A stretch of 64,000 nucleotides of DNA. Source: Vermamoeba vermiformis. Taxonomy: Eukaryota. The position numbers and the translations under genes are program-made. Every line of letters begins with the position of its first letter. Within the stretch, counting starts at the first letter, position 1. The stretch spans positions 124,001-188,000 of the forward strand of contig JBEWZL010000278.1 in assembly GCA_045837725.1 (NCBI GenBank), in the 5' to 3' direction. The notes under the pieces are model-generated. The model was given only the letters and a program-made list of their open reading frames with translations, did not search any database and had not been told where the DNA came from. Below, in pieces: positions 1 to 64,000 of this stretch.

Positions 1-6
1 ACTTAC

Positions 7-2783
7 CTCCTAACTTTCTCCTTTGCTTTCTAAGTGTTTCAATCTTCGGCGATCCGCCAGAACCAACCGACAAAACAGTCTTGACACTAGTACGAGTCTG
101 CTTCTTATCAGTCAGATCTGCACCTTCTTTTTCCTTAGCAATCTGTTTCTTATTCTTTTTAGCTTCTTTAGGGGCGGTCCCTGAGGTCTGGTTAGTTTCC
201 ACAGCGACTTCTTTGGCTAATCCACCCGCCGTGCCCTGCAGTTCGAATTCTTCCATGGAGCGAGAAGGAGAGTCGCGCTCAATCAATTTTCTTCCGGAAT
301 TGGATCGATTTCTTCTAGGCCGCTCCACTCGTTTCGGCTCCTGACCTTGCGCTGTCGCTAAATCCGCATCTGGGCTTGCGTCCTTGGCTCCGGCTTGAGC
401 GGACCCAATTGAATGTGGTTTATCTTCAGGACTAGATACTTTCTTCTCGGCCTCTTTAAGATCGGTTGCGTCGATCAACAGATCCTTTGGCTTCGGCAGA
501 TCTTCATCAAATTCGATGTTGTCAACGTCAATGTCGATATCGCTGGAAGCAGTCAACGAGCTCGGCGTATCAGGAAAAGACTCGCTCAAGATATAATCTG
601 AAGATCTGCTACCTATGCGTTTGTTTTCTTCATTCCAAGTCTTGTTGCCCTCGTTTTCAACCTGGATGTCGATGTTGAGCCTGAACTTTGAAGCCAAGTT
701 CTTCTTACGGAATTTGTTGCTCTCACAATCGATAGTCTTGCGATTGAAGAACAACTCCGCGCTGCCATAAAACGACGTGTTGATCCAAAGCCAAAACTGG
801 GGCTCCTACTCCGATAATAAAACTTGTTATATATCGATGATCACATTATAACCTTTTAAGGCTAGCGCTTAACATAGATTTACACTGCGGAGCTAGGGTA
901 AATAAATATTGCAATCTAGTTCAAATTTTAGCCAAATATGGCAATTTCTAAATTAACATTTCATACTATTTTTGCTCAGCGTTATTTTTAGACGAAAATC
1001 GCATCAAAATTACAGATTTCGAGTACATAACGGAGAATAAATACCCCCATCATATTAGGTTGCGATGTTAAACATACCGGTTTGCCTTCAAAATAGAATT
1101 GAAACAAGGTGTCACCTGAAATGACGCACTTCTTATTGAACTTTATGAGAACGCCTGCTTTCTCTAGAACTTCTATGTGCTATTTGAAATGGAAGAATTA
1201 ATGATTGCGTTTTTTTGAGCGAGAGGCGGATGCACTTGAACTTTCAATGGTCATATAATTCTGTACATACCAGCACCTCTTGCGACTTCTTCCCGTCGGT
1301 AATATTTAATTTACCTAAGCGAAATTGTTAACTAATGCCACAGCCAAACGACACGATTTTGCCAAAAAAGGAAAATTTCAAAAACAACGTACTTAGTTTC
1401 TTTGCATTATGAAGGCCTTGAATGGCAATCTTATCAATCCTGCGTTAATAAATATCATTAGAAAATGCGATTCGCATGTTTCAAAATTGTGAAATTTTAT
1501 GTTTTTGATTTGACCAAAAGCGTGCTATGCATTGCAGTTGTTCGATAATAATTCTCCGAGGATTGAATCTTACCGAAGCTCGTTTGACTGAAGCTTTAGT
1601 CCCATCTTTTCTAACTTCCTCATTCGCTCGAAGTACGCTGCAACCATTGTTATTCTCTGCGCGTCATTTTGTGACGCACTAATTCTGGCTTACCGACATA
1701 GCGTTGCTTGCTCGGAGATGCCTTGACCTACAATACGGATTTATGTCAATGGGTGCTAAGTTAATCGCAAGGGTGAATCCCTAACGTTAGTTAAAACGTA
1801 CCTTAATGTTTCCTGTGCGCTGAAATGTATAATATTCGAGCGCTGTGATCGCATCTTGCACGAGCTCAGAATAGACCAGGTACGACGCCAGGAGAACACT
1901 CGTACGGCCCTGAGATCATACGTAGCCTTTAGTTAACCGAATGGAATAGCTGTATTCTTTAAATAATACGCTTGCACGCAGTATAACGTTCCTTAATTGC
2001 AAACATGTACGAGGGAGGCTCCCGCGGAACAATTTTTCAGTCTACGTTTTTCGTTCGATACTTACTTTTTTCTTCTCGAATATGACGACCACGTTATTAT
2101 CGTGAGATATTAACCAATTGTCCTAAGAATACGTATGAGTTTAAAGACGAAACAAAGGATCCGGTACGTACGACTGCAACACAAAAAGCTTTGATTACTT
2201 CTAAGCTCGGTGGTTGCTCTTTGGATATAGGGAACCGAGATACTATTATATATAATAAATTTAGTCGCCGAGTTGATGTAATTGGTAATGAAGCGTTCCA
2301 TTGAAACGTACCTTTGTCGTGAAATTTCGATGAAACATAGCATCCTTCTTCGCAGCTGTGATAATTAATTGAATTTAATAAGTCACGTAGTATTCACAGA
2401 TGTATTCGTTGCAAATTTTTTCTCGTCTATTGCCGTTCAATAAGGTAGGGCGCTACTCCCAAATATACTTACAGATCGAATACTTTGTAGTATCCTTTGT
2501 GAAAGCAATCCAAAAATCTAAACGATGGTTAATAATCATATTATATCATAGATTTAGTAATACCTCTTCAATTCAGAACAGGATTGTTTGCTCGCTTCTT
2601 CACTGCACGATCCAATAATAATTATTCTCGGCGCTATATGTAAGTTATAAATTAAAGAAAATATGCCATAAAATAATATGTTAGGGACTCTATTATAATA
2701 TTTAAAAGGATATAGCTTAGTTCGACGTCAAAGGATTCGGATTCGTCTTCATTCTTCTTTAATAATTTGCGAAAGAACGCCAT
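7..2783 (-). CDS. PTEN/tensin-like phosphatase-fold + C2 domain protein, probable pseudophosphatase; 3' end runs off the window start
   Basis: Spliced translation: MAFFRKLLKK..FDVELSYIAPRIIIIG..RFLDCFHKGYYKVFDLCEE..FPISKEQPPSLEVIKAFC..NWLISHDNNVVVIFEKKKGRTSVLLASYL..SPSKQRYV. C2-like PQFWLWINTSF..KTID..SKFRLNI follows. Colinear with PTEN. Exon 7-805 is open and ends at a GTAAGT donor at 1-6. Confidence 0.85.
2640..2713 (-). other. U12-type (minor spliceosome) AT-AC intron, 74 nt
   Basis: Minus strand: 5' ATATCCTTTT, branch-site-like TTTCTTTAAT about 11 nt before the terminal AC. Removal restores ELS-Y-IAPRII in frame (T|AT, phase 1). Confidence 0.9.
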
Positions 2784-3205
2784 AATGTCTTATGGTGCTC
2801 GATTGAATATTTACAGTTGTTAATCGAGCCATTTTTTGTGTTGATACTATGAAACGCAGGGAATTCCATCAAAAAGTCAGTCGAAAAGCTAACCTTGATT
2901 TTTTGAATCGCTTTTGGGTTCCCTAAATAGAACTCTTAATTTTACCAATTCCGTAGACCGAGTGCACTCCACTACCGGAATAATTTATTTTTGTCGCGGA
3001 GGAGTTGCTCCAAGTTTACGAGCTGCTGGATAATCTCGCCAATAAACGAATTTTCCAATTTTGGCTAATTGCAAAAACCGGCCAAAATATAAATAATTCT
3101 GAAACGCGTCGTCACTTATCAGATCGAAAAGAGTGTAACACCACAAAAGGACATTTGTAATATCATCTGTCATTTAAAACTTAGATCAACAACCAACAGA
3201 ACAAT

Positions 3206-5247
3206 ATGAAACAAAGCGTTAATTTGAATCAAGCTCTCAACAGAAGAAAGTCTGATGCTAAGCATATCGCTTTAACTACCCTCAAGGTAAACTATCATCA
3301 ATGCTTCTCACTCATCCGAAATTGAATTTAATAATTAATTAATATTTTTAGGACAAATGCGCTGAAGCTATTGCCCTGAATCCTCTTCGCCTCGCTCAAC
3401 AGACACTCCCAATCGAGGTTTTAGAGCTTGTTTATCATAAACTCGCACAATCGTGCCGTCTGGACAACTCAACTATTGGATTCTTCGGACGTTTAGAAAA
3501 GATCGACCTCCGAAACAATAACATCTGCGACCATGGTATCAGAACACTTGCTCTAGCTTCTAAAGGCTACAATGTAAGTAACTTCTCTTCACAGTTTTGG
3601 CGCCACGGATCCTTTCCGGTTGCAGCCGGCCAGAAATTGGAATTATTCCGCTTTTGCTTATACTTCCTTTTTTAGCTGAGGTACTTCAACGCAAGCCGCC
3701 TGCGTATAACAGACGATACCGCTTACGCCTTGGCCACATGCTGCCCTAACCTCGAGGTGCTCGATCTTAGCTACTGTCCTCAGATTACGGATGTAACTCT
3801 CCGTTTGCTCGGCACTTATTGCACACAACTCCGACAATTGAACATCTCCGGCTGCGGTCAAATAACCGACGAAGGCCTGGCTCGTCTCTCATCCCTTCCT
3901 AACTTGCAACGTTTGGCCTTCTCTAACTGCCAAGGTCTGGATGGCCTCAAACTTCATCACTTGCGTCGTCTCCCTTTGACCGAGCTTGACATCTCCGCGA
4001 ACCAATTCCCAGTCAAGTCGTTCATTAAAATCCCAAAGTACTTCCCCAAGCTCACCAACCTCAACTTGGCCAACTGCGTGCAAGTCACCGACACCCTCCT
4101 CGAGCTCATCATCACCAAGTGCACCGTGCTCAAGCACCTCAACTTGGAAAGCATTCCCCTCTTGACCAACAAGACGCTCCACTTGCTGTGCTTCCACTCG
4201 TGCCTCATCGAATCCGTCAATCTTCAAGGCAACAACCAATTGGACCTCAACATCATCGCTTCGTTGGTCAAGAAGGGCTTGCACTTGATTGGTGGCCCCG
4301 TCGAGCTTACCATCCTTCGCAACCGCTCTCACTTGGAGCCCATCGTCCTCAGAGCCATCGACAAGTTTACTCCAATGAGTGTCATTCGCGAGCGCGCCCT
4401 TGCTCAACTCCGCGAAGAAAAGGCCTCAGTTGAAGATAACTGGCAACTCGATGACTTGTTGTTCCAAAAGGTCATCTACCGCAAGAACGGAACCAAGCGC
4501 CCTTCAGCCTTCGTCTCCGAGAAGGAGTACGCTAGCGTCTTGGCTGCTGTCCTGGGTGACAAGAAGAACCATTTGTACCTCCAAACCACCAAATTACCCG
4601 AAGAATACACCGCCGCACAACAGAACATCGTCTTGACTATGCGCAGATGGAGCAGCGAGGAAAAACGCCCGATCGACATCGGCGACCTCTCTGTCAATCC
4701 AAACATTACTTTGCGTGAGTTCAAGCAGATGATCCACGAGCGATACATGCCCACCGTTGTTGTCGAGAAGATGCTCCTCGTCGAAGAAGAGACTCCTCTC
4801 CACGTCAACATTTTGCTGAACAACACCATCACTTTGAAGAACTACGGCCTTGTCTCTGGCGATGCCTTGCACGTTGAAGAAATCACCGAGCAACACTACA
4901 CTCCCGAAGGCGCTGTTGGCAACTCTTCGACCGCGAAGTACTTGTCAAAGCAAAAGACTCAGTTCTTGATCCAAGAGACCGAAGAGTCGTTCACTCGCCG
5001 CAAGTGCCGTGCCTTGGCCTCGAACACCAAGACGATCCCAAGAGAAGCGATCAATCTCGAAGTCAAACTCTCTGGCTGGGCCAAGTTCGAAGACCTTCAA
5101 CGCTTCATTTCAAACGTGACTGGCGTTCCCCCTAAAGCTCAAAGACTTTCGACTCGCGTTCACCCTCAAGTTAACCTTGAAGGCCCTCAGAAGTCGATCG
5201 TTGAAGTCGTGTCCGGTAACACCTGGATCATGATGGAAGTTATGTAA
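3206..5247 (+). CDS. BC-box/Cul2-box-like + cysteine-containing LRR protein with C-terminal ubiquitin-like regions (3 exons)
   Basis: N-terminal TLKDKCAEAI..LPIEVLELV. LRRs such as LEVLDLSYCPQITD and LRQLNISGCGQITDEGL. C-terminal NITLREFKQMI..TLKNYGLVSGDALHVEE and DLQRFISNVTGVPPKAQRL look ubiquitin-like. Confidence 0.75.
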
Positions 5248-5667
5248 ATCAAATTCGAAATCCTTGTAAATATGTATAAAAACCCTTGCGAACTCTAAAC
5301 CGTTTGAAATTTATTCAATTTTATGTTCGAAAGCGTTGTTGTGGTCTTTGCGAACAAGTCATGACCGTTCATGAACGAAGTCTAAACGCGCACAAAATTT
5401 CCTTTTGGTCAGTTTATTATTCTACCAACACTAATACACCATAATTAACGTTAATATATTATCATTATCTAGTCTTATCTAAGGTAAGCCAAGTCTTAGC
5501 TAGTCTGCTCTAGCGGTTTTCATGAAACTTAAAAACTCGCTGTAAATATACAACAAATAATTATTCTAGTAATTATAATAATTACTTTAATATTACGTAA
5601 TGTATTTTCTCGACTTGTAATGTTATTTTATTAACGAGATATTTTTTTTGAAGATTTTTGAACAAGA

Positions 5668-6521
5668 ATGAGCAGATCAAACCTTACAAGAACCGCTTCC
5701 ACCACTGCTTTGCACAACCATCTTAAGGAGCTTGCTGAAAGAATTGATAAAGCTTTGGACGACCCTAGCAGCACTATCTCGGATTTGGATCTTGCTGAAA
5801 AAAAGCTTGGTGATGAAGGCCTTCAATTTATTGTCGAATCTGTTAAAAAGAACAAAACTCTTCGCACAATGGACTTGTCACAGAACCACCTGACCAAAGA
5901 AGTGAGTTATATCGGATACAGACGATCGAGAGGTCGACAGTTATTTACTAAATCATTACCTAGGGTGCCAAGATGATTGCCGATATTCTTTCCAGCAACA
6001 AGTCACTTCAAAGAGTTAAGCTCGAGAACAACAGCTTCACTGCTGATGGTACGCGCAAGATCCAACCTGGGATTCGACGATTAATACTCGTTATTAGGTC
6101 TGAGAGAAATATTCAATGCTCTTAAGAACAATACCACCATTCATCATATTAGTTTTACTTCAAACCCCTTCGGCGATGAGCTAGCAAAGGAGTTCGCTGA
6201 AGTCATTAAGTCACATCCCTCTCTTACCAGCTTCAATATCGGTTATTGTGGAATTAAAGAGGTAAGATTATTTAAACGACCGCCATTAATTAAGAAGGCG
6301 AGGATAACGGCCCTTGGGCCTTCTAAGATCACGGATTTGAGTCCAGCACGCGTCGTTTTTATGTACTAATAAGGCCTTTCTTAATCTCTTAGGAAGGAGG
6401 CAAAGCCCTCTTGGAGGCTGTTAAGGCGAACAAACATATCGTAAGAATCGACACATATGGTAATCCGATGGACGATGACCCCATTAATGCTGCTGTGGAT
6501 GCGAACGCCACGAAAAAGTGA
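5668..6521 (+). CDS. Small RNI-like leucine-rich repeat protein (4 exons)
   Basis: LDLAEKKLGDEGLQFIVESVKKNKTLRTMDLSQNHL, NKSLQRVKLENNSF, HPSLTSFNIGYCGI. Canonical introns; stop TGA at 6519-6521. Confidence 0.8.
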
Positions 6522-6815
6522 ATTTGCCAAACCAGCGCCAGGTTGTCAAATCCGCAGGCCGAATAAGGCTATTATTTAACTTTATGGATAAATTACTCCC
6601 GACTGTACCTTATAAGTAAAGAATAATTCCCAGGACAATTCTCCGCTCTTTTTATTACTCACTCCAGCACTGCGTGTCAAACAATGCACTAGTTATCGAA
6701 ACAATTATTTATTCATAGATATATAATCCGTTTTACATTCATGGTAGGTTTGAATACCGTTCCACTTTACAAAAATAAAAACCTAACGTACATCTGATCC
6801 GCGAGATCAAGTTTC

Positions 6816-8481
6816 TTAAACGTTCTGAACATTGAAAATTTCTTCTTCAGACAATTCACGACCGTACTTGTCAACACGAGGGATCCATGACTTGTTAATA
6901 GCATCAGCAGTCTCTTGGTTGAAAGAAGTCTTCATGTGTTGCTTGATCTTCTTGATGGCCTTAGCGGGGTTCAATCCCTTAGGGCAAGTTCGCGAGCAGT
7001 TCAAAATAGTGTGGCACTTGTAAACCTTCATTTGAGCATCCTTGAATTGTTGGATACGTTCCTATACATCAAAAAAAGTTTGTTAGATTCGAATCTGAAC
7101 GCGAGTCACGCGATTGATTTTGTCAATTTGTATTGCTTATTGAATCAGCACTATAATTGTCTACAAAGATTCTTCAGATCGGACAATAGAAAAACATCAT
7201 TTCAGCGAAGCTATTAGCTTAACTAAGCAAAGTTCGAAATTGTTTTTGACGCACGTAACGAGACGTCTTAAGTGGATCAACTATGAACGGAATTTACCTT
7301 AGTCTTGGTGTCACGAGAGTCGGCAATCCATCTGAAAGCTTGGAGCAAGACGGCAGGACCCAAGTAGTCGTGGTCACCTCCCCACCAGTAGCTGGGGCAA
7401 GAGGCAGAGCAGCAAGCGCACAAAATGCACTCGTAAAGACCGTCGAGTTGCTTACGCTTAGCAGGTGATTGAAGGACTTCCTTGTTCTCACGACCAGGTT
7501 CAATACGAGGCTCGAGCCAAGGCTTGATGGATTTGACTTGTTGGTAGAAGTTGCTAAGATCGGGAACCAAGTCTTTAATAATAGGCATGTGGGGCAAGGG
7601 GAAGATCCTAATGGCAACACAATATTAGTCCTGACGTCATATATACCTAGCAGATGTTCTGCCGAGCAATAGAATAAAATTATTGCAAAATTCGCGTATC
7701 AATTTGGCGGATGTTACAACACGTACTTGATATTGTTGTTTGAGTCAACGGAATCAGAAATCTTCTTGAGGCAAGCCAATGTGTTGGTACCAGAAATGTT
7801 CATGGAGCAGCTACCGCAAATACCCTGAGAAATGTAACGGTGAGCCAGATGCGATCGGACAGGATCATGAATAATTGCTAGTGAAAATCTGGTGTTCGTA
7901 TAATTGTATAGAACAAAGTATCACGAGCATAAATCACATATATTGCATATTCATATCATTATAATAATTTGCCGTAATGAGTTCCAGATGGTATCGTTAC
8001 CTCACGACAAGATCTTCTGAAGGTAAGGGTGGGGTCCATTTCGTTCTTAATCTTAATCAATGCATCGAGAATCATAGGGCCGCATTCGGCAGTATTAACT
8101 TTGTACACTTGCATGTATGGTTTAGGATTGGTGGATTCTCTGTTAACTCGATAAATTTCGAAGGTCACAGTTCCGCTGACATGCTTCTCAACTTCTTCCT
8201 TGGGTCTCATATCGAAGAATTCTGTTAATTAATAATTATTAGCACCTGTAATAATTAATCCAAAAAAAAAATAATTGTTGGATTAAATAATTACTGCTTA
8301 CAAGCAGCGCTAATATAACACAATAAATTAAAATATTCATTACTCGATACATACGACCGAACAACATATTACGGGCTTGGGTCTTGTTAGTAGTCATCTT
8401 GCCCAAGACAGTCGTCTTCGAAGGTCCAGCCTTCGATCCCAAAAGATTTTGGGCAGCAGAAACGCCAACTCGCTTTAACAT
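6816..8481 (-). CDS. SDHB: Succinate dehydrogenase iron-sulfur subunit, mitochondrial
   Basis: [73 protein letters not shown]. Basic N-terminal presequence [14 protein letters not shown]. Confidence 0.97.
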
Positions 8482-8788
8482 GGTGAGCGATGTGTTGATT
8501 ATATTACAAAAGTGATAAGACAAAACGGGCCACGGAGAACAAAGGAAGTTTATAATTTTCATAAATTATTTGAGAGTTGCGCGACCAAAAACAAACGGTA
8601 ACTCACTTTCAATTTCACCTCGGGTACCTCAGTTATCGTGTCTATAGTAATTTCGGATTGAGGCAATAAAATTGTAAGTAGATCCTCGTTCGCTTGATCG
8701 CTCGATGTTTTCTTGAATCTTCGCTACACCCCAAATTCTTCGATATATAATCGTGCAAAAATTCATATGAAATTAATACGTGCAGTAG

Positions 8789-9899
8789 ATGAACTTAGAA
8801 CAACTGGGTGCGCTTCTGCCAGAAGATACAAAGGATCTTGCTTGCTGGCCTTTCGCAAAACGCTATTTTTCGTGCCAAGGTACGCTCACGTGCATTTATA
8901 CATTAGTGAATATATCTATATAATTTTTGGACCTTTGCTCTTCCTACGATCCGCAATCTAGAAAATCTTTTATTCGCCCGCGCTTTTGCCTTCCACGATC
9001 CAACGCCCCAGGCAGGCTCCTGTTGTGTTATGGAGCATAGAGTACCATGCGTGGCACTTAACCCTCCAAACAGCGCACGTCCGTACTTTTCTAAGCCCTT
9101 TTTTGCAACGTTCAACCAATCCCACAAAATTTTCGCCCCGGATCAAGCACAAAAAAGCAAAAACAACACCTTGATAGTTCATACTTACCTGGACAGTAGA
9201 GATGTGATCAAGAAGGCATCTCTAGGTCGGTCGTTGCGCTCCTCTTGCACTCGGAGTGCGACATCGGTTGGGCTTCACCGTATGGTGTTGTCCCTGTCAC
9301 AATTTTTGTTAGTGCGGATGTTGCGCTCGCGCACGTCTGCGCCTCCTAAATTACAAAAAAATGAACTAAAAGGGGTTGTGTGGGTTTGGGTTGTTGCATA
9401 AAGGGAATACAGAGAACGTGCTGCTGAGCGAAGGGTTAAAATTTGTAACGGTCATAAGGCAAATCCGCGGGTTTATCTTTTTGGTGTTTTGTAATGCTCT
9501 TGGACTAAATTTGTTTTGCTGCGTAGGTCCTAAAGGGTATATACAAGGCTTCTACCGCGACGGCAAGTTCAGCGGATGCGAGCGAGAGTCTATAAATTAT
9601 TTTGCTTGTATGAAAGCCAGATGGACCTCCAACTCGGATGATCAGCGCAAGGTAAGGCTGCGTTTATTGTTCGTAGGGCACAAGGGGACTAAACAGCAAT
9701 TCTTTAGCTCGTAATCGCCGAGGCGCGCAACAAAATAGAGGCAATGTCCAAATCCGACAACCCTGTTTGGAAAACGCGAAAAGAACCTCCAGCCAACTTT
9801 CACTACTATCAAGTCATATCGCCTGCCGAGGAGGAACGAATATTCAAAGAAGCCATGGGCGAGGCTATTAAATCCGTACCAGATGCTGTCTCTAAATAG
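8789..9899 (+). CDS. EMI1/C22orf39 (DUF3128)-like twin-CX9C small protein; exons 8789-8879, 9527-9651, 9708-9899
   Basis: CWPFAKRYFSC-QGPKGYIQGFYRDGKFSGCERESINYFAC..NPVWKTRKEPPANF fits the family pattern C..C..YYxxG..C..C..VWxxR..PP. Splice junctions are in frame. Confidence 0.75.
9120..9127 (+). promoter_or_regulatory. snRNA upstream promoter element (DUSE/USE-like)
   Basis: TCCCACAA at -61 to -54 from the U1 5' end matches the Dictyostelium DUSE consensus WCCCAYAA in sequence and spacing, and resembles the plant USE RTCCCACATCG. Confidence 0.7.
9181..9344 (+). ncRNA. U1: U1 spliceosomal snRNA (~164 nt)
   Basis: Starts ATACTTACCTGG. SL-I AGAGATGT/GCATCTCT with loop GATCAAGAAG (U1-70K site). 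SL-II loop CTTGCACTC (U1A site). SL-III present; closing helix GACAG/CTGTC. Sm site AATTTTTG. SL-IV GTGCGGATGT/ACGTCTGCGC. Confidence 0.97.
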
Positions 9900-10032
9900 A
9901 AATAAAGCAAAACAACATGTAAATATTTATCTTATATAGTGCGTAATGATTGTATTGACTCGTAGTAGTGTTTGTTGCGTCATCACCAGCTCACTTAACT
10001 ATTCGTGCACCAAGAACAGATCAAACAACACA

Positions 10033-10723
10033 ATGAAAAGAGCAACGAAGTTTTTCTTACTCGGAGCCTTATTAGCAGTCAGCTGGGTATCAATTGTATT
10101 CAACTACGCTCCGATCAAGCTCGATCCTAAAATATACGATATTGTCAAAGTGGTAAGTAAAGTCTTGGCACTATTTTGCCACAAATATCTTTGCAAATGA
10201 TTGGGTATATTATGGAGAAATATGCATTACTTATGACACAAAGGGAATAATTAATTTTCAAAATATTTCCAATATTGTTAAAAAATCCGAATAATATTAT
10301 TTAATCGAAATTATTGCTTTCTATATAGAGGGTATACGATTTTTTGCAAAGAAATGGCTACTTATATTTATTAATTTTGACGTCACCAAAAAAATTAGAG
10401 ATCTCTTGTCGACGTCGCAAAAATACTCTTATTTTATTTTGTTTATCTTCTTATAGTACATTATCTTAAACTTCCCTTATTTTACGTAGTTTCCTCTTTG
10501 GTTGTTGGTTACTTACGGCGCCTATTCGCTATTTGTAATTTCTTACCGACTGATGACCTTCCCCGAATGCCCAGCCGAAAAAGATTTGTTAGTTAAGGTC
10601 AGTATAACTAATAGTTGTAGTCGCTGCTCATAGTATAACTAAACCTTCCATTTACAGGAGATCGAAGCTGCCAAAGCAGATCTAGCGAAGAAGGGATTGG
10701 TTGTTTCAAGTAAAAAAGAGTAA
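10033..10723 (+). CDS. DPM3: Dolichol-phosphate mannosyltransferase subunit 3 (3 exons)
   Basis: Two TM segments, then FPLWLLVTYGAYSLFVISYRLMTFPECPAEKDLLVKEIEAAKADLAKKG. Confidence 0.9.
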
Positions 10724-11177
10724 TGTGTTATAGTTATCGAGGTAATAAATGCAAATTCCTCAATATTACCAAAATTTCTCGATCCGTTAGAACGATTAAT
10801 TCTTGTCGATCAGATGATTGGCTATTCTTTGCCGCCAAGCTTTAAAGCGATCCTATTCCTTATACAATGGAGTTCGAACCATTTGGCATAAAATATCATT
10901 TAGAAGTGCAAACGGTAGTTTCTGATCCGCGATTGACACTTGTTTTAACCACAGAAGATTTTTTGTTTATTTTTTTATTCAACAATCGACTCTCGGCCAC
11001 AAGCGCGAAGAAAAGAAGAGAGAAAACGAGATGTGATAAGTAAGAACTATGCCGATGAAAGAGGATAACAACGTTACAGTATACGTTGACTATTACGATG
11101 GCGAATCTCATTTGGAAGAAAAATGATACTCAAACGACCAGCCAGCGCAACTAAGAGAAGAGAGCCTAGTCCCATAG

Positions 11178-12166
11178 GAGAATTTTGAGGAAACAAAACA
11201 ACTCCGGAGGCGCAAAGGGAGAAGAAGACAGCGCGACACCCAGCCGCCACGTACGGCGCCAGGTACGTAATTTGATTCGACGTTTGTAGAGGGTCTAGCT
11301 AACGCACGCAGGTCTATTATTCAACGCTGCAGCGATGAATGGTCTACTTTATGTCAACGATGAGGAGTTCTTCTTGCCTCCGCCGCAAGACTGGCGAGCC
11401 ATAAAGTACGCCGCTGAGAAAGACAAGCAGAAAAAGGCCTCAGAGAGCTCCAAGCTTGCGATGAAGCTTGGGTACCACTTCGACGACTTCTTCCTCGCCG
11501 AGCAACTGTTTTACTACGGCAAGAACGGGTTTCAGACGATTCGATTCAGCTTTGTGGGCAAGATGTGGCCGTCGACATTTACCGCGAACGATCAACTTGA
11601 CATTGAAAGTCTGATCGATCAAGCAGAGATAATCAAAGCCGAAGGTTGGTATTCTATATACAAATATAAAATTCATTTTATTAATTTAACCAGATTGGAC
11701 TTCGCCAAAGTTCAATTATGCGCTCGACGTCCTTCAGACTAAACTTGCCAGTTACCACATGAATATCTCTCCTATCAGCATTTGGGAGGCGTTTATCAAG
11801 CACCACAACGAAACCTCTGACAATATGATGGAGATTATGAGAAAATACCCATTCCCAAGCGCGAAGCCATTTGGCGAGAACAAGAATTTAACTAAAGCCG
11901 TACAAATCAAGAAAGGCAACCGGAACAGATTGATGGATTTGGCCTACCTCGTTAGCGCGTACAAACACTACCTTAAGGCTCATAAGAAAGAGGCTACGAT
12001 TGCGGTTTGTGTGCTATGGCTAGACAACAACAAGGTTACAATCTCGATCGTTGGTGTTAAGAAGTACGCGACGGGATCATCTCTGCGTCTCGTATACCAC
12101 GACCAACAGTTCTACGAAATTACGGATGATGCTCCGCAACAGCTCGCGGTGGATCCTGTCAACTAA
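11178..12166 (+). CDS. Hypothetical protein; 5' end unresolved
   Basis: Two 135-aa ORFs with coding-like composition, joined by a plausible intron (11645-11693). Upstream intron 11263-11311. No recognisable domain. Confidence 0.5.
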
Positions 12167-12240
12167 CAAAGTTGAAATTTTTACTTCTACAATATACAGT
12201 TACATCAATACATCTAACAAAATAAACGTAAATTTAATTT

Positions 12241-14499
12241 TTACTCTTCTTCGCCGTACGCAGGTTCCTCACCCATCTCAATCTCGTACTATGAAAATTG
12301 GTGACGTTAGTTAACGCTGCACAATTAAATTGAAACAATAAAAAGCACTTACGGGGTCATCTATAATAGGAACTAGGGCCACACATCGTCCTAATTGCAC
12401 GTATTGCTTTAATTGTTCGACGGATGTGACAGCGTAGACGTCTTTATCGCACTTGTTGCAATGTCGTCTATCACCGTCAGTTGCATCTAATTGATAATAC
12501 GATAGTGGACATTTGAAACCAAATTCGCAATTCTCTGAAAACAAATCCAACCGTCAGTACAAATAAAATTAACATAGCGGATCTGAATATTACGCACCAA
12601 TAGCAGGCTCCGTAGGTCGCTCTCTGAACCTTTCATATCGGACTTTGAAGAATTTAGCCCAACTTTGCATCTTCAAGTTTGGATTCTGATCGGGGAACAG
12701 ATGCATGTAAAGTTTGTGCCAAATAGCGTTGTTATCGGCCACGAGCTGATGGAACTTCTTGTTGACCAACGATACGCACAATAATGTAAAGGCAGCGGAG
12801 TGTGAAGCATGCTAAGAAAAAAACAAGTCAGTACAAATGCTGGATGTTGCTCGATCCTGAAGCTTACATCAAGAATAATTCGCAGAGTTTCAGTAGGCAA
12901 GTTGCTAATATAGCAGTTCTTGTCAGCTTTAGGCCACTCGTTAATATCCCAGACAAATTCCGAACTGCCAAAGTTGTATCGAACGCGGATGTCGCTTCCA
13001 ACAAATCCAAGCGTTGGGAAGCAATCCATTCCACCTGCAACCCTCTTCGTTATGTACCCGACGAACTTGCCATTTACAGTATAGAACACCTTGCGTTGGT
13101 TGAACGAGTCCATGGCAAGACCACATCCAACAACGTCGTTCACTTTGAACGCACCTCGCTCCCCGTCGCTCGTGAAGTTGAAGCCAACAGTGCCGTTGTT
13201 GAAGTAGCCGAACGAGTTCTGCATGGAGCCCACGAGTTGACTGGACTCAAATCTTTGGTCGCTGAAACCAATCGAAAGCGTTTCGTCCGCTATGAAAAAC
13301 GCGTATGAGTATAAGTTCATAATACACCAAATAGGGTAATAATTGTATGGTGTATAGTAGGCGGCACCTACGTTTTAGTGATAGTATAGTGACTTCATAA
13401 TAAGGCAGCACAGTCGCTAGACGGGGGAAGAAAGAGTCTGCTTGAAGTGACTCGGCCTTTGGCGCTGTGATGGTGAGTATGTTGCCTTCAAGAATTGCTT
13501 TTGTTTTTTTGTTGAATTTGAAGAACGTTGGTATTTTATTCTCGGCCTAAAAATTATAAGCAGTTAAAAACCGGATGCGGATGGCGCGTACCGGAAATTT
13601 CTTTTCGTTACTTACGAATGGATTATGAACGAAAGGAATTCCTTTGGTACCAAAGTTCACTTGGATATTTTCTTGCGGGCTGTGCAAGCCAACCATTGGA
13701 TACAACTTGTCGGGAAAAGCTTGCATTTTGTACGTCGGCAATGTTTTCTTTGTACCATCGGGAAATACGAAGAATATTGATTCTAAATATACATTAGCTC
13801 ATATCGCAAAATTTACAAGCAATTTGGGCCAAATTTATCGAACGGATGTAGCTTCAATTTTAAAGACTTGGCGAGATACTTACGCGCTTCAAAATCAACA
13901 CCACATCCTACTGTAGCACCCTTTGCAGCCCACGCAGGTCCAAACTTTTTAATCACTTCAGCGTCATCGCAGAAAGCAATACCATCGTCGCCGTGAAATC
14001 CGAACGTTCCTGTGAATGTAATCTTAGCAATTATTGTGGACGACTATATAGAACGTCTTGTACGTACCTTTAGTCCATCCAGGTTGCTTGTCGGCTGCAT
14101 CTTTTTCGTTCTTTGATAAACCAATTGCGATCGTGCCTCGAAGACCCCGCGAAATAACGGTCACCTCTAATAAATTGGAAAATGGTCAACAATAATACAC
14201 TAGTAATAGGAGAGTTGTAGATCAATAAGGTAATTGAATTGAATTAAAATTTAATTTTTTTTTGAGATTTACCTACCGAAATAAAATCGCTTGTCGTTTA
14301 CTGCTTCCCAAGCAGCAGTTGATTTAAAACAAACAACTTCAGGATTGCACTCTTTATCAATGCTAACAATGGCATTGGCCATGTAGCCAATGGTACAGAG
14401 CTTGCTGGGCTGAAGATCGTCAAACTGGATGAAATTCTTGCCGAACGGCTTTTTGAAGCATACTATCGGCTTTTTATTATTCTTTCCGAATGAAAACAT
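12241..14499 (-). CDS. Tandem SPRY domains + F-box + C-terminal Cys-rich domain
   Basis: SPRY1: RFYFEV..IAIGL..QPGW..FGFHGDDG..LYPMVGL..VNFG. SPRY2: YYEV..LVGSMQNSFGY..DVVGCG..FYTVNG..FPTLG..YNFG. F-box ISNLPTETLRIILD..SLVNKKFHQLVADNNAIW. C-terminal NCEFGFKCP..RHCNKCDKDVY..GRCVA. Confidence 0.85.
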
Positions 14500-15294
14500 G
14501 TTGTTTAGTGTTCTAATGTATATAATTAAAGGCTGCGCAGACTTCCACCGTTTAAAAACAAGATCGTTTTAGCCGCACGTGGTTTCGTTTAGCACTTGCC
14601 TTTTAAAGTAAGACAGTCTTCTTGTTTAGTTCTCAAACCAATGGAAATTAATAGTCAGCATTATCGTTATGTGTAGCTATCTCTAACGCTGATTAACACG
14701 AGTGCGTCCTTGTTTCGCGAAATAAAACATTACATCTGGCTCGAAGAGCAACTTTGGAAGTTTCCTTTCGTCCTTTAATTTGTTACCACCGTGGCACCTA
14801 TGGAGCCAACGAAAAGACTATTACAATTTGGCAGGACTTGGGTTATTGGTTCATTTTCAAAAAATAATTAGAGAAATATTCTTTATCGCTACTAGTTTGA
14901 GCCTCAAAAGGATGCAAAAAAGATACTGGTTTGCATACATATAATCGTTGCTGGTATGTTTCTACATACCTTACGTCGGCTATGTAGATTTGGTCAAATG
15001 GAAACGTTTTGGTTGCCGAGTGGGCTACCAGGCTGTAAAGATAACATGATACGATTGATTTATTAATATGAGACCTTGATCGATGTGTTCTAATCACTGT
15101 GCACAGGGAATTAATAGTAAATCCAGGTGACAAGATGTGACACGGGCTTTTTTTTTGACACTTCGGCGCGGTCTGTATTGTTCTTGTTTCATTATACTGA
15201 TTACTTATAGTCAGTATAATCGATTGTATACCACTATTTATCCGAATTCAATTGGTTTGATTGTGATCCAAAACAGTAGTCCGAAAGTTATTCA

Positions 15295-18200
15295 ATGGCG
15301 CAGGACGGATCAAGCGGAAACTGGTTGGACATCGATGATTTATCATTTAAATTTGATAGCCCTGCTCCTTTAAGTGCTCGTAAGTATTAATACAAAGGTT
15401 ATATTGAATAAGCCGTATTTTTCAAATTTTGACATTTCACAAACTACCGCCAGTCAAATTTGCATCAATTAAAATTATTAATTCCAAATCAAGTAGCACT
15501 GTAGATAGCACTAAATAATTATCGAGCTAATTATTTAAAATAAAAGCTGCAATGCAAACAACGAGTCCGACATCGGCACCAGAAGATGGCCCAAACTCGT
15601 TGTCAATGGAAGGAAAATCAAATATAAAGAGAGCACTAGAAAGAATATTAGGCGGAGAGCCAGTACCGCCTGGATCTAACTCTCCACCATTAAAAGCAAG
15701 ATCAGATCCTAAACTAATTAGACCCGGTACTACTCCAGAAGAAATCTCTCCACGACCACTAGCATCAAGCTCACCTATTAATAAGAACGTCACTACATTA
15801 AGGAACTCGCAAAATATATGGCTGGAGAAGAGAAACTCGAGTGGAGCTATTATTTTGGATCTTGACACCAAAAATTCAGTATTTGAAGTAACGTAAGTGA
15901 TTGGTATCTAATAATACAGCACGATATGAATATTAGATATTATTTTCTGAATATTTGCAAATTGTTTACTTTTACGACCAAACTGCTATCTCCCCTGCGA
16001 GCTGCGCAGGATCGGCAAGAAAATAACTCATTAAATTATCAATTTTGTAGGGCTGGCACATTGAATCAGCTGATTATGAAGCTAACAAGCGAAGTTGATT
16101 GCGGTAAGCTTTGACACCTTGAATTTTTCCGTCTCCTTCAAAATATCGGCATTTATTTATTTTCCATATTAAGCATAATAATTATAGCTCTATATTAGTA
16201 GCGTCTAATTCAATCAAATAATCGATAGAAATTTCAGAATAATTCGAAATATAAATTGATTAACGGTTTGTGTTTTGGAGATCGACCAAACTTTTTCTGA
16301 TGATTATTCTTATAGGCCAAGAATTCGTTAGTACATTTATATATACATATCGATCATTCACTACGCCCGACGAGCTCATGTTCAAGCTTCTGGAACGATA
16401 CCACGTGCCTCCTTCAGTACAGCTTTCAGCTCAAGACGTCAAAGCCATTCAATTGCGCGTCGTTAATGCTATTAAGCGATGGTAAGATAATACCTATTTA
16501 ATAATACTCCATAGAATTGCACTGGGTTTGAGTTGTAGAAACTCGCATCCGAACCCCAAATTAATTTCCAAAAATTATTTAACTATATATACGAGTAAAA
16601 AACAAGTATAATAACGCTATTTACGATACAATAATTTATTTCATTAATTAATAATCGCAGTTATGAAAAACAGTGATTACAACATTTGACACGTGTCAAT
16701 TGCCGCTCGGCACTGAGGCATTTTAAACTAACACCGATTTCCTTTTTAGGATCCAAGTGGCAGTGCAAGACTTCCTCGATGATGGCGAGTTGTTACTATC
16801 ACTACACAATTTTATCAAGGAGTTAGAAACAGACGGCTATACTGGCCTCGCAGCACAGCTACAGAAAAATTTAAATACGAAGATTGACGAAGTTACAACT
16901 AACGCAGAGAAATATTTTTTCTTACGAGCACGATTTCAAGACGAAAATTCTGTCGCGTCGAGTGACCCGCTCCAAGCGACCAACGACATCGGTGAAATTT
17001 CAATTTTGACAGCATTGAGCACGAACCCGTTCCCTGGCGGCAAAGATTATTTCATGGAAATGACGCACGAAGACATCGCAAAGTACTTAACAACCGTTGA
17101 AAGTGCCCTGTTCCGATCAGTACAGGTACGTTCCTATTCATCCAAACAATATCCAATTATACGATTATATAGTTAGTGTCGCTTACTATTAACTATATTA
17201 ATACCATAATACAAAACGATCATACAACAAATTTTTAATGTGCGCAACAATGTATCACGAATTTTTTTCGCGTGTCAAAAAATGACACTTTGACATTTTG
17301 AACAATAACAATATTAACTCTATTCGTATTAATAGCCCCTAGAACTGCTCAATCAAGCGTGGAATAAGCCATCCCTTCAATACCGCGCAAAAAATGTTTG
17401 TAAATTAATTAGCCGGTTTAACCAAGTCTCGTCGTGGGTTGGACTCACGATATTGGCTCAAATCAGCTTAAAAATGCGCGTTAAAGTCATTGAAAAGTTC
17501 ATCAAAGTCGCGAAAGTAAGTCTACTTTAATTAATTAAATCTCATAGTGATTCACTCATCTAACAAATTCACATCGGACTGACATTTCACGATGTCGGGT
17601 ACTTTCCATATAAGGAAATGCCGTTCAGTGAATCGTCTGGTATGGATGAAATTACGTAGCAATTACGTCCATACTAACAATATTATTTTTTAGTGGCTCG
17701 AAAAGTTCAACAATTACAATACATTGATGGCGATTATTGCTGGCTTGAATACTTCATCTATTAGTCGGTACGTTGTTATAATATATTATAGTAATAAGAC
17801 AATACTCGATGAACTTAAAGCTGAACGGATCTATTTTAGGATAAAATTTACGTGGGCTGAAGTCAATAAGAAATATATGGATGTAAGTTTAATATTAGTA
17901 TTATTTACGCACTCGTGTTAAATAACGCTGATTTTCTAGGAATACAAATTACTAGAAGCTAAAATGTCGAGCGAGAATTCGTACAAGAACTACAGAGAGT
18001 CGCTAAGAAATGCTATTCCGCCAATAGTGCCTTATATGTAAGTAATATGACGTATTTAATATTATTCTGGTATTAATTTCGTTTTAAGTGGTGTCTTTTT
18101 GTCGGATTTGACAATGATCGAAGAAGGCAATCCCGATATGATTCAAGACCTTATTAATTTCAAAAAGAGAGATATGATTTACCAAGTTATCGAGAAGGTC

Positions 18201-18507
18201 TTGCGATATCAACAGGTATGAGCGTAATTTTGTTTTGTTTATGCGCTGGATGTCGTTTCTAAAAATAGATCCGGCAAAATTTCGGCTTATTTTCCTTTTA
18301 AATCAGCCGTTAATTTGTATTTATATTTAGGACGCATATAATTTCCAATGTACGGACGAAAAGACCTTGAATGCGTTCGTTAATTTGCCGCACATGAAAG
18401 AGCAGCTGCTGTATAATAAGAGTTTAGAAATTGAGCCGCGAAATATTGAAAATAAGAAGGACTTATTGAAATTAGAAAGCAAGAGCAAACGAGATTTATT
18501 TGCCTAA
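15295..18507 (+). CDS. Ras guanine nucleotide exchange factor (REM + CDC25 domains)
   Basis: [110 protein letters not shown]. Confidence 0.93.
17548..17680 (+). other. Predicted structured RNA element in a RasGEF intron (three-way junction plus branch-point hairpin)
   Basis: Stems GATTCACT/AGTGAATC, GGAC/GTTC, TGACAT/ATGTCG, GGTACTTTCC/GGAAATGCC and TGGTATGGATG/CGTCCATACTA. Most non-Watson-Crick pairs are G-U on the + strand. Confidence 0.5.
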
Positions 18508-18855
18508 GAATAGAAAATAGAAGCCTGAAAATAATTTAAACAAAGGATCTTAGGCCGTTATTATTGTATGTAGACCCAGCGATTGAAAACCCGTGTACTA
18601 TTAAAAAATTAGATATATTAGCAAATACCTGTATTTTAACTCGCCAAGACTATGCATTTTTGCGATTCATCCAAAACTCGCAAGGATTCTGAACTTGTGC
18701 CCTTCAACAATGTTAGGATACGCTACTTAGTTTACATATAGCGTCTCTTCGTTGCTATTAATCAAGAGACAATACGTTTAAAACGAGCATGGACCGTTTT
18801 TTCATTCGCTCCAAAATTTTTACGCGTTACAGCACAACAGTTATTTATTTTTATT

Positions 18856-20014
18856 ATGGATACTGCGCACAAGTATGCAATAAATATAGATGATTTCGAA
18901 GATGTCTATCACAAAGCTGTAGAACGAGCGAATAGGAGGTTTGGAGAGGTAAAAAAATTACTAGCAAAATTGGATGCGAGAATTAATTATTTATTATGCA
19001 GCTAGTGTATATATTCAACGGGTGCGAGCCAGGTGATGATTTAAAAGATCCCAAAGCGAGATTCATTTTCCTGACAAATCAGATCAAACTAGAACGTTTG
19101 GCATCCGCCTTCACCGACCTTCTACAATCAATCATTAATGATAGTGCCCTAAGTAGGCTTCAAATAGTATTAAGCGATGCAAACTCTGATAATTTATTTG
19201 AATTGGTGAGAGATTTATTGATAGGGCTGCCAAATCTACGACGTCTAGAGTTCAAACGGCAATTTGCAGATGGGAGACCAATAGTTGATAGTTTCTCAGA
19301 AAAGAATTGTGCCGATTTATGCGAAGGATTGAAGAAATCGTGGAGTCTAAAAGAGTTCAAAATTGAAGCAACAAAAGGGATCACCGACATTCAGCTAAAA
19401 ATGATCAGCGATGCAATTAATAATAATAGTAATATAATAATATTATCGGTATATGGCTTTCTACATAGGATCATGCAAAAATGCTATTTAGTTATTGTAA
19501 TTGAAGCAAATCCGCGAATCCACACTCTTCAACTGACATCGAATGATCAGTTCGATTCCATTCCGTGGCAAGAATTAACAAAGTTATTGGAAAAGAGCAA
19601 TATTACGAATTTATCTCTTCGTGATGTCTATTTTTTAATGCGCGAGGATGGAAGCTCTAGGTCTTCAAAGAGGTATTGTTCTGAAGAGCTTGGATCATGG
19701 AAATATTGGCAAATCATCCTAGCGTAACTAGTTATCATAGCTTTAATCTTCGCAACGTGAAGTATACGAGTAAATCGATTACTTTATTGAAGAAGAATTG
19801 GAACTTGGTGGATTTGGATCTAGAAACCGACCTCGAACAGCTTTTTGAGCCTCTATTAGCAAGAAATAGTCAATACCAGCTCGGATTAAAGTTAGTGATG
19901 CATAATCTAACGAGGCAGGAAACGCAGATCCCGTTGGATATTTTCCGCTTAATTTTCTGGTACTTGACCCGGATCTTTCAACCTTCGCGTAAAATAGAGG
20001 TAATGTCGTATTAA
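18856..20014 (+). CDS. RNI-like LRR protein with C-terminal F-box-like motif (frame break near 19640)
   Basis: LPNLRRLEF, LCEGLKKSWSLKEFKI, IEANPRIHTLQL, LKKNWNLVDLDL, ARN. C-terminal IPLDIFRLIFWYL. Confidence 0.65.
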
Positions 20015-20753
20015 ATATACATAATATTGGTAATTTTAACTGTACTAGTCGTTAGAGCTTCGCACAAACTGAATTTTTCAACGCTGTCTTGGGTGCACTT
20101 TGGAGCATTTCTGGTGCATTGAATCCGCGTAGATATACGAATTATAGGCAAGGTACGTACAGGGCGAGACCTATTATAATTTTTATCATTTTTAGTAAGT
20201 TTTAAAAGCGCTGAATAGAGTTGTTGGTATTCGAAGTTGATCGGTTGCATTTTTTCTTTTGAGAAGACTAGGATTGACCTGTCAGGACGGTTAACCTTAA
20301 AAGTGATATTAAATATGTATTAGTATATATATTCGAGCTACTATTAAGTGACAATAACTGTCGCAATCAATCCAAAATCGGTTGTGGTCTGAAATTCGGA
20401 ATTCACAACCGAAGATTTTGTTCGCATTCCAATCGAATAGTGATTGCGCATTTATGTTAGAGCTTCGGATAAATGGATCTCGATTATTTGGGCTTGAAGT
20501 ATTGATTTGGTCAAAATTGACTTTGGGATCTGGATTTCGGTTTGATCCGCAGCGAAACAACTCGCAACTTTATAAGTATATGATTACAATAGTAGTTATC
20601 ACCAATAGTATTTAGAACTAATAAAGCGGTTAAGGATAAAAAGTTGTGCTGCCAGCATAACAAAAGCGCCGCTCTAAACCGTCAAATCGTCACTCACTAT
20701 TTAATTCCGTATACCGAATCATTATTAAATAATGTTACACTACATGACCACTA

Positions 20754-23601
20754 ATGAACCGAATTAACATAAAACCGTTCTTATTGGCTTTTATAATAGC
20801 AAGTCAAGTGGTCACCATTGTATTCTCTGCGCATCCAGGAAGCAGAAGCCAGGCTGCAACATGGTATTATAATGGTAAACTATGGATGTTCGGTGGCATA
20901 GGTTTGGACGAGACTGCTACTACTGGTACGGATCCGCTCGTAAAGTCTAAAATTATTTTTATAGCAATTGATAGAATATCTTTAATAGAGGATGTTTTGA
21001 GCGATATGTGGAGTTATGATCCCACTACGAACGAATGGTGGTTCGAAATGGGCGATAAAGTTGCAGGTCAGCAACCATCCGTCAGCGATCAAGGAACGTA
21101 TGCCCCGTACAACAATCCTGGCGCTAGAAGATACATCGTGCTCATGGACTGATGCAACAAATACATTATGGCTTTTTGGAGGATTCGGCACATTACGTAA
21201 ATTATTTATTTTTTAATCTTTTAAAATTTAAAGTTAAACTTTTATTATTACAGCGTTTCCCAATTTCCCTAGCGACGTATGGAACTACGATCCATCACTT
21301 AATCAATGGAAAGTGGCGCTTAAGGGTTCATATAACAGCTCTTACCAGTCTCCGTATCAGATCGGCCCTCGCTTTTCGCACCAGTGCCTGCCTTCATTGG
21401 ACGGAAAATTCGTCTTTGTGAACGGCGGAACTGGTATCGATTCTACAAATCAGACAGGTATATCAAGACCAAGCATTTTATTGACCCGTTTTTTTGGATC
21501 TGATCCACAAAAGTGACGTTTTGACACTCGAGGAATTCTATTACTAACATTTATTATTTAGTTGTTTTAAACGATTTGTGGTCGTATTCTCGCGAAAACA
21601 ATGCCTGGACATTTGTTAGTGGCAACAGCACGGGTGGTTGTTCGGGAACACTCTCCGAAGGCGTGCCTTCTTCAACCGATTATCCGTCCTGTGGTGATCG
21701 TATGGCCTCGTGGACCAATGAAAATTCAGAGTTGTATTTTATCAATGGTCGGTCAGATTTCTACAGCTATAACGAGGTCCTGCGCTACTCTGTCAACGAC
21801 ACAGCAGGCTATTGGACTTTGTTTGGCCACGGTGATCTGACTGGTCGAAAAGTCTCTGGAGCGGTGCGAGATATGGGCAAGGCATGGCTGTTTGGAGGTT
21901 ATGGCACCGATATTAGTGACAGAATTGGTAAGTAACTGCGTTTTTGAACTTGAAATTTTTGAGGTCACGCGTGTCACGCGATTGACTGACACTTTGACAG
22001 GTCTCCTCGCAGATCTATACGAATGGGATGGTACCACGTGGAAGTACTTGACGGGCCCTAGAACACTTAATGCACCGGGCTCTTACCCCGCACAACCAGG
22101 ATCTGGTAATAGCTCTACTTACCCCGGATCTCGTCAAGATCCAATGATGTGGCTGGACAGCGATGGCAATCTGTGGTTGTTCGGTGGCAGTGGGTTATGG
22201 CGAACAATCCAATGTGACTGGCAGTTTAAATGACATGTGGAAGTACACGATGTCAACCGGAGTTTGGACTTGGATCGGTGGCAGCAAATTGACCAATCAG
22301 AACGGCAATTACACCAACGATCCTCTTCCACCCGCTGAGCCACCTAGCTCTCCAGTAGCAATCGAACAGCCGTACAGTGGTCCCTCCAGCAACGTTACTG
22401 AGCCCGATCCTGGTCTGGCTGTCGCAGCAAAGATCGCCATTGGTGTCGTGGTGCCTGTCGTAGTGATTGGCGTTGGGCTATTGGTCCTACTTTTGCTCTT
22501 GAAGAAACGCAAAGACAAGAAGAACAAGACCAAGAAGACCACTACAACGTCAGTGCCTTTGTCGCCCGTGCCCAAGGGCTCCAAGTACGATTCGATCCAA
22601 CCCAAGCCCAACAGCACTTACACGCACATCGGTGGTCCTGATGCAATGACACCGACACCCACGTCAACTTCAGCACAGTACGTCCCTGTCAGCGACAACA
22701 GATTGATTTCTTACACTTCGATAACTCTCGACCAAGAGATTGGAGAGGGGTCGTTTGGCAAAGGTCAGTAGCCGTTAGTCAAGTACTTTGACCAATTGTT
22801 TAATGTTTTGTTAGTGTACCTTGGTAAGCTCAGAACGACCAAAGTAGCCATCAAAGTTGCAAATACGAAGATGTCTCAAGACGAGTTCATCAGGGAGGCC
22901 AACTTCCAACTGGCCATTCCTCCACACCCGAACATTGTGCAGCTATTAGGTATCTCTATTGATGGTCCACAGCCCTTAGTCGTGCTTGAATACTGCAATG
23001 AAGGCAGTCTCGACAAAGTTTTGTTCGAAGGAGACAGGCTGAGGACACCAGCGGAACAAATCGCCCTTGCCGAAGCTGTTGCACGAGGCATCGATCATTT
23101 GCACCAAAACAACATTGTGCACAGAGATCTTGCTGTCAGGAACATTCTGTTGCACAAAGGCGAGCCGAAAATATCCGATTTTGGCATGTCACGAAAACTC
23201 AAAGAAGTGTCACAAGTCGGCAAGACCGCTGCTACGATTGGTCCGTTGCGATGGATGGCGCCTGAAGCACTCGGCAAACAATTGTACAGCACCAAGTCAG
23301 ATGTGTGGTCGTTTGGCATGATCTTGTTCGAGATTGTTGCCCATGAAGAGCCGCACGTACATGAAGACTTAATTAGCGTTGCTATTAAGATTCGAGATGA
23401 AGGATATGTGCCTAATATTCCTAATGACTGTCCTCAAGTGCTTCGTCAAGTGATGCAGATGTGTTGGAAAATGGATCCGAATGAACGACCTGTAAGAGAA
23501 AAGATATTATCTCGCTGCTAATTGTAATACTAACGCTATTTATATAATAGGATATGGGCACAATTTGCACGATGCTCGAAAGTTCTGCAACGTCTAATTA
23601 A
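20754..23601 (+). CDS. Receptor kinase: signal peptide, Kelch-type propeller ectodomain, Pro-rich stalk, TM helix, tyrosine-kinase-type domain (paralog 1)
   Basis: Repeats PGSR..W..G.LWMFGG.G..LSDMWSY. TM IAIGVVVPVVVIGVGLLVLLLLL-KKRK. Kinase GEGSFG, VAIK, HRDLAVRN, DFG, GPLRWMAPE, SDVWSFG. Apparent 1-nt frameshifts near 21135 and 22195. Confidence 0.9.
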
Positions 23602-23820
23602 CGCCTTTTACCCCTGTAAAATAAAATCGTTAGTAAGATAATAAAATAATACAGAATAACAAATCCATTATTAGTACTGCGAATCGAGGCTACAGCCAGA
23701 AATAAGTTTTTCTAAATAAAGAAAATCGGGTAACAACACGTCAATCGAGATTTCAGGCTCAAAATCTGTTTCGCGTGTTTTATCCGATGTTTCCCTATTT
23801 AAATCAATTAAGGACCACGA

Positions 23821-26800
23821 ATGCAGCGCTATAAAAGAGAATCATTTGTACTCGCCTTAATTTTGGCTTGTCTATTGATCAATACTGTTAAATCCGCGAT
23901 TCCTGGCGGTAGGTATGGCGCTGCGTCTTGGTTCTACGATAATAAACTATGGATGTTTGGCGGAAAGGGATGGGACGAGACATCAACGTCGGGTAAGTGA
24001 ATCAGATTGGCGGGATCAATTGATTTATTATTTCTTTTAAATTTAACGATTATTTTAATATTTAGCCGGTCTGTTGAGTGATATGTGGAGTTACGATCCA
24101 AATACAGGTGCTTGGACGTTCGTTGCTGGCAATAAAGCCATAAATATGATGGGCCTTGCAGGAAGCCTGGGATCGTACAGCCCTAACAATAATCCTGGTG
24201 GTATCCTTGAGCAATGTTCATGGTTCGATGAACCAACAAAGCAGTTTTGGATATTTGGCGGCCAAGTCGCTATCACGCCTTCAGTCGGTAAGCCAAAAAA
24301 AACTTTAAATATATTTTATTTTATAAAATAACAATTATTGCAGCTTATACTAATCAGGTGTGGACGTTTGATCCGAATACTACTCAATGGGCTCAAATGT
24401 TCAGCGGGACATCCGTTGGCTCTTTCGGTCCAACTGTCTTTCAGCCAGGACCACGAGCGCTACACAAATGCGTATCAATGGGCCAATCAGATGCTTATAT
24501 AAGCGGTGGCTATGGACACGACACAACATTAAATCTTGGTAAGTTACAACTGCGAAAAAATATCACCGTAAATCTCTTTGACACGTGTCAACTTGAGTTT
24601 TTGCATAGTGAGCGATCCATATCTGCCGTTCAACCTCAAATCGAAGCTCTTTATTACACGTGTCATACTCCACGGGATTAACATCCGTATATTTCTTTTG
24701 ACACTTTGACACTTAAGGTTCAACCTTTTGTTTTTATTTTAAGCGGAAACTTGATTGAAATTTCACAATAACGAAGGTTCCTTAACCTAATATCAACGTT
24801 CGTCATTGTAACATTGCTCATTTCAGGTTACTTGAATGATTTGTGGTACTTCAACGCGAGTGGATGGACTTTCATATCAGGCAACGACACACGTGACTGT
24901 GCCAGCACTTTGAGCGCATTTGACGCGCCCTCAGCGAGCGAATATCCTGCTTGCGGTACACGCATTGCAGGCTGGGCCACAAGCCCTGCTGACCTTTACT
25001 TTGTCACGGGTTTAGCGTACAGTGGCTACCTCAACGACGTGTACCAATACACGGATGGACAGCCCAGTACTTGGACCTTGTTGCACCCTGGTGATTTGAC
25101 CAAACGTGTGGACTCTGCCTCGACGAGTAGCAATGGCAAGGCATGGCTGTTTGGAGGCACTGGCAAGACCTTCAATGACACTGTTGGTAAGAGTTAACGA
25201 CCTTTAATTAAGTCTCAGATATCGCGTTGAATGTGCTAATATCTGCTATCGAACGTTATGGTGGGCAGTTTAGCGTGGAAGATAATTGGTATTGTTACGC
25301 GTGTCACGTGTGGCTGAAATTTTGACAGGTAGCCTAGCGGATCTGCTCGAGTGGAATGGCACGGCTTGGAACTACTTGGCGGGCTCTCAAACGGCTAATA
25401 CTGCTGGGTCTTATCCCGCACAGCCTGGCACTGGAAACTCGTCCACTTACCCTGGTAGCAGATCCCAGGCAACTATATGGCTGGACGGTGCGGGTGATTT
25501 GTGGCTGTTTGGCGGCTTTGGCTATGGTTCATTGTCAACAACAGCTGGCTCTTTGAATGACCTGTGGAAGTACACGATGAACACAGGTGTTTGGACTTGG
25601 ATCGGTGGCAGCAACAACATCAATCAGAACGGCAATTACACTGCCATACCTATCAGTACCCCCGCAAATAATCCTCCTGTCAACACGCCTATCGAACCAC
25701 CAGTCACCGCGCCTGTCAATCCCCCGCAAGACTTGCCTCCAACTAGTTCTCCCGTGACACCTCCGACCGATGTTCCATCTTCAAATGAAGTCAATGTACC
25801 TACGTCAGTGCTGCCAAGAGATGCTCAGATTGCTATCGGCGTCGTAGTACCCGGCGTTGCCGTTGGAGCTGGACTGTTGGTGCTGCTTCTGTTGTTGAAG
25901 AAACGCAAGAAACAAAAGGCAAACAAGTCCTCTACAACGACTTTAGTGCCGCTCGGTGACTTCAAACCTGACCCTCGCTACGGAGCCGTTGACACCACGG
26001 CCAATGCTTACTCACACATGGAGGGTTTAGCCGTGGGCTCTTACGTAGACTTGCCTGCAAATGAGAACAACAGACTTATTCCTTATGCCTCCGTCACTTT
26101 GGAGAAAGAAATTGGCGAAGGCTCGTTTGGCAAAGGTACGTACTCGAGACCGTGAATAGACTGAGGTTAATAGAATTGATTTATTAGTGTTCTTGGGCAA
26201 ACTTCGAACGACCAAAGTAGCCATCAAAGTTGCAAATACAAAGCTTCCTCAAGACGAGTTCATTCAGTGAAGCCAACTTCCAACTCGCCATTCCTCCACA
26301 CCCGAACATTGTGCAGCTATTAGGTATCTCTATTGATGGTCCACAGCCCTTAGTCATTCTCGAGTACTGCAACGAAGGCAGTCTCGATAAAATTCTGTTC
26401 AAGACGGAAAAATTAAGATCGCCAGCGGAACAAATCGCTCTTGCAGAAGCTATTGCCACGAGGCATCGATCATTTGCATCAAAACAACATTGTGCACAGA
26501 GATCTTGCCGTCAGAAATATTTTGCTGCATCACGGTGAACCGAAAATATCCGATTTTGGCATGTCACGAAAACTCAAAGAAGTGTCACAAGTTGGAAAAA
26601 CAGCGACTACTATTGGTCCATTGAGATGGATGGCGCCTGAAGCACTCGGAAAACAGTTGTACAGTACCAAGTCAGATGTGTGGTCGTTTGGCATGATCTT
26701 GTTCGAGATTGTTGCCCATGAAGAGCCACACGAACACGAAGACTTAATTAGCGTTGCTATTGGCATTCGAGATGAAGGATTTGCGCCTGCTATTCCTGAC

Positions 26801-26986
26801 AACTGTCCTCAAGTGCTTCGTCAAGTGATGCAGATGTGTTGGAAAATGGATCCGAACGAGCGACCTGTAAGAAAGATATTATAACCAAAATAGTAATAAT
26901 TACACAACATACTAATGCTAATTCATATTCTATAGGATATGGGCACTATTTGTAATATGCTAGAAAGCAGTACAAAAACTGAGTAA
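23821..26986 (+). CDS. Kelch-ectodomain receptor tyrosine-kinase-type protein (tandem paralog 2)
   Basis: Same exon structure and motifs as 20754-23601. TM IAIGVVVPGVAVGAGLLVLLLLL-KKRK; HRDLAVRN, PLRWMAPE. Apparent frameshifts near 26240-26270 and 26458. Confidence 0.88.
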
Positions 26987-27228
26987 AAATAGCGAGACGA
27001 TTTGTACAATAAATTATAATAACAAAGATTACAATAATATGTAAAAAGAGGCCTAATGGTGGCTTTAAGTGCTTGAAATAGAACCAAATCTCTCTTTTTC
27101 GGAAACGGTTTATTTTTCCGATTAAGGATACCTCGAGTAAATTTTAACTAGGCAAATTATTTTTAGTTCCGCGGCTAAAGAAGACCACAAGACTACTATA
27201 TACTTGGTTTTAAGGCCTCTTAAAGATC

Positions 27229-29046
27229 ATGGAGCACAGACGTTCGAAAAGCAGTGGAAGACTGATCTGCTTACTACTGCTGCTTCTGGCCTCTCTTTCA
27301 TCAGCAAACATTGTTTTAAGGACTATAAATAATACTGAAGTTACTTTAAATGCTGTTGAAATTCATTTTGCACGTAAGTATTTTTCGTCGAGGACCTTGA
27401 TCTGTTCCAAATTTAGACTCACGTATTGCGTGCCTAGCAAACGCGGACAAAACAAACTGTGAACACCTCCATACTCGCAGAAGTAACTATGGATATAAAT
27501 AACACGTCTGGCAAAGTTTTTGCGTTCCGGTCAACTTTGGCAGCGGATGTGGCTATTTTGGACGCGCAGAACAAAGGAGCTATTGGCTTCTTATACTTGT
27601 CACCAACCTATTGTACGTTTATATAATTTAATATTCATTTTTTCAGTGCTTAATAATTCCTTCGCGTCAGATGTCGGTGGTTACCTTAAATGGCGTTGGA
27701 TCAATAAAGAGCAAATAGCGTCAATTAATATTCCTGTATTTGAAACTGGCGTTCAAGATACAAAGAACTTCGTAGCGCTCTATGAAGCAGACCAGATCCA
27801 AAGCATCGAACTTGTTCCGAGTGGTACGATCTAGATCTTGTTATATCCCTTTCTTATCGGAAAATAACCTGTTTAATAGACGAACCTAATCCATGGGACC
27901 GTGTATTCTATAATCCTGGGTACTACATAATGACCGGTAAGAAGGCAGATCCAAAAATTTTGCGTTGCTCACCACGTACTTTGACCAGTGGTTCTGGCCC
28001 TATTTGCAGGCACAAATGCAAGTCTTGCTGTATGGAAGCTATGTCTCTTCGTTAAGTTCTACGGAGGATGTCAGGCATCAATCGCTATCTTCGTGTTAAC
28101 GATGGAACTCATCTCCAATATACGTGCGTACCTCAATTTTTTTCACAACCACGGCAAACACTAACTAACCTTTCATATTCAATAGTGCGCCTAATATTAA
28201 TGGTAGACCCATTGAGTGCGCATTCAATATATCCAGAGCCCGTCTCCGTTGCGTTCCTCCGTCTGTCATTTCCGTTCAGCATTTCCTCGCTGATCCTGAT
28301 CATCTTGTACTGGCACGAACTCATGGCTAATTACTCAGTGGTCGTGCACCCATTTGTAATCAAGATGCGCATCCCGTTCTTCGCGATCTCTGGCCTGCTA
28401 GTGGTCCTTCAAGGCCTGCAGATTGGCTTGCGATTCATCAACATTGAGTACTTCAACTTGATCTTGGGTACGTTCTTTCGAGCACTCTTAAAAGAACTAA
28501 CGACCGTCTAACTTGCCTCGTCTAGCTATCGCTTGTGTTGCCGTAGCAACGGGAATCGTTATCTTTCATACCATCACTGGTGTCAAACTTTTGAGACGAA
28601 TTGCGGATAGCAAACGTCGAATGAAGCTACAAAGGGTAAGCAAAGGTTTATCATATTAAAACGCCGTTGTGACTTACTATGATCTTAGAGCACAACGAAG
28701 ATTCTATTGAGCGCAGGCTTCCTTATCGTTTTCATCGTTTGTGCGATTTTGTTTGCCGTTGGTTTTGGTTACTATCCGTTCAGTAAGTTCAACAAAGTAG
28801 CGCAACGTTGAGCAAGACTTTTAGCTAATTTTATCTCCAGACTTTGTAGCTGTATGGTACACGCTCTTCGCGGCCATGAATGGAGCCTCCATGACCAACA
28901 TCTTGGCATTCGAGTTGCCTCGCGGATCTTCTTCTACGGGCTCATCGGGCACCTCCAAGACAGCCACAGAAAAGAATTCTCAGAAATCTGGAACTGTCGT
29001 TACTTTTAGCGACGCTACCGATGAACGTCCAATGCCTGACGTTTAA
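27229..29046 (+). CDS. Signal peptide + PA-like extracellular domain + seven-TM protein (GPCR-like/TOM1-GPR137-like)
   Basis: Signal LICLLLLLLASLSSA. PA-like AQNKGAIGFL..INIPVFE. NPW is followed by seven hydrophobic segments including SLILIILYWHE, then a Ser/Thr-rich tail. Confidence 0.65.
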
Positions 29047-29092
29047 TTGTAAATAAATACTGTAATATAAAAATACCTTGTATTGACTTACT

Positions 29093-30828
29093 TTAATCGA
29101 CTCTAGAGCTTACGTACGACAAAAAGTGTTCTAAATAAGGCAATTTCTCTTTGACTTCTTGAACGAAAGATTTGGACCAATCAACTGGCGGCGAGAAATA
29201 GAACTGTTGTAACCTTGTTAGGGCCGTTATAGTGTACCCCTTGCATTGGTGCATTAAATTGTTCAATAATGTCAAATGTTGTAGTGCTGTAAAATTAAAC
29301 AATTTCGTGCCATCTTTCAAGTTGTACAGGGTCAATTCGCGCAATGATGTGAGCGTGCTAACGCATCGCCAGAAGTAGTTCGTGTTATCTACACTAATAG
29401 ATAGCGAGGTCACTGAAGGCAAGTTGAAATTAGCCACATGATTGCCTTGGGAACTAAAGTGCAGCTCTTGCAATCGGGTCATGTTCGCGGAATAAAATTT
29501 TGTTGGAGATTTCCAAGAAAGTGAAGTCAACTTTGTTAATGCATAAATACTCGATACTTGGACATCCTCTGTTATTTTGGCAAGCTGATGGAGCTTCTGA
29601 AGGTTTGTGAGTTTTGAGAGATCTCTGAATCCGGTGACCTTCGTGAAGGAGTTCAATATCAATGCCGTTAGTCGCGTAAGTGACATTATAGGCTCCATAT
29701 CGACAACATCGTCATAATACTCGTATTTAATTGATAAGTACTCGAGACTGTGTAGTTGCGCCAAGGACCAAACTTGAGTCGGGTACAAACACTTGATTGA
29801 TAACTCCTTTAATCCTATCAATGGACTAAGATGTTGATTTGCACCAACTTGTAAAGTGACATTAATATATAGCTTTTCTAGCGCTGTTAATCTCGATGCA
29901 TCATCGACTTGATTTACGCATAGACTTTTCAAAGTGGCTGGATTTCTTAATGTTCTTATTTTGAAATGAGACAGGACTGTCAAACTTGTAACATTTGATG
30001 GTATATCAATTACGCCATTATACTGCACTTCTAAGCTTTCTAAGTTGGTGTACTTTGCCAAACTGACAGGCGGACCAGATGAGGCATAACTCTTCAATGC
30101 TTTAAGGGATGGATAGTGTTCTAAGGCATTCGTTATATTGCAATCTGCCTCTAGTTTCGTTAAATTTGTATTAATTGAAAGAGGAACGAAAGGATCTCCG
30201 CGAGTTTGTAACAACACTAGTTGTGGCATCAGTGTTAAATAAATGCTTTGTAGATTGTCTGTTACTAACTTCGTGACATTAGGGATGTGCTTTATATCGT
30301 TGATATCTAATTGGGCTATTGTTAATTGCTGCAAGTTCGTCGCTGGATTCGGAAAAAATGTTTTGAGCGGTGCCACCACAGCTTTCGAGGGTTGTGTTGT
30401 ATGGAGTGGATATAACTCTAATGAGGTGATATTTGTTAAGATAAATATTGTCTTGAGGTCGTCTGGCACTAGTTTGTAGGTTTTGTCGAATCTAAGTCCG
30501 ATCAGCTCTGGATGTCGGCTGAATCGTGTTACAACAGCATTGAGTTCGTTGGATAATATGCACCCTATTCTAAAATATGTCTTATTGACCACTTCACACC
30601 AAACAGAGTTGACCAAACGTAGATTTGTTTTTTGATCTTCCGACAAAAATGACAGGATCAATTCTACGATCTCCGGAGGAATATAGAATTCTGTTATCTA
30701 AATTTTTGTTATTTTTTTACGATTTATTTTATTAAATTTCGTATACCAACCTCGCTACTGCTGGTTGCCTGATCCAATCTGGGCTTCTTTGCCGGGTGCG
30801 TCTTTAAGTAACCCCCGCTTCTCTTCAT
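29093..30828 (-). CDS. F-box + leucine-rich repeat protein
   Basis: IPPEIVELILSFL..NLRLVNSVWCEVV. Repeats LTNLQKL, LTALEKL, LTSLRELTL. Confidence 0.8.
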
Positions 30829-31120
30829 CGTGCATTATGAAATAAATACTTGAGGTACTTGCTTCAAAAATCAAATTAATTTAGCGCAAAATTGTTCTGC
30901 AACGTTTACTAGTATTGGCTAGGCTGCTAGAATAGGCAATGCTATGCAACACCCTTTTTCTGGCTTGCGTACAGCTTTAGAGCGCCCTAATTTCTCCCAA
31001 AACAGAAAAAAAACCGATGGAAATCCAGCAAACTGTTCGACTTTGGCGGATCCAAATCCGTGAAGCTTAGCAGTCATTAGAGACTATCTTATACAGTCAA
31101 TTTCACTTTATATATTTTAT

Positions 31121-32377
31121 TCAATGTTTAGGCAATTGAATACACTTCAAATGACTGATATATAGACCGCTTTTCCAATCGCCCGAGTGGCTCCAGATCT
31201 GACCTTGCAATTCGATTGTCTCAAGTCCATGGTCCTTTATATGTGCAACATCTACTGTGCCCAAGTCTAAGTACACCCATTCGCCATTTTCACATGCCGT
31301 CCTGATCCTCTTTGCCCCAAACAAAGCCTGTCAGTTTCTGCCATTTCGGCTCATCGTCGGCAACTACACCACGCTCAGTAAGCATTCATTAATGTAAGAA
31401 TTACTGAACTTACTGCTCTTGATACCGGCGTTAATATCTATGTTCAATGGCCCCAAAGAGTGCCTTACTAACTTCAAGCAAACGAGCAACTTTGCAGTGC
31501 ACGGGTAGCTGACTGTAGCGTACGTGCGAACATCGAGCCAACAAACAGAACTCAACTTTGCATAATTATGAGGCAATAGAACATTTTTGCAAGGGAAGAT
31601 GTTGCTAGGCATGTCATCTTTCAGATCTTTGTCGCTTGTTCGGATCTCACCTTCGTTGGTTTCCGTTCGCCAATATTGCTCGTTTAGCCAAGTAATTCCC
31701 ATCGTCTTCATGTCGTACGTCTTAACCGCTAGACTTGATTTAGCCAACTGCAACGAATAAGGGTAAGGTTGGGGCTTACCTAATTTCTTAAATTCTTGCA
31801 TAAAGCTGATCTGCGGATCGTGCTTATCGCTTGCCACAAAATCAGGGAAATAATGCATCGTTGCTTTATACCAAAACGTTTTTGAAGTGTTAATCGCGTT
31901 CCAAGACTTGCAAACCTGAGGATTGAAATTCGTGAGCCACGGATTCCAAAAACAATTTGGAAATAATTATTTAATACTCACCTGCGAAACTACCTTCCAT
32001 GTTGACGAGGCATTTCGGCTGGCGGGCATGTCCATCAGTCTAACAAAAATTTCTTCGAGTACATCCGTTGGAAATTGTTCAAATACATCAATAGCTTCCT
32101 TGGTTAATGGCATAATCTTCTTCTTTGGTTCTGGAGTTGCCTAAATATTTTTTATTAAATTGTATTTTTAAATTCAATTTCGTAACTTGAAGACCGAGCA
32201 ACCAAAATGGATCAATCAATATAGATAAATATGAAAATTGCGATGTTTAAATACCTTTGGAGAAACAACTACGGCTGCATCTGCTGACCACTTCGAACCC
32301 ATTTCCTTTCCTTTCGAGCTCTTCGACTTGTTTCGCTTTTTCTCTTTATTTTTGTTTTTCTTTGACTTGCGCTCCAT
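31121..32377 (-). CDS. F-box + PP2/Nictaba-like lectin domain protein
   Basis: FEQFPTDVLEEIF..SQVCKSWNAI..FW. PP2 motifs MGITWLNEQYW, AKLSSVCWLDV, GEWVYLDLG, SGDWKSGLYI. Frame break near 31300. Confidence 0.8.
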
Positions 32378-32779
32378 AGTAATAGCTAGTACAATGCCAC
32401 GCAACTCATTTTGCGGAAATTCATTGACAACAATTCGTCAGGTCTTGAGAACACGTGCCCAAGGATCCTTTTGTGTGGTGCACTGTTTTCACGAAGCAAA
32501 ATGTCAATCATAGAAAGCAAAAATATGCTAATCAACGGCAAGTATCATCGGGATCCTAAAAATGTTGGACTTTTCATCAAATTTCAAACCTGGGTCTAAA
32601 ATACGAGGCCTTTTGCAAATCAAGCTAGGTTCGTAAGGCAACCGTCTCTACTTTGCTAGGAACAAGGCCTCATTTCCGCTTGAGGTGCTAAAAATGCTGC
32701 CGAAATTAAATTTATCAGACCGTTACAAAAAGCGGCACAACAAGAAGGACCTCTATTATTTCAACATATCAAAATCATT

Positions 32780-34138
32780 ATGGAATTAATGCCCGACGAA
32801 GTATTAGCGTCAATATTCAAGTACTTTGAAGTCAGCGGTACGATCCAGCAACCCATAATTACAAAACTAATTTAAATATTATTTTTGGGATTTTTATCGT
32901 GGGATACAATTGAATATGTAACTTTACTACGTTAAAAACTAATTTTGTTAATTTTTTTAAAGACCTGGGTCGGATTGCGGTCGCTAGCAAAAGCTGGAAA
33001 AGCCTTACCGAGAATCCTGTGCTGCGATTTGATATAAAAACCATAGCGTTACAAAACATAACCATTGAAAATGTATCCAAAATCACGAGAGGCATCAAAA
33101 AATGCGAGAAGTAAGATCCAATTCAATTTCAATTCTTCGGTCGCTAACTTTCGTTCTTTTTAGGCTCCACCTCACTAACTGCAGTATTGGAAGTAATAAA
33201 TTAGCCAACGTTATTCAGGATATAAAATCCGACCTTCGCTCGATCAAGTTGGTCAACTGCCACTTGTCCGACACGCATACGAACAAGATCTTTCAAGCTG
33301 GTACGAGTTATTTAACATTACTATAAGACCTATACGTATTCTAACACGATTTCGGTTGTTAAGCTGGATCTTGCCCGCACCTAGAGAAACTGGTTATCTC
33401 TACTGAAGATCCGAAGCTCAACTTGTTCAACGAACTAGGTCTCAAGCCTCTACTACAGTGCGAGAAGCTGCACACTGTAACTATCGATGGCTTGGAGTGC
33501 TCCAAATTTGAAATAATCTCGCCGCTCGTGGACAAACTTTGGCGATACAGCTTCACGAACATCTACTCAGAATTGGATAGAAAAGTAGTCTATGTCCACG
33601 ATGATCACGTTAGAGGATTTTGCAGCAACAGAGAAGGATTCGTTAAGTTCTTCCCGCATCCAGGTCCGCATAACGAAAAGCATCCATTCGGGTACGCAGA
33701 TCTGTTAGCCAAGCAACTCTAGCTGACTCCTTATTTAGCGTAGTCGCTAATCAAGTTGTTTACTATCCTGTGAAATGGACTTTCAAAGCAGAAACATATC
33801 AAGTTATCAAACGAGAGAAGATGTACCTTGCGGATCGCGACGAAACGATACATGACGAGTTAGAAGACCTTAGCAATGATATGCAAAATAGAGCAAAGGA
33901 ACTATTTAAGACAAACGATACCGTCTATGTCATGTTGATACTATTTAAGGAAGATAGAATAAGCACAGGGTAAGTGCGATCGCGATTAACAACCACAAAA
34001 CAATTCGTGCTTTATTTCTCCGAATTTATTTAGTAATTCTAAGCATTAATTAATTAAATAATGCTCTTTAGGGAGACAGCTCACGACGTGCAACTTGAGT
34101 ACGACTTTAAAACTCGCCCACCTTTCTGGGAAGACTAA
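32780..34138 (+). CDS. F-box + LRR-like protein
   Basis: MELMPDEVLASIFKYF..DLGRIAVASKSWKSL, LRSIKLVNCHLSD, CPHLEKLVI, CEKLHTVTI. Last exon 34072-34138. Confidence 0.7.
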
Positions 34139-34355
34139 GATAGTTAGCCCTGCGTGTATAGCTGTATATCTTTGTATTAGTAAATATTATGATAGATTGC
34201 CTACTCGTAGCTGTACTGGATGTGCCAAAAATCTACGTGCCAGATTTTATTCGGCGACTTTTCGCACTTTTGGTGACCTGGCTGATTAGTGGTATTCATC
34301 GATTCGTCAATCTAAATACCAACCACAACCACAAAGGTATTGTTAGATCACAAAT

Positions 34356-36083
34356 ATGAATCCGATCCAGAAAAGAAGCCCGGGCGCAAATGCATCCAAG
34401 AAGCGCGCACGTCCTGAAGACGGTGATAATGTTGGTCAAAGCCCTGCAAAAATTCCACGAACTGAGCCTGCTACGACTACAGCACCAGTCTTTAATAACG
34501 ATCGACGAGCGTTCAAGAGATTTAAAGTAAGCCGTTTTATTAATTCAAAAATCGTTGCAATAATACCCAGCCTATTTTTGGGAATGTTTATACTACCTCT
34601 TGTTACTTATGACGGTCTAGACATTTGTTTCAGAAATTTTCTCTAAGATGAAAAAAAGGCTGCAATTTTTAATAGAATATTATTTGTGGATTTAAAGAGA
34701 CTTATTATTATAATATTTTATGATAGTGTTTTCCGAATTAATAACAACAAAGATATTTTTTCGACGATCGGCGGATCGCAAAACAAAAATCTTCAGAAGT
34801 GACGCAATTACCTTTTTATCCTAACCATATTGGTTATGGCCACTTAATACTTAGACAATACTAACGCAACTTAATTAGAAACACGCCAAGCTATTCGCGC
34901 GCAACGATCGGATTGGCAAAGGTTTTCTAGCGAGCTGTAAACAAGGCCGTGAACCCCAAACAGTATCAGAACTACTTCCTCTCTTGCATAAGGTACGCTA
35001 TTATCCATCAAGGGCACTAGCTCTGCCTCGAATTAAATAAGATCTATCGTTACGCCCGATGCTATTGCAAGTGAACTTATACTAATAACATCTTTATAGG
35101 CCATTAATATCCTCGACCCCAATGCTATTCCTGAGCCCGCAGCTGACAACAAAAAAGCAGATCCGGAAGAAAAGAAAAAGAAATTCTTCGAAGTGTACGA
35201 GACTAAGACAGCAGGCCTCGTTGCTATTAGATTTGTCCATGACAATATCTCTGCGATCCAATTACTAGAGACCCTTCTTACACTCGTCGAAGTGACACCT
35301 AAGAAGCATTGGGCAACTAAAAACGAAGACACATCCGCTAAGACCGAAGAAAAACCAGCCACTAATACAGGCGACAAATATCAGTTTAAGTAAGTCACAT
35401 GTCGCTATATTGTTGCGCCTATCATGAACTAACGAATTTAAATTTTAGGTTCTGCTGTCGTATTACTCCGATTGAAATGTTTTGTCCCGCGCAATTAGAT
35501 GCTATTTTAGAGCGCGTGAAACCTTTAATTGCTAAAGTTTTTACACAAAAGAAAGCTATTAACGTAAGTCTTATACACGCACCGTTATTGCCTGACCTTG
35601 AAACTAATTATGTCTATTCAGTACGCTATTGTGTTTAATGCACGTAACAACAATACATTGGACAAGTTGGTTTGCATCGATAAAGTTGGCGATCTGATCG
35701 GCAACACGTTTCATAAAGTTGACTTGACCAACCCTGAATACGTAGTGCTACTCGAGGTCTTTAAGGTAAGTATTGATATAGTCATTATAGTGCAATAGTA
35801 AGGCTAATGTGGCTCATAGGACGCGTGTGGCATGAGTATTGTTAAAAATTATTACTCGTCAAACCGATTTAGCGTGAACAACAAGACCGCGCACTTGCCA
35901 GCACAAAAGCCACAACAGAATAACAAGAAGAATAAGGGAAAGAAAGGCAATGGCAAGAAGAAGGCGACGGGAGGTCAGGGTGCCAAAAAAGGAAACAAGA
36001 ATGGCACTGAGGGAGAAAAAAAGACGCGTCGAAGAAGCGCTAGCACCGCATCCAAAAGTGCCAATGAAAAGGGTGGTAAATAA
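34356..36083 (+). CDS. THUMP-domain protein (THUMPD1/Tan1-like tRNA modification adaptor)
   Basis: GFLASCKQGREPQTVSE, KFCCRITPIE, YAIVFNARNNNTLDK..HKVDLTNPEYVVLLEVFKDACGMSIVKNYY..RFSV. Confidence 0.85.
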
Positions 36084-36297
36084 ACTGTGAAGTGTATTTC
36101 TAGTTTCATTATAACATAATACGTAGTATTATTTCCGTATTTACTATTTACATTTCGATAGTAGCTGCCTCCAAGGAGATTTTGGTCAGATCAGTCGTCT
36201 CATCTGATTCGAAGTCAATTAATAGCTCGTATTTTTCTTTTCTTGCCCGTTGACTGCGATTTTCTCTAGCTTTCCAATCAGCCTTGAAGAATTAAAG

Positions 36298-36543
36298 TTA
36301 ATCAATGATTTTACAAAGTTTGGAGTACTTACGAACAAATAGCAGGTCCAAGTAGAGCAAGCAGCTATAGAGGAATATTAAGAACCCCATTTCAGCCTCC
36401 GATATCTTTTCGATTGGTCTGATGCAGAAAAGGAACAGCATGAAGAAGAGGGATCCATAAAGAACTATGCTGACGGTCAAGTACAAAAATAGATCCGCCA
36501 GCTTTGCGAAACAAGCCGTCGATTTCGTATTGTTTGTTGTCAT
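36298..36543 (-). CDS. Possible small membrane protein; boundaries uncertain
   Basis: 81-aa ORF with two hydrophobic segments and a GTAAGT donor near 36332. Confidence 0.3.
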   Translation of the reverse strand: MTTNNTKSTACFAKLADLFLYLTVSIVLYGSLFFMLFLFCIRPIEKISEAEMGFLIFLYSCLLYLDLLFVRKYSKLCKIID

Positions 36544-36759
36544 TTGTTGCAGTGGTTGTAAGAAATGACGTATCTTTTACTGCATTACCTTTGAAGCGCT
36601 GTACCATCGAAACTCAACTAACCAAAGAAATTTCAAAATAACGAATCAAAAATTACATTGACGATAGTAAAACTACTTTAAATATGCCTAATAAGTTTAT
36701 TAGACGCGAAAGAAATGTATCTAGCACAATTTCAAACGAAGTTTCGGATCAGTCCGATC

Positions 36760-39219
36760 TTAAGCCTTGATAGCGTTAGTTAATTGATCGCCCTTCTTGC
36801 CACCAACGTATTCCTTGACGCTGTTCAAAGTAGACTCGGCAATATTAAACAAGGCTTCTTGAGTCAAAAATGCTTGATGAGACGAGACTACGACGTTAGG
36901 ACTGGCGATCAAGCGAGCCAAAACAGTGTCCTTAATGTTTTGAGCGGATTTATTTTCGAAGAAGTATTCCTTCTCGCCTAAATAATATCGATATTAAAAC
37001 CCAATCTATGGTAAGTGGCTTAAGATAGTTTTACCTTCGTAGACGTCCAAACCAGCAGATCCGACCTTGCCGCTCATAATGGCGTCCAAAAGGGCCTCAG
37101 AGTCAACAAGACCACCACGGCTAGTATTAATGATCATAACGCCCTTCTTCATACGATCAAAAGCTTCCTTATTCAAGACATGCCTAAAAAAGGAAATCAG
37201 TTAGTACAGCAACAAAAAAACAATCTGGTGTATCGATCCCTGCATTATCTATAGAGACTTACTTAGTGCCTGGCAATAAAGGAGCGTGCAAAGTAATAAT
37301 ATCACTCTTCTCGAACAATTCGTCCTTGGTTACGTATTTACAAATGTCAGCTGGATCACCGATGTTAGTCAAGGGTTGGCCGAAATGATTATAGTACTAA
37401 TAGCACTTACCAGGCTTAGCCTTAATTTCAGGGTCTTCATAAACATCATAGCAGATGCACTTGCAGCCAAAGCCGAGCAAAATGTCGATAGTGCACTTGC
37501 CGATCTTGCCAGTGCCCAAAACACCAACAGTCTTGCCGCGCATATCAAAGCCTATTATAAATCATATTAGCCCAGCACTAATCAACATTATAGCATATCA
37601 TTTGAGGTCAAGCAAAGGAATATAATCCCGCGTGACACGTACCAACAAGGTTGTTCAAGCTGAAGTTGTGTTCTCTGACGCGGTTGTAAGCCTTGTGAAT
37701 CTTTCTGTTCAAAGTCAACATCAATGTCACGGCGAACTCGGCCACGGCGTAGGGTGAGTAAGCGGGGACACGTGTCACTGACATTTGAAGTTGCTTGGCC
37801 TTCGGCAAGTCAACGTTATCGAAGCCTGCGCAGCGCATAGCAACCATTTCAACGCCATCTAAAATTAAACGTTAGATTATTAGATTATAAGGAGTGAGTA
37901 TTAAGACTTACTCTCATGCAGAGCGCCAACAGCGTCAGATCCAACATCGTCATTAACAAAGCAGCAAGCTGCAGTGGATCCTGACGCCAAGACAGCAGTA
38001 TCCCTAAATATAATAATTAACGTGATATTCGACAAAAGAATAGTCGTCAAGCACTATATTTGGAAATCATGATTGGTTCATGAACGAGCTGATTTTACGT
38101 CAAAGACGCTTAAGCACTCGAAGCGATAATATTGACGAAATAATATTTCAAATAATTTTTAAAAATAATAGAATGATTTCTGGACTTACTTGTTGAGCTT
38201 CTCCTTGAACCATTCAAAGTGGAAATTGAATCCCTTCTCCTTGTTGACTTTTTCGAAAGCAGCGCGCATATACTCCTTCGAGTCGAAGAAGGCAATCGAT
38301 ACGCCCTTATGAGGGGACATACGAGTGCGAACTTGGTTCAAAGTATTGCATTGCTTTCGGACTTGACGAGTCAAAAACGCAATGAAGCTCTCGTTAAGGG
38401 TGTGGTGCTCTTGAAGTAATTTATGGAAGGTGTCTGAATCGAGCACCCAGACGCTAGACTCTTCGTCAGCGACTAAGGTAGCAGCGGATGGATCTTGTTG
38501 GAAAAAGTGAAGTAAGCCAGAAATCTCTCCATTCTTAAGGGAAACCTTCTGTCCATCAGGTCTTTCTTTAACAATACGTCCTATATTTATTAAAATTATT
38601 AGTAAGGGCGAATCACTAATTTCAGACTCAGATCCGAACAAAATTTCAATGCTATCGCACGATCGTACAGCGTAAAAAATGCTCGATCAAGATTTACTTT
38701 TCTTTTTTGGTTTATGTAATGAAGCTATTGCATGCCGCCGAGCGGCAGATCTTGATATTAATTGTGCCAGCCTGTTCATGCTTTCGAAAGGCAATGAACA
38801 CGCAAATTATGGTCGATTGTAGGAATAATTTCAAGAAATATCCAAATAATTTAACAATTTTTAGCACAAAGCAAATCACAAGCCTCCGCGGAAGGTCTGA
38901 AAAGTTTTCCAGCGTAAATTATTGCAATAAATAGACTTAAATTGCTAAGGTGTAGTAATTCTTACCGCTTTCCACGATGAACATGCGGGTTTGCTTTTCG
39001 CCTAATTGTCAAGACGCAGTTATTATCAGATCTGATTTTGTTCATGAAGGATCACGCTACAGATCGCTGTTACGTACCTTGCTTAATTAAAGTATCGCCC
39101 TTCTTCAAAGTAACATTGCTCACGGCCTTCAAAACAGCTTGTAAGTCGGCTTCAGCCAGCGCAGAGAAGAACTCTTCCTTCTTGACTGCATCAGCGAGAG
39201 AAAAATCGATATCGGCCAT
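36760..39219 (-). CDS. cNMP-binding (CRP-like) domain fused to NAD-dependent D-lactate dehydrogenase (LdhA-type)
   Basis: N-terminal [53 protein letters not shown]-terminal [80 protein letters not shown]. Confidence 0.92.
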
Positions 39220-39821
39220 GTGTGTTGTGTTGGTGTGCGTGTGTTAATAAATGTGATGTCGAAACCGCTCGTTTTTGGCACCTGTTCTCACAAATTGTTC
39301 ATGAAAAACTCTGTGCTGAAAATTTGCTCGTCTAATCCACCTGGCCACCCAAAACTTGTCTTGTGCGCCAAAATATGCCTGGTGAAGTTCAAATAAGTTG
39401 TTGCGACTTCGCAGAATTTTATTATCGATACTTGTGGTTCAATCGGCCACTACTTACACTTTTTAGTTAAAAACTAGTAAGTATTGATTTTGTCTCGTTA
39501 GATCAGGTCCTTTGAAGCAATCCAGCGATTATCAATATGGCCAATATCAATGCAATAATGATATGATTATAATTGGACATTTTTTCTCGCATTTAATCGA
39601 AGGATAAGACAGATCAGATCGCAATCTGCCAAAAAAATCATCAAAAACTTACAAATAATTCATAATAATTACCAATATTATGCCTAATACTCCCGCAAAT
39701 GCCACGAATAATTACTAGCCATTTTTAAAATATTAAAGTGTCCAAGAAATAACTCGGCGCTAATTTTGTGGCCTGGAAAAAAAATGCTAACAAAATTTTT
39801 CAGGTCAAAGTCTTCCATTTC

Positions 39822-42800
39822 ATGAGCGAACCTCCTTTGAAACGACAAAAGGTTTCCCATACGATTGACGAAACACAAGTCACACCTCTTAGTCATTCAA
39901 ACGGAAACAATATCAACTACATGGTAAGGGTTTCTGATTCGCAACTCAAATTCTAATTTTAACCCAATTAACAATAGAAATTTAAATCCTATCCACAAAT
40001 TATTTATTAATAATACTATGCATGCTCCGTATAGTATTATTAAATACAATTTCGAAATTTTTTGTGGTGGTTACTAATATTTATTTTTTATGAATTTAGT
40101 CTAAACCAGCTCTTTCCGCTTCAAAAGAACTCCAATATCAAAATGAGTTCAGCCGTCTTTTGGGCGCTATTGGTGAGGAGGCTTTGAAAAGACTTCAATC
40201 AAGCAGAGTGCTCTTGATCGGCTTGAAAGGTCTTGGTGTTGAAATCGGTAAGTAATTGAGAAAAGTCCTATTCGTTTTTCTGTTATTAATACAATATAAA
40301 TTTCCATCACCGCTATTATTCTCGATATTTTGGAATTTTTTTTGGGCTCGCCATCTTAAATCTGCGTTTTTCATTATTTTCTGACTTATCGTTTACAGCC
40401 AAGAACATCGTTTTGATGGGTGTTGCCTCATTGACCATTCATGACCCGAACCCCGTTAAGATTGCCGATCTTTCCTCTCAGGTAAGACTCGCCATCCGTA
40501 CTTAAAATTAATTCAAATATTAACGTAATTATGATTATAACAGTTCTTCTTGGCTGAGGAGGATGTCGGAAAGAACAGAGCCGAAGCCTCGTTGAAGAGA
40601 CTCACCGAACTAAACGAGCGTGTCGAATTGAGCATTTACAACGGCGAATTGACCGAAGACTTCCTCAAGAAGTTCAAGGTCGTTTGCATGACTAACACCA
40701 AGTCTGCCGCTGAAATGTTGCGCATCAACGAAATTTGCCACAGAAACGAAGTCCTCTTCATTGCTGGTGATACCCTCGGTACCTTCGGCTTTGTTTTCAA
40801 CGACTTCGGTGTCGGTCCTGAAGTTGAAGACCCTTCTGACAAGACCAAGCGCACTCACTTGGGCTTCAGAATCAACGACCGCAACGGAGAGAACCCTAAG
40901 ACCGCTTACATTGAAAGCATCACCAAGGACAAGGAAGGCATCGTCACTGTCGTCGAGTCTAACCGTCACGATCTCGAAGACGGCGACGTCGTGCGCCTCA
41001 CTGAAGTCCAAGGCATGACTGAAGTCAACGGCAAAGAATTCCCCGTCTCAGTCAAGGGTCCATTCACCTTCTCCATTGGAGATACCACTGGCTTCGGCGA
41101 CTACATCAAGGGTGGTTTCCTCGAACAAGTCAAGCAACCCATGCACCTCAAATTCGTACGTACAGTTTTATTCGACCTATTGACTTTCAATTGTTCTAAT
41201 TGTGCGCTGTTAGGACCCCTTGGCTGCTTTCTGGGGCAAGAAGGTTCCCTTCGAGAAGTACTTGTTGGCTGACTACGCTAAATTCGACAGACCCGACCAA
41301 TACTTTTTGTTCATCCAAGCCATCTACACTTTCGCCGAGAAGCACAACGGCAACTTGCCTCGTCCTTGGAACGAGGAAGACGCTCAAACCGTCTTGAACC
41401 TCGTCAACGAGTTCAACGGCAAGTTGGAAGAGAAGGTTGAGCTCAACGATAACTTGATCAAGAAGCTCGCCATGACTGCTGCTGGTGATCTCTCACCTAT
41501 GGCTGCTACTTTTGGTGGTATCATCGCTCAAGAAATCATCAAGGCCGTCTCTGCCAAGTACACTCCTATCAACCAATTCTTGTTCTTCGATAGCATCGAG
41601 TGTCTCCCTGAGACTTTGGCTGAGAGCGACGTCAAGTTGGTTGGCACTCGTTACGACGGTCAAATCGCCGTCTTCGGTAATGCCTTCAACGACAAGATCT
41701 TGAACTTGAAGTACTTCTTGGTCGGATCTGGTGCCATCGGTTGCGAGATGTTGAAGAACTGGGCTATGATGGGTGTCGGCTGCGGTCCTAACGGCATGGT
41801 TAACGTTACTGATAACGATACTATCGAAATCTCCAACTTGAACAGACAATTCTTGTACAGACCTTGGGACGTCTCCGTAAGTTTTTACAGCTAATTTGAC
41901 TCCTGTGTCGCAGTACTAATTACGACTTTGAACAGAAATTCAAATCCGCCACCGCTGCCGAGGCCGTCAAGAAGATGAACCCTCACATGAACATCAAGGC
42001 CTGGACTGTCAAGGTCGAGCCTGCCACTGAAGACATGTTGGACGACGAATTCTGGACCAACTTGGACGGTGTCACTAACGCCTTGGATAACGTTCAAGCT
42101 CGTCTCTACGTCGACAGCCGCTGCATCTTCTACAAGTGCGTAAAACTAATATTTCGACCCTGATCGGCTTTAATTAACGCATCCCGTTTTAGGAAGCCTC
42201 TCTTAGAGTCTGGTACTTTGGGCACTAAGGGTAACGTTCAAGTCATCGTTCCTGGCTTGACTGAAAGCTACGGTACTTCCCGCGATCCCCCACCAAAGGA
42301 AACCCCTGTCTGCTTGTTGCACTCGTTCCCCAACAACATTGAGCACTGCTTGCAATGGGCCAGAGAAGACTTGTTCGAAGGCAGCTTTGCCAAGGACCCC
42401 GAGATTGTTACCAACTTCTTGGAGAAGGAAGGCTACTTGAACACTTTGACCCCCGTCATGAAGTTGCCTACCCTCGAGACCCTCGAGCGCTGCTTGATCA
42501 ACGGTCCCAAGACCTTCGATGACTGCATCATGTGGGCCCGCAATGAATTCGAGAAGCGATACAACCACGCTCCTCTTCAATTGCTCCACAACTTCCCCTT
42601 GGATTACGTCGATTCCAACGGCACTCCTTTCTGGTCTGGTGCTAAGCGACCTCCTAAGCCTTTGACCTTCGATGCCAACGATGAAACTCACTTGTCCTTC
42701 GTTGTCTCCGCCACCTTCTTGCGTGCCTACGCTATGGGTCTCATTCCTAGTAAGTTCCCGCGCAAATTTTTTGTGCATAACGGAGACTAACGGCTAACAT

Positions 42801-44004
42801 TCAATTCAGGCGAGCACAAGCCTAACGACTACGAAAACAAGATCGAATATATCAAGAAGGTTGCTGCTGGCATTCAACTTCCTCCTTTCACGCCCAAATC
42901 TGGCGTCAAGATCATTACCGATGAGAAGGTTACCAAGGCTCCTGAAGCCAGCTTGAGCGACGAAGACGACGTCAAGATGGAGAAGATTATCGCTACCTTG
43001 CCTGACCGATCATCTGTAAGCGAGAACCGAAGTTTAATTTGATCAGGATTTAATTTTGACGTTATATTTTTTCTCTCAGGTCAAGCACAGATTCAACAAG
43101 ATTGATTTCGAGAAGGATGATGACACTAACTTCCACATCGACTTCATCACTGCCGCCTCCAACTTGAGAGCGATTGCTTACGGCATCAAGCCCGTCGATC
43201 GTCTCAAATCCAAGTTGATTGCTGGTAAGATTATCCCTGCCATCGTCACAACAACTGCTTTGGTTACTGGTTTGGTTTGCTTGGAATTCTACAAGGTAAG
43301 ACCGATAAAACCGCAACGCGCCACGACGCACGTGCAATGTTACTCGGTTCACGAAGCAAAAAGTTTATTTTCTGACAATCCTGTTTCATGAACCATCATT
43401 TTCGATAATTCTTTTGATCGCTTATTTGCTGAACATACTCGATGTATGACCAAAAATAATGTCAACTAAATACTTGCAAAGTATCATCTGATAATTAAAT
43501 TTTATCTCGATCCAGCTCTTCCAAACTGCTCCAGTCAAGAAGATCGACGATTACCGCAACTGCTTCATCAACTTGGCCTTGCCTTTGTTCCAACAATCAG
43601 AGCCTATTCCTCCTCCTAAGAAGAAGTTCTTGGGCAACGATTACACCTTGTGGGATCGCGTCGACATCAAGGAGGGAGACATCACCTTGCAACAAGTCTT
43701 GGATGTCTTCAAGGCCAAGCACGGTCTTGAAGTTGACATGGTTGGTGTTGGATCCGCTTTAGTTTACGCTAGCTACCAACCCGCTCACAAGGCTCGTTTG
43801 CCTCGCAAGTAAGTAAATTTACAAACGTGGAAGTGTGGCACGCGAGGTATTAATTCACTTTTTAGGCTTTCTGAGCTTGTTCCCGAGGTTACCAAGACAC
43901 CTTTGAAGCCCAAGCAAACTCATTTCAACTTAGAGATTACCGCTAGCGATGCTGACGGTAACGACATTGAAGACTTGCCCGAAGTCGTTTTCTGGTATAA
44001 ATAA
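39822..44004 (+). CDS. UBA1: Ubiquitin-activating enzyme E1
   Basis: [83 protein letters not shown], catalytic [45 protein letters not shown] tail. Confidence 0.95.
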
Positions 44005-44334
44005 GAGGCTGATGCATCGTGTCAACGGCAAATAAATCATTTTTTATCGTAACGCAGATTGATTGAACTTCATGAATAGCGACGTATGATTTTCTGATCT
44101 CCCGGGTCAGATCGATCCGCTTCAAGAAATTGCGCTGGGAGATTATTTTTATTCACTATTATGACCCTTGTGTTACATTCTCAGGACGTGGCAATTCTCA
44201 CGTGTTCTTTCCTGGGCCCGGGCTCGGGCGGTTGGTGTGAAACACAAAAATTAAATCGCGTAGGTATGGTGAATTCGCTATATTACAGGGTTTATATACA
44301 ATAAATACATCGGTTGGTTTTTCTTTCTAATATT

Positions 44335-45143
44335 TTAGAAAGCTTGTTCAAAATTGGGGAAATCGTTCCATGAAGAGGCTTCAATCCAGTCGTTTTCAGC
44401 TTCTGGACTCGAAAAGAAGTAGTACTCCGGTGATGAAACAACTTCGTATGATGATGTATCGTGTTGAGGGGTGAAATATGATTCGGTTTCGTGCAGAGGA
44501 CTCGATACTGACGAGGGCTCTGAGAAGGCATTTTCGCTTTGAGTGTAGTATGCTTCAGGTTCGCTTTCGGCGAAGATTTCGGCGCTCTCGGCGACGTCGG
44601 GAATGATGGATTGTTGGCCGAGGTTTTGGATCTTGACCTCAGTGGGGCAGGCGGTGGGAAGTTCGTAAATAGCAGCTCCGGCGTCGAAGAGACCTTCAAG
44701 ATCACGCTTGCTGTGGAATTTGTTCAACCAAGCAACCAATTTCTTTTCGGTGGCTTCCCATCCTTTAACGCGCTCGGCTCCATTCAAGTAGTTGCTCAAT
44801 TTTGTGGCGCTAAAAATGAAATCCAGATCAATACTTTTTTCCAACTCCGCAAAATAAACAATAATAATTACCTAATGCCCATATCTTGAGCGACTTTCTT
44901 TTGTGATCGATAACCAGTTGTTAAGACTTGTTTAACTGCACGAACCAATCTGGCGTCAGGTGAAGTTCGAATAGTTGATGCTGGCTTTTGGCTGTGGTAT
45001 GAGACATCGGAAGGGGCACTTTGGCATGCTACGATATTAGCAACGGAAAAAGTTTCGCCTCTTTGTCGTTTTCGCAAAGGAAAGGGTTGTTGAACAGGGG
45101 CATCGGCGAAGGCGTCGTCGGCTTTTCTCTTCAAAGGGTTCAT
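44335..45143 (-). CDS. Putative transcription factor: lambda-repressor/XRE-like helix-turn-helix plus acidic C-terminus (one intron)
   Basis: Spliced LVRAVKQVL..RSQKKVAQDMGISATKLSNYLNG..EKKLVAWLNKF. NLS-like PLKRKA..LRKRQR. Acidic, aromatic tail. Confidence 0.55.
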
Positions 45144-46068
45144 ATTGATGTGTTGAGATTATATTATTATCCCTTGCGTGTTGTTAGTTCAAGTTCGTTT
45201 GGCACAATGAACAAAAACTATCGCACGTTCGCTTTTTATGCCGTTTTCAGGATTTCCTAATCGGGAATTGAAGTTATTTTCAATCTTAAAAAGTTTGTTG
45301 GTAACAAAATAACTCCGGGTTTTGCCCAATGCTTACGTATAACACTTTGTTTATCTTGGGCGTGAAATACTTTGAAAAGCCTTTTTCTCCATGCACATCT
45401 GCGCATCCGTTCCGGGGACAACTGGCCCTGCAACAGGACAATACTTCCTGTTATATATGATTGAGATGGACTTCAAAGAAGGACCCGTATTCAAGATCGT
45501 CTATATGTGGTTGAGTGAAAGGAGGTTGTCGTTCATGAACGAGAGGCCAATTCACACATTTTTTTTCTGAAGAACCATAAAAGGAGCGAAGGGAGATTAA
45601 TGAAGCTATTAATATTTCACAGTATCCTAAAGCCGAAAAGTTATTTAATTGCGAAGACTATGCTACCTTCATCGTTAACTCAATCATACAAGCAACTTTC
45701 CCGATTTGACACGTTAGATGTGGTACGCGATCCACGTCGGAATAATCCCTCCTATGAGTACTGAGCATATCTGCATCATACAAGTGCATTCGCCAATAGT
45801 TTAGATGTCAGTCATCTTGGTATAACTTTTGGATTCGTGAAATTCGGACAACCGATCCCGTTCACTGAAAGCAACAAATGTTTTTCGGGAGAAGTGCTTT
45901 AGATTTTTTAACCCGTCTTTGTTTCATGAACGAGCAACTCGTGATTTGAGGAGATCCGTGCGTTTCGTTGGCCTTTACCATAAAGGTGCGGCAAGTGAAT
46001 TTTTGGGCAGCTTGACCTTTCCATCCACCGACTAATTTTTATTCTTTCAGAAAAGCTGGAAAAAACCC

Positions 46069-48839
46069 ATGAGTGGCACGTTATTATCCAAAGTATGGTT
46101 GCTGCTCATACTAGCGGTTTGTAGCTGCGTTGGTAGAGGTTTGAGTTCAGATGTACGGTTATTTGTGTATAAATCAGCCCACTCAGATTTTATAAAATCC
46201 AGCGATAATAATTATGACCTCAATCTTGATATTGAAACGAACGAGTTTGTGGCGCTACGAAGCATCCAAGAGGAACCAACCAAGGTAATTAATTATTTTG
46301 ATATTTCCCACGCTATTAATTGCGGATTGACGAGTTAAATTTGATCTATAAAACTGTCATGAAATAATTGGCCAATTTATTTGACTTTTGTTGATTATTG
46401 ACCAATCCGCCGATTTTCGACTGATGTAACCATTTTGTAGGCCATATTTGAGGATAAAATATCAAAAATTATAGTATGCTCGCAACCAACCACCAATAGA
46501 ACATATAATTTCCAAAATCCACTATCATCTCGCGCTCGATCGGGACTGACAATGGTGATTGAGTTGCAACTCGATAAAGACGAGATTTTAGCTTTGCGAA
46601 GCATTCAAACGCTCGAAAAGTACGTAATTTTCCTATGAGGCGTTCATTCGAGCGATAAATAACCAATGTTGACTTACCGACCACATCCAGGCCCAAGCTT
46701 GAAGCTATTCGTCTTCGCATTGCATCTACACTTCGTAATGTCCTTGGTATTGATGCTGAATACCAAGAAGGACGGGCGCCGTCCGATTCAACCATAGATC
46801 TGTCAAAGTTAGCCGTAGTTAGTGATCGTGCAGTACTAGTGCCGCCTTTTTACGCGCTCGAGGCTAGTACTGACCTATTCGACCTTCAACGCAACGTTAC
46901 GAGCCTGCACATGTCCTTATACTTGCCAAAAATGGAAATAGCATTGAACCGCGAGGGGATCAAGTTGCAGTCAGTGCTCTCTTCAGTTGAGCTCCACGAA
47001 CAATGCCTTGCTATCACAAAGAGTTCTCGTGTCCTAGTCGAGACTGGCATTGCTGCGGGTGTCGAGCACGTGCTTCTGAATGTGCCAGCAAAGTCCGAAG
47101 CAAAGGTTATCGAATGTCGAAATTATACTGATTGCAAACTCCGCACTCTGCAAATGATCGGAAAGTCTAACGAAGACGAGATAAGCGTCACTTGGCCACT
47201 GACTATGACGATGAAGAGGTACTTGAACAAGACCGGCTTCCACCGCGAACTTGCTACTCAAATCCGCCTGTCCAATGTAAAAGTAAGTACCAGTATTATT
47301 ATTCACTATTAGTTTATGTCCATGTTCGAAGAAATTTATCGTCAATTTATTATTTCTGTGGATATGATGAAGTGTTTCGGACTTACCAATCAAATTATGA
47401 GACTACCGCACATAATCATTCCTGAACACTCTAATCACCGAGCACTATCCTCATGCTATCTATATATATCAAATCTAATCGCCAAGTTGCATTGGTGCTT
47501 GTGTTTGGGTCGTCGACAACCACGTTAGTTAATTTTATTGGATGCACGATATGTGGTGCACTTCTTTCGATGCGAAAAACGAATGACAGTCATTTGGTGT
47601 TCACATTAAATAGTTGCGTAAAAATACGTTTTTGTTCCAGGTTAATTCATGTGGCCTTAACATTTTTCAGTGAACCGGTCGGCTTTTGTGTGCCGAAGTT
47701 GTGACACTTGCTGTCAATTCATGAACCCCGGAAACACGATTACTTAATTGCGTACAACTTTTGTGTGCCTTATTGAACTTGTTCTAAGGCATTATATTCA
47801 AATTTTCCTAGTTTCATTAAACGGATGGATCTGATCGTCAATTTCACTAACCAATAACTTCTATGGCTAGGACTTCCGATCGGATTTATCTAAGTGTTCT
47901 CTAGTCCTCGTAGAGACTCTTTCGGAAGACTATTATATTGATAGGGACGAAGTTGAAGGTACGAAATACAAACGCGTTTGCTTCACTTTTTGATGTTTGC
48001 AACCGAAAGAATCACTCGTTGTCGTTAAATTTAAATTTTAATAGTAGATTATATACTTAATAGCATTGAATTTATAGGACTCGAGAGATTTGAAGGCAAC
48101 AATCATTTCGACTTTTTCACGAATGGCATTGACATTGAACGACCGGCCTATACGAGTACACAGCACGTAGTCGTCGTTACATCGAATAATAAGCTAAGGT
48201 AAGATAATACGAGAATAGGGGTCCATATATAGGACTTAAGTTCTTAGCAAGAAAATTATTTTGGTGAAAAGTTTTGGAGCAATTCAACCAAAGGCGGTCG
48301 GATTCTTGAATCTTATCAACATCGCTTATGAATGCTGAAATAACAATATAGAATACTATAATATCGTAGTTAAGACACTTCGCGTTGATGAAACGGATCT
48401 AATGCTGTCAATTTCAGGAGCGATCCGGATGCTACTTACGCGATCAATTTCCCGATCCATTTGCGCTATCAGATGCCGAGTCTTACAGGAAAGGCTTATC
48501 GCGGGACCTATATTAATAAGCCACTAGTTTTCCTGAAATGCAATGATACTCGACCGAACGACGGTGCCTGCAAAGTACCTCCTCACATCGACAACTTGAT
48601 TCCCGTTGTTCAAGAACGAGAAAGCAGACTCATCAACACAAACAAGATGCCAAGATATCACGTGGATACCTATTGAAGCTGATCACGTGGTTGAGTCTTT
48701 TGAGGTCTCGATCCCGACTGGGCAATTACAACAAGATCGCTTGGTGACACTTTTGACATTTGGCTCTAGTGCACTGGCTGTCGTAATCATAGCTTACTTT
48801 GTATATAATTCACCTTCTTCTAAGCAGAAACGCGAATAA
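46069..48839 (+). CDS. PIGX: GPI mannosyltransferase I stabilising subunit (PIG-X/PBN1-like)
   Basis: Signal peptide, GFHRELATQI, LVETLSEDYYIDRDE, IDIERPAY, FPIHLRYQMP, VSIPTG, then a C-terminal TM helix. Confidence 0.8.
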
Positions 48840-49133
48840 AGAAGGTCAGATCCGAGTTCTCGCTCCTACGCACTACATCCAGTTTTATGGCTTCGCATCC
48901 TATCGTAAGCGCGTAATTACATCTTCGTATACGACGTAAAGAGAAGCGTTTGCTACGCAAAAGAGATCTTAAATACACGCGAAATTTAAGTCGTAGCCAA
49001 GTTTAGATTGCCATGCAGTATACTGAATTTTTGAATTTATACCTCAATCACGCTACGCTAAGATATAAAACACCATAGAGTGTTATCCACTTTTATTACT
49101 ATCTACCACAAACACAACTTACAACTCGATAAA

Positions 49134-49536
49134 ATGGACACTGAACAAATGAAAGGAGAAATTCGCTTTGCGAATGCCGATAAGGACAGCAACTACACTA
49201 AGGGCTCGAATCAAACCAAGAGCGACCTTGAGACCGCCAAGCTAGGTCCTGCTGTTCAATTGGATGACCCCAATATGGCTAAGGGCGGCGAGAAAGAGCT
49301 TCAAGTTGGCAAGGTAAAAACACACAGATCCGATCCAATTTTTAACTTACGCAAAGACTACTTTAGCTAATAATTGTACTTAGATCCACGACAAAGACTC
49401 GGCCGAATTGACGAATAGACTTAAGAGAACGGATCAAGAGCAGAGCCGAAGAGCTTATGAAACTTTTGACACGAAGCCTGTCAGGGAGATCCAAGACGAG
49501 CTTCAAGGCAAGGGTCAGAAGCAAGAATCATCTTAA
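49134..49536 (+). CDS. Small hydrophilic (hydrophilin-like) protein, 2 exons
   Basis: MDTEQMKGE..KELQVGK|IHDKDSAE..KQESS*. Canonical intron 49314-49383; highly charged composition. Confidence 0.6.
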
Positions 49537-49659
49537 GTGACATTATGTTTGCTGTCAGAGCAATGATCGTTAAATAAAGTACCTTTTCAATTTAATTTAA
49601 TTTGGCGTTCTGATTTATTCCCATTTTATTAAAAACGATACCACAAAAATTTATCAGAA

Positions 49660-49833
49660 TTTTTTTTTTTTTTTTTGTTGGGGTTTTTTTTTTTTTAATT
49701 TTTTTTTTTTTTTTGTTTTTGTTTTTTTTTTAGGTTTTGAAATCCTTATTAATAATAAAACCCCCCTTTTTTTTTAAAAAAATTTTTTTTGGGAAAAAAA
49801 AAAAAAAAAAAATTTTTAAATATTTTTTTAAAA
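49660..49833. repeat. Degenerate poly-T/poly-A low-complexity tract
   Basis: Long T runs followed by A runs with interspersed G/C clusters, unlike any other intergenic sequence in the window. Confidence 0.85.
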
Positions 49834-49888
49834 ATAAGACAAATGAATTTATTATGATATATACTATAGAGTACAGCAAAGTTTTGCC

Positions 49889-51204
49889 TCACTCAGGCGC
49901 ATTGATCTTTTCTTCAGTGAAGTACTCGTAGGCTTGCCACCCAACCAAAGCAGTTGTTCCGCCTCCCGCTGTTGCTCCTACTGCAATTCCAATGGGTATG
50001 CCAACGCCAGTGAATTCAAATCCCTTTGCCAGGGCCAACATGACGTATCTACCCAAAGAGATCAAGCCAAACGCGGTTTCATAAACGGCTCTGTACGTCT
50101 TCGCTGTGCGGTTAGGATTAACGGCTAGCAACGCTAAGAGATTCAACATAATGTCAATCATGCGGTTTGTAATGAGGATGTCGACGCCAGGCAAGGGTAA
50201 GCCACCGACGACTGAATTGAAACAACTGAAAGCTGAAATGATTCTGGCAGCTGTTGTGCGACGGTAGTGTCTGTAGAAGCGTTCGGAGTTTTGCGGAATT
50301 ATGTTTTGAATGTCCGTGTTGGCCGTTACCATATCAATCAAACGTTGAATTCCATAATGATGTTGCCATCTTGTAGCGGTAATGCACAGAAATTTGTTAT
50401 TGTCGGCCTTGAACGAGGGTAAGTTGCTTGACAGCATTTCTTGGACTGTTGGCATCAAATTTGCGTTATTATCCAAGGAATGACAGTATTGTTCCCAATC
50501 TCCTTGAGGAACGAACAACTCGTCAATGCGATGGAAGACGAATACAATTGGAATATGGAACTTCCAGATTGAGTAAATCATCTTCTTCACATCAACGATG
50601 GATTTTTCAAGCATTTGAGCATCGTGCTCCCTCGCCAAGTTCATAGCGGATGTTACTACAATCAAGACGTCGGGCTTGTTGCGCTTGATTTCTGTTTCCA
50701 ATTTTTCTTTCGCTTTGTCATTTTTTTTGCCAGCAAAACCTTCGCCAAACAATCAGAAATGTTGAAAAAGGGGAAATGATATTTACCAACGGTGTCGATC
50801 ATATCAAAGGGTTCCATATCATGAACACGAACGCTTTCCGTTCTCTTCAGCATCCCCTCCTGAAATAGTTCTGCCAGATCAACTATTATTGAATAGAATT
50901 AGACTACTAGTAGCATTTGGATGCGGAAGTTGAGAACTGTCTTACTTTCAATGCCTAACTGTTTGGCTAGCGCTACAGTCAAACTAGTTTTACCGCTACA
51001 AGATAAACCAAGCATCACCATAGTTTGTTTTCTGCGCGGATCTATCATCTGAGCGCAAGCTTCCATTCTCTCAGTCAGATCCTTAAGTGCAGGGATTTTA
51101 GAGAAAGGAGGATATTCTGCTTTCAATCTGTCAAATTCTTCTTTGAAGGTAGATCGAATACGAGCACACAAGGCCCGCGCATTGTTAACAACTGCTTCGT
51201 CCAT
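49889..51204 (-). CDS. TRAFAC-class P-loop GTPase with DUF697/YcjF-like hydrophobic C-terminus
   Basis: G1 GLSCSGKTS, G3 DTVG (across an intron), G4-like FVFHRID. C-terminal RIISAFS..VGGLPLPGVDI and Gly-rich helices. Confidence 0.7.
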
Positions 51205-51453
51205 GTTCGGTTGATAAAGGAATGAATTCAAAGTGCGAAAGAGTTTTTATGGCCGACCAAAGAATAGGGCTTATTCTTAACTTATTTTCTCTTAAGAATA
51301 CGAAGATTTGTGGATTCAGTTGTGAATTCTTTGTGCTCACGTACCGGCTATTCTTTGCAATAATTTAATAAATTGGGCCAACCCCTCTTGCAGTAGTAGT
51401 CAATCGCAATAACTCTATATTTATTTACATGAAGGGTTTGAGTCAAAATTGCG

Positions 51454-53992
51454 TCAAGGATTTGGCGCTGGTACATCGATAATCAATTGTTTTTTCAGCA
51501 GCCGAAAGTATTGTTGGATCTGCTGATAAAATACACTGTAATGCCGCTGTACAGACTTCATTTTGTTGCTAATATCTTTCAATTCGGATTCTGTTGCCTT
51601 TGGAAAAAATACATCCAATTTTTGCAATTCTTCGGTCTTAGCCGAGATGTTGATGAGAATATCGTTCCATATCTTTCGTTCTATTTTTAGCTTATCATAC
51701 ACTTGGAAATATAATTGACTCAATAACCGTAAATAGACGGTTAGTTCCTCTAAAAAAAAGGTTAATTTTTTGTTGTCGGATGTGGTTTTGGTAAAGGAAT
51801 TTCTTACCTATCACGTGATCTTCGTTCATTAATTGCTCTAATTTTTGTTGCACGGAGGCGATGTGTTGCTTATTTGCCAGTCCTCGCCGGTCAGCGCATA
51901 AGGGTGACAGCGGGATCAGTAGCGGAACTAGTAGGACCGCATAGTAACGAAGTGTCATTAGACTTGAATAACCTCCTAGTTCATCGAAAACTATATATAA
52001 GACGATTAATAAGTTTCATATAATGTGCATAATACTGTTGAACTTGGTACGTTATAAAAAGTGATCCCTTGTGATGTGAGGGTCGGATCCCTTGTTAGAT
52101 GCGTACTTAGGACGACCTTTTTGGCCGTAGAAAAGTATCTATATATATCACGTACATTTCTTTTTATGATCATTGCCGGCCTTTAACGCGAGGGAGTTCG
52201 ATTTGTTCAATAGATATTGCGCGAAGTTCTTAATAATCCTTCCAGCCTACAGATCCGCACGATCGTTAGTACAAAATTACGTTAAACTCAACATGTCGAT
52301 TAACTATCTAACCATCCATATGGTATGTAATGATAGTAATATAGACTAGTATTGAATATGGGCGGAGTGGCAAGTGATTAAGTTTGTGGATGTAGCGTAC
52401 CTTTTGTGAGATGATCATTTCGTTCTGCAGCACTTCGGTCATATGAACCACTTTGCTCTTGATGTAGTTGCCGCGCTCAGTGTTGGTGAGTACTTTGCCT
52501 TCATCCTCCCAATCAATCACAATCGCTCCGAGTGTCATGTCAATGTGATCAATCGTTTCCCTAGAATTTTGAAAAAAATCTTAAGCTTTTGAAATATTGA
52601 TGCGAATTATTGTGACGTAATAATACGATAAGTGGGCGTAATAATATTATTTAAACTAAAATTATTAAAAGCTGCAACGCGACATTTCCTATTTTTAGTT
52701 CACATGACCAAAATTATTACGTCCGAATAATCTTATATGTAATACTATTAACTGCACTAATGGTGATATTTGATCGAAAATAAAATTGATAAATTATCTT
52801 ACCTGAACGAAAAACAGAACTCTTTGATACCCTCCATTAGCTTCTCGATCTGGTCGTTGTACGCGTACACCCCGAGCTCGACCCAATCAGTTTCGAGATC
52901 GTTTTGAGGGCTAGTCGCGAGTTCACTATTGTCCGATAGTGTGTCTGGGCTTGTGCTCGCTTTCAAGGTCACGGATGTGGCACTCGAGCGTCGATTATCG
53001 ATTAGCAAATGTTGGCTTAGAAATGATGCAGGAATAAAATCTAAATGAATTTCTTCGTAGTCTTGCATTGATAATAATTCTGCGCCGGTCATATCAAAGT
53101 CTTTAAGTATCGACAAGAGCGCTTTTGTCGCTGGATCCACCTGCCAAATAAAAAATTAAAAATGAGCATAAGCAGCATATAAATTAAATAAAGTATATTA
53201 AGTGAATTGTAGCGACAATAAAGTTAACGAAAATTGGCCTGAAGCAAAATGGGATCAGAAAGGGGACCCGAGCTTAGACTGGGATCGTATCGTGTTATTA
53301 TAGCCGCAAGTATCACTACTAAAGTAATTTAATTGTCCTATAAGTGCGTACCTGTCGTTCGAATAGTTTGAACAGCATTGGGTCTGTCGATATTTCGGGA
53401 TCTGCTATTACCGCGCTAAAATATCGCTGTAATACTTTTCTCCGCTTTACGCAGTCATCATATGTTGGTGGAAATATTGTTTTTGATGGGAATACTGGTA
53501 ATTGAGCCTTCCTCTTCGGATATTTTTGGCAGATCTACGCAACAACAATAATAAATACACTTGAACGATATTAATTATCAAAAAATTAATCCAATTATGA
53601 TGAAGGAATTTTTGTGATCAAAGCTACAGATATAGGTTGTCCAAAACGGTTCAATAATTTGCGCCGGATTTTTAATCCCTCCTTGACTTACGTATTCATG
53701 GAACTTTAATAGCTTTTTATAGCGCACCCATACATGATAATCTTCGACTGATTCTACTTTTGCTTCAAATGCCTTTTGATAAAAGAAAATGGGTTAGAAA
53801 TCGAAACCTGCTGTTTTATGGCTGAGATCAAACTAAAAACATTAACCCGCTTTCTTAAATATATGAACATACAAAGTACGGCTTAATAACGTTGTTTTCT
53901 TTTTCTAAAAAGGATTTGATCTCCAGAAAAGTGACACCGATGATGGTAAATCCTTTCTCTTTTGCTGTATTGCGGTGTATTGTATGGTTCAT
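51454..53992 (-). CDS. PX-domain protein with helical/coiled C-terminus
   Basis: KPYF..VWVRYKKLLKFHEYICQKYP..LPVFPSKTIF..CVKRRKVLQRYFSAVI..DPMLFKLF. Confidence 0.7.
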
Positions 53993-54452
53993 CGTTTAAT
54001 CATCATTATGCGTGTTAATATGTTATTCTTCGGCAATACGGAATAAATGGTAAAAAGGAAACAAATTTTGATTATTGACATTATGACAGGATCTAGAATA
54101 CTTGCCCAAATTAGCGTAAGAATCTTGTCTCTTATGACTCATAGTTAGGTCTAGTTATCGGGTCATCCTTTGAGGTGCTTAATGTGCAGATCCCGAAGAT
54201 CTGATCGTTGCACACGATTTTTTGTCTTGGTTTTGGTGTTATTAATTCTGTTGGTACATCACTTAATTTATTTGACGTTCAAATACAGTTGATAATATTC
54301 CTCGTACTTGTTTTTTGTCGAACACGAAGCATTACAAAATTTAGAGCGCGAAACACCATCCGCTCTCTTGAACTTCGATGTGCAACACAATACAGCCCTT
54401 ATTTAATCAAAATTAATACAATATCAAAGCCACATTCTGTTTATCGAGTAAA

Positions 54453-57400
54453 ATGGGTAAGTGCTGTTCTCTTAGCTCCAGAAGTGATTTTCTCGATCTT
54501 CAACCAACCTTAATTACCAGCTAAAATATTGAAAAAAATAACTGAATAGACCAATATAATTATGTTATGAAATCAACGGATATTAACAAAAAGGATCTTA
54601 CAGATCCACTGAAATTTTCATAACAAAATATTCTCGTCATAATTTCGAAAAAAATAATTGCATTAAAGAAATATGTAATCTTGAATTATATTAATTGGTC
54701 TACGGAACGAGATCTAATTCAGTTAATGTTTTTCAGCTTCGGTCGTGTACGTATGGGGCGAGAATGCTTCAGCTCAATTAGGCCTTGGCGATTATAAACG
54801 CCATTCAGTGCCCGAGACCTCGTCTGTATTAGCGGAAATAGGGCCTATAGTTGATATTGCTTGCGCTGAAAAATTTGCCATAGCCATCAATAGTACGTGA
54901 CCTCTATACAGCTTAGTATAATAGCCAAATATTTATTATAATATTTTTACAGCTCAGGGCGACGCCTATATTTGGGGCTCGGTGCCGACACCGACGGCGA
55001 ATTTTCTGTATTGGACATTAGGAACGGATAACATCACTGAAAGACCATTGAAAATTGAACTTGTAAGTCAATCGTTAATTAGAAATTCAAATATTAATTT
55101 TAATTACAGCAAGGTTATACTTGGAAATCAGCCGCAGCTTGCCATAGAAATATTGGTTTGGTTACAAGTACGCGCTAAAAAAATTATCACCGCGTGCCAT
55201 CAACTTTTGAAAGAGTTTTCTATGCTATAATAATGAGACTTCGATTAATGATTGGTGATATTTATAGAGAAAGGCAAGGTCGTTATGCTCGGTGATTCTT
55301 CTATGGGCCAGTTAGGCATCGGTCGAAGATCCGCTCCTAACAACCCTGCCGAAGTCGCCAATCTTACGAACATCGAAAAGCTCGCAGTTGGATATTTTCA
55401 TTGCCTCGCTCTTGATAGTAAGTCAAACATTACTAACTACGTAGGTATTTAATATTTACATTATTGACAGACGAAGGCAATGTGTACAGTTGGGGAGCGG
55501 GATCCGGTGGAAAACTTGGTACTGGCGAGACTTCTGACGCCTTGTTTCCTGTGAAAATTGCTGGACTGAAAAGCGTTAAAGACATTGTCGCAGGCAAAAC
55601 TGTGTCAGCGGCACTGACCACTGATGGTGAAGTGTACACGTGGGGCAACGACAAGTCTGGTGCATTAGGATTGAAAGGAGTCGTCGAGACGTTCACACCA
55701 CAAAAAGTAGAGATAACCGAGAAGATTGCTTCGTTGTCTTTGTACGAGAGTCATATTGGTGCTGTCTCTGAGACTGGAAAGCTGTTCATGTGGGGTCGTG
55801 GCACGGAAGGTACGAGGCCTCACTATTTGACCTGTTTGTTCTAACAATGTGATTATAATTATAGGACAACTTGGTTGGGGAAAAATTGATAACACCGCTA
55901 TTCCTGTGTTGCCTACAATCAAAACAGATGATCCGTTCGTGCGTGTCTCGTGCGCGATGTATCATACTATCGCAACGACTCAGAGCAACAAAATTTACGC
56001 GTTTGGCCAAGGCTTGTCCGGTCAATTAGGAGTCTCTGCCCAGTACGTACTAATAGATCTATTGTTATTATTGAGTGCTAAGACATTGTTTTGTTGTAGG
56101 TGGAAGACTGAGCTCATCCCTAGATCGTTGGAGATTAAACCAAAAGAGGTCTTGTTCTTACGATCTGGTGGCAAGTTTAACTTCTTAGGGACAACAGGTA
56201 CGTATCAATATATAAGACCTAATTCCTTATTTGCTCAATGTTACGTTAGAAATTGCTGAGGAAATCGAAGGAGAGAAAAAAGATGCTGACTCAGAGTGGG
56301 AAGTGGAAAAAATCTTAAATAAGAGATATGGAGACAACGTTAGTACCAAGTTCATATTAATTGTACTAGAGAGCTGATGATCTATTTATAGGGCCGAGTA
56401 CAATACTTAGTTAAGTGGAAGGATTACCCGAGCGAACAAAACAGCTGGGAAGGCAAAGAGAATTTGGCGGGCTGCAGAGATATGATTAAAGAATATGAAA
56501 AGGCATTGGAAGATGCTCAGAATGATAATAGAGTACGTAGTCACTATCATCAAGTATTATTTTATTAATTTTATTTCTCGCAGAAAAAAATTCGTCAAGA
56601 GGTCAAAGCGGCTTCTCAAACGAAAATACCAAGGTATATGCCATCAGTCGATGACTTGGATAGCGAGAGCAGCGGGTCTTCCGAAAGCGAAGAGAGTGGC
56701 GAGAGAGAGCGGTGAAGAGTCGGGATCTGAAAAGTCAAGCGAAGAGAAACAAAAAGAACTGCTGAAGAAGAAAAATGCCGAAAAGAAGAAAGAAGAGCCG
56801 AAAAAGTCGAAAGAAGCGAGTATTAATAATGTTAATATAAATAACACAGAACGAACGGAAGACACGAAGAAAAGCAACGGATCAAGCTCTTCCGCGAAGC
56901 CGACAAAAGAAAAGGAAAATGGATCCCAAAAATCAAAGAAAGAGTCTGCAGTTACCCAGACTTCGTCCAGTAAAAAGAAAACAGAGGATAAGTCGAAGCC
57001 AGAAATCAAAAAGAAGTACGAGGATCTGATCTCGAAACAAAAGGCAAGACTTCAACCGAGACAATATAAAGAACGAAAAAGGCCATCCGATGATTCAGAT
57101 GTACCAAGCTCTGACGCTTCAGAGGATTCTTCGAGATCAGGATCCGAAAGCGCATCCGGTTCTGACGATGAATCTGAAGAGGTTCTATCGCAAAAGAAGC
57201 TGAAGCCTCTTCCCAAAACGAAAGTTTGAGGAGAATACTCGAACAGCGAAGCACGACTCCGTAGAAATGGAGGACTCAGCTGAATCCGGTCCAGTCGAGC
57301 CCGAGAAAGAAGATAAGAAAATTGTTAAGAAGAAGGATAAATCATCACCACCACCAAAAGAAGAGAAGACTAGCGTAGTAGATGATATGGACATCGACCT

Positions 57401-59149
57401 TAACGAGCCACCTCCAGAGCCTGTTATTGTCGAAACTAAGCCTAAACCAGCTCCCTCGCCAGCAAAAGCAAAAGCAAAGCGCGTTATCGTAGATGAAGAT
57501 GAAGACGATGAAGACGTTAGCGGCGAGACAAAAGAAGTTACGATTGTCTCCAAGAGAGCACCGAGTAATAACAACAAGACTACGCCTGAACGAAAGTCGC
57601 CGAAAAATAACGAGAAAAATTCGAAGAAAACTAAAGAAGAAAGTACAAAGAAGAGCACTCCACCTAAAAAGGAACGAGAGCGACTAAAGACAAAGACTGA
57701 GGTTGAAGTTGCTCAACAAGTCGATGATAGCGAAGAAGAGGCTGGATCTGGTGAAGAATACGAAGTCGAGAAGATTATTGGACACAAATACGTTAAAGTA
57801 AGGTCTACCTATACTCTATTAGATCTATACTAACATTTTTTCAGAACAAGATTCATTATTTTGTCAAATGGAAAGGCTGGCCATCTTCGTCTAATACCGT
57901 ACGCGCCTTGAAGTCGCTACAAATAGTGTTAACTAACAATTATATGTAGTGGGAGCCGTTAAAGCACCTTGAACATTGCCAACCTGCAATCGATGCGTAT
58001 GAACGAGAATTAGCTGAGAGGGTGAGTGCGCATCCGCTTACATTTCTCAAACACCTTTATTCTTACGCGATTAATATATAGGAAGAAGACGAAAATTCAG
58101 AAGACGAAGAGTTGACTAAGCGCAACAAGTTGGCTAAATACAGTGGCCACGTACCGCCAAAGTGGATCGGCAAGGCTCGCGAAGAGAAAGGAAAAATGAT
58201 TTATAAATGCGTCGAAATTGATGGAGTAAGACTATACCACACACAGACATATTTAACTGAATTACTGTGGCTAATATTCGCGGTTTAGGTTCAATACAAG
58301 ATTGATGACGATGTCTTTTTGACCGTAATCGATGGTGATACGGCCCATCGAGCTTATGCAAGACTAAAATCGCTTTGGGAGGTACGTATAATTTTAATAT
58401 GATAAATAGACTTGCTTGCCAGTTGAGCGGAGTTTCAATTTAAAAATTAATTTTTATTTTGAAGTTTCTCGACTTGCTTATCAAAGAATGCAGGTATCAT
58501 CTAACAAATATAATATAATTAGGATCGTAAAGGCAAACAATGGGGAATAGTGACTTGGTACTTCCAATGGCGAGACATGACTTCGAAACAAAAAGAAAAG
58601 AAGAAGGCTACGCTCGATGAGAAAGTAGATTGGTCGCTAAGAAAGAGACGAGAGTTGTTTGTGGGCACTAAAGAAGAACATATCTTGATAAATCGCCTTG
58701 AGGGCAAGATCTGGTAAGAAATCATCAGATTCGGATCTATTTTGTGCGGCCAAGATCCACAGGCCGTAGCGAGATATTTTAACGCAATTTTATTAAGTAT
58801 ATAGTCGATACTAATAATCGTCGTATAGCATCGTAAACTACGCGTTGTATCTGAAACAACTGAAGCAAGATCTGGATCTCCCTGAAGAAGACGTCTTCTT
58901 TACGAATGAAAACTATGACGAGCATATAGGCTTCTCACCATTAACAGACGAGCAAAAAGAGATGTTTTGTAAGTACAAGTTGCCTCTTCTTATTCTAGGA
59001 CTTCGTTTAATTATTAACCTATGCATCCAGCCACCTTGCAAAAGCCGACTGAAATTAGCGTTACTCGCGCGGCAAAATGGTGGCAAGAGCACACGAGACC
59101 TGCGGCTAAACAAGAACCACCGAAGAAGAAGCAAAAGACGAAGAAGTAG
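54453..59149 (+). CDS. RCC1-repeat propeller + chromodomain + low-complexity linker + chromodomain + BAH domain protein
   Basis: RCC1: VYVWGENASAQLGLG, VYSWGAGSGGKLGTG, LFMWGRGTEGQLGWG. Chromo1: EWEVEKIL..YLVKWKDYPSEQNSWE. Chromo2: EYEVEKII..YFVKWKGWPSSSNTWEP. BAH: DGVQYKIDDDVFL..YARLKSLWE..VTWYF..RELF..LEGK..DVFF..NYD. Two apparent frameshifts in the linker (~56705, ~57225). Confidence 0.8.
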
Positions 59150-59315
59150 TTAATAGAATTGGAGATTCAATTAGTACTAAAGCTGTTGCTATTTAATATT
59201 GTTTATATTAATTTGACACTATTGTTTGTTCAGAGTTTTGCGTCGTGCGATAGATCCACCAAAAAATTTAATTTCCGAAGGTGAAGAACACGCTAGTAAT
59301 TCATTAAGTTTTGTC

Positions 59316-62300
59316 ATGACAGATACTGTTAATAATATTATTGCCGATGTCATTTTAACGATAAAAGCAGAAGGTACAACAATTTACAAAATTTTTAGAT
59401 CCGGAAATATCCGACCTCCGTAATTTTTAAAAATCCAAATATTGATTATGTATTATTAGGAACACATATAAAAGCATTCCAAAGATATGGAAAGAAAATC
59501 AAAAAATTCACTAGATCTTATCAAGTTAGTCAAACCGTTTCGCAGCTGATCGAGGAGGGAGACGACGTCGTATTCAATTTTTTAAGAATTATATACATGT
59601 ATGCGATCCATCTTGGATTGAAAGAAGAGAGCTGGTTTTTAGGAATCATACAAATTCACTTGAGAAGGTAAGTCTTGCGTTCAATTGTAATTTAGAGCAC
59701 GGGTTTATGACTCAGTATTTAGGCCATAATACCAAAGCATTGGAATATCGCAAATTTTCTTGTTAAATTCGCTTTAGAGAGTGATTCGAAACAGCTCGAA
59801 AAAGATGAGTTTTGGGATTCGAAGCTGGAGCACAAAGCAACGCCAGATCAATGGGGAAAAGCCATTAGTACGTTAATTATAATCATTATACCGTATTGTA
59901 CTTAACTCCCGTTAGAATTGGTCGTCAAATCTTGCATTCCATCCGATGTCCACTACGGAATTTCTAACCTGACAGTTGGGCACCTATGGGTAAAGCGTCT
60001 AAGCCACATGAAGTCAGTGATTCACGACGGCTTTGTGACCATATTAGACTTGGTTAAGTATCCAACAGCGTTCATGTTGATGATTGTATTAGGCGTTTAT
60101 GAGGTGCCTCAAAAAACGGGTGCGTACTTGGTAAATTCGAGAATCTCGAACTAGGCAACAACTCATCGTTTATTATAGTATATAATGTAACTCTTCCATA
60201 TGCTGTATGGAGTTCTGGTGCGAAAAAAGAACAGCGTGCAATGTTGTTACAATTTCTTTTCGAAGCAATGGACCCGAAGCAATTTGACCTCCCCTGTGGC
60301 CCTAACAACGTACCGCTTGTTTACGAAGTATTAAGAGCTGCTGACTTATATATCCTTGAACGAGTGCATCTGCTAAGGACTAAAATTGATTGTGAGTACA
60401 GACGGAGAATTGTTTTGCGGATCTAACGAGGTAATGTTTGTAGGGAATATGAAAGATGAAAAAGACCGAAATATCGGACATTATATTCATCCGACGTTAA
60501 TGTTTAACGAGATCTTTCAGGCACAAGATCGACTTGTTTACGGCCACACGTAAGTAAAAAGTAAGTAACATATTACGGATCTGATGATATTTTAGAGCTA
60601 TTCATAAGAATACTCCAGCCATTGTTAATTTTCTGGATCAAAGAGAATGGATCGCCGATCATTATTTTGAAAGATATCCTGGTACGGTTAGCCATCGTTC
60701 CTTTTTGTTTTTCTGACGTTGTTCTTTGTGTAGAGATACTTCAGGCCTTAGACGTGTTGTTACAAAAAGACAAAGAGGCATTATTGAGTCATTTGGAAAC
60801 GACTGGCGACTTGTTCTTATTGGCGTACTGCATGAGTAAAGGGCACAAAGCACCGCAAAAGAACAACACTTGGAACGAGCTTTATGAGGGTACGTCTAGA
60901 TAAATAAAATGGTACTTAATTAATATATTCCTTAGTTTGGGCGTTAAATAACAAAAAGATGGAGAAACTAACGGATGCGGATGATTCGGGTATCAATGGT
61001 GCGGATCTGCGGTGTCATATTTACGAATTGCCCGATGAGATTATTGGTTTGATCGTTTTGAAAATCTCGTTCGAGGAAATGATGAACTTATTTTCAGTCT
61101 CAACGACCATGCATCAACTGTTTAAACGAATGACAAGTTCTTCGTTGTGGCGGGAGATCGCGACCAAACATTTCAACGCGCATAAACTCAACTACCTTGC
61201 TTCTCAACCAATCACTGATTGGCGCAGTCACGTGATCAAAGAAATGAGGTAAAACTCGTCCAAAAGAATTATGAAAGTATCATTAACGACCATTTTGTTA
61301 TTAGATGGCGAAAGAACTGGATTCATCAACGGTTCACTGAACGAACGGTTTTCACTGAACCGGATGGGAAATCGAAAGGGAATGTTTGTTTTGCTGTAGA
61401 CGACAACTGGTTTGTGAATACATCGGAGCTGAAAGTCTGTTGTTGGAACTGTCACACAGGTCAAACGGAGTCAATGCACCTTTCACGGGTCAACCTCAAC
61501 AACATAATAATAGTTGAATCGACACCCAATTCATTGAAAATTGCTATTATTGGAGTCTCGAGGAACAATGGAGGCATTATTGTCATCATCGCAGATCCGT
61601 TAGCGAACAGAGTTCTGAAGGAGATCCAGCCTCGTGTACCTGCCGACCGCGCGATACCATACTTTTTCAAGTATCAGTCTAAACTATGTTATTATATCGG
61701 TCCAGGTAATACCCATATATTCTGAAAAAAATAATAATAATATATTTATGTCCTATGGTTTCTATTCTAATATTATTTCTGGTGCAGAGCTGCAGGAAGT
61801 TGATATCGAGGCGGGAACAACAAAAGTAATCAAAGACATTCCAAAGGAAAGTGTTAAATCAATCGCAGTCAATAGCGAGAACAATTCGCTGCTACTTAAT
61901 CGACCTTCAGTTAAGACGAACTTTATGCTGGATGCGGACATGAACCTTATAGAGCTTGAACGAGCACCTGCCACGCAACATATCCTCGATAAGGCATTTA
62001 GGACGACAAATAGCCATTTAATTCCAGTTATAAATATGCTCGAGTTTGGTCAGTGGTTTGCGTCCATGAATGACAGCCCTGTAAGGACTTGCGTATTTAG
62101 AATGAAATTTCGCAGAAGAGCTCTATTATTAAATAACCATTGTATAGATATACCAATCGCTCATAGATAATCAAAATAGTCGAGTACTGATTAAGAAAGG
62201 GAGTGCTGGTATTTCAATGTTGTTGCATCCGAATCTGAAAACGTGGTACGCTGCGTGGAGCGATGCACCGCAAAAATTCGTGGCAATGAATAGTAGATAT

Positions 62301-62372
62301 TTGTTCTAAAATAACAGGGATACGGGCAGTATCTCCTGCCGAGACTTTGATGAACAAAAAATGAGGCCTTAA
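59316..62372 (+). CDS. Uncharacterised helical (weakly ankyrin-like) N-terminal region + central F-box + beta-propeller-like C-terminus
   Basis: Intron 60890-60935 joins the 59.3-60.9 kb exons in frame to the F-box exon (IYELPDEIIGLI..LFSVSTTMHQL..LWREI). Beta-rich C-terminus LKVCCWNCHTG, LQEVDIEAG. Confidence 0.65.
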
Positions 62373-62469
62373 AAAATGCAAGCTTGCAGAACGACGTTCA
62401 CAACAAGACAATTCTATCCAATCAAAACCACAACGCGCATATGCATATGTAATTGTTATTTATTAAAGC

Positions 62470-64000
62470 ATGGATCTTATTAACGAAGTAATCGAAACGG
62501 TGAGAAAAGAAGGTTAGTGTGGATCGAGTTCTGTAAACGCCTATGATTTTTTAAAATTATGATCTTGATCTAATGAATATATAGGGTCGTGTACACATGC
62601 TGCAGCGACGTTCGGAGATCAAATAAAAATGACAAATTGGACACCGAAGTTGAAAGAGCTTTTTGCACTTCTGGCCCAGCTTATAGAGGAAGAAGATGCT
62701 GTTATATACAATTTATTACGAGTATTATATTTATGCGAAGCACCGGGGTTTATCAGGAAAGACGTTGTTTTGACGAATCCGCCAAGGAGGAATCTGCTCG
62801 AGAGCGTGAGTTACCCGACTCTCCCAAATCAATTAACTAACGATATTTTATAGGCCATATATTCAGAGAATTGGAATATCGCAAATTTTCTTGTTAAATT
62901 CGCTGTTGAGAGAGATGCGAAACTGCTCGAAAAGGATGAGTTTTGGGAGCCGCAGTTGGAATGCAAAGCAACGCCAGATCAATGGGGCAAAGCTCTTCGT
63001 ACGTATTAATATTTCGTAGTATAATTTTATGCTAATGTGTAATTAGAACTGATGGCCAAATCGTGCGCTTCTTCTCGCGTGCTTCAAGGTGGTGTTTCGA
63101 ACAGTAATTTAGCTCATCTATGGACAGCTCGTCTTAAAATCTTCAAATCTGTGATTGAGAACGGCTATGTGAATCTATTAGACTTGCTAAAGTATCCATC
63201 AGCGTTCATGTTGATGGTCAGACTCGGTGCAGATCTGCCTCCTCAAAACACCAAAAAAGGTAATTTGATCGTAATTTACAACTTAATTAATGAACTCACA
63301 CGTTGACTACAGGTTATAATATGACACTTCCGTATTGTGTATGGAGTTCACGCATGAAAAAACATAAGCGGATTCACTTGTTGCGTTTTCTCGATTCCGT
63401 TGATCCAACACTTTTTGACGTGCCATGTGGTCCCAACAATGTCAAGCTCGCTTATGAGTGCTGGAAAGCGAGCGATTTAGCCATCATTCGAAGTGTCCCA
63501 GCACTTTCTAAGACAAAAATTGACAGTCAGTAGAAATGTCAAAATGACTCTTTGCAAAGCCGGATCTAACCACCAGTTTTATCGTAGTGCATATGAAAGA
63601 CCGGAGAGGACGAGGAATAGGCGATTATTTACATCCTAAGAAAATACTTGCCGATAATATTAAATCAGAAGAGCGATTCGATTATGCCATCACGTAAGCC
63701 CACGTGGCCTCGTAACATTGATACTTAAAAGAAAAAAGGGTTTGTTTTTTTTTGCCTTCATTTTTCAAGCGCTGTTGTCAAAGGCAAAATTCCAGTAATT
63801 AATTATTTATTCCAACTTGATACTGGTGCCGTCACGCAATTCTTTTGCGCTTATCCTGGTACGTTCAATTCGATAATTGTAAACTAACTACTAACGTGCG
63901 TGATGGTTTAGAGCTAATGAAGGCGTTGGAAATATTAATACTAAAAGACAAACAAGTCTTATCAAAGCTGTTGGAGACTACGACAGATCAGTTCTTGGTG
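62470..64000 (+). CDS. Tandem paralog of 59316-62372 (N-terminal part; truncated by window end)
   Basis: Same exon pattern. Shared WNIANFLVKFA, LEKDEFW, KATPDQWGKA, LLKYPSAFML, DPxxFDxPCGPNNV, with identical nucleotide blocks. Confidence 0.75.

What the first reader, a model, noticed from the sequence alone, without database searches (positions are those of the whole stretch)
8880..9526. Complete U1 snRNA gene nested sense inside the first intron of a protein-coding gene
Seen: intron 1 of the EMI1/C22orf39-like gene is 647 nt, far above the usual 50-150 nt here. It contains an intact U1 (5' arm, 70K and U1A loops, Sm site, SL-IV) on the same strand, with a DUSE-like TCCCACAA at -61. Inference: a Pol II snRNA unit fires from inside another Pol II gene. 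The host pre-mRNA would also carry U1A/U1-70K binding loops and a 5'SS-complementary arm (ACUUACCU) able to pair in cis with the next donor (AG|GUAAG at 9650-9656). Host splicing could therefore sense free U1 proteins, or U1 could be released from the intron.
Basis: partly seen in the sequence, partly recalled or inferred. Interest (0 to 1): 0.75.

Follow-up and report, generated by a model that had tools for sequence, protein, structure and literature searches.

The report
U1 snRNA gene inside a short intron
A complete, strongly conserved U1 spliceosomal RNA gene with its own promoter-like elements sits, in the same direction, inside a 647-base intron of a small protein-coding gene; the layout is real and shared with related species, but it is an unusual placement, not a new kind of biology.

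Summary
Rfam places a full-length U1 snRNA at 9181-9341 (+), 78.4 bits against a cut-off of 69.5.

The 8879/9527 splice junction is shown three ways:
- a 403-nt spliced transcript contig
- spliced raw RNA reads of a relative
- a transcript-derived orthologous protein collinear with the three coding exons

So the U1 lies in an intron, not between genes. The host is a PANTS/C22orf39-like gene (PF11326). A 115-nt 5'UTR intron comes first, so this is the first coding intron, not intron 1.

An orthologous metagenome contig (L001) has the same nesting. Synonymous sites are saturated (dS 1.17). Even so, U1 is 158/161 identical, and two upstream blocks (-69..-48, which holds TCCCACAA, and -33..-12) are each 20/22 identical. 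Other intron DNA is 31-51% identical.

Best reading: an independently transcribed snRNA gene living in a host intron. Nothing supports release of U1 from the intron or host splicing that senses U1 proteins.

Intronic snRNA genes are already reported in human, zebrafish and Drosophila. This is a new member of a known kind, of modest interest.

The parts
8628..8673 (+). Host gene 5'UTR exon (its 5' limit is not known; this is where the transcript contig starts)
   Evidence: X1 contig piece 8628-8673 is joined to 8789. Equivalent joints are seen in X8 and X23.
8674..8788 (+). 5'UTR intron, 115 nt, GT..AG; its 3' part is unusually conserved
   Evidence: Joint 8673->8789 in X1. 8722-8788 is 83.6% identical to L001, against 31-51% for other intron DNA.
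8789..8879 (+). Host coding exon 1 (ATG at 8789; 30 codons plus 1 base)
   Evidence: Translation. 29/30 identical to residues 1-30 of the transcript-derived orthologue P0004.
8880..9526 (+). Host intron that carries the U1 gene, 647 nt, GTACGC..TAG, phase 1
   Evidence: Joint 'skips 647, GT..AG' in the X1 contig and in 2+3 reads of X21/X23, plus 5+4 reads with exon-2 sequence after 8881.
9041..9133 (+). Conserved upstream region of U1 (-140..-48); 9112-9133 is the proximal-element-like block holding TCCCACAA (9120-9127)
   Evidence: 9041-9111 is 78.1% and 9112-9133 is 20/22 identical to L001. 9115-9133 shows no listed difference in the X8 contig, which differs at 9112 and lacks 9114.
9148..9169 (+). 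Conserved A-rich block at -33..-12, where a TATA-like element would sit
   Evidence: 20/22 identical to L001, whereas the spacer 9134-9147 is 6/14 identical.
9181..9346 (+). U1 snRNA gene (Rfam match 9181-9341; the likely mature 3' end is near 9346)
   Evidence: RF00003 at 78.4 bits. 158/161 identical to L001. Three X8 contigs all stop matching at 9346.
9342..9395 (+). 3' flank: a semi-conserved stretch followed by a G-rich GGGGTTG-type box about 30 nt after the U1 end; candidate 3'-end or termination signal
   Evidence: 9342-9366 is 17/25 identical to L001. A GGGGTT motif is present downstream in the window, in L001 and in organism M read ends (table 7). Read by eye.
9527..9651 (+). Host coding exon 2 (core of the PANTS-like domain)
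   Evidence: PF11326, E 6e-4, profile positions 18-53. 93% identical to P0004.
9652..9707 (+). Host intron, 56 nt, GT..AG
   Evidence: Joint 'skips 56' in the X1 contig.
9708..9899 (+). Host coding exon 3, ending with the TAG stop
   Evidence: 54/63 identical to P0004 residues 73-135. The spliced CDS is 408 nt with a single terminal stop.

Best explanation
This is a functional U1 spliceosomal snRNA gene with its own snRNA-type promoter. It lies in the sense direction inside the first coding intron of a small PANTS/C22orf39/EMI1-like gene. U1 is most likely transcribed from its own start at 9181. It would be driven by a proximal element around -69..-48 (holding TCCCACAA) and an A-rich block around -30, and it would end near 9346. 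The host gene is transcribed through it, and the whole 647-nt intron, U1 included, is spliced out and discarded. The two units share DNA but are otherwise independent.

Shown: the U1 identity, the intron borders, the host family, and conservation of the nesting and of the upstream blocks.
Inferred: the start site, the polymerase, and the independence of the two transcripts.
For: (1) Full-length U1 above the Rfam cut-off, with a canonical fold.

(2) The intron is removed exactly at 8879/9527. This is seen in a 403-nt spliced contig (X1, 5 differing letters), in 5 junction reads, and in 9 reads continuing into exon 2 in X21/X23. The transcript-derived orthologue P0004 (135 aa) is collinear with exon 1, a junction Gly and exons 2-3.

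(3) The orthologous contig L001 has the same order: exon 1, U1, exon 2, exon 3, then the DPM3-like gene.

(4) At dS 1.17 and dN 0.08, identities are: U1 98.1%; -69..-48 at 90.9%; -33..-12 at 90.9%; -140..-70 at 78.1%. The remaining intron segments, other than the semi-conserved 3' flank (68%), are 31-51% identical, and the -47..-34 spacer is 43%. Selection therefore acts on upstream elements that an intron-processed RNA would not need.

(5) In the relative's RNA (X21/X23), 4+5 reads run from the U1 3' part into its downstream flank. No group of 3 or more reads extends upstream of the U1 5' end, and none shows retention at the exon 1 donor (table 7). This fits transcripts that begin at U1 and are 3'-extended. 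Numbers are small, and 2 loose-end rows were not shown.

(6) From established knowledge: the U1 5' end must be capped and single-stranded to work, which an intron-excised RNA would lack.
Against: No 5'-end mapping was possible, so a start at 9181 is inferred. No RNA data were found from this exact genome: X1 is about 99% alike but holds only the mRNA, and X8, X21 and X23 are relatives. Expression of this very copy is therefore not shown.

The whole genome is not held, so the number of other U1 copies, and their promoters, could not be compared. The motif CCAATCCCACAAA with up to 2 mismatches is not enriched in the window: 3 hits against 1.57 expected, and 18 of 100 shuffles reach 3.

One X8 contig runs unspliced from exon 1 into U1. 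Host read-through RNA, or DNA in that library, therefore does carry U1.

Persistence of the nesting in one or two relatives does not by itself show selection for the nesting.
Confidence: 0.75

Rival explanations
1. Cross-talk. Besides being a U1 gene, the nested unit regulates its host. This could be by transcriptional interference, by premature 3'-end formation at the U1 terminator about 740 nt from the host start, or by the U1 sequence in the pre-mRNA recruiting U1 proteins or pairing with a donor in cis.
For: Sense orientation places the U1 3'-end signals and the U1 protein-binding loops in the host pre-mRNA. The arrangement persists at dS 1.17. An X8 contig links unspliced exon 1 to U1 and stops at the U1 3' end. 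Exon 1 (90.1%) and the 5'UTR intron (83.6%) are more conserved than exons 2-3 (78-81%).
Against: The X8 contig most likely stops at 9346 because two other short contigs branch there, which says nothing about termination, and that library may contain DNA. Spliced host mRNA is readily found in three data sets. The host protein has no link to splicing. Complementarity of the U1 arm to a donor is generic. No data here compare host expression with and without the U1.
Confidence: 0.12
2. U1 has no promoter of its own and is released from the excised host intron, as intron-encoded snoRNAs are.
For: It is sense-oriented within an intron, like the SNORD78-like snoRNA in the neighbouring SDHB-like gene's intron. 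No TSS data were available.
Against: There are conserved upstream blocks at promoter-typical distances, separated by a non-conserved spacer. No RNA reads extend upstream of U1 in X21/X23, while 9 extend downstream.
Confidence: 0.06
3. The copy is an inactive U1 pseudogene or a recent insertion that happens to lie in an intron.
For: Copy number in the genome is unknown. snRNA pseudogenes are common in many eukaryotes (recalled).
Against: 158/161 identity with the orthologous copy at dS 1.17, and conserved flanking elements. The orthologous position in L001 rules out a recent insertion. In X8 a U1 contig carrying this locus's upstream flank has mean depth 1254 in an RNA library.
Confidence: 0.05

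Closest known systems
Intron-nested snRNA genes of animals (human RNU4ATAC in CLASP1 intron 2; intronic snRNAs of zebrafish and Drosophila)
   Same: A spliceosomal snRNA gene lies wholly inside an intron of a protein-coding gene. [quoted passage not shown]
   Different: RNU4ATAC is on the strand opposite to CLASP1 and in a large gene. Here the U1 is sense-oriented and fills about half, promoter included, of a 647-nt intron in a compact gene, 301 nt from the donor and 185 nt from the acceptor. Orientation and conservation of the zebrafish and fly cases were not read.
Dictyostelid ncRNA/snRNA promoters with the DUSE element
   Same: A short C-rich element about 60 nt upstream of the RNA start. 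[quoted passage not shown] Here TCCCACAA is at -61..-54 and is conserved in L001.
   Different: It matches 7 of 8 positions of the printed pattern (C where A/T is given). The organism was not identified and need not be a dictyostelid (40.6% G+C). The plant snRNA upstream element also contains TCCCACA (recalled, not checked). No second snRNA gene was available to show that the motif is shared.
Intron-encoded snoRNAs
   Same: A small structured RNA in the sense direction inside a host intron. An example lies 2 kb away: a SNORD78-like C/D RNA in an intron of the SDHB-like gene.
   Different: snoRNAs are cut from the spliced intron and need no promoter. This U1 has conserved promoter-like blocks and needs a capped 5' end.

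Membership tests
U1 spliceosomal snRNA (Rfam RF00003) | Covariance-model score at or above the curated gathering score, over the full length | tested here: met
   78.4 bits against 69.5, model 1-166, E 1e-17. The orthologue in L001 scores 73.0 bits.
U1 spliceosomal snRNA (Rfam RF00003) | 5' arm complementary to 5' splice sites, stem-loop 1 and 2 loops, Sm site, terminal stem-loop | tested here: met
   alignment: AUACUUACCUGG; stem-loop 1 loop equal to the consensus; stem-loop 2 loop CUUGCAC (first base differs from the consensus A); AAUUUUUG; stem-loop 4.
U1 spliceosomal snRNA (Rfam RF00003) | Expressed as a stable RNA of about 165 nt | tested here: inconclusive
   Relatives only. An X8 contig with this locus's flank has mean depth 1254, and X21/X23 reads lie on 9163-9366. 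No RNA data from this genome covered the U1.
Independently transcribed (Pol II-type) snRNA gene | Conserved proximal promoter element about 50-70 nt upstream of +1 | tested here: met
   9112-9133 (-69..-48) is 20/22 identical to L001, while the spacer is 6/14 and neutral intron is 31-51%.
Independently transcribed (Pol II-type) snRNA gene | Capped transcription start at the first base of the RNA | not testable with these tools
   The single lay of reads listed no place where many molecules begin. The libraries were ordinary cDNA of a relative.
Independently transcribed (Pol II-type) snRNA gene | 3'-end formation signal just downstream | tested here: inconclusive
   9342-9366 is 17/25 conserved. 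A GGGGTT-type box is seen in three species by eye. No match to the animal or plant 3' box as recalled.
Intron-processed small RNA (snoRNA-like biogenesis) | No promoter of its own; both flanks are equally represented in precursor RNA | tested here: not met
   Conserved upstream blocks. 9 reads extend 3' of U1, and no listed group extends 5'.
PANTS / C22orf39 / EMI1-like protein (Pfam PF11326) | Pfam match at or above the gathering score | tested here: met
   The orthologue P0004 (122/135 identical to the window's exons, plus the junction Gly) scores 49.3 bits against 27, residues 17-96. Window exon 2 alone scores 20.5 bits, E 6e-4. The window's own spliced protein was not scanned whole. The name EMI1 for this family is recalled.
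Host/nested gene pair | Nested gene lies wholly between a used donor and a used acceptor of the host | tested here: met
   The 8879/9527 junction appears in the X1 contig and in X21/X23 reads. U1 at 9181-9346 lies inside it.
DUSE-type promoter element | [AT]CCCA[AT]AA about 60-63 nt upstream of the RNA start | tested here: inconclusive
   The position is met (-61). The sequence matches 7/8 of the pattern printed in PMC3188802. The taxon is unknown.

The most novel reading that the evidence does not exclude
The sense-nested U1 unit is kept in this intron because it gates the host gene. Host-promoter transcripts that reach the U1 3'-end signal about 740 nt from their start would be cut or terminated there, or the intronic U1 sequence would assemble U1 proteins in cis. 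Output of the small mitochondrial-type PANTS/EMI1-like protein would then track the activity of the snRNA 3'-processing or U1 snRNP assembly machinery.
Probability: 0.1. Interest if true: 0.6.

Novelty: new member of a known kind. Interest (0 to 1): 0.3.

Why it matters
The locus is a clean, transcript-verified case of two Pol II-type units sharing DNA in a compact genome. An essential snRNA gene, promoter included, occupies about half of a 647-nt intron and has stayed there while neutral sites turned over completely.

It gives a small natural test bed for how snRNA promoters and 3'-end signals coexist with a host transcript that reads through them. It also provides phylogenetic footprints of an snRNA promoter in a poorly sampled eukaryotic lineage. 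For annotation, it is a warning that an over-long intron in such genomes may hide an RNA gene.

It does not by itself reveal a new mechanism.

Tried and rejected
Whole-genome U1 copy count: no genome is held for this window, so other U1 copies and their promoters could not be compared.

Earlier notes of this scan: nothing for this genome or this sequence. One unrelated Naegleria U1 note turned up.

Host homologues:
- The exhaustive representative search with exon 2 (41 aa) gave 1 hit, an 873-aa protein with 11 matched stretches (P0003), judged uninformative.
- Word-based searches gave 1 of 1 candidates and 3 of 6 candidates. The family is thinly sampled near this organism.

Taxon:
- The SDHB exon search (7936 of 8000 candidates scored) gave a 92% hit from a metagenome. 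The named hits among the 120 listed were at 60-76% identity and were animals, mostly insects. No lineage could be assigned.
- The Atlas look-up of an LRR protein gave only generic LRR clusters at 0.80-0.82.

Sequencing runs: 20 rows in 14 studies hold 9-13% of the words. Only X1 and X8 were laid, so nothing is concluded about habitat or the other rows.

Motif enrichment of the proximal element in the window: not above chance. One of the 3 hits is an inverted look-alike at 9377-9389.

Weak Rfam matches were rejected as chance. Twister-P1 at 10971-11026 scores 26.9 bits against 67.2. Histone 3' stem-loop at 54588-54632 scores 24.5 against 34 and has no histone ORF beside it.

Literature searches found no paper on a sense-nested U1 in a short intron coupled to its host. 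That is only a statement about those three searches.

The end of X8 contig 3 at 9346 was considered as evidence for host attenuation. It was rejected because two other contigs branch at the same place.

Full report
**What is there**

Rfam's U1 model (RF00003) matches window 9181-9341 on the + strand over its whole length (1-166). The score is 78.4 bits against a gathering score of 69.5, E 1e-17.

The alignment shows the defining parts:
- the 5' arm AUACUUACCUGG
- a stem-loop 1 loop identical to the consensus
- a stem-loop 2 loop CUUGCAC (consensus AUUGCAC)
- the Sm site AAUUUUUG
- the terminal stem-loop

On its own the 161-nt stretch folds into a four-way junction plus a 3' hairpin (-64.8 kcal/mol). 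It is the only U1 match in the 64 kb, even at E<=0.5. TCCCACAA lies at 9120-9127, which is -61..-54.

**The host gene and the intron**

On the same strand there are three coding exons:
- exon 1: an ATG at 8789 opens a 91-nt exon ending at 8879
- exon 2: 9527-9651
- exon 3: 9708-9899

The spliced CDS is 408 nt with a single terminal stop. The introns are 647 nt (8880-9526) and 56 nt (9652-9707), both GT..AG.

Exon 2 alone matches Pfam PF11326 (PANTS-like) at E 6e-4, profile positions 18-53 of 80.

A 135-aa protein from a transcriptome of a relative (P0004) is collinear with the three exons. The matches are 29/30 for exon 1, a Gly at the split codon, 93% over exon 2 and 54/63 for exon 3. P0004 scores 49.3 bits on PF11326 (cut-off 27) over residues 17-96. 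The U1-bearing intron therefore interrupts the conserved domain in phase 1.

**Transcript evidence for the junction**

- Run X1: one 403-nt contig lies on 8628-8673 | 8789-8877 | 9525-9649 | 9706-9848 with 5 differing letters. It is a spliced mRNA lacking a 115-nt 5'UTR intron, the 647-nt intron and the 56-nt intron.
- Runs X21 and X23: these are raw RNA reads of a relative, mostly 90-95% alike. 2 and 3 reads show the same 'skips 647, GT..AG' joint.
- A further 5 and 4 reads continue after 8881 with letters that, read in frame, give the exon-2 residues of P0004.

One correction follows. Because of the 5'UTR intron, this is the second intron of the transcript.

**Conservation of the nesting**

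A pattern from the U1 5' part found one metagenome contig, L001 (1768 nt). On its minus strand L001 carries the same order: exon 1, an intron with a 73-bit U1, exon 2, a short intron, exon 3, then the same downstream DPM3-like gene. An RNA-library contig of X8 also joins exon 1, unspliced, to the U1 upstream region and to U1 itself.

Between the window and L001 the host CDS has dN 0.08 and dS 1.17, so neutral sites are saturated.

| Segment | Identity to L001 |
|---|---|
| U1 | 158/161 (98.1%) |
| -140..-70 | 78.1% |
| -69..-48 (holds TCCCACAA) | 20/22 |
| spacer -47..-34 | 6/14 |
| -33..-12 (A-rich) | 20/22 |
| 25 nt after U1 | 17/25 |
| rest of the intron and intron 2 | 31-51% |

This is the footprint of a gene with its own promoter, not of a passenger sequence.

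**How it most likely works**

U1 is most likely transcribed from its own promoter starting at 9181 and ends near 9346. Three X8 contigs stop matching at 9346. The host polymerase reads through, and the intron is removed whole.

The relative's RNA points the same way, though the numbers are small:
- 4+5 reads run from the U1 3' part into the downstream flank.
- No listed group of reads extends upstream of the U1 5' end.
- All 9 loose ends at the exon 1 donor are spliced (2 loose-end rows were not shown).

Release of U1 from the excised intron is unlikely. It would not need the conserved upstream blocks. From established knowledge, it would also leave an uncapped, unprotected 5' arm.

Regulatory cross-talk (interference, premature 3'-end formation on host transcripts, cis-bound U1 proteins) is not excluded, but no result here supports it. 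The complementarity between the U1 arm and the next donor holds for any donor, and the host protein has no link to splicing.

**What was not possible**

- No genome is held, so copy number and promoter comparison with other snRNA genes are open.
- No RNA from this exact genome covered the U1.
- No start site could be mapped.
- The organism could not be named. Close relatives are only unnamed metagenome or transcriptome proteins.

**Comparison with what is known**

Intronic snRNA genes are on record:
- Human RNU4ATAC lies in CLASP1 intron 2, on the opposite strand (PMC12703291, passages).
- A Drosophila study restricts an analysis to 'non-intronic' Pol II snRNAs (bioRxiv 10.1101/2025.03.05.641556, methods passage).

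[quoted passage not shown] It matches at 7 of 8 positions. That is a resemblance, not a membership.

The sense orientation, the tight fit in a 647-nt intron and the persistence at saturated dS are the unusual points.

**Verdict**

This is a new member of a known kind, with interest about 0.3.

Noticed in passing
window 7141-7205 (-): A SNORD78-like C/D box snoRNA (45.5 bits, cut-off 38) lies in the sense direction inside an intron of about 235 nt in the neighbouring SDHB-like gene on the minus strand. Both genes flanking the shared 5' region therefore carry a small RNA gene in an intron.
   Followed up: partly
window 8722-8788 and 8789-8879: The 3' part of the host's 5'UTR intron (83.6%) and exon 1 (90.1%) are more conserved with L001 than exons 2-3 (78-81%) and far more than other introns (31-51%). 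No Rfam match was found there. This may be a regulatory element of the host, of the divergent SDHB-like gene, or a distal element of U1.
   Followed up: no
window 10153-10489, motif at 10373-10390: The downstream DPM3-like gene (PF08285; exon 2 E 1e-10) has a 337-nt first intron. It holds an 18-nt block containing the palindrome TGACGTCA that is identical in L001, while the rest of the intron is diverged.
   Followed up: partly
window 9372-9395; L001 (-) about 1100-1075: A G-rich GGGGTT(G)-type box sits about 30 nt after the U1 3' end in the window, in L001 and in the read ends of organism M. Its reverse complement gives a weak look-alike of the upstream CCCAC motif (9377-9389, 2 mismatches, at chance level).
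   Followed up: partly
window 3676-5244 (+), 29096-30697 (-), 25286-26152 (+), 12676-13374 (-): Long open frames encode LRR, F-box/LRR, Kelch-like and SPRY domain proteins. No close named relative of any window protein was found, so the lineage seems poorly sampled.
   Followed up: partly
window 9658 onward (intron 2), run X21: Four reads of the relative continue unspliced into intron 2, while no unspliced reads were listed at the donor of the U1-bearing intron.
   Followed up: no

Follow-up and report, generated by a model that had tools for sequence, protein, structure and literature searches.

Does the locus at 54453-59149, on the + strand of a Vermamoeba vermiformis contig, encode a single protein in which an RCC1-like propeller, two chromodomains and a BAH-like domain are joined, and if so, what kind of protein would this be? 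The preliminary description, made from the sequence alone, had proposed such an architecture across a reading frame that is broken twice in the window (the whole 64,000-nucleotide stretch of DNA that was analysed). Vermamoeba is a common water amoeba and a host of bacteria and giant viruses, and to our knowledge its chromatin is essentially unstudied. Our reading of the whole, to which we give a probability of roughly 0.65, is that this is a nuclear gene from a Vermamoeba-like amoeba and that its product is a non-catalytic, chromatin-binding scaffold of about 1115 residues built from the modules listed below.

Gene structure and two frame breaks in the linker

The gene model built here has 18 exons and 17 introns, running from the ATG at 54453 to the TAG at 59147-59149, with GT..AG borders at 17 of 17 introns. 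It was compared with spliced RNA contigs (X7) and DNA contigs (X1), neither of which is known to derive from the assembled strain, and with two continuous Vermamoeba vermiformis transcript ORFs from EukProt, P0002 (1106 residues) and P0180 (1118 residues), both labelled "ORF type: complete". The features are as follows.

54453-56197, + strand: seven-blade RCC1-like domain, placed by Pfam, the P0002 match and X7 spliced joints; exons 1-8 at 54453-54456, 54737-54892, 54953-55062, 55110-55167, 55268-55417, 55471-55809, 55865-56042 and 56100-56197
56291-56505, + strand: chromodomain 1, in exons 56250-56338 and 56392-56532, split by intron 56339-56391
56584-57752, + strand: Lys/Glu/Ser-rich linker, inside the single large exon 56584-57797
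56703, + strand: first frame break, caused by a single surplus base within a GAGAGAGAG run and missing from X7 and from part of X1
57220, + strand: second frame break, one extra base, missing from X7 and X1
57753-58021, + strand: chromodomain 2, at the end of exon 56584-57797 and then in 57845-57898 and 57950-58021
58082-58968, + strand: short acidic stretch followed by the BAH-like domain, in exons 58082-58225, 58289-58381, 58523-58713 and 58829-58968
59031-59149, + strand: last exon, basic NLS-like tail ending KKKQKTKK, then TAG

Spliced joints in the X7 contigs cover 12 of the 17 introns. Around chromodomain 1 they lie at 56197/56250, 56338/56392 and 56532/56584, around chromodomain 2 at 57797/57845, 57898/57950 and 58021/58082, and before the last exon at 58968/59031. 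The first of these joints proves correct the 52-nt intron (56198-56249) that had been described as linking the propeller to chromodomain 1. Introns 56043-56099 and 58382-58522 are indicated by loose ends in X7, while the raw RNA reads X21 and X23 give approximate support to introns 58226-58288, 58382-58522 and 58969-59030, the last of which is also counted among the twelve X7 joints. For introns 55063-55109 and 55168-55267, the sole basis is collinearity with P0002. Together these data establish the gene structure, its splicing and its expression in relatives.

Read directly, the window sequence falls into three frames: frame 0 ends in a TGA at 56713-56715, frame 1 is open to TGA 57227-57229, and frame 2 holds the remainder of the protein. 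Both transcript ORFs are collinear with all three frames, which tile P0002 at residues 1-479 (91% identity), 481-655 (70%) and 657-1106 (81%). One spliced X7 contig of 1739 nt leads from exon 8 (56100) through the entire linker to the first BAH-like exon, and at both breaks the extra base is left out at the full X7 depth (14.8 of 14.8). In the X1 contigs base 57220 is left out at a depth of 89.4 of 89.4, and base 56703 at 75.7 of 132.1, the other 56.4 of 132.1 showing no gap. Exon 56584-57797 counts 1212 letters in X7, a multiple of three, against 1214 in the window; the X7 frame is known from this net length only, and the X7 linker holds six further small gaps that are not itemised. The earlier expectation of one ORF across about 56705 and 57225 is partly upheld: the window itself has three frames, but the ORFs of P0002 and P0180 are continuous and X7 does without both bases.

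Two mechanisms by which a cell might cross the breaks were rejected. Programmed +1 frameshifting was dismissed because the two bases are absent from the RNA contigs. A short intron spanning either break was dismissed as well: no GT..AG pair lies at a plausible distance, nothing resembles a branch site, and across this stretch the X7 RNA runs collinear with the window. A third reading takes the gene to be truly broken in this genome, either as a young pseudogene or as a gene split into an RCC1-like-chromo protein (484 residues, stop at 56715) and a chromo-BAH-like protein starting from the in-frame ATG at 57268. Both breaks are indeed present in the window, neither sits in a long homopolymer, and the ungapped share of the X1 depth at 56703 points the same way. 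We nevertheless consider this quite unlikely, given the complete absence of base 57220 from X1 and of both bases from the X7 RNA, the intactness of all other exons and of all 17 splice sites, and the 171-residue stretch between the breaks, which has kept an open frame and matches P0002 at 70% identity. Two independent one-base insertions within 520 nt of an otherwise undamaged gene fit a consensus error better. Rather than belonging to the gene as such, both extra bases are most likely errors of the assembly consensus, or mutations found in the sequenced strain alone.

Because the extra bases are absent from X1 and X7, and because P0002 and P0180 are continuous and collinear, the window gene most likely encodes one protein of about 1115 residues. 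The X7 contig and the ORFs of the two relatives support the proposed order within a single gene, in which the propeller is followed by a first chromodomain, the long charged linker, a second chromodomain, the BAH-like domain and the basic tail. Automatic annotation would split or truncate this gene owing to the two frame breaks.

The propeller, the chromodomains and the linker

The propeller's identity is established by profile matches. P0002 residues 5-360 cover positions 2-362 of the 363 in PF25390 (7.4e-66, 223.4 bits, curated cut-off 150), a full seven-blade match above the cut-off for the RCC1-like domain superfamily, and the Pfam RCC1 repeat matches P0002 at 5e-52. Four window exons carry RCC1 and RCC1-like-domain matches, with RCC1 values ranging from 2.4e-09 to 2.7e-25 (the best at 55473-55808). 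By direct reading the protein starts with MASVVYVWGEN, which enters blade 1 with no N-terminal tail before it. A metagenome scan returned 3 loci, at only 27-28% identity over the propeller, and these were set aside.

The preliminary description had suggested that a RanGEF-like propeller might be tethered to marked chromatin, and this is where the analysis departs from it. Among solved structures, the best matches are UVR8 (7.7e-52), RPGR (1e-39), HERC2 (9.1e-39) and HERC1 (7.7e-36), ahead of the Ran exchange factors human RCC1 (4.9e-30), yeast Srm1 (3.8e-23) and Drosophila RCC1 (7.4e-21); closest similarity to RCC1/Srm1 was not found in this ranking. The propeller is nonetheless homologous to RCC1, and RCC1 binds nucleosomes, so that one can picture the propeller as a Ran exchange factor of the RCC1 type, or as an RCC1 that binds nucleosomes, held on marked chromatin in such a way that Ran-GTP is made at heterochromatin. 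We judge this highly improbable, since all four of the higher-ranking proteins outscore RCC1, Srm1 and Drosophila RCC1 lie lower still, and blade 1 lacks a preceding tail. The RanGEF idea is left unsupported because the propeller is more similar to UVR8, RPGR and HERC2 than to RCC1, and from its sequence it appears to be of the generic RCC1-like kind that those three represent.

The identities of the chromodomains are equally established. Pfam Chromo matches P0002 in two stretches, each above the gathering score (1.1e-36, 125 bits), and window exon 56392-56532 reaches 5.6e-14 with 52.2 bits, where the cut-off is 25.1. Chromodomain 2 aligns P0002 residues 824-873 with positions 1-52 of the 53 in the profile. 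The best solved relatives of chromodomain 1, searched with its P0002 equivalent, are Rhino (1.8e-13), Oxpecker (5.5e-13) and HP1 (2.9e-12), and those of chromodomain 2 are HP1 (4e-11) and LHP1 (8.1e-11). The relatives of the two domains are all readers of methyl-lysine (Rhino, HP1, CDY/CDYL, LHP1, MPP8 and CBX). The three-residue aromatic cages that had been described, W/W/Y and Y/W/W, are both there: the first aligns with Y/W/F of Rhino, in the columns that form the cage in HP1, and the second comes from direct reading of the sequence only. Pfam Chromo_shadow gives only a partial match on P0002 (E=0.024, 15.1 bits, cut-off 22.4), and it overlaps chromodomain 2. Because there is no chromoshadow domain beyond this, the protein is not a member of the HP1 family. 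An origin of the chromodomains in a transposon (chromovirus) was also considered and rejected, because the Pfam search of P0002 contains no integrase or reverse transcriptase.

Between the chromodomains lies the Lys/Glu/Ser-rich linker, earlier put at about 400 residues and here at about 380. It looks disordered, with acidic serine clusters and basic patches, and no Pfam family was found in its exon; in P0002 (residues 438-818) it contains 18% K, 14% E and 13% S, with a pI of 8.5. The basic, NLS-like character ascribed to the tail likewise holds, both in the KKKQKTKK end of the last exon's translation and in P0002, where residues 1067-1106 have a pI of 10.4 and 25% Lys.

The C-terminal BAH-like domain

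The C-terminal domain is probably a divergent BAH domain, as judged by several lines of sequence similarity. It lies where it had first been placed, and what does not follow the earlier claim is Pfam: BAH (PF01426) was found neither on P0002 at E<=10 nor on the four window exons at E<=1. When the P0002 equivalent was compared with solved structures by phmmer, DNMT1 came out at E=0.0057 (the 158-residue construct 7lmk), RSC2 at 0.24 and PBRM1 at 0.29-2.2. These three proteins, all BAH-bearing, account for 22 of the 24 matches listed at E<=10, all of them weak, and the matches occupy collinear positions (query 12-82, 56-146 and 59-158). In Atlas, which compares language-model features, BAH clusters make up 23 of 30 matches, with a best score of 0.91 and 183-199 of 256 features shared, on a scale whose calibration does not cover parts of proteins. 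Finally, WYFQWRD, EVFVGTKEEHI..IEGKICI and EDVFFTNENYDE, which we read as motifs typical of BAH, follow one another in the usual order.

The same data can be read differently, with the C-terminal domain as some other beta-rich module and the protein as an RCC1-like-chromo-chromo protein with a domain of a kind still to be named. The silence of Pfam on both P0002 and the exons is in keeping with this, as are the span of the best solved match (E=0.0057), which takes in only the first ~70 residues of the query, the lack of calibration of Atlas scores for protein parts, and an AlphaFold2 single-sequence model of the region whose mean pLDDT of 36.9 is too low for a fold search. On the other hand, an unrelated module would hardly be expected to collect its sub-threshold matches so largely from three BAH-bearing families and in collinear order, to share so many Atlas features with BAH clusters, or to present in sequence three motifs that we read as BAH-typical, and we regard this reading as unlikely. 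A divergent BAH remains our preferred assignment. The BAH-like exons are ~80% identical to P0002; the values of 14-54% given for them by alignment A1 arise from a misplacement of the window exons. Deeper searches brought up nothing more than exon-sized pieces from close relatives (2 of 941 and 2 of 123 candidates), and a local phmmer search against 178 proteins did likewise.

Proposed role and comparison with known proteins

From the modules themselves we infer a candidate role in heterochromatin, in which ligands, bridging and the part played by the propeller could be as follows. The two caged chromodomains, one of the HP1/Rhino class and one of the HP1/LHP1 class, would bind methylated H3 tails of the H3K9me or H3K27me type, and the flexible linker separating them might permit the bridging of two tails or of two nucleosomes. 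The BAH-like domain may add a further contact with the nucleosome or with methyl-lysine, while the charged, hinge-like linker could make contacts with nucleic acid. The propeller would offer an effector face, either for the recruitment of partner proteins or for contact with the nucleosome surface, and the basic tail would serve nuclear localisation. A bolder version would make this a new class of heterochromatin scaffold, confined to Vermamoeba-like amoebae, whose three readers anchor on repressive chromatin a propeller that either promotes nucleotide exchange on Ran or a different small GTPase, or clamps the acidic patch and so compacts arrays of nucleosomes. If that were true, the reading of histone marks would be directly coupled to GTPase signalling or chromatin condensation, but we hold it to be very unlikely.

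We read the protein instead as an unusual yet not revolutionary combination of known chromatin-binding parts, apparently a lineage-restricted multivalent reader. The gene does not open a long-standing question. Lineage-specific bursts and shuffling of reader domains are already a known pattern (bioRxiv 10.1101/2021.11.30.470311). If our reading holds, the gene would provide a transcript-supported example of protists joining standard modules into new multivalent chromatin readers, as well as a handle on Vermamoeba heterochromatin.

The impression that no characterised protein has the RCC1-chromo-chromo-BAH architecture is borne out, since protein, architecture and literature searches turned up neither another protein with a propeller-chromo-chromo-BAH-like arrangement nor a paper describing one. 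The claim that no methyltransferase is present stands too: the Pfam search of P0002 gave 7 families at E<=10, and these include neither such a domain in general nor the C5 cytosine methyltransferase domain that marks a chromomethylase; no catalytic domain of any kind appeared in that search. An Atlas query with the whole protein gave no usable match. A representative library of 1.84 billion proteins was searched with chromodomain 2 plus the BAH-like domain; its 150 best stretches all fall in query residues 1-115, where chromodomain matches dominate, and RCC1 or BAH was found in 0 of these 150. The nearest chromodomain relatives among them are protist multi-chromodomain proteins at 36-43% identity (e.g. 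P0028-P0049). These have 2-7 chromodomains each, accompanied by BTB, kinase, Ulp1, Pre-SET, bromo or chromoshadow domains rather than by the RCC1-like and BAH-like domains of the gene here.

With RCC1 and the other RCC1-like-domain proteins UVR8, RPGR and HERC2, the protein shares the complete seven-blade domain, and its propeller is nearer to the latter three than to the RanGEF RCC1; apart from P0002, 0 of 27 RCC1-like proteins were found to have a chromodomain. HP1, Rhino, LHP1 and CDYL are closest to both of its chromodomains (1.8e-13 to 1e-10), with the three aromatic cage positions kept, and chromodomain 1 leads into a long charged hinge, which HP1 has too; the chromoshadow domain of HP1 is missing here, whereas HP1 has neither a second reader pair nor a propeller. 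In the plant chromomethylases CMT3/ZMET2, a BAH domain and a chromodomain in one polypeptide act together to recognise nucleosomal H3 tails that are methylated. The same pair, with a BAH-like domain, occurs in one polypeptide here, but with two free-standing chromodomains, an RCC1-like propeller and no methyltransferase, in place of one chromodomain embedded in an enzyme. EBS/SHL (BAH-PHD), BAHCC1 (Tudor-BAH) and BAHD1 are non-catalytic as well and bind repressive chromatin by combining BAH with another reader of histone marks. The putative BAH of the amoebal protein is too divergent for Pfam, and its partner reader would be a chromodomain, present twice.

Gene model and expression

The gene region has a eukaryote-type composition. 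Its introns are short (47-280 nt); their donors read GTAAGT or GTACGT, and their branch sites resemble CTAAC. The model comprises 18 exons on the + strand, from the ATG at 54453 to the TAG at 59147-59149, and 17/17 introns have GT..AG ends. Among these is the 52-nt intron 56198-56249, which the preliminary description had already placed.

Parts of the gene
Exons 1-8, +: RCC1 repeats
Exons 9-10, +: chromodomain 1
Large exon 56584-57797, +: Lys/Glu/Ser-rich linker and beginning of chromodomain 2
Two small exons after 56584-57797, +: rest of chromodomain 2
Four exons, +: BAH-like region
Last exon, +: basic tail

Transcripts of relatives show the gene to be expressed. P0002, an ORF on a Trinity-assembled Vermamoeba vermiformis transcript in EukProt, labeled "ORF type: complete", encodes 1106 aa, is 86% identical over exon 6, and matches the RCC1 as well as the Chromo family. 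P0180, another isoform or allele, encodes 1118 aa. The two differ inside the linker only: a 16-residue stretch present in P0180 and the window is missing from P0002, and a 3-4-residue difference lies further on. These could be alleles, alternative splicing inside the exon, or assembly variation.

In X7, a contig run under a different organism label whose RNA nature is only a guess in its record and which aligns at 95-99% identity, 12 GT..AG joints in spliced contigs agree with model introns, and junctions 56042/56100 and 58381/58523 are visible as loose ends. A single 1739-nt contig spans 56100-56195, 56392-56532 and all of 56584-57797, then runs via both chromodomain-2 exons to the first BAH-like exon. 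X21 and X23, two sets of raw RNA reads (31 and 50 aligned, mostly at 90-95% identity), back introns 58226-58288, 58382-58522 and 58969-59030, and their loose ends, translated by eye, resemble the P0002 coding sequence. They establish expression of the 3' half of the gene in a lineage less closely related to the window. Introns 55063-55109 and 55168-55267 are without read support and are placed by collinearity with P0002.

X21 and X23 share the species label of X1, the best-matching DNA run, yet are only 90-95% identical on window 54000-59400, where they are P0002-like; over the same interval, the X1 contigs form two haplotype-like sets. Lineages that have diverged considerably thus seem to be grouped under this one species label.

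Neighboring genes in the window
22148-23521 and 25286-26155, +: pair of neighboring genes for apparent receptor-like proteins (Pfam PK_Tyr_Ser-Thr 5e-61 on 22772-23518; weak Kelch match, 4.7e-4, on 25286-26152)
40541-42790, +: ubiquitin-activating enzyme E1 gene, several exons (ThiF, E1_FCCH 2.7e-28, E1_4HB 5.1e-18, UBA_E1_SCCH 1e-47)
3676-5247, +: large leucine-rich-repeat protein (weak USP7 ICP0-binding, ubiquitin-like region, 4.3e-5)
29093-30697, -: large leucine-rich-repeat protein (F-box-like start, 2.3e-4)
53319-53793, -: PX-domain gene directly upstream of the 54453 gene (PX 1.3e-6 on 53322-53534)
12673-13374, -: SPRY-domain ORF (SPRY 1.5e-6)

In each of the two apparent receptor-like products, a Kelch-like outer part is followed by a Pro/Ser-rich stalk, a hydrophobic span bearing a KKRK stop-transfer motif, and a tyrosine-kinase-like domain. 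The PX gene and the gene studied here are divergent neighbors, with ~660 nt from the PX gene's exon at 53793 to the ATG at 54453.

Frame breaks in the linker

The preliminary description left a single ORF across ~56705 and ~57225 to be confirmed. In the window itself the reading frame is interrupted: the frame read after exon 10 ends at TGA 56713-56715, a second is open from there up to TGA 57227-57229, and a third holds all downstream coding. Since the other two frames are crowded with stops in each stretch, the three open segments resemble a single coding sequence shifted twice by +1. Across both breaks the P0002 ORF and the X7 contig are collinear with the window. The three frames tile P0002 without overlap (1-479 at 91%, 481-655 at 70% and 657-1106 at 81% identity), and the tile junctions coincide exactly with the two frame changes. 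From these identities the window is inferred to derive from a Vermamoeba-like amoeba. The X7 contig is one base short at 56703 and at 57220 (depth 14.8/14.8 at each), giving 1212 letters over 56584-57797 against 1214 in the window; this multiple of three fits the phase-0 borders of the exon, the frame being read from net length only, as six more small linker gaps are present. X1, the DNA contigs with the highest share of window words and perhaps the window's own sample, lacks base 57220 in 89.4/89.4 of the depth and base 56703 in 75.7/132.1; it appears to hold two haplotypes, so that these two observations cannot be phased.

Each break consists of one surplus base in the window. The two bases lie in a GA-dinucleotide run and in ACGAAAG, neither a long homopolymer, and their removal gives an exon sum of 1115 codons plus a stop. 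Every other exon and all splice sites are undamaged. The likeliest origin of the breaks is an error of the consensus or a private change acquired very recently; a gene that is truly split in this genome is improbable.

Domains of the protein

Among 15 pieces scanned with Pfam, single window exons gave RCC1 four times (2.4e-09, 6.1e-06, 2.7e-25, 1.2e-07). P0002 matches the RCC1-like-domain profile over positions 2-362 of 363 with 223 bits (cut-off 150).

Matches of the P0002 propeller to solved structures
UVR8: 7.7e-52
RPGR: 1e-39
HERC2: 9.1e-39
HERC1: 7.7e-36
Human RCC1: 4.9e-30
Yeast Srm1: 3.8e-23
Drosophila RCC1: 7.4e-21

Because UVR8, RPGR, HERC2 and HERC1 outrank RCC1 and Srm1, the propeller is a generic RCC1-like domain, not evidently the Ran exchange factor. 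No tail precedes blade 1. The earlier idea of a tethered RanGEF finds no support.

Pfam finds Chromo on exon 56392-56532 (5.6e-14) and, below threshold, on exon 57950-58021 (0.0034); in P0002 both chromodomains exceed the threshold. The linker matches no Pfam family in this exon-by-exon scan. Rhino (1.8e-13), Oxpecker, HP1 and CDY/CDYL are the nearest matches of chromodomain 1, whose W, W and Y align to Y, W and F of Rhino, the columns that form the cage in HP1. Chromodomain 2, closest to HP1 (4e-11), LHP1 and CDYL2, has a Y/W/W triad read by eye. Both triads first described, W/W/Y and Y/W/W, are present in the sequence.

The C-terminal domain is probably a BAH domain, as initially proposed. 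Pfam gives no BAH match on P0002 at E<=10 and nothing on the four BAH-like exons, but weaker similarities point that way. With the C-terminal 213 residues of P0002 as query against all solved chains, phmmer lists 24 sequences at E<=10. DNMT1 accounts for 17 of them, the best being a 158-aa construct at E=0.0057 over query 12-82; PBRM1 accounts for four (query 59-158 and 106-160) and RSC2 for one (query 56-146), while the remaining two, talin and an acyl-CoA hydrolase, are unrelated. An Atlas feature search, uncalibrated for protein parts, places 23/30 matches in BAH clusters (scores 0.90-0.91; 183-199/256 features common). Three motifs that read as BAH-like against the consensus come in the order usual for the domain. 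The single-sequence fold of this region has a pLDDT of 36.9.

Rarity of the architecture and proposed role

Exon 6, used to query longer proteins, retrieves 27 RCC1-like proteins among 639 candidates, and P0002 alone carries a chromodomain. The chromodomain 2-BAH query returns, among 941 candidates of similar length, P0002 and a five-chromodomain protein; the BAH-like part alone gives two exon fragments among 123 shorter candidates. A HMMER scan of 1.84 billion representatives yields 5772 matches at E<=0.001. The best 150 of these all match through the chromodomain, and Pfam finds no BAH and no RCC1 in them (111 at E<=1e-6, 39 at E<=1e-5). As far as these word-based or chromodomain-swamped searches reach, which does not establish absence elsewhere, the architecture is apparently confined to this amoeba lineage. 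Among the best 150, the nearest chromodomain relatives have 2-7 tandem chromodomains, fused in different members to BTB, protein kinase, Ulp1 protease, Pre-SET, bromodomain, PhyH or an ADP-ribosyltransferase-like domain.

Literature joining RCC1, chromodomain and BAH domain concerns, in the portions available, general nucleosome binders only. Searches combining RCC1-like domain, chromodomain and domain architecture, or chromodomain and BAH domain in Acanthamoeba, found none, and the accessible portions of publications on Vermamoeba vermiformis and chromodomains hold nothing on this gene. The available part of one survey reports a single reader domain in 92% of reader genes and lineage-specific bursts in the Chromo, PHD and Bromo families, and "RCC1" does not occur in its main text (bioRxiv 10.1101/2021.11.30.470311).

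The protein is best read as a nuclear scaffold and multivalent chromatin reader of the non-catalytic type. With two caged chromodomains set ~390 residues apart, it could form a bridge between methylated H3 tails, their putative ligands, and the BAH-like module would supply one more contact. The charged hinge would make nucleic-acid contacts, and partner binding would fall to the generic propeller face. What the data show directly is the gene's anatomy and its expression, whereas ligands and role are inferred. Compared with known systems, the protein differs from HP1 by having no chromoshadow domain, and is therefore not an HP1; human RCC1 is a weaker match to its propeller (4.9e-30) than UVR8 (7.7e-52).
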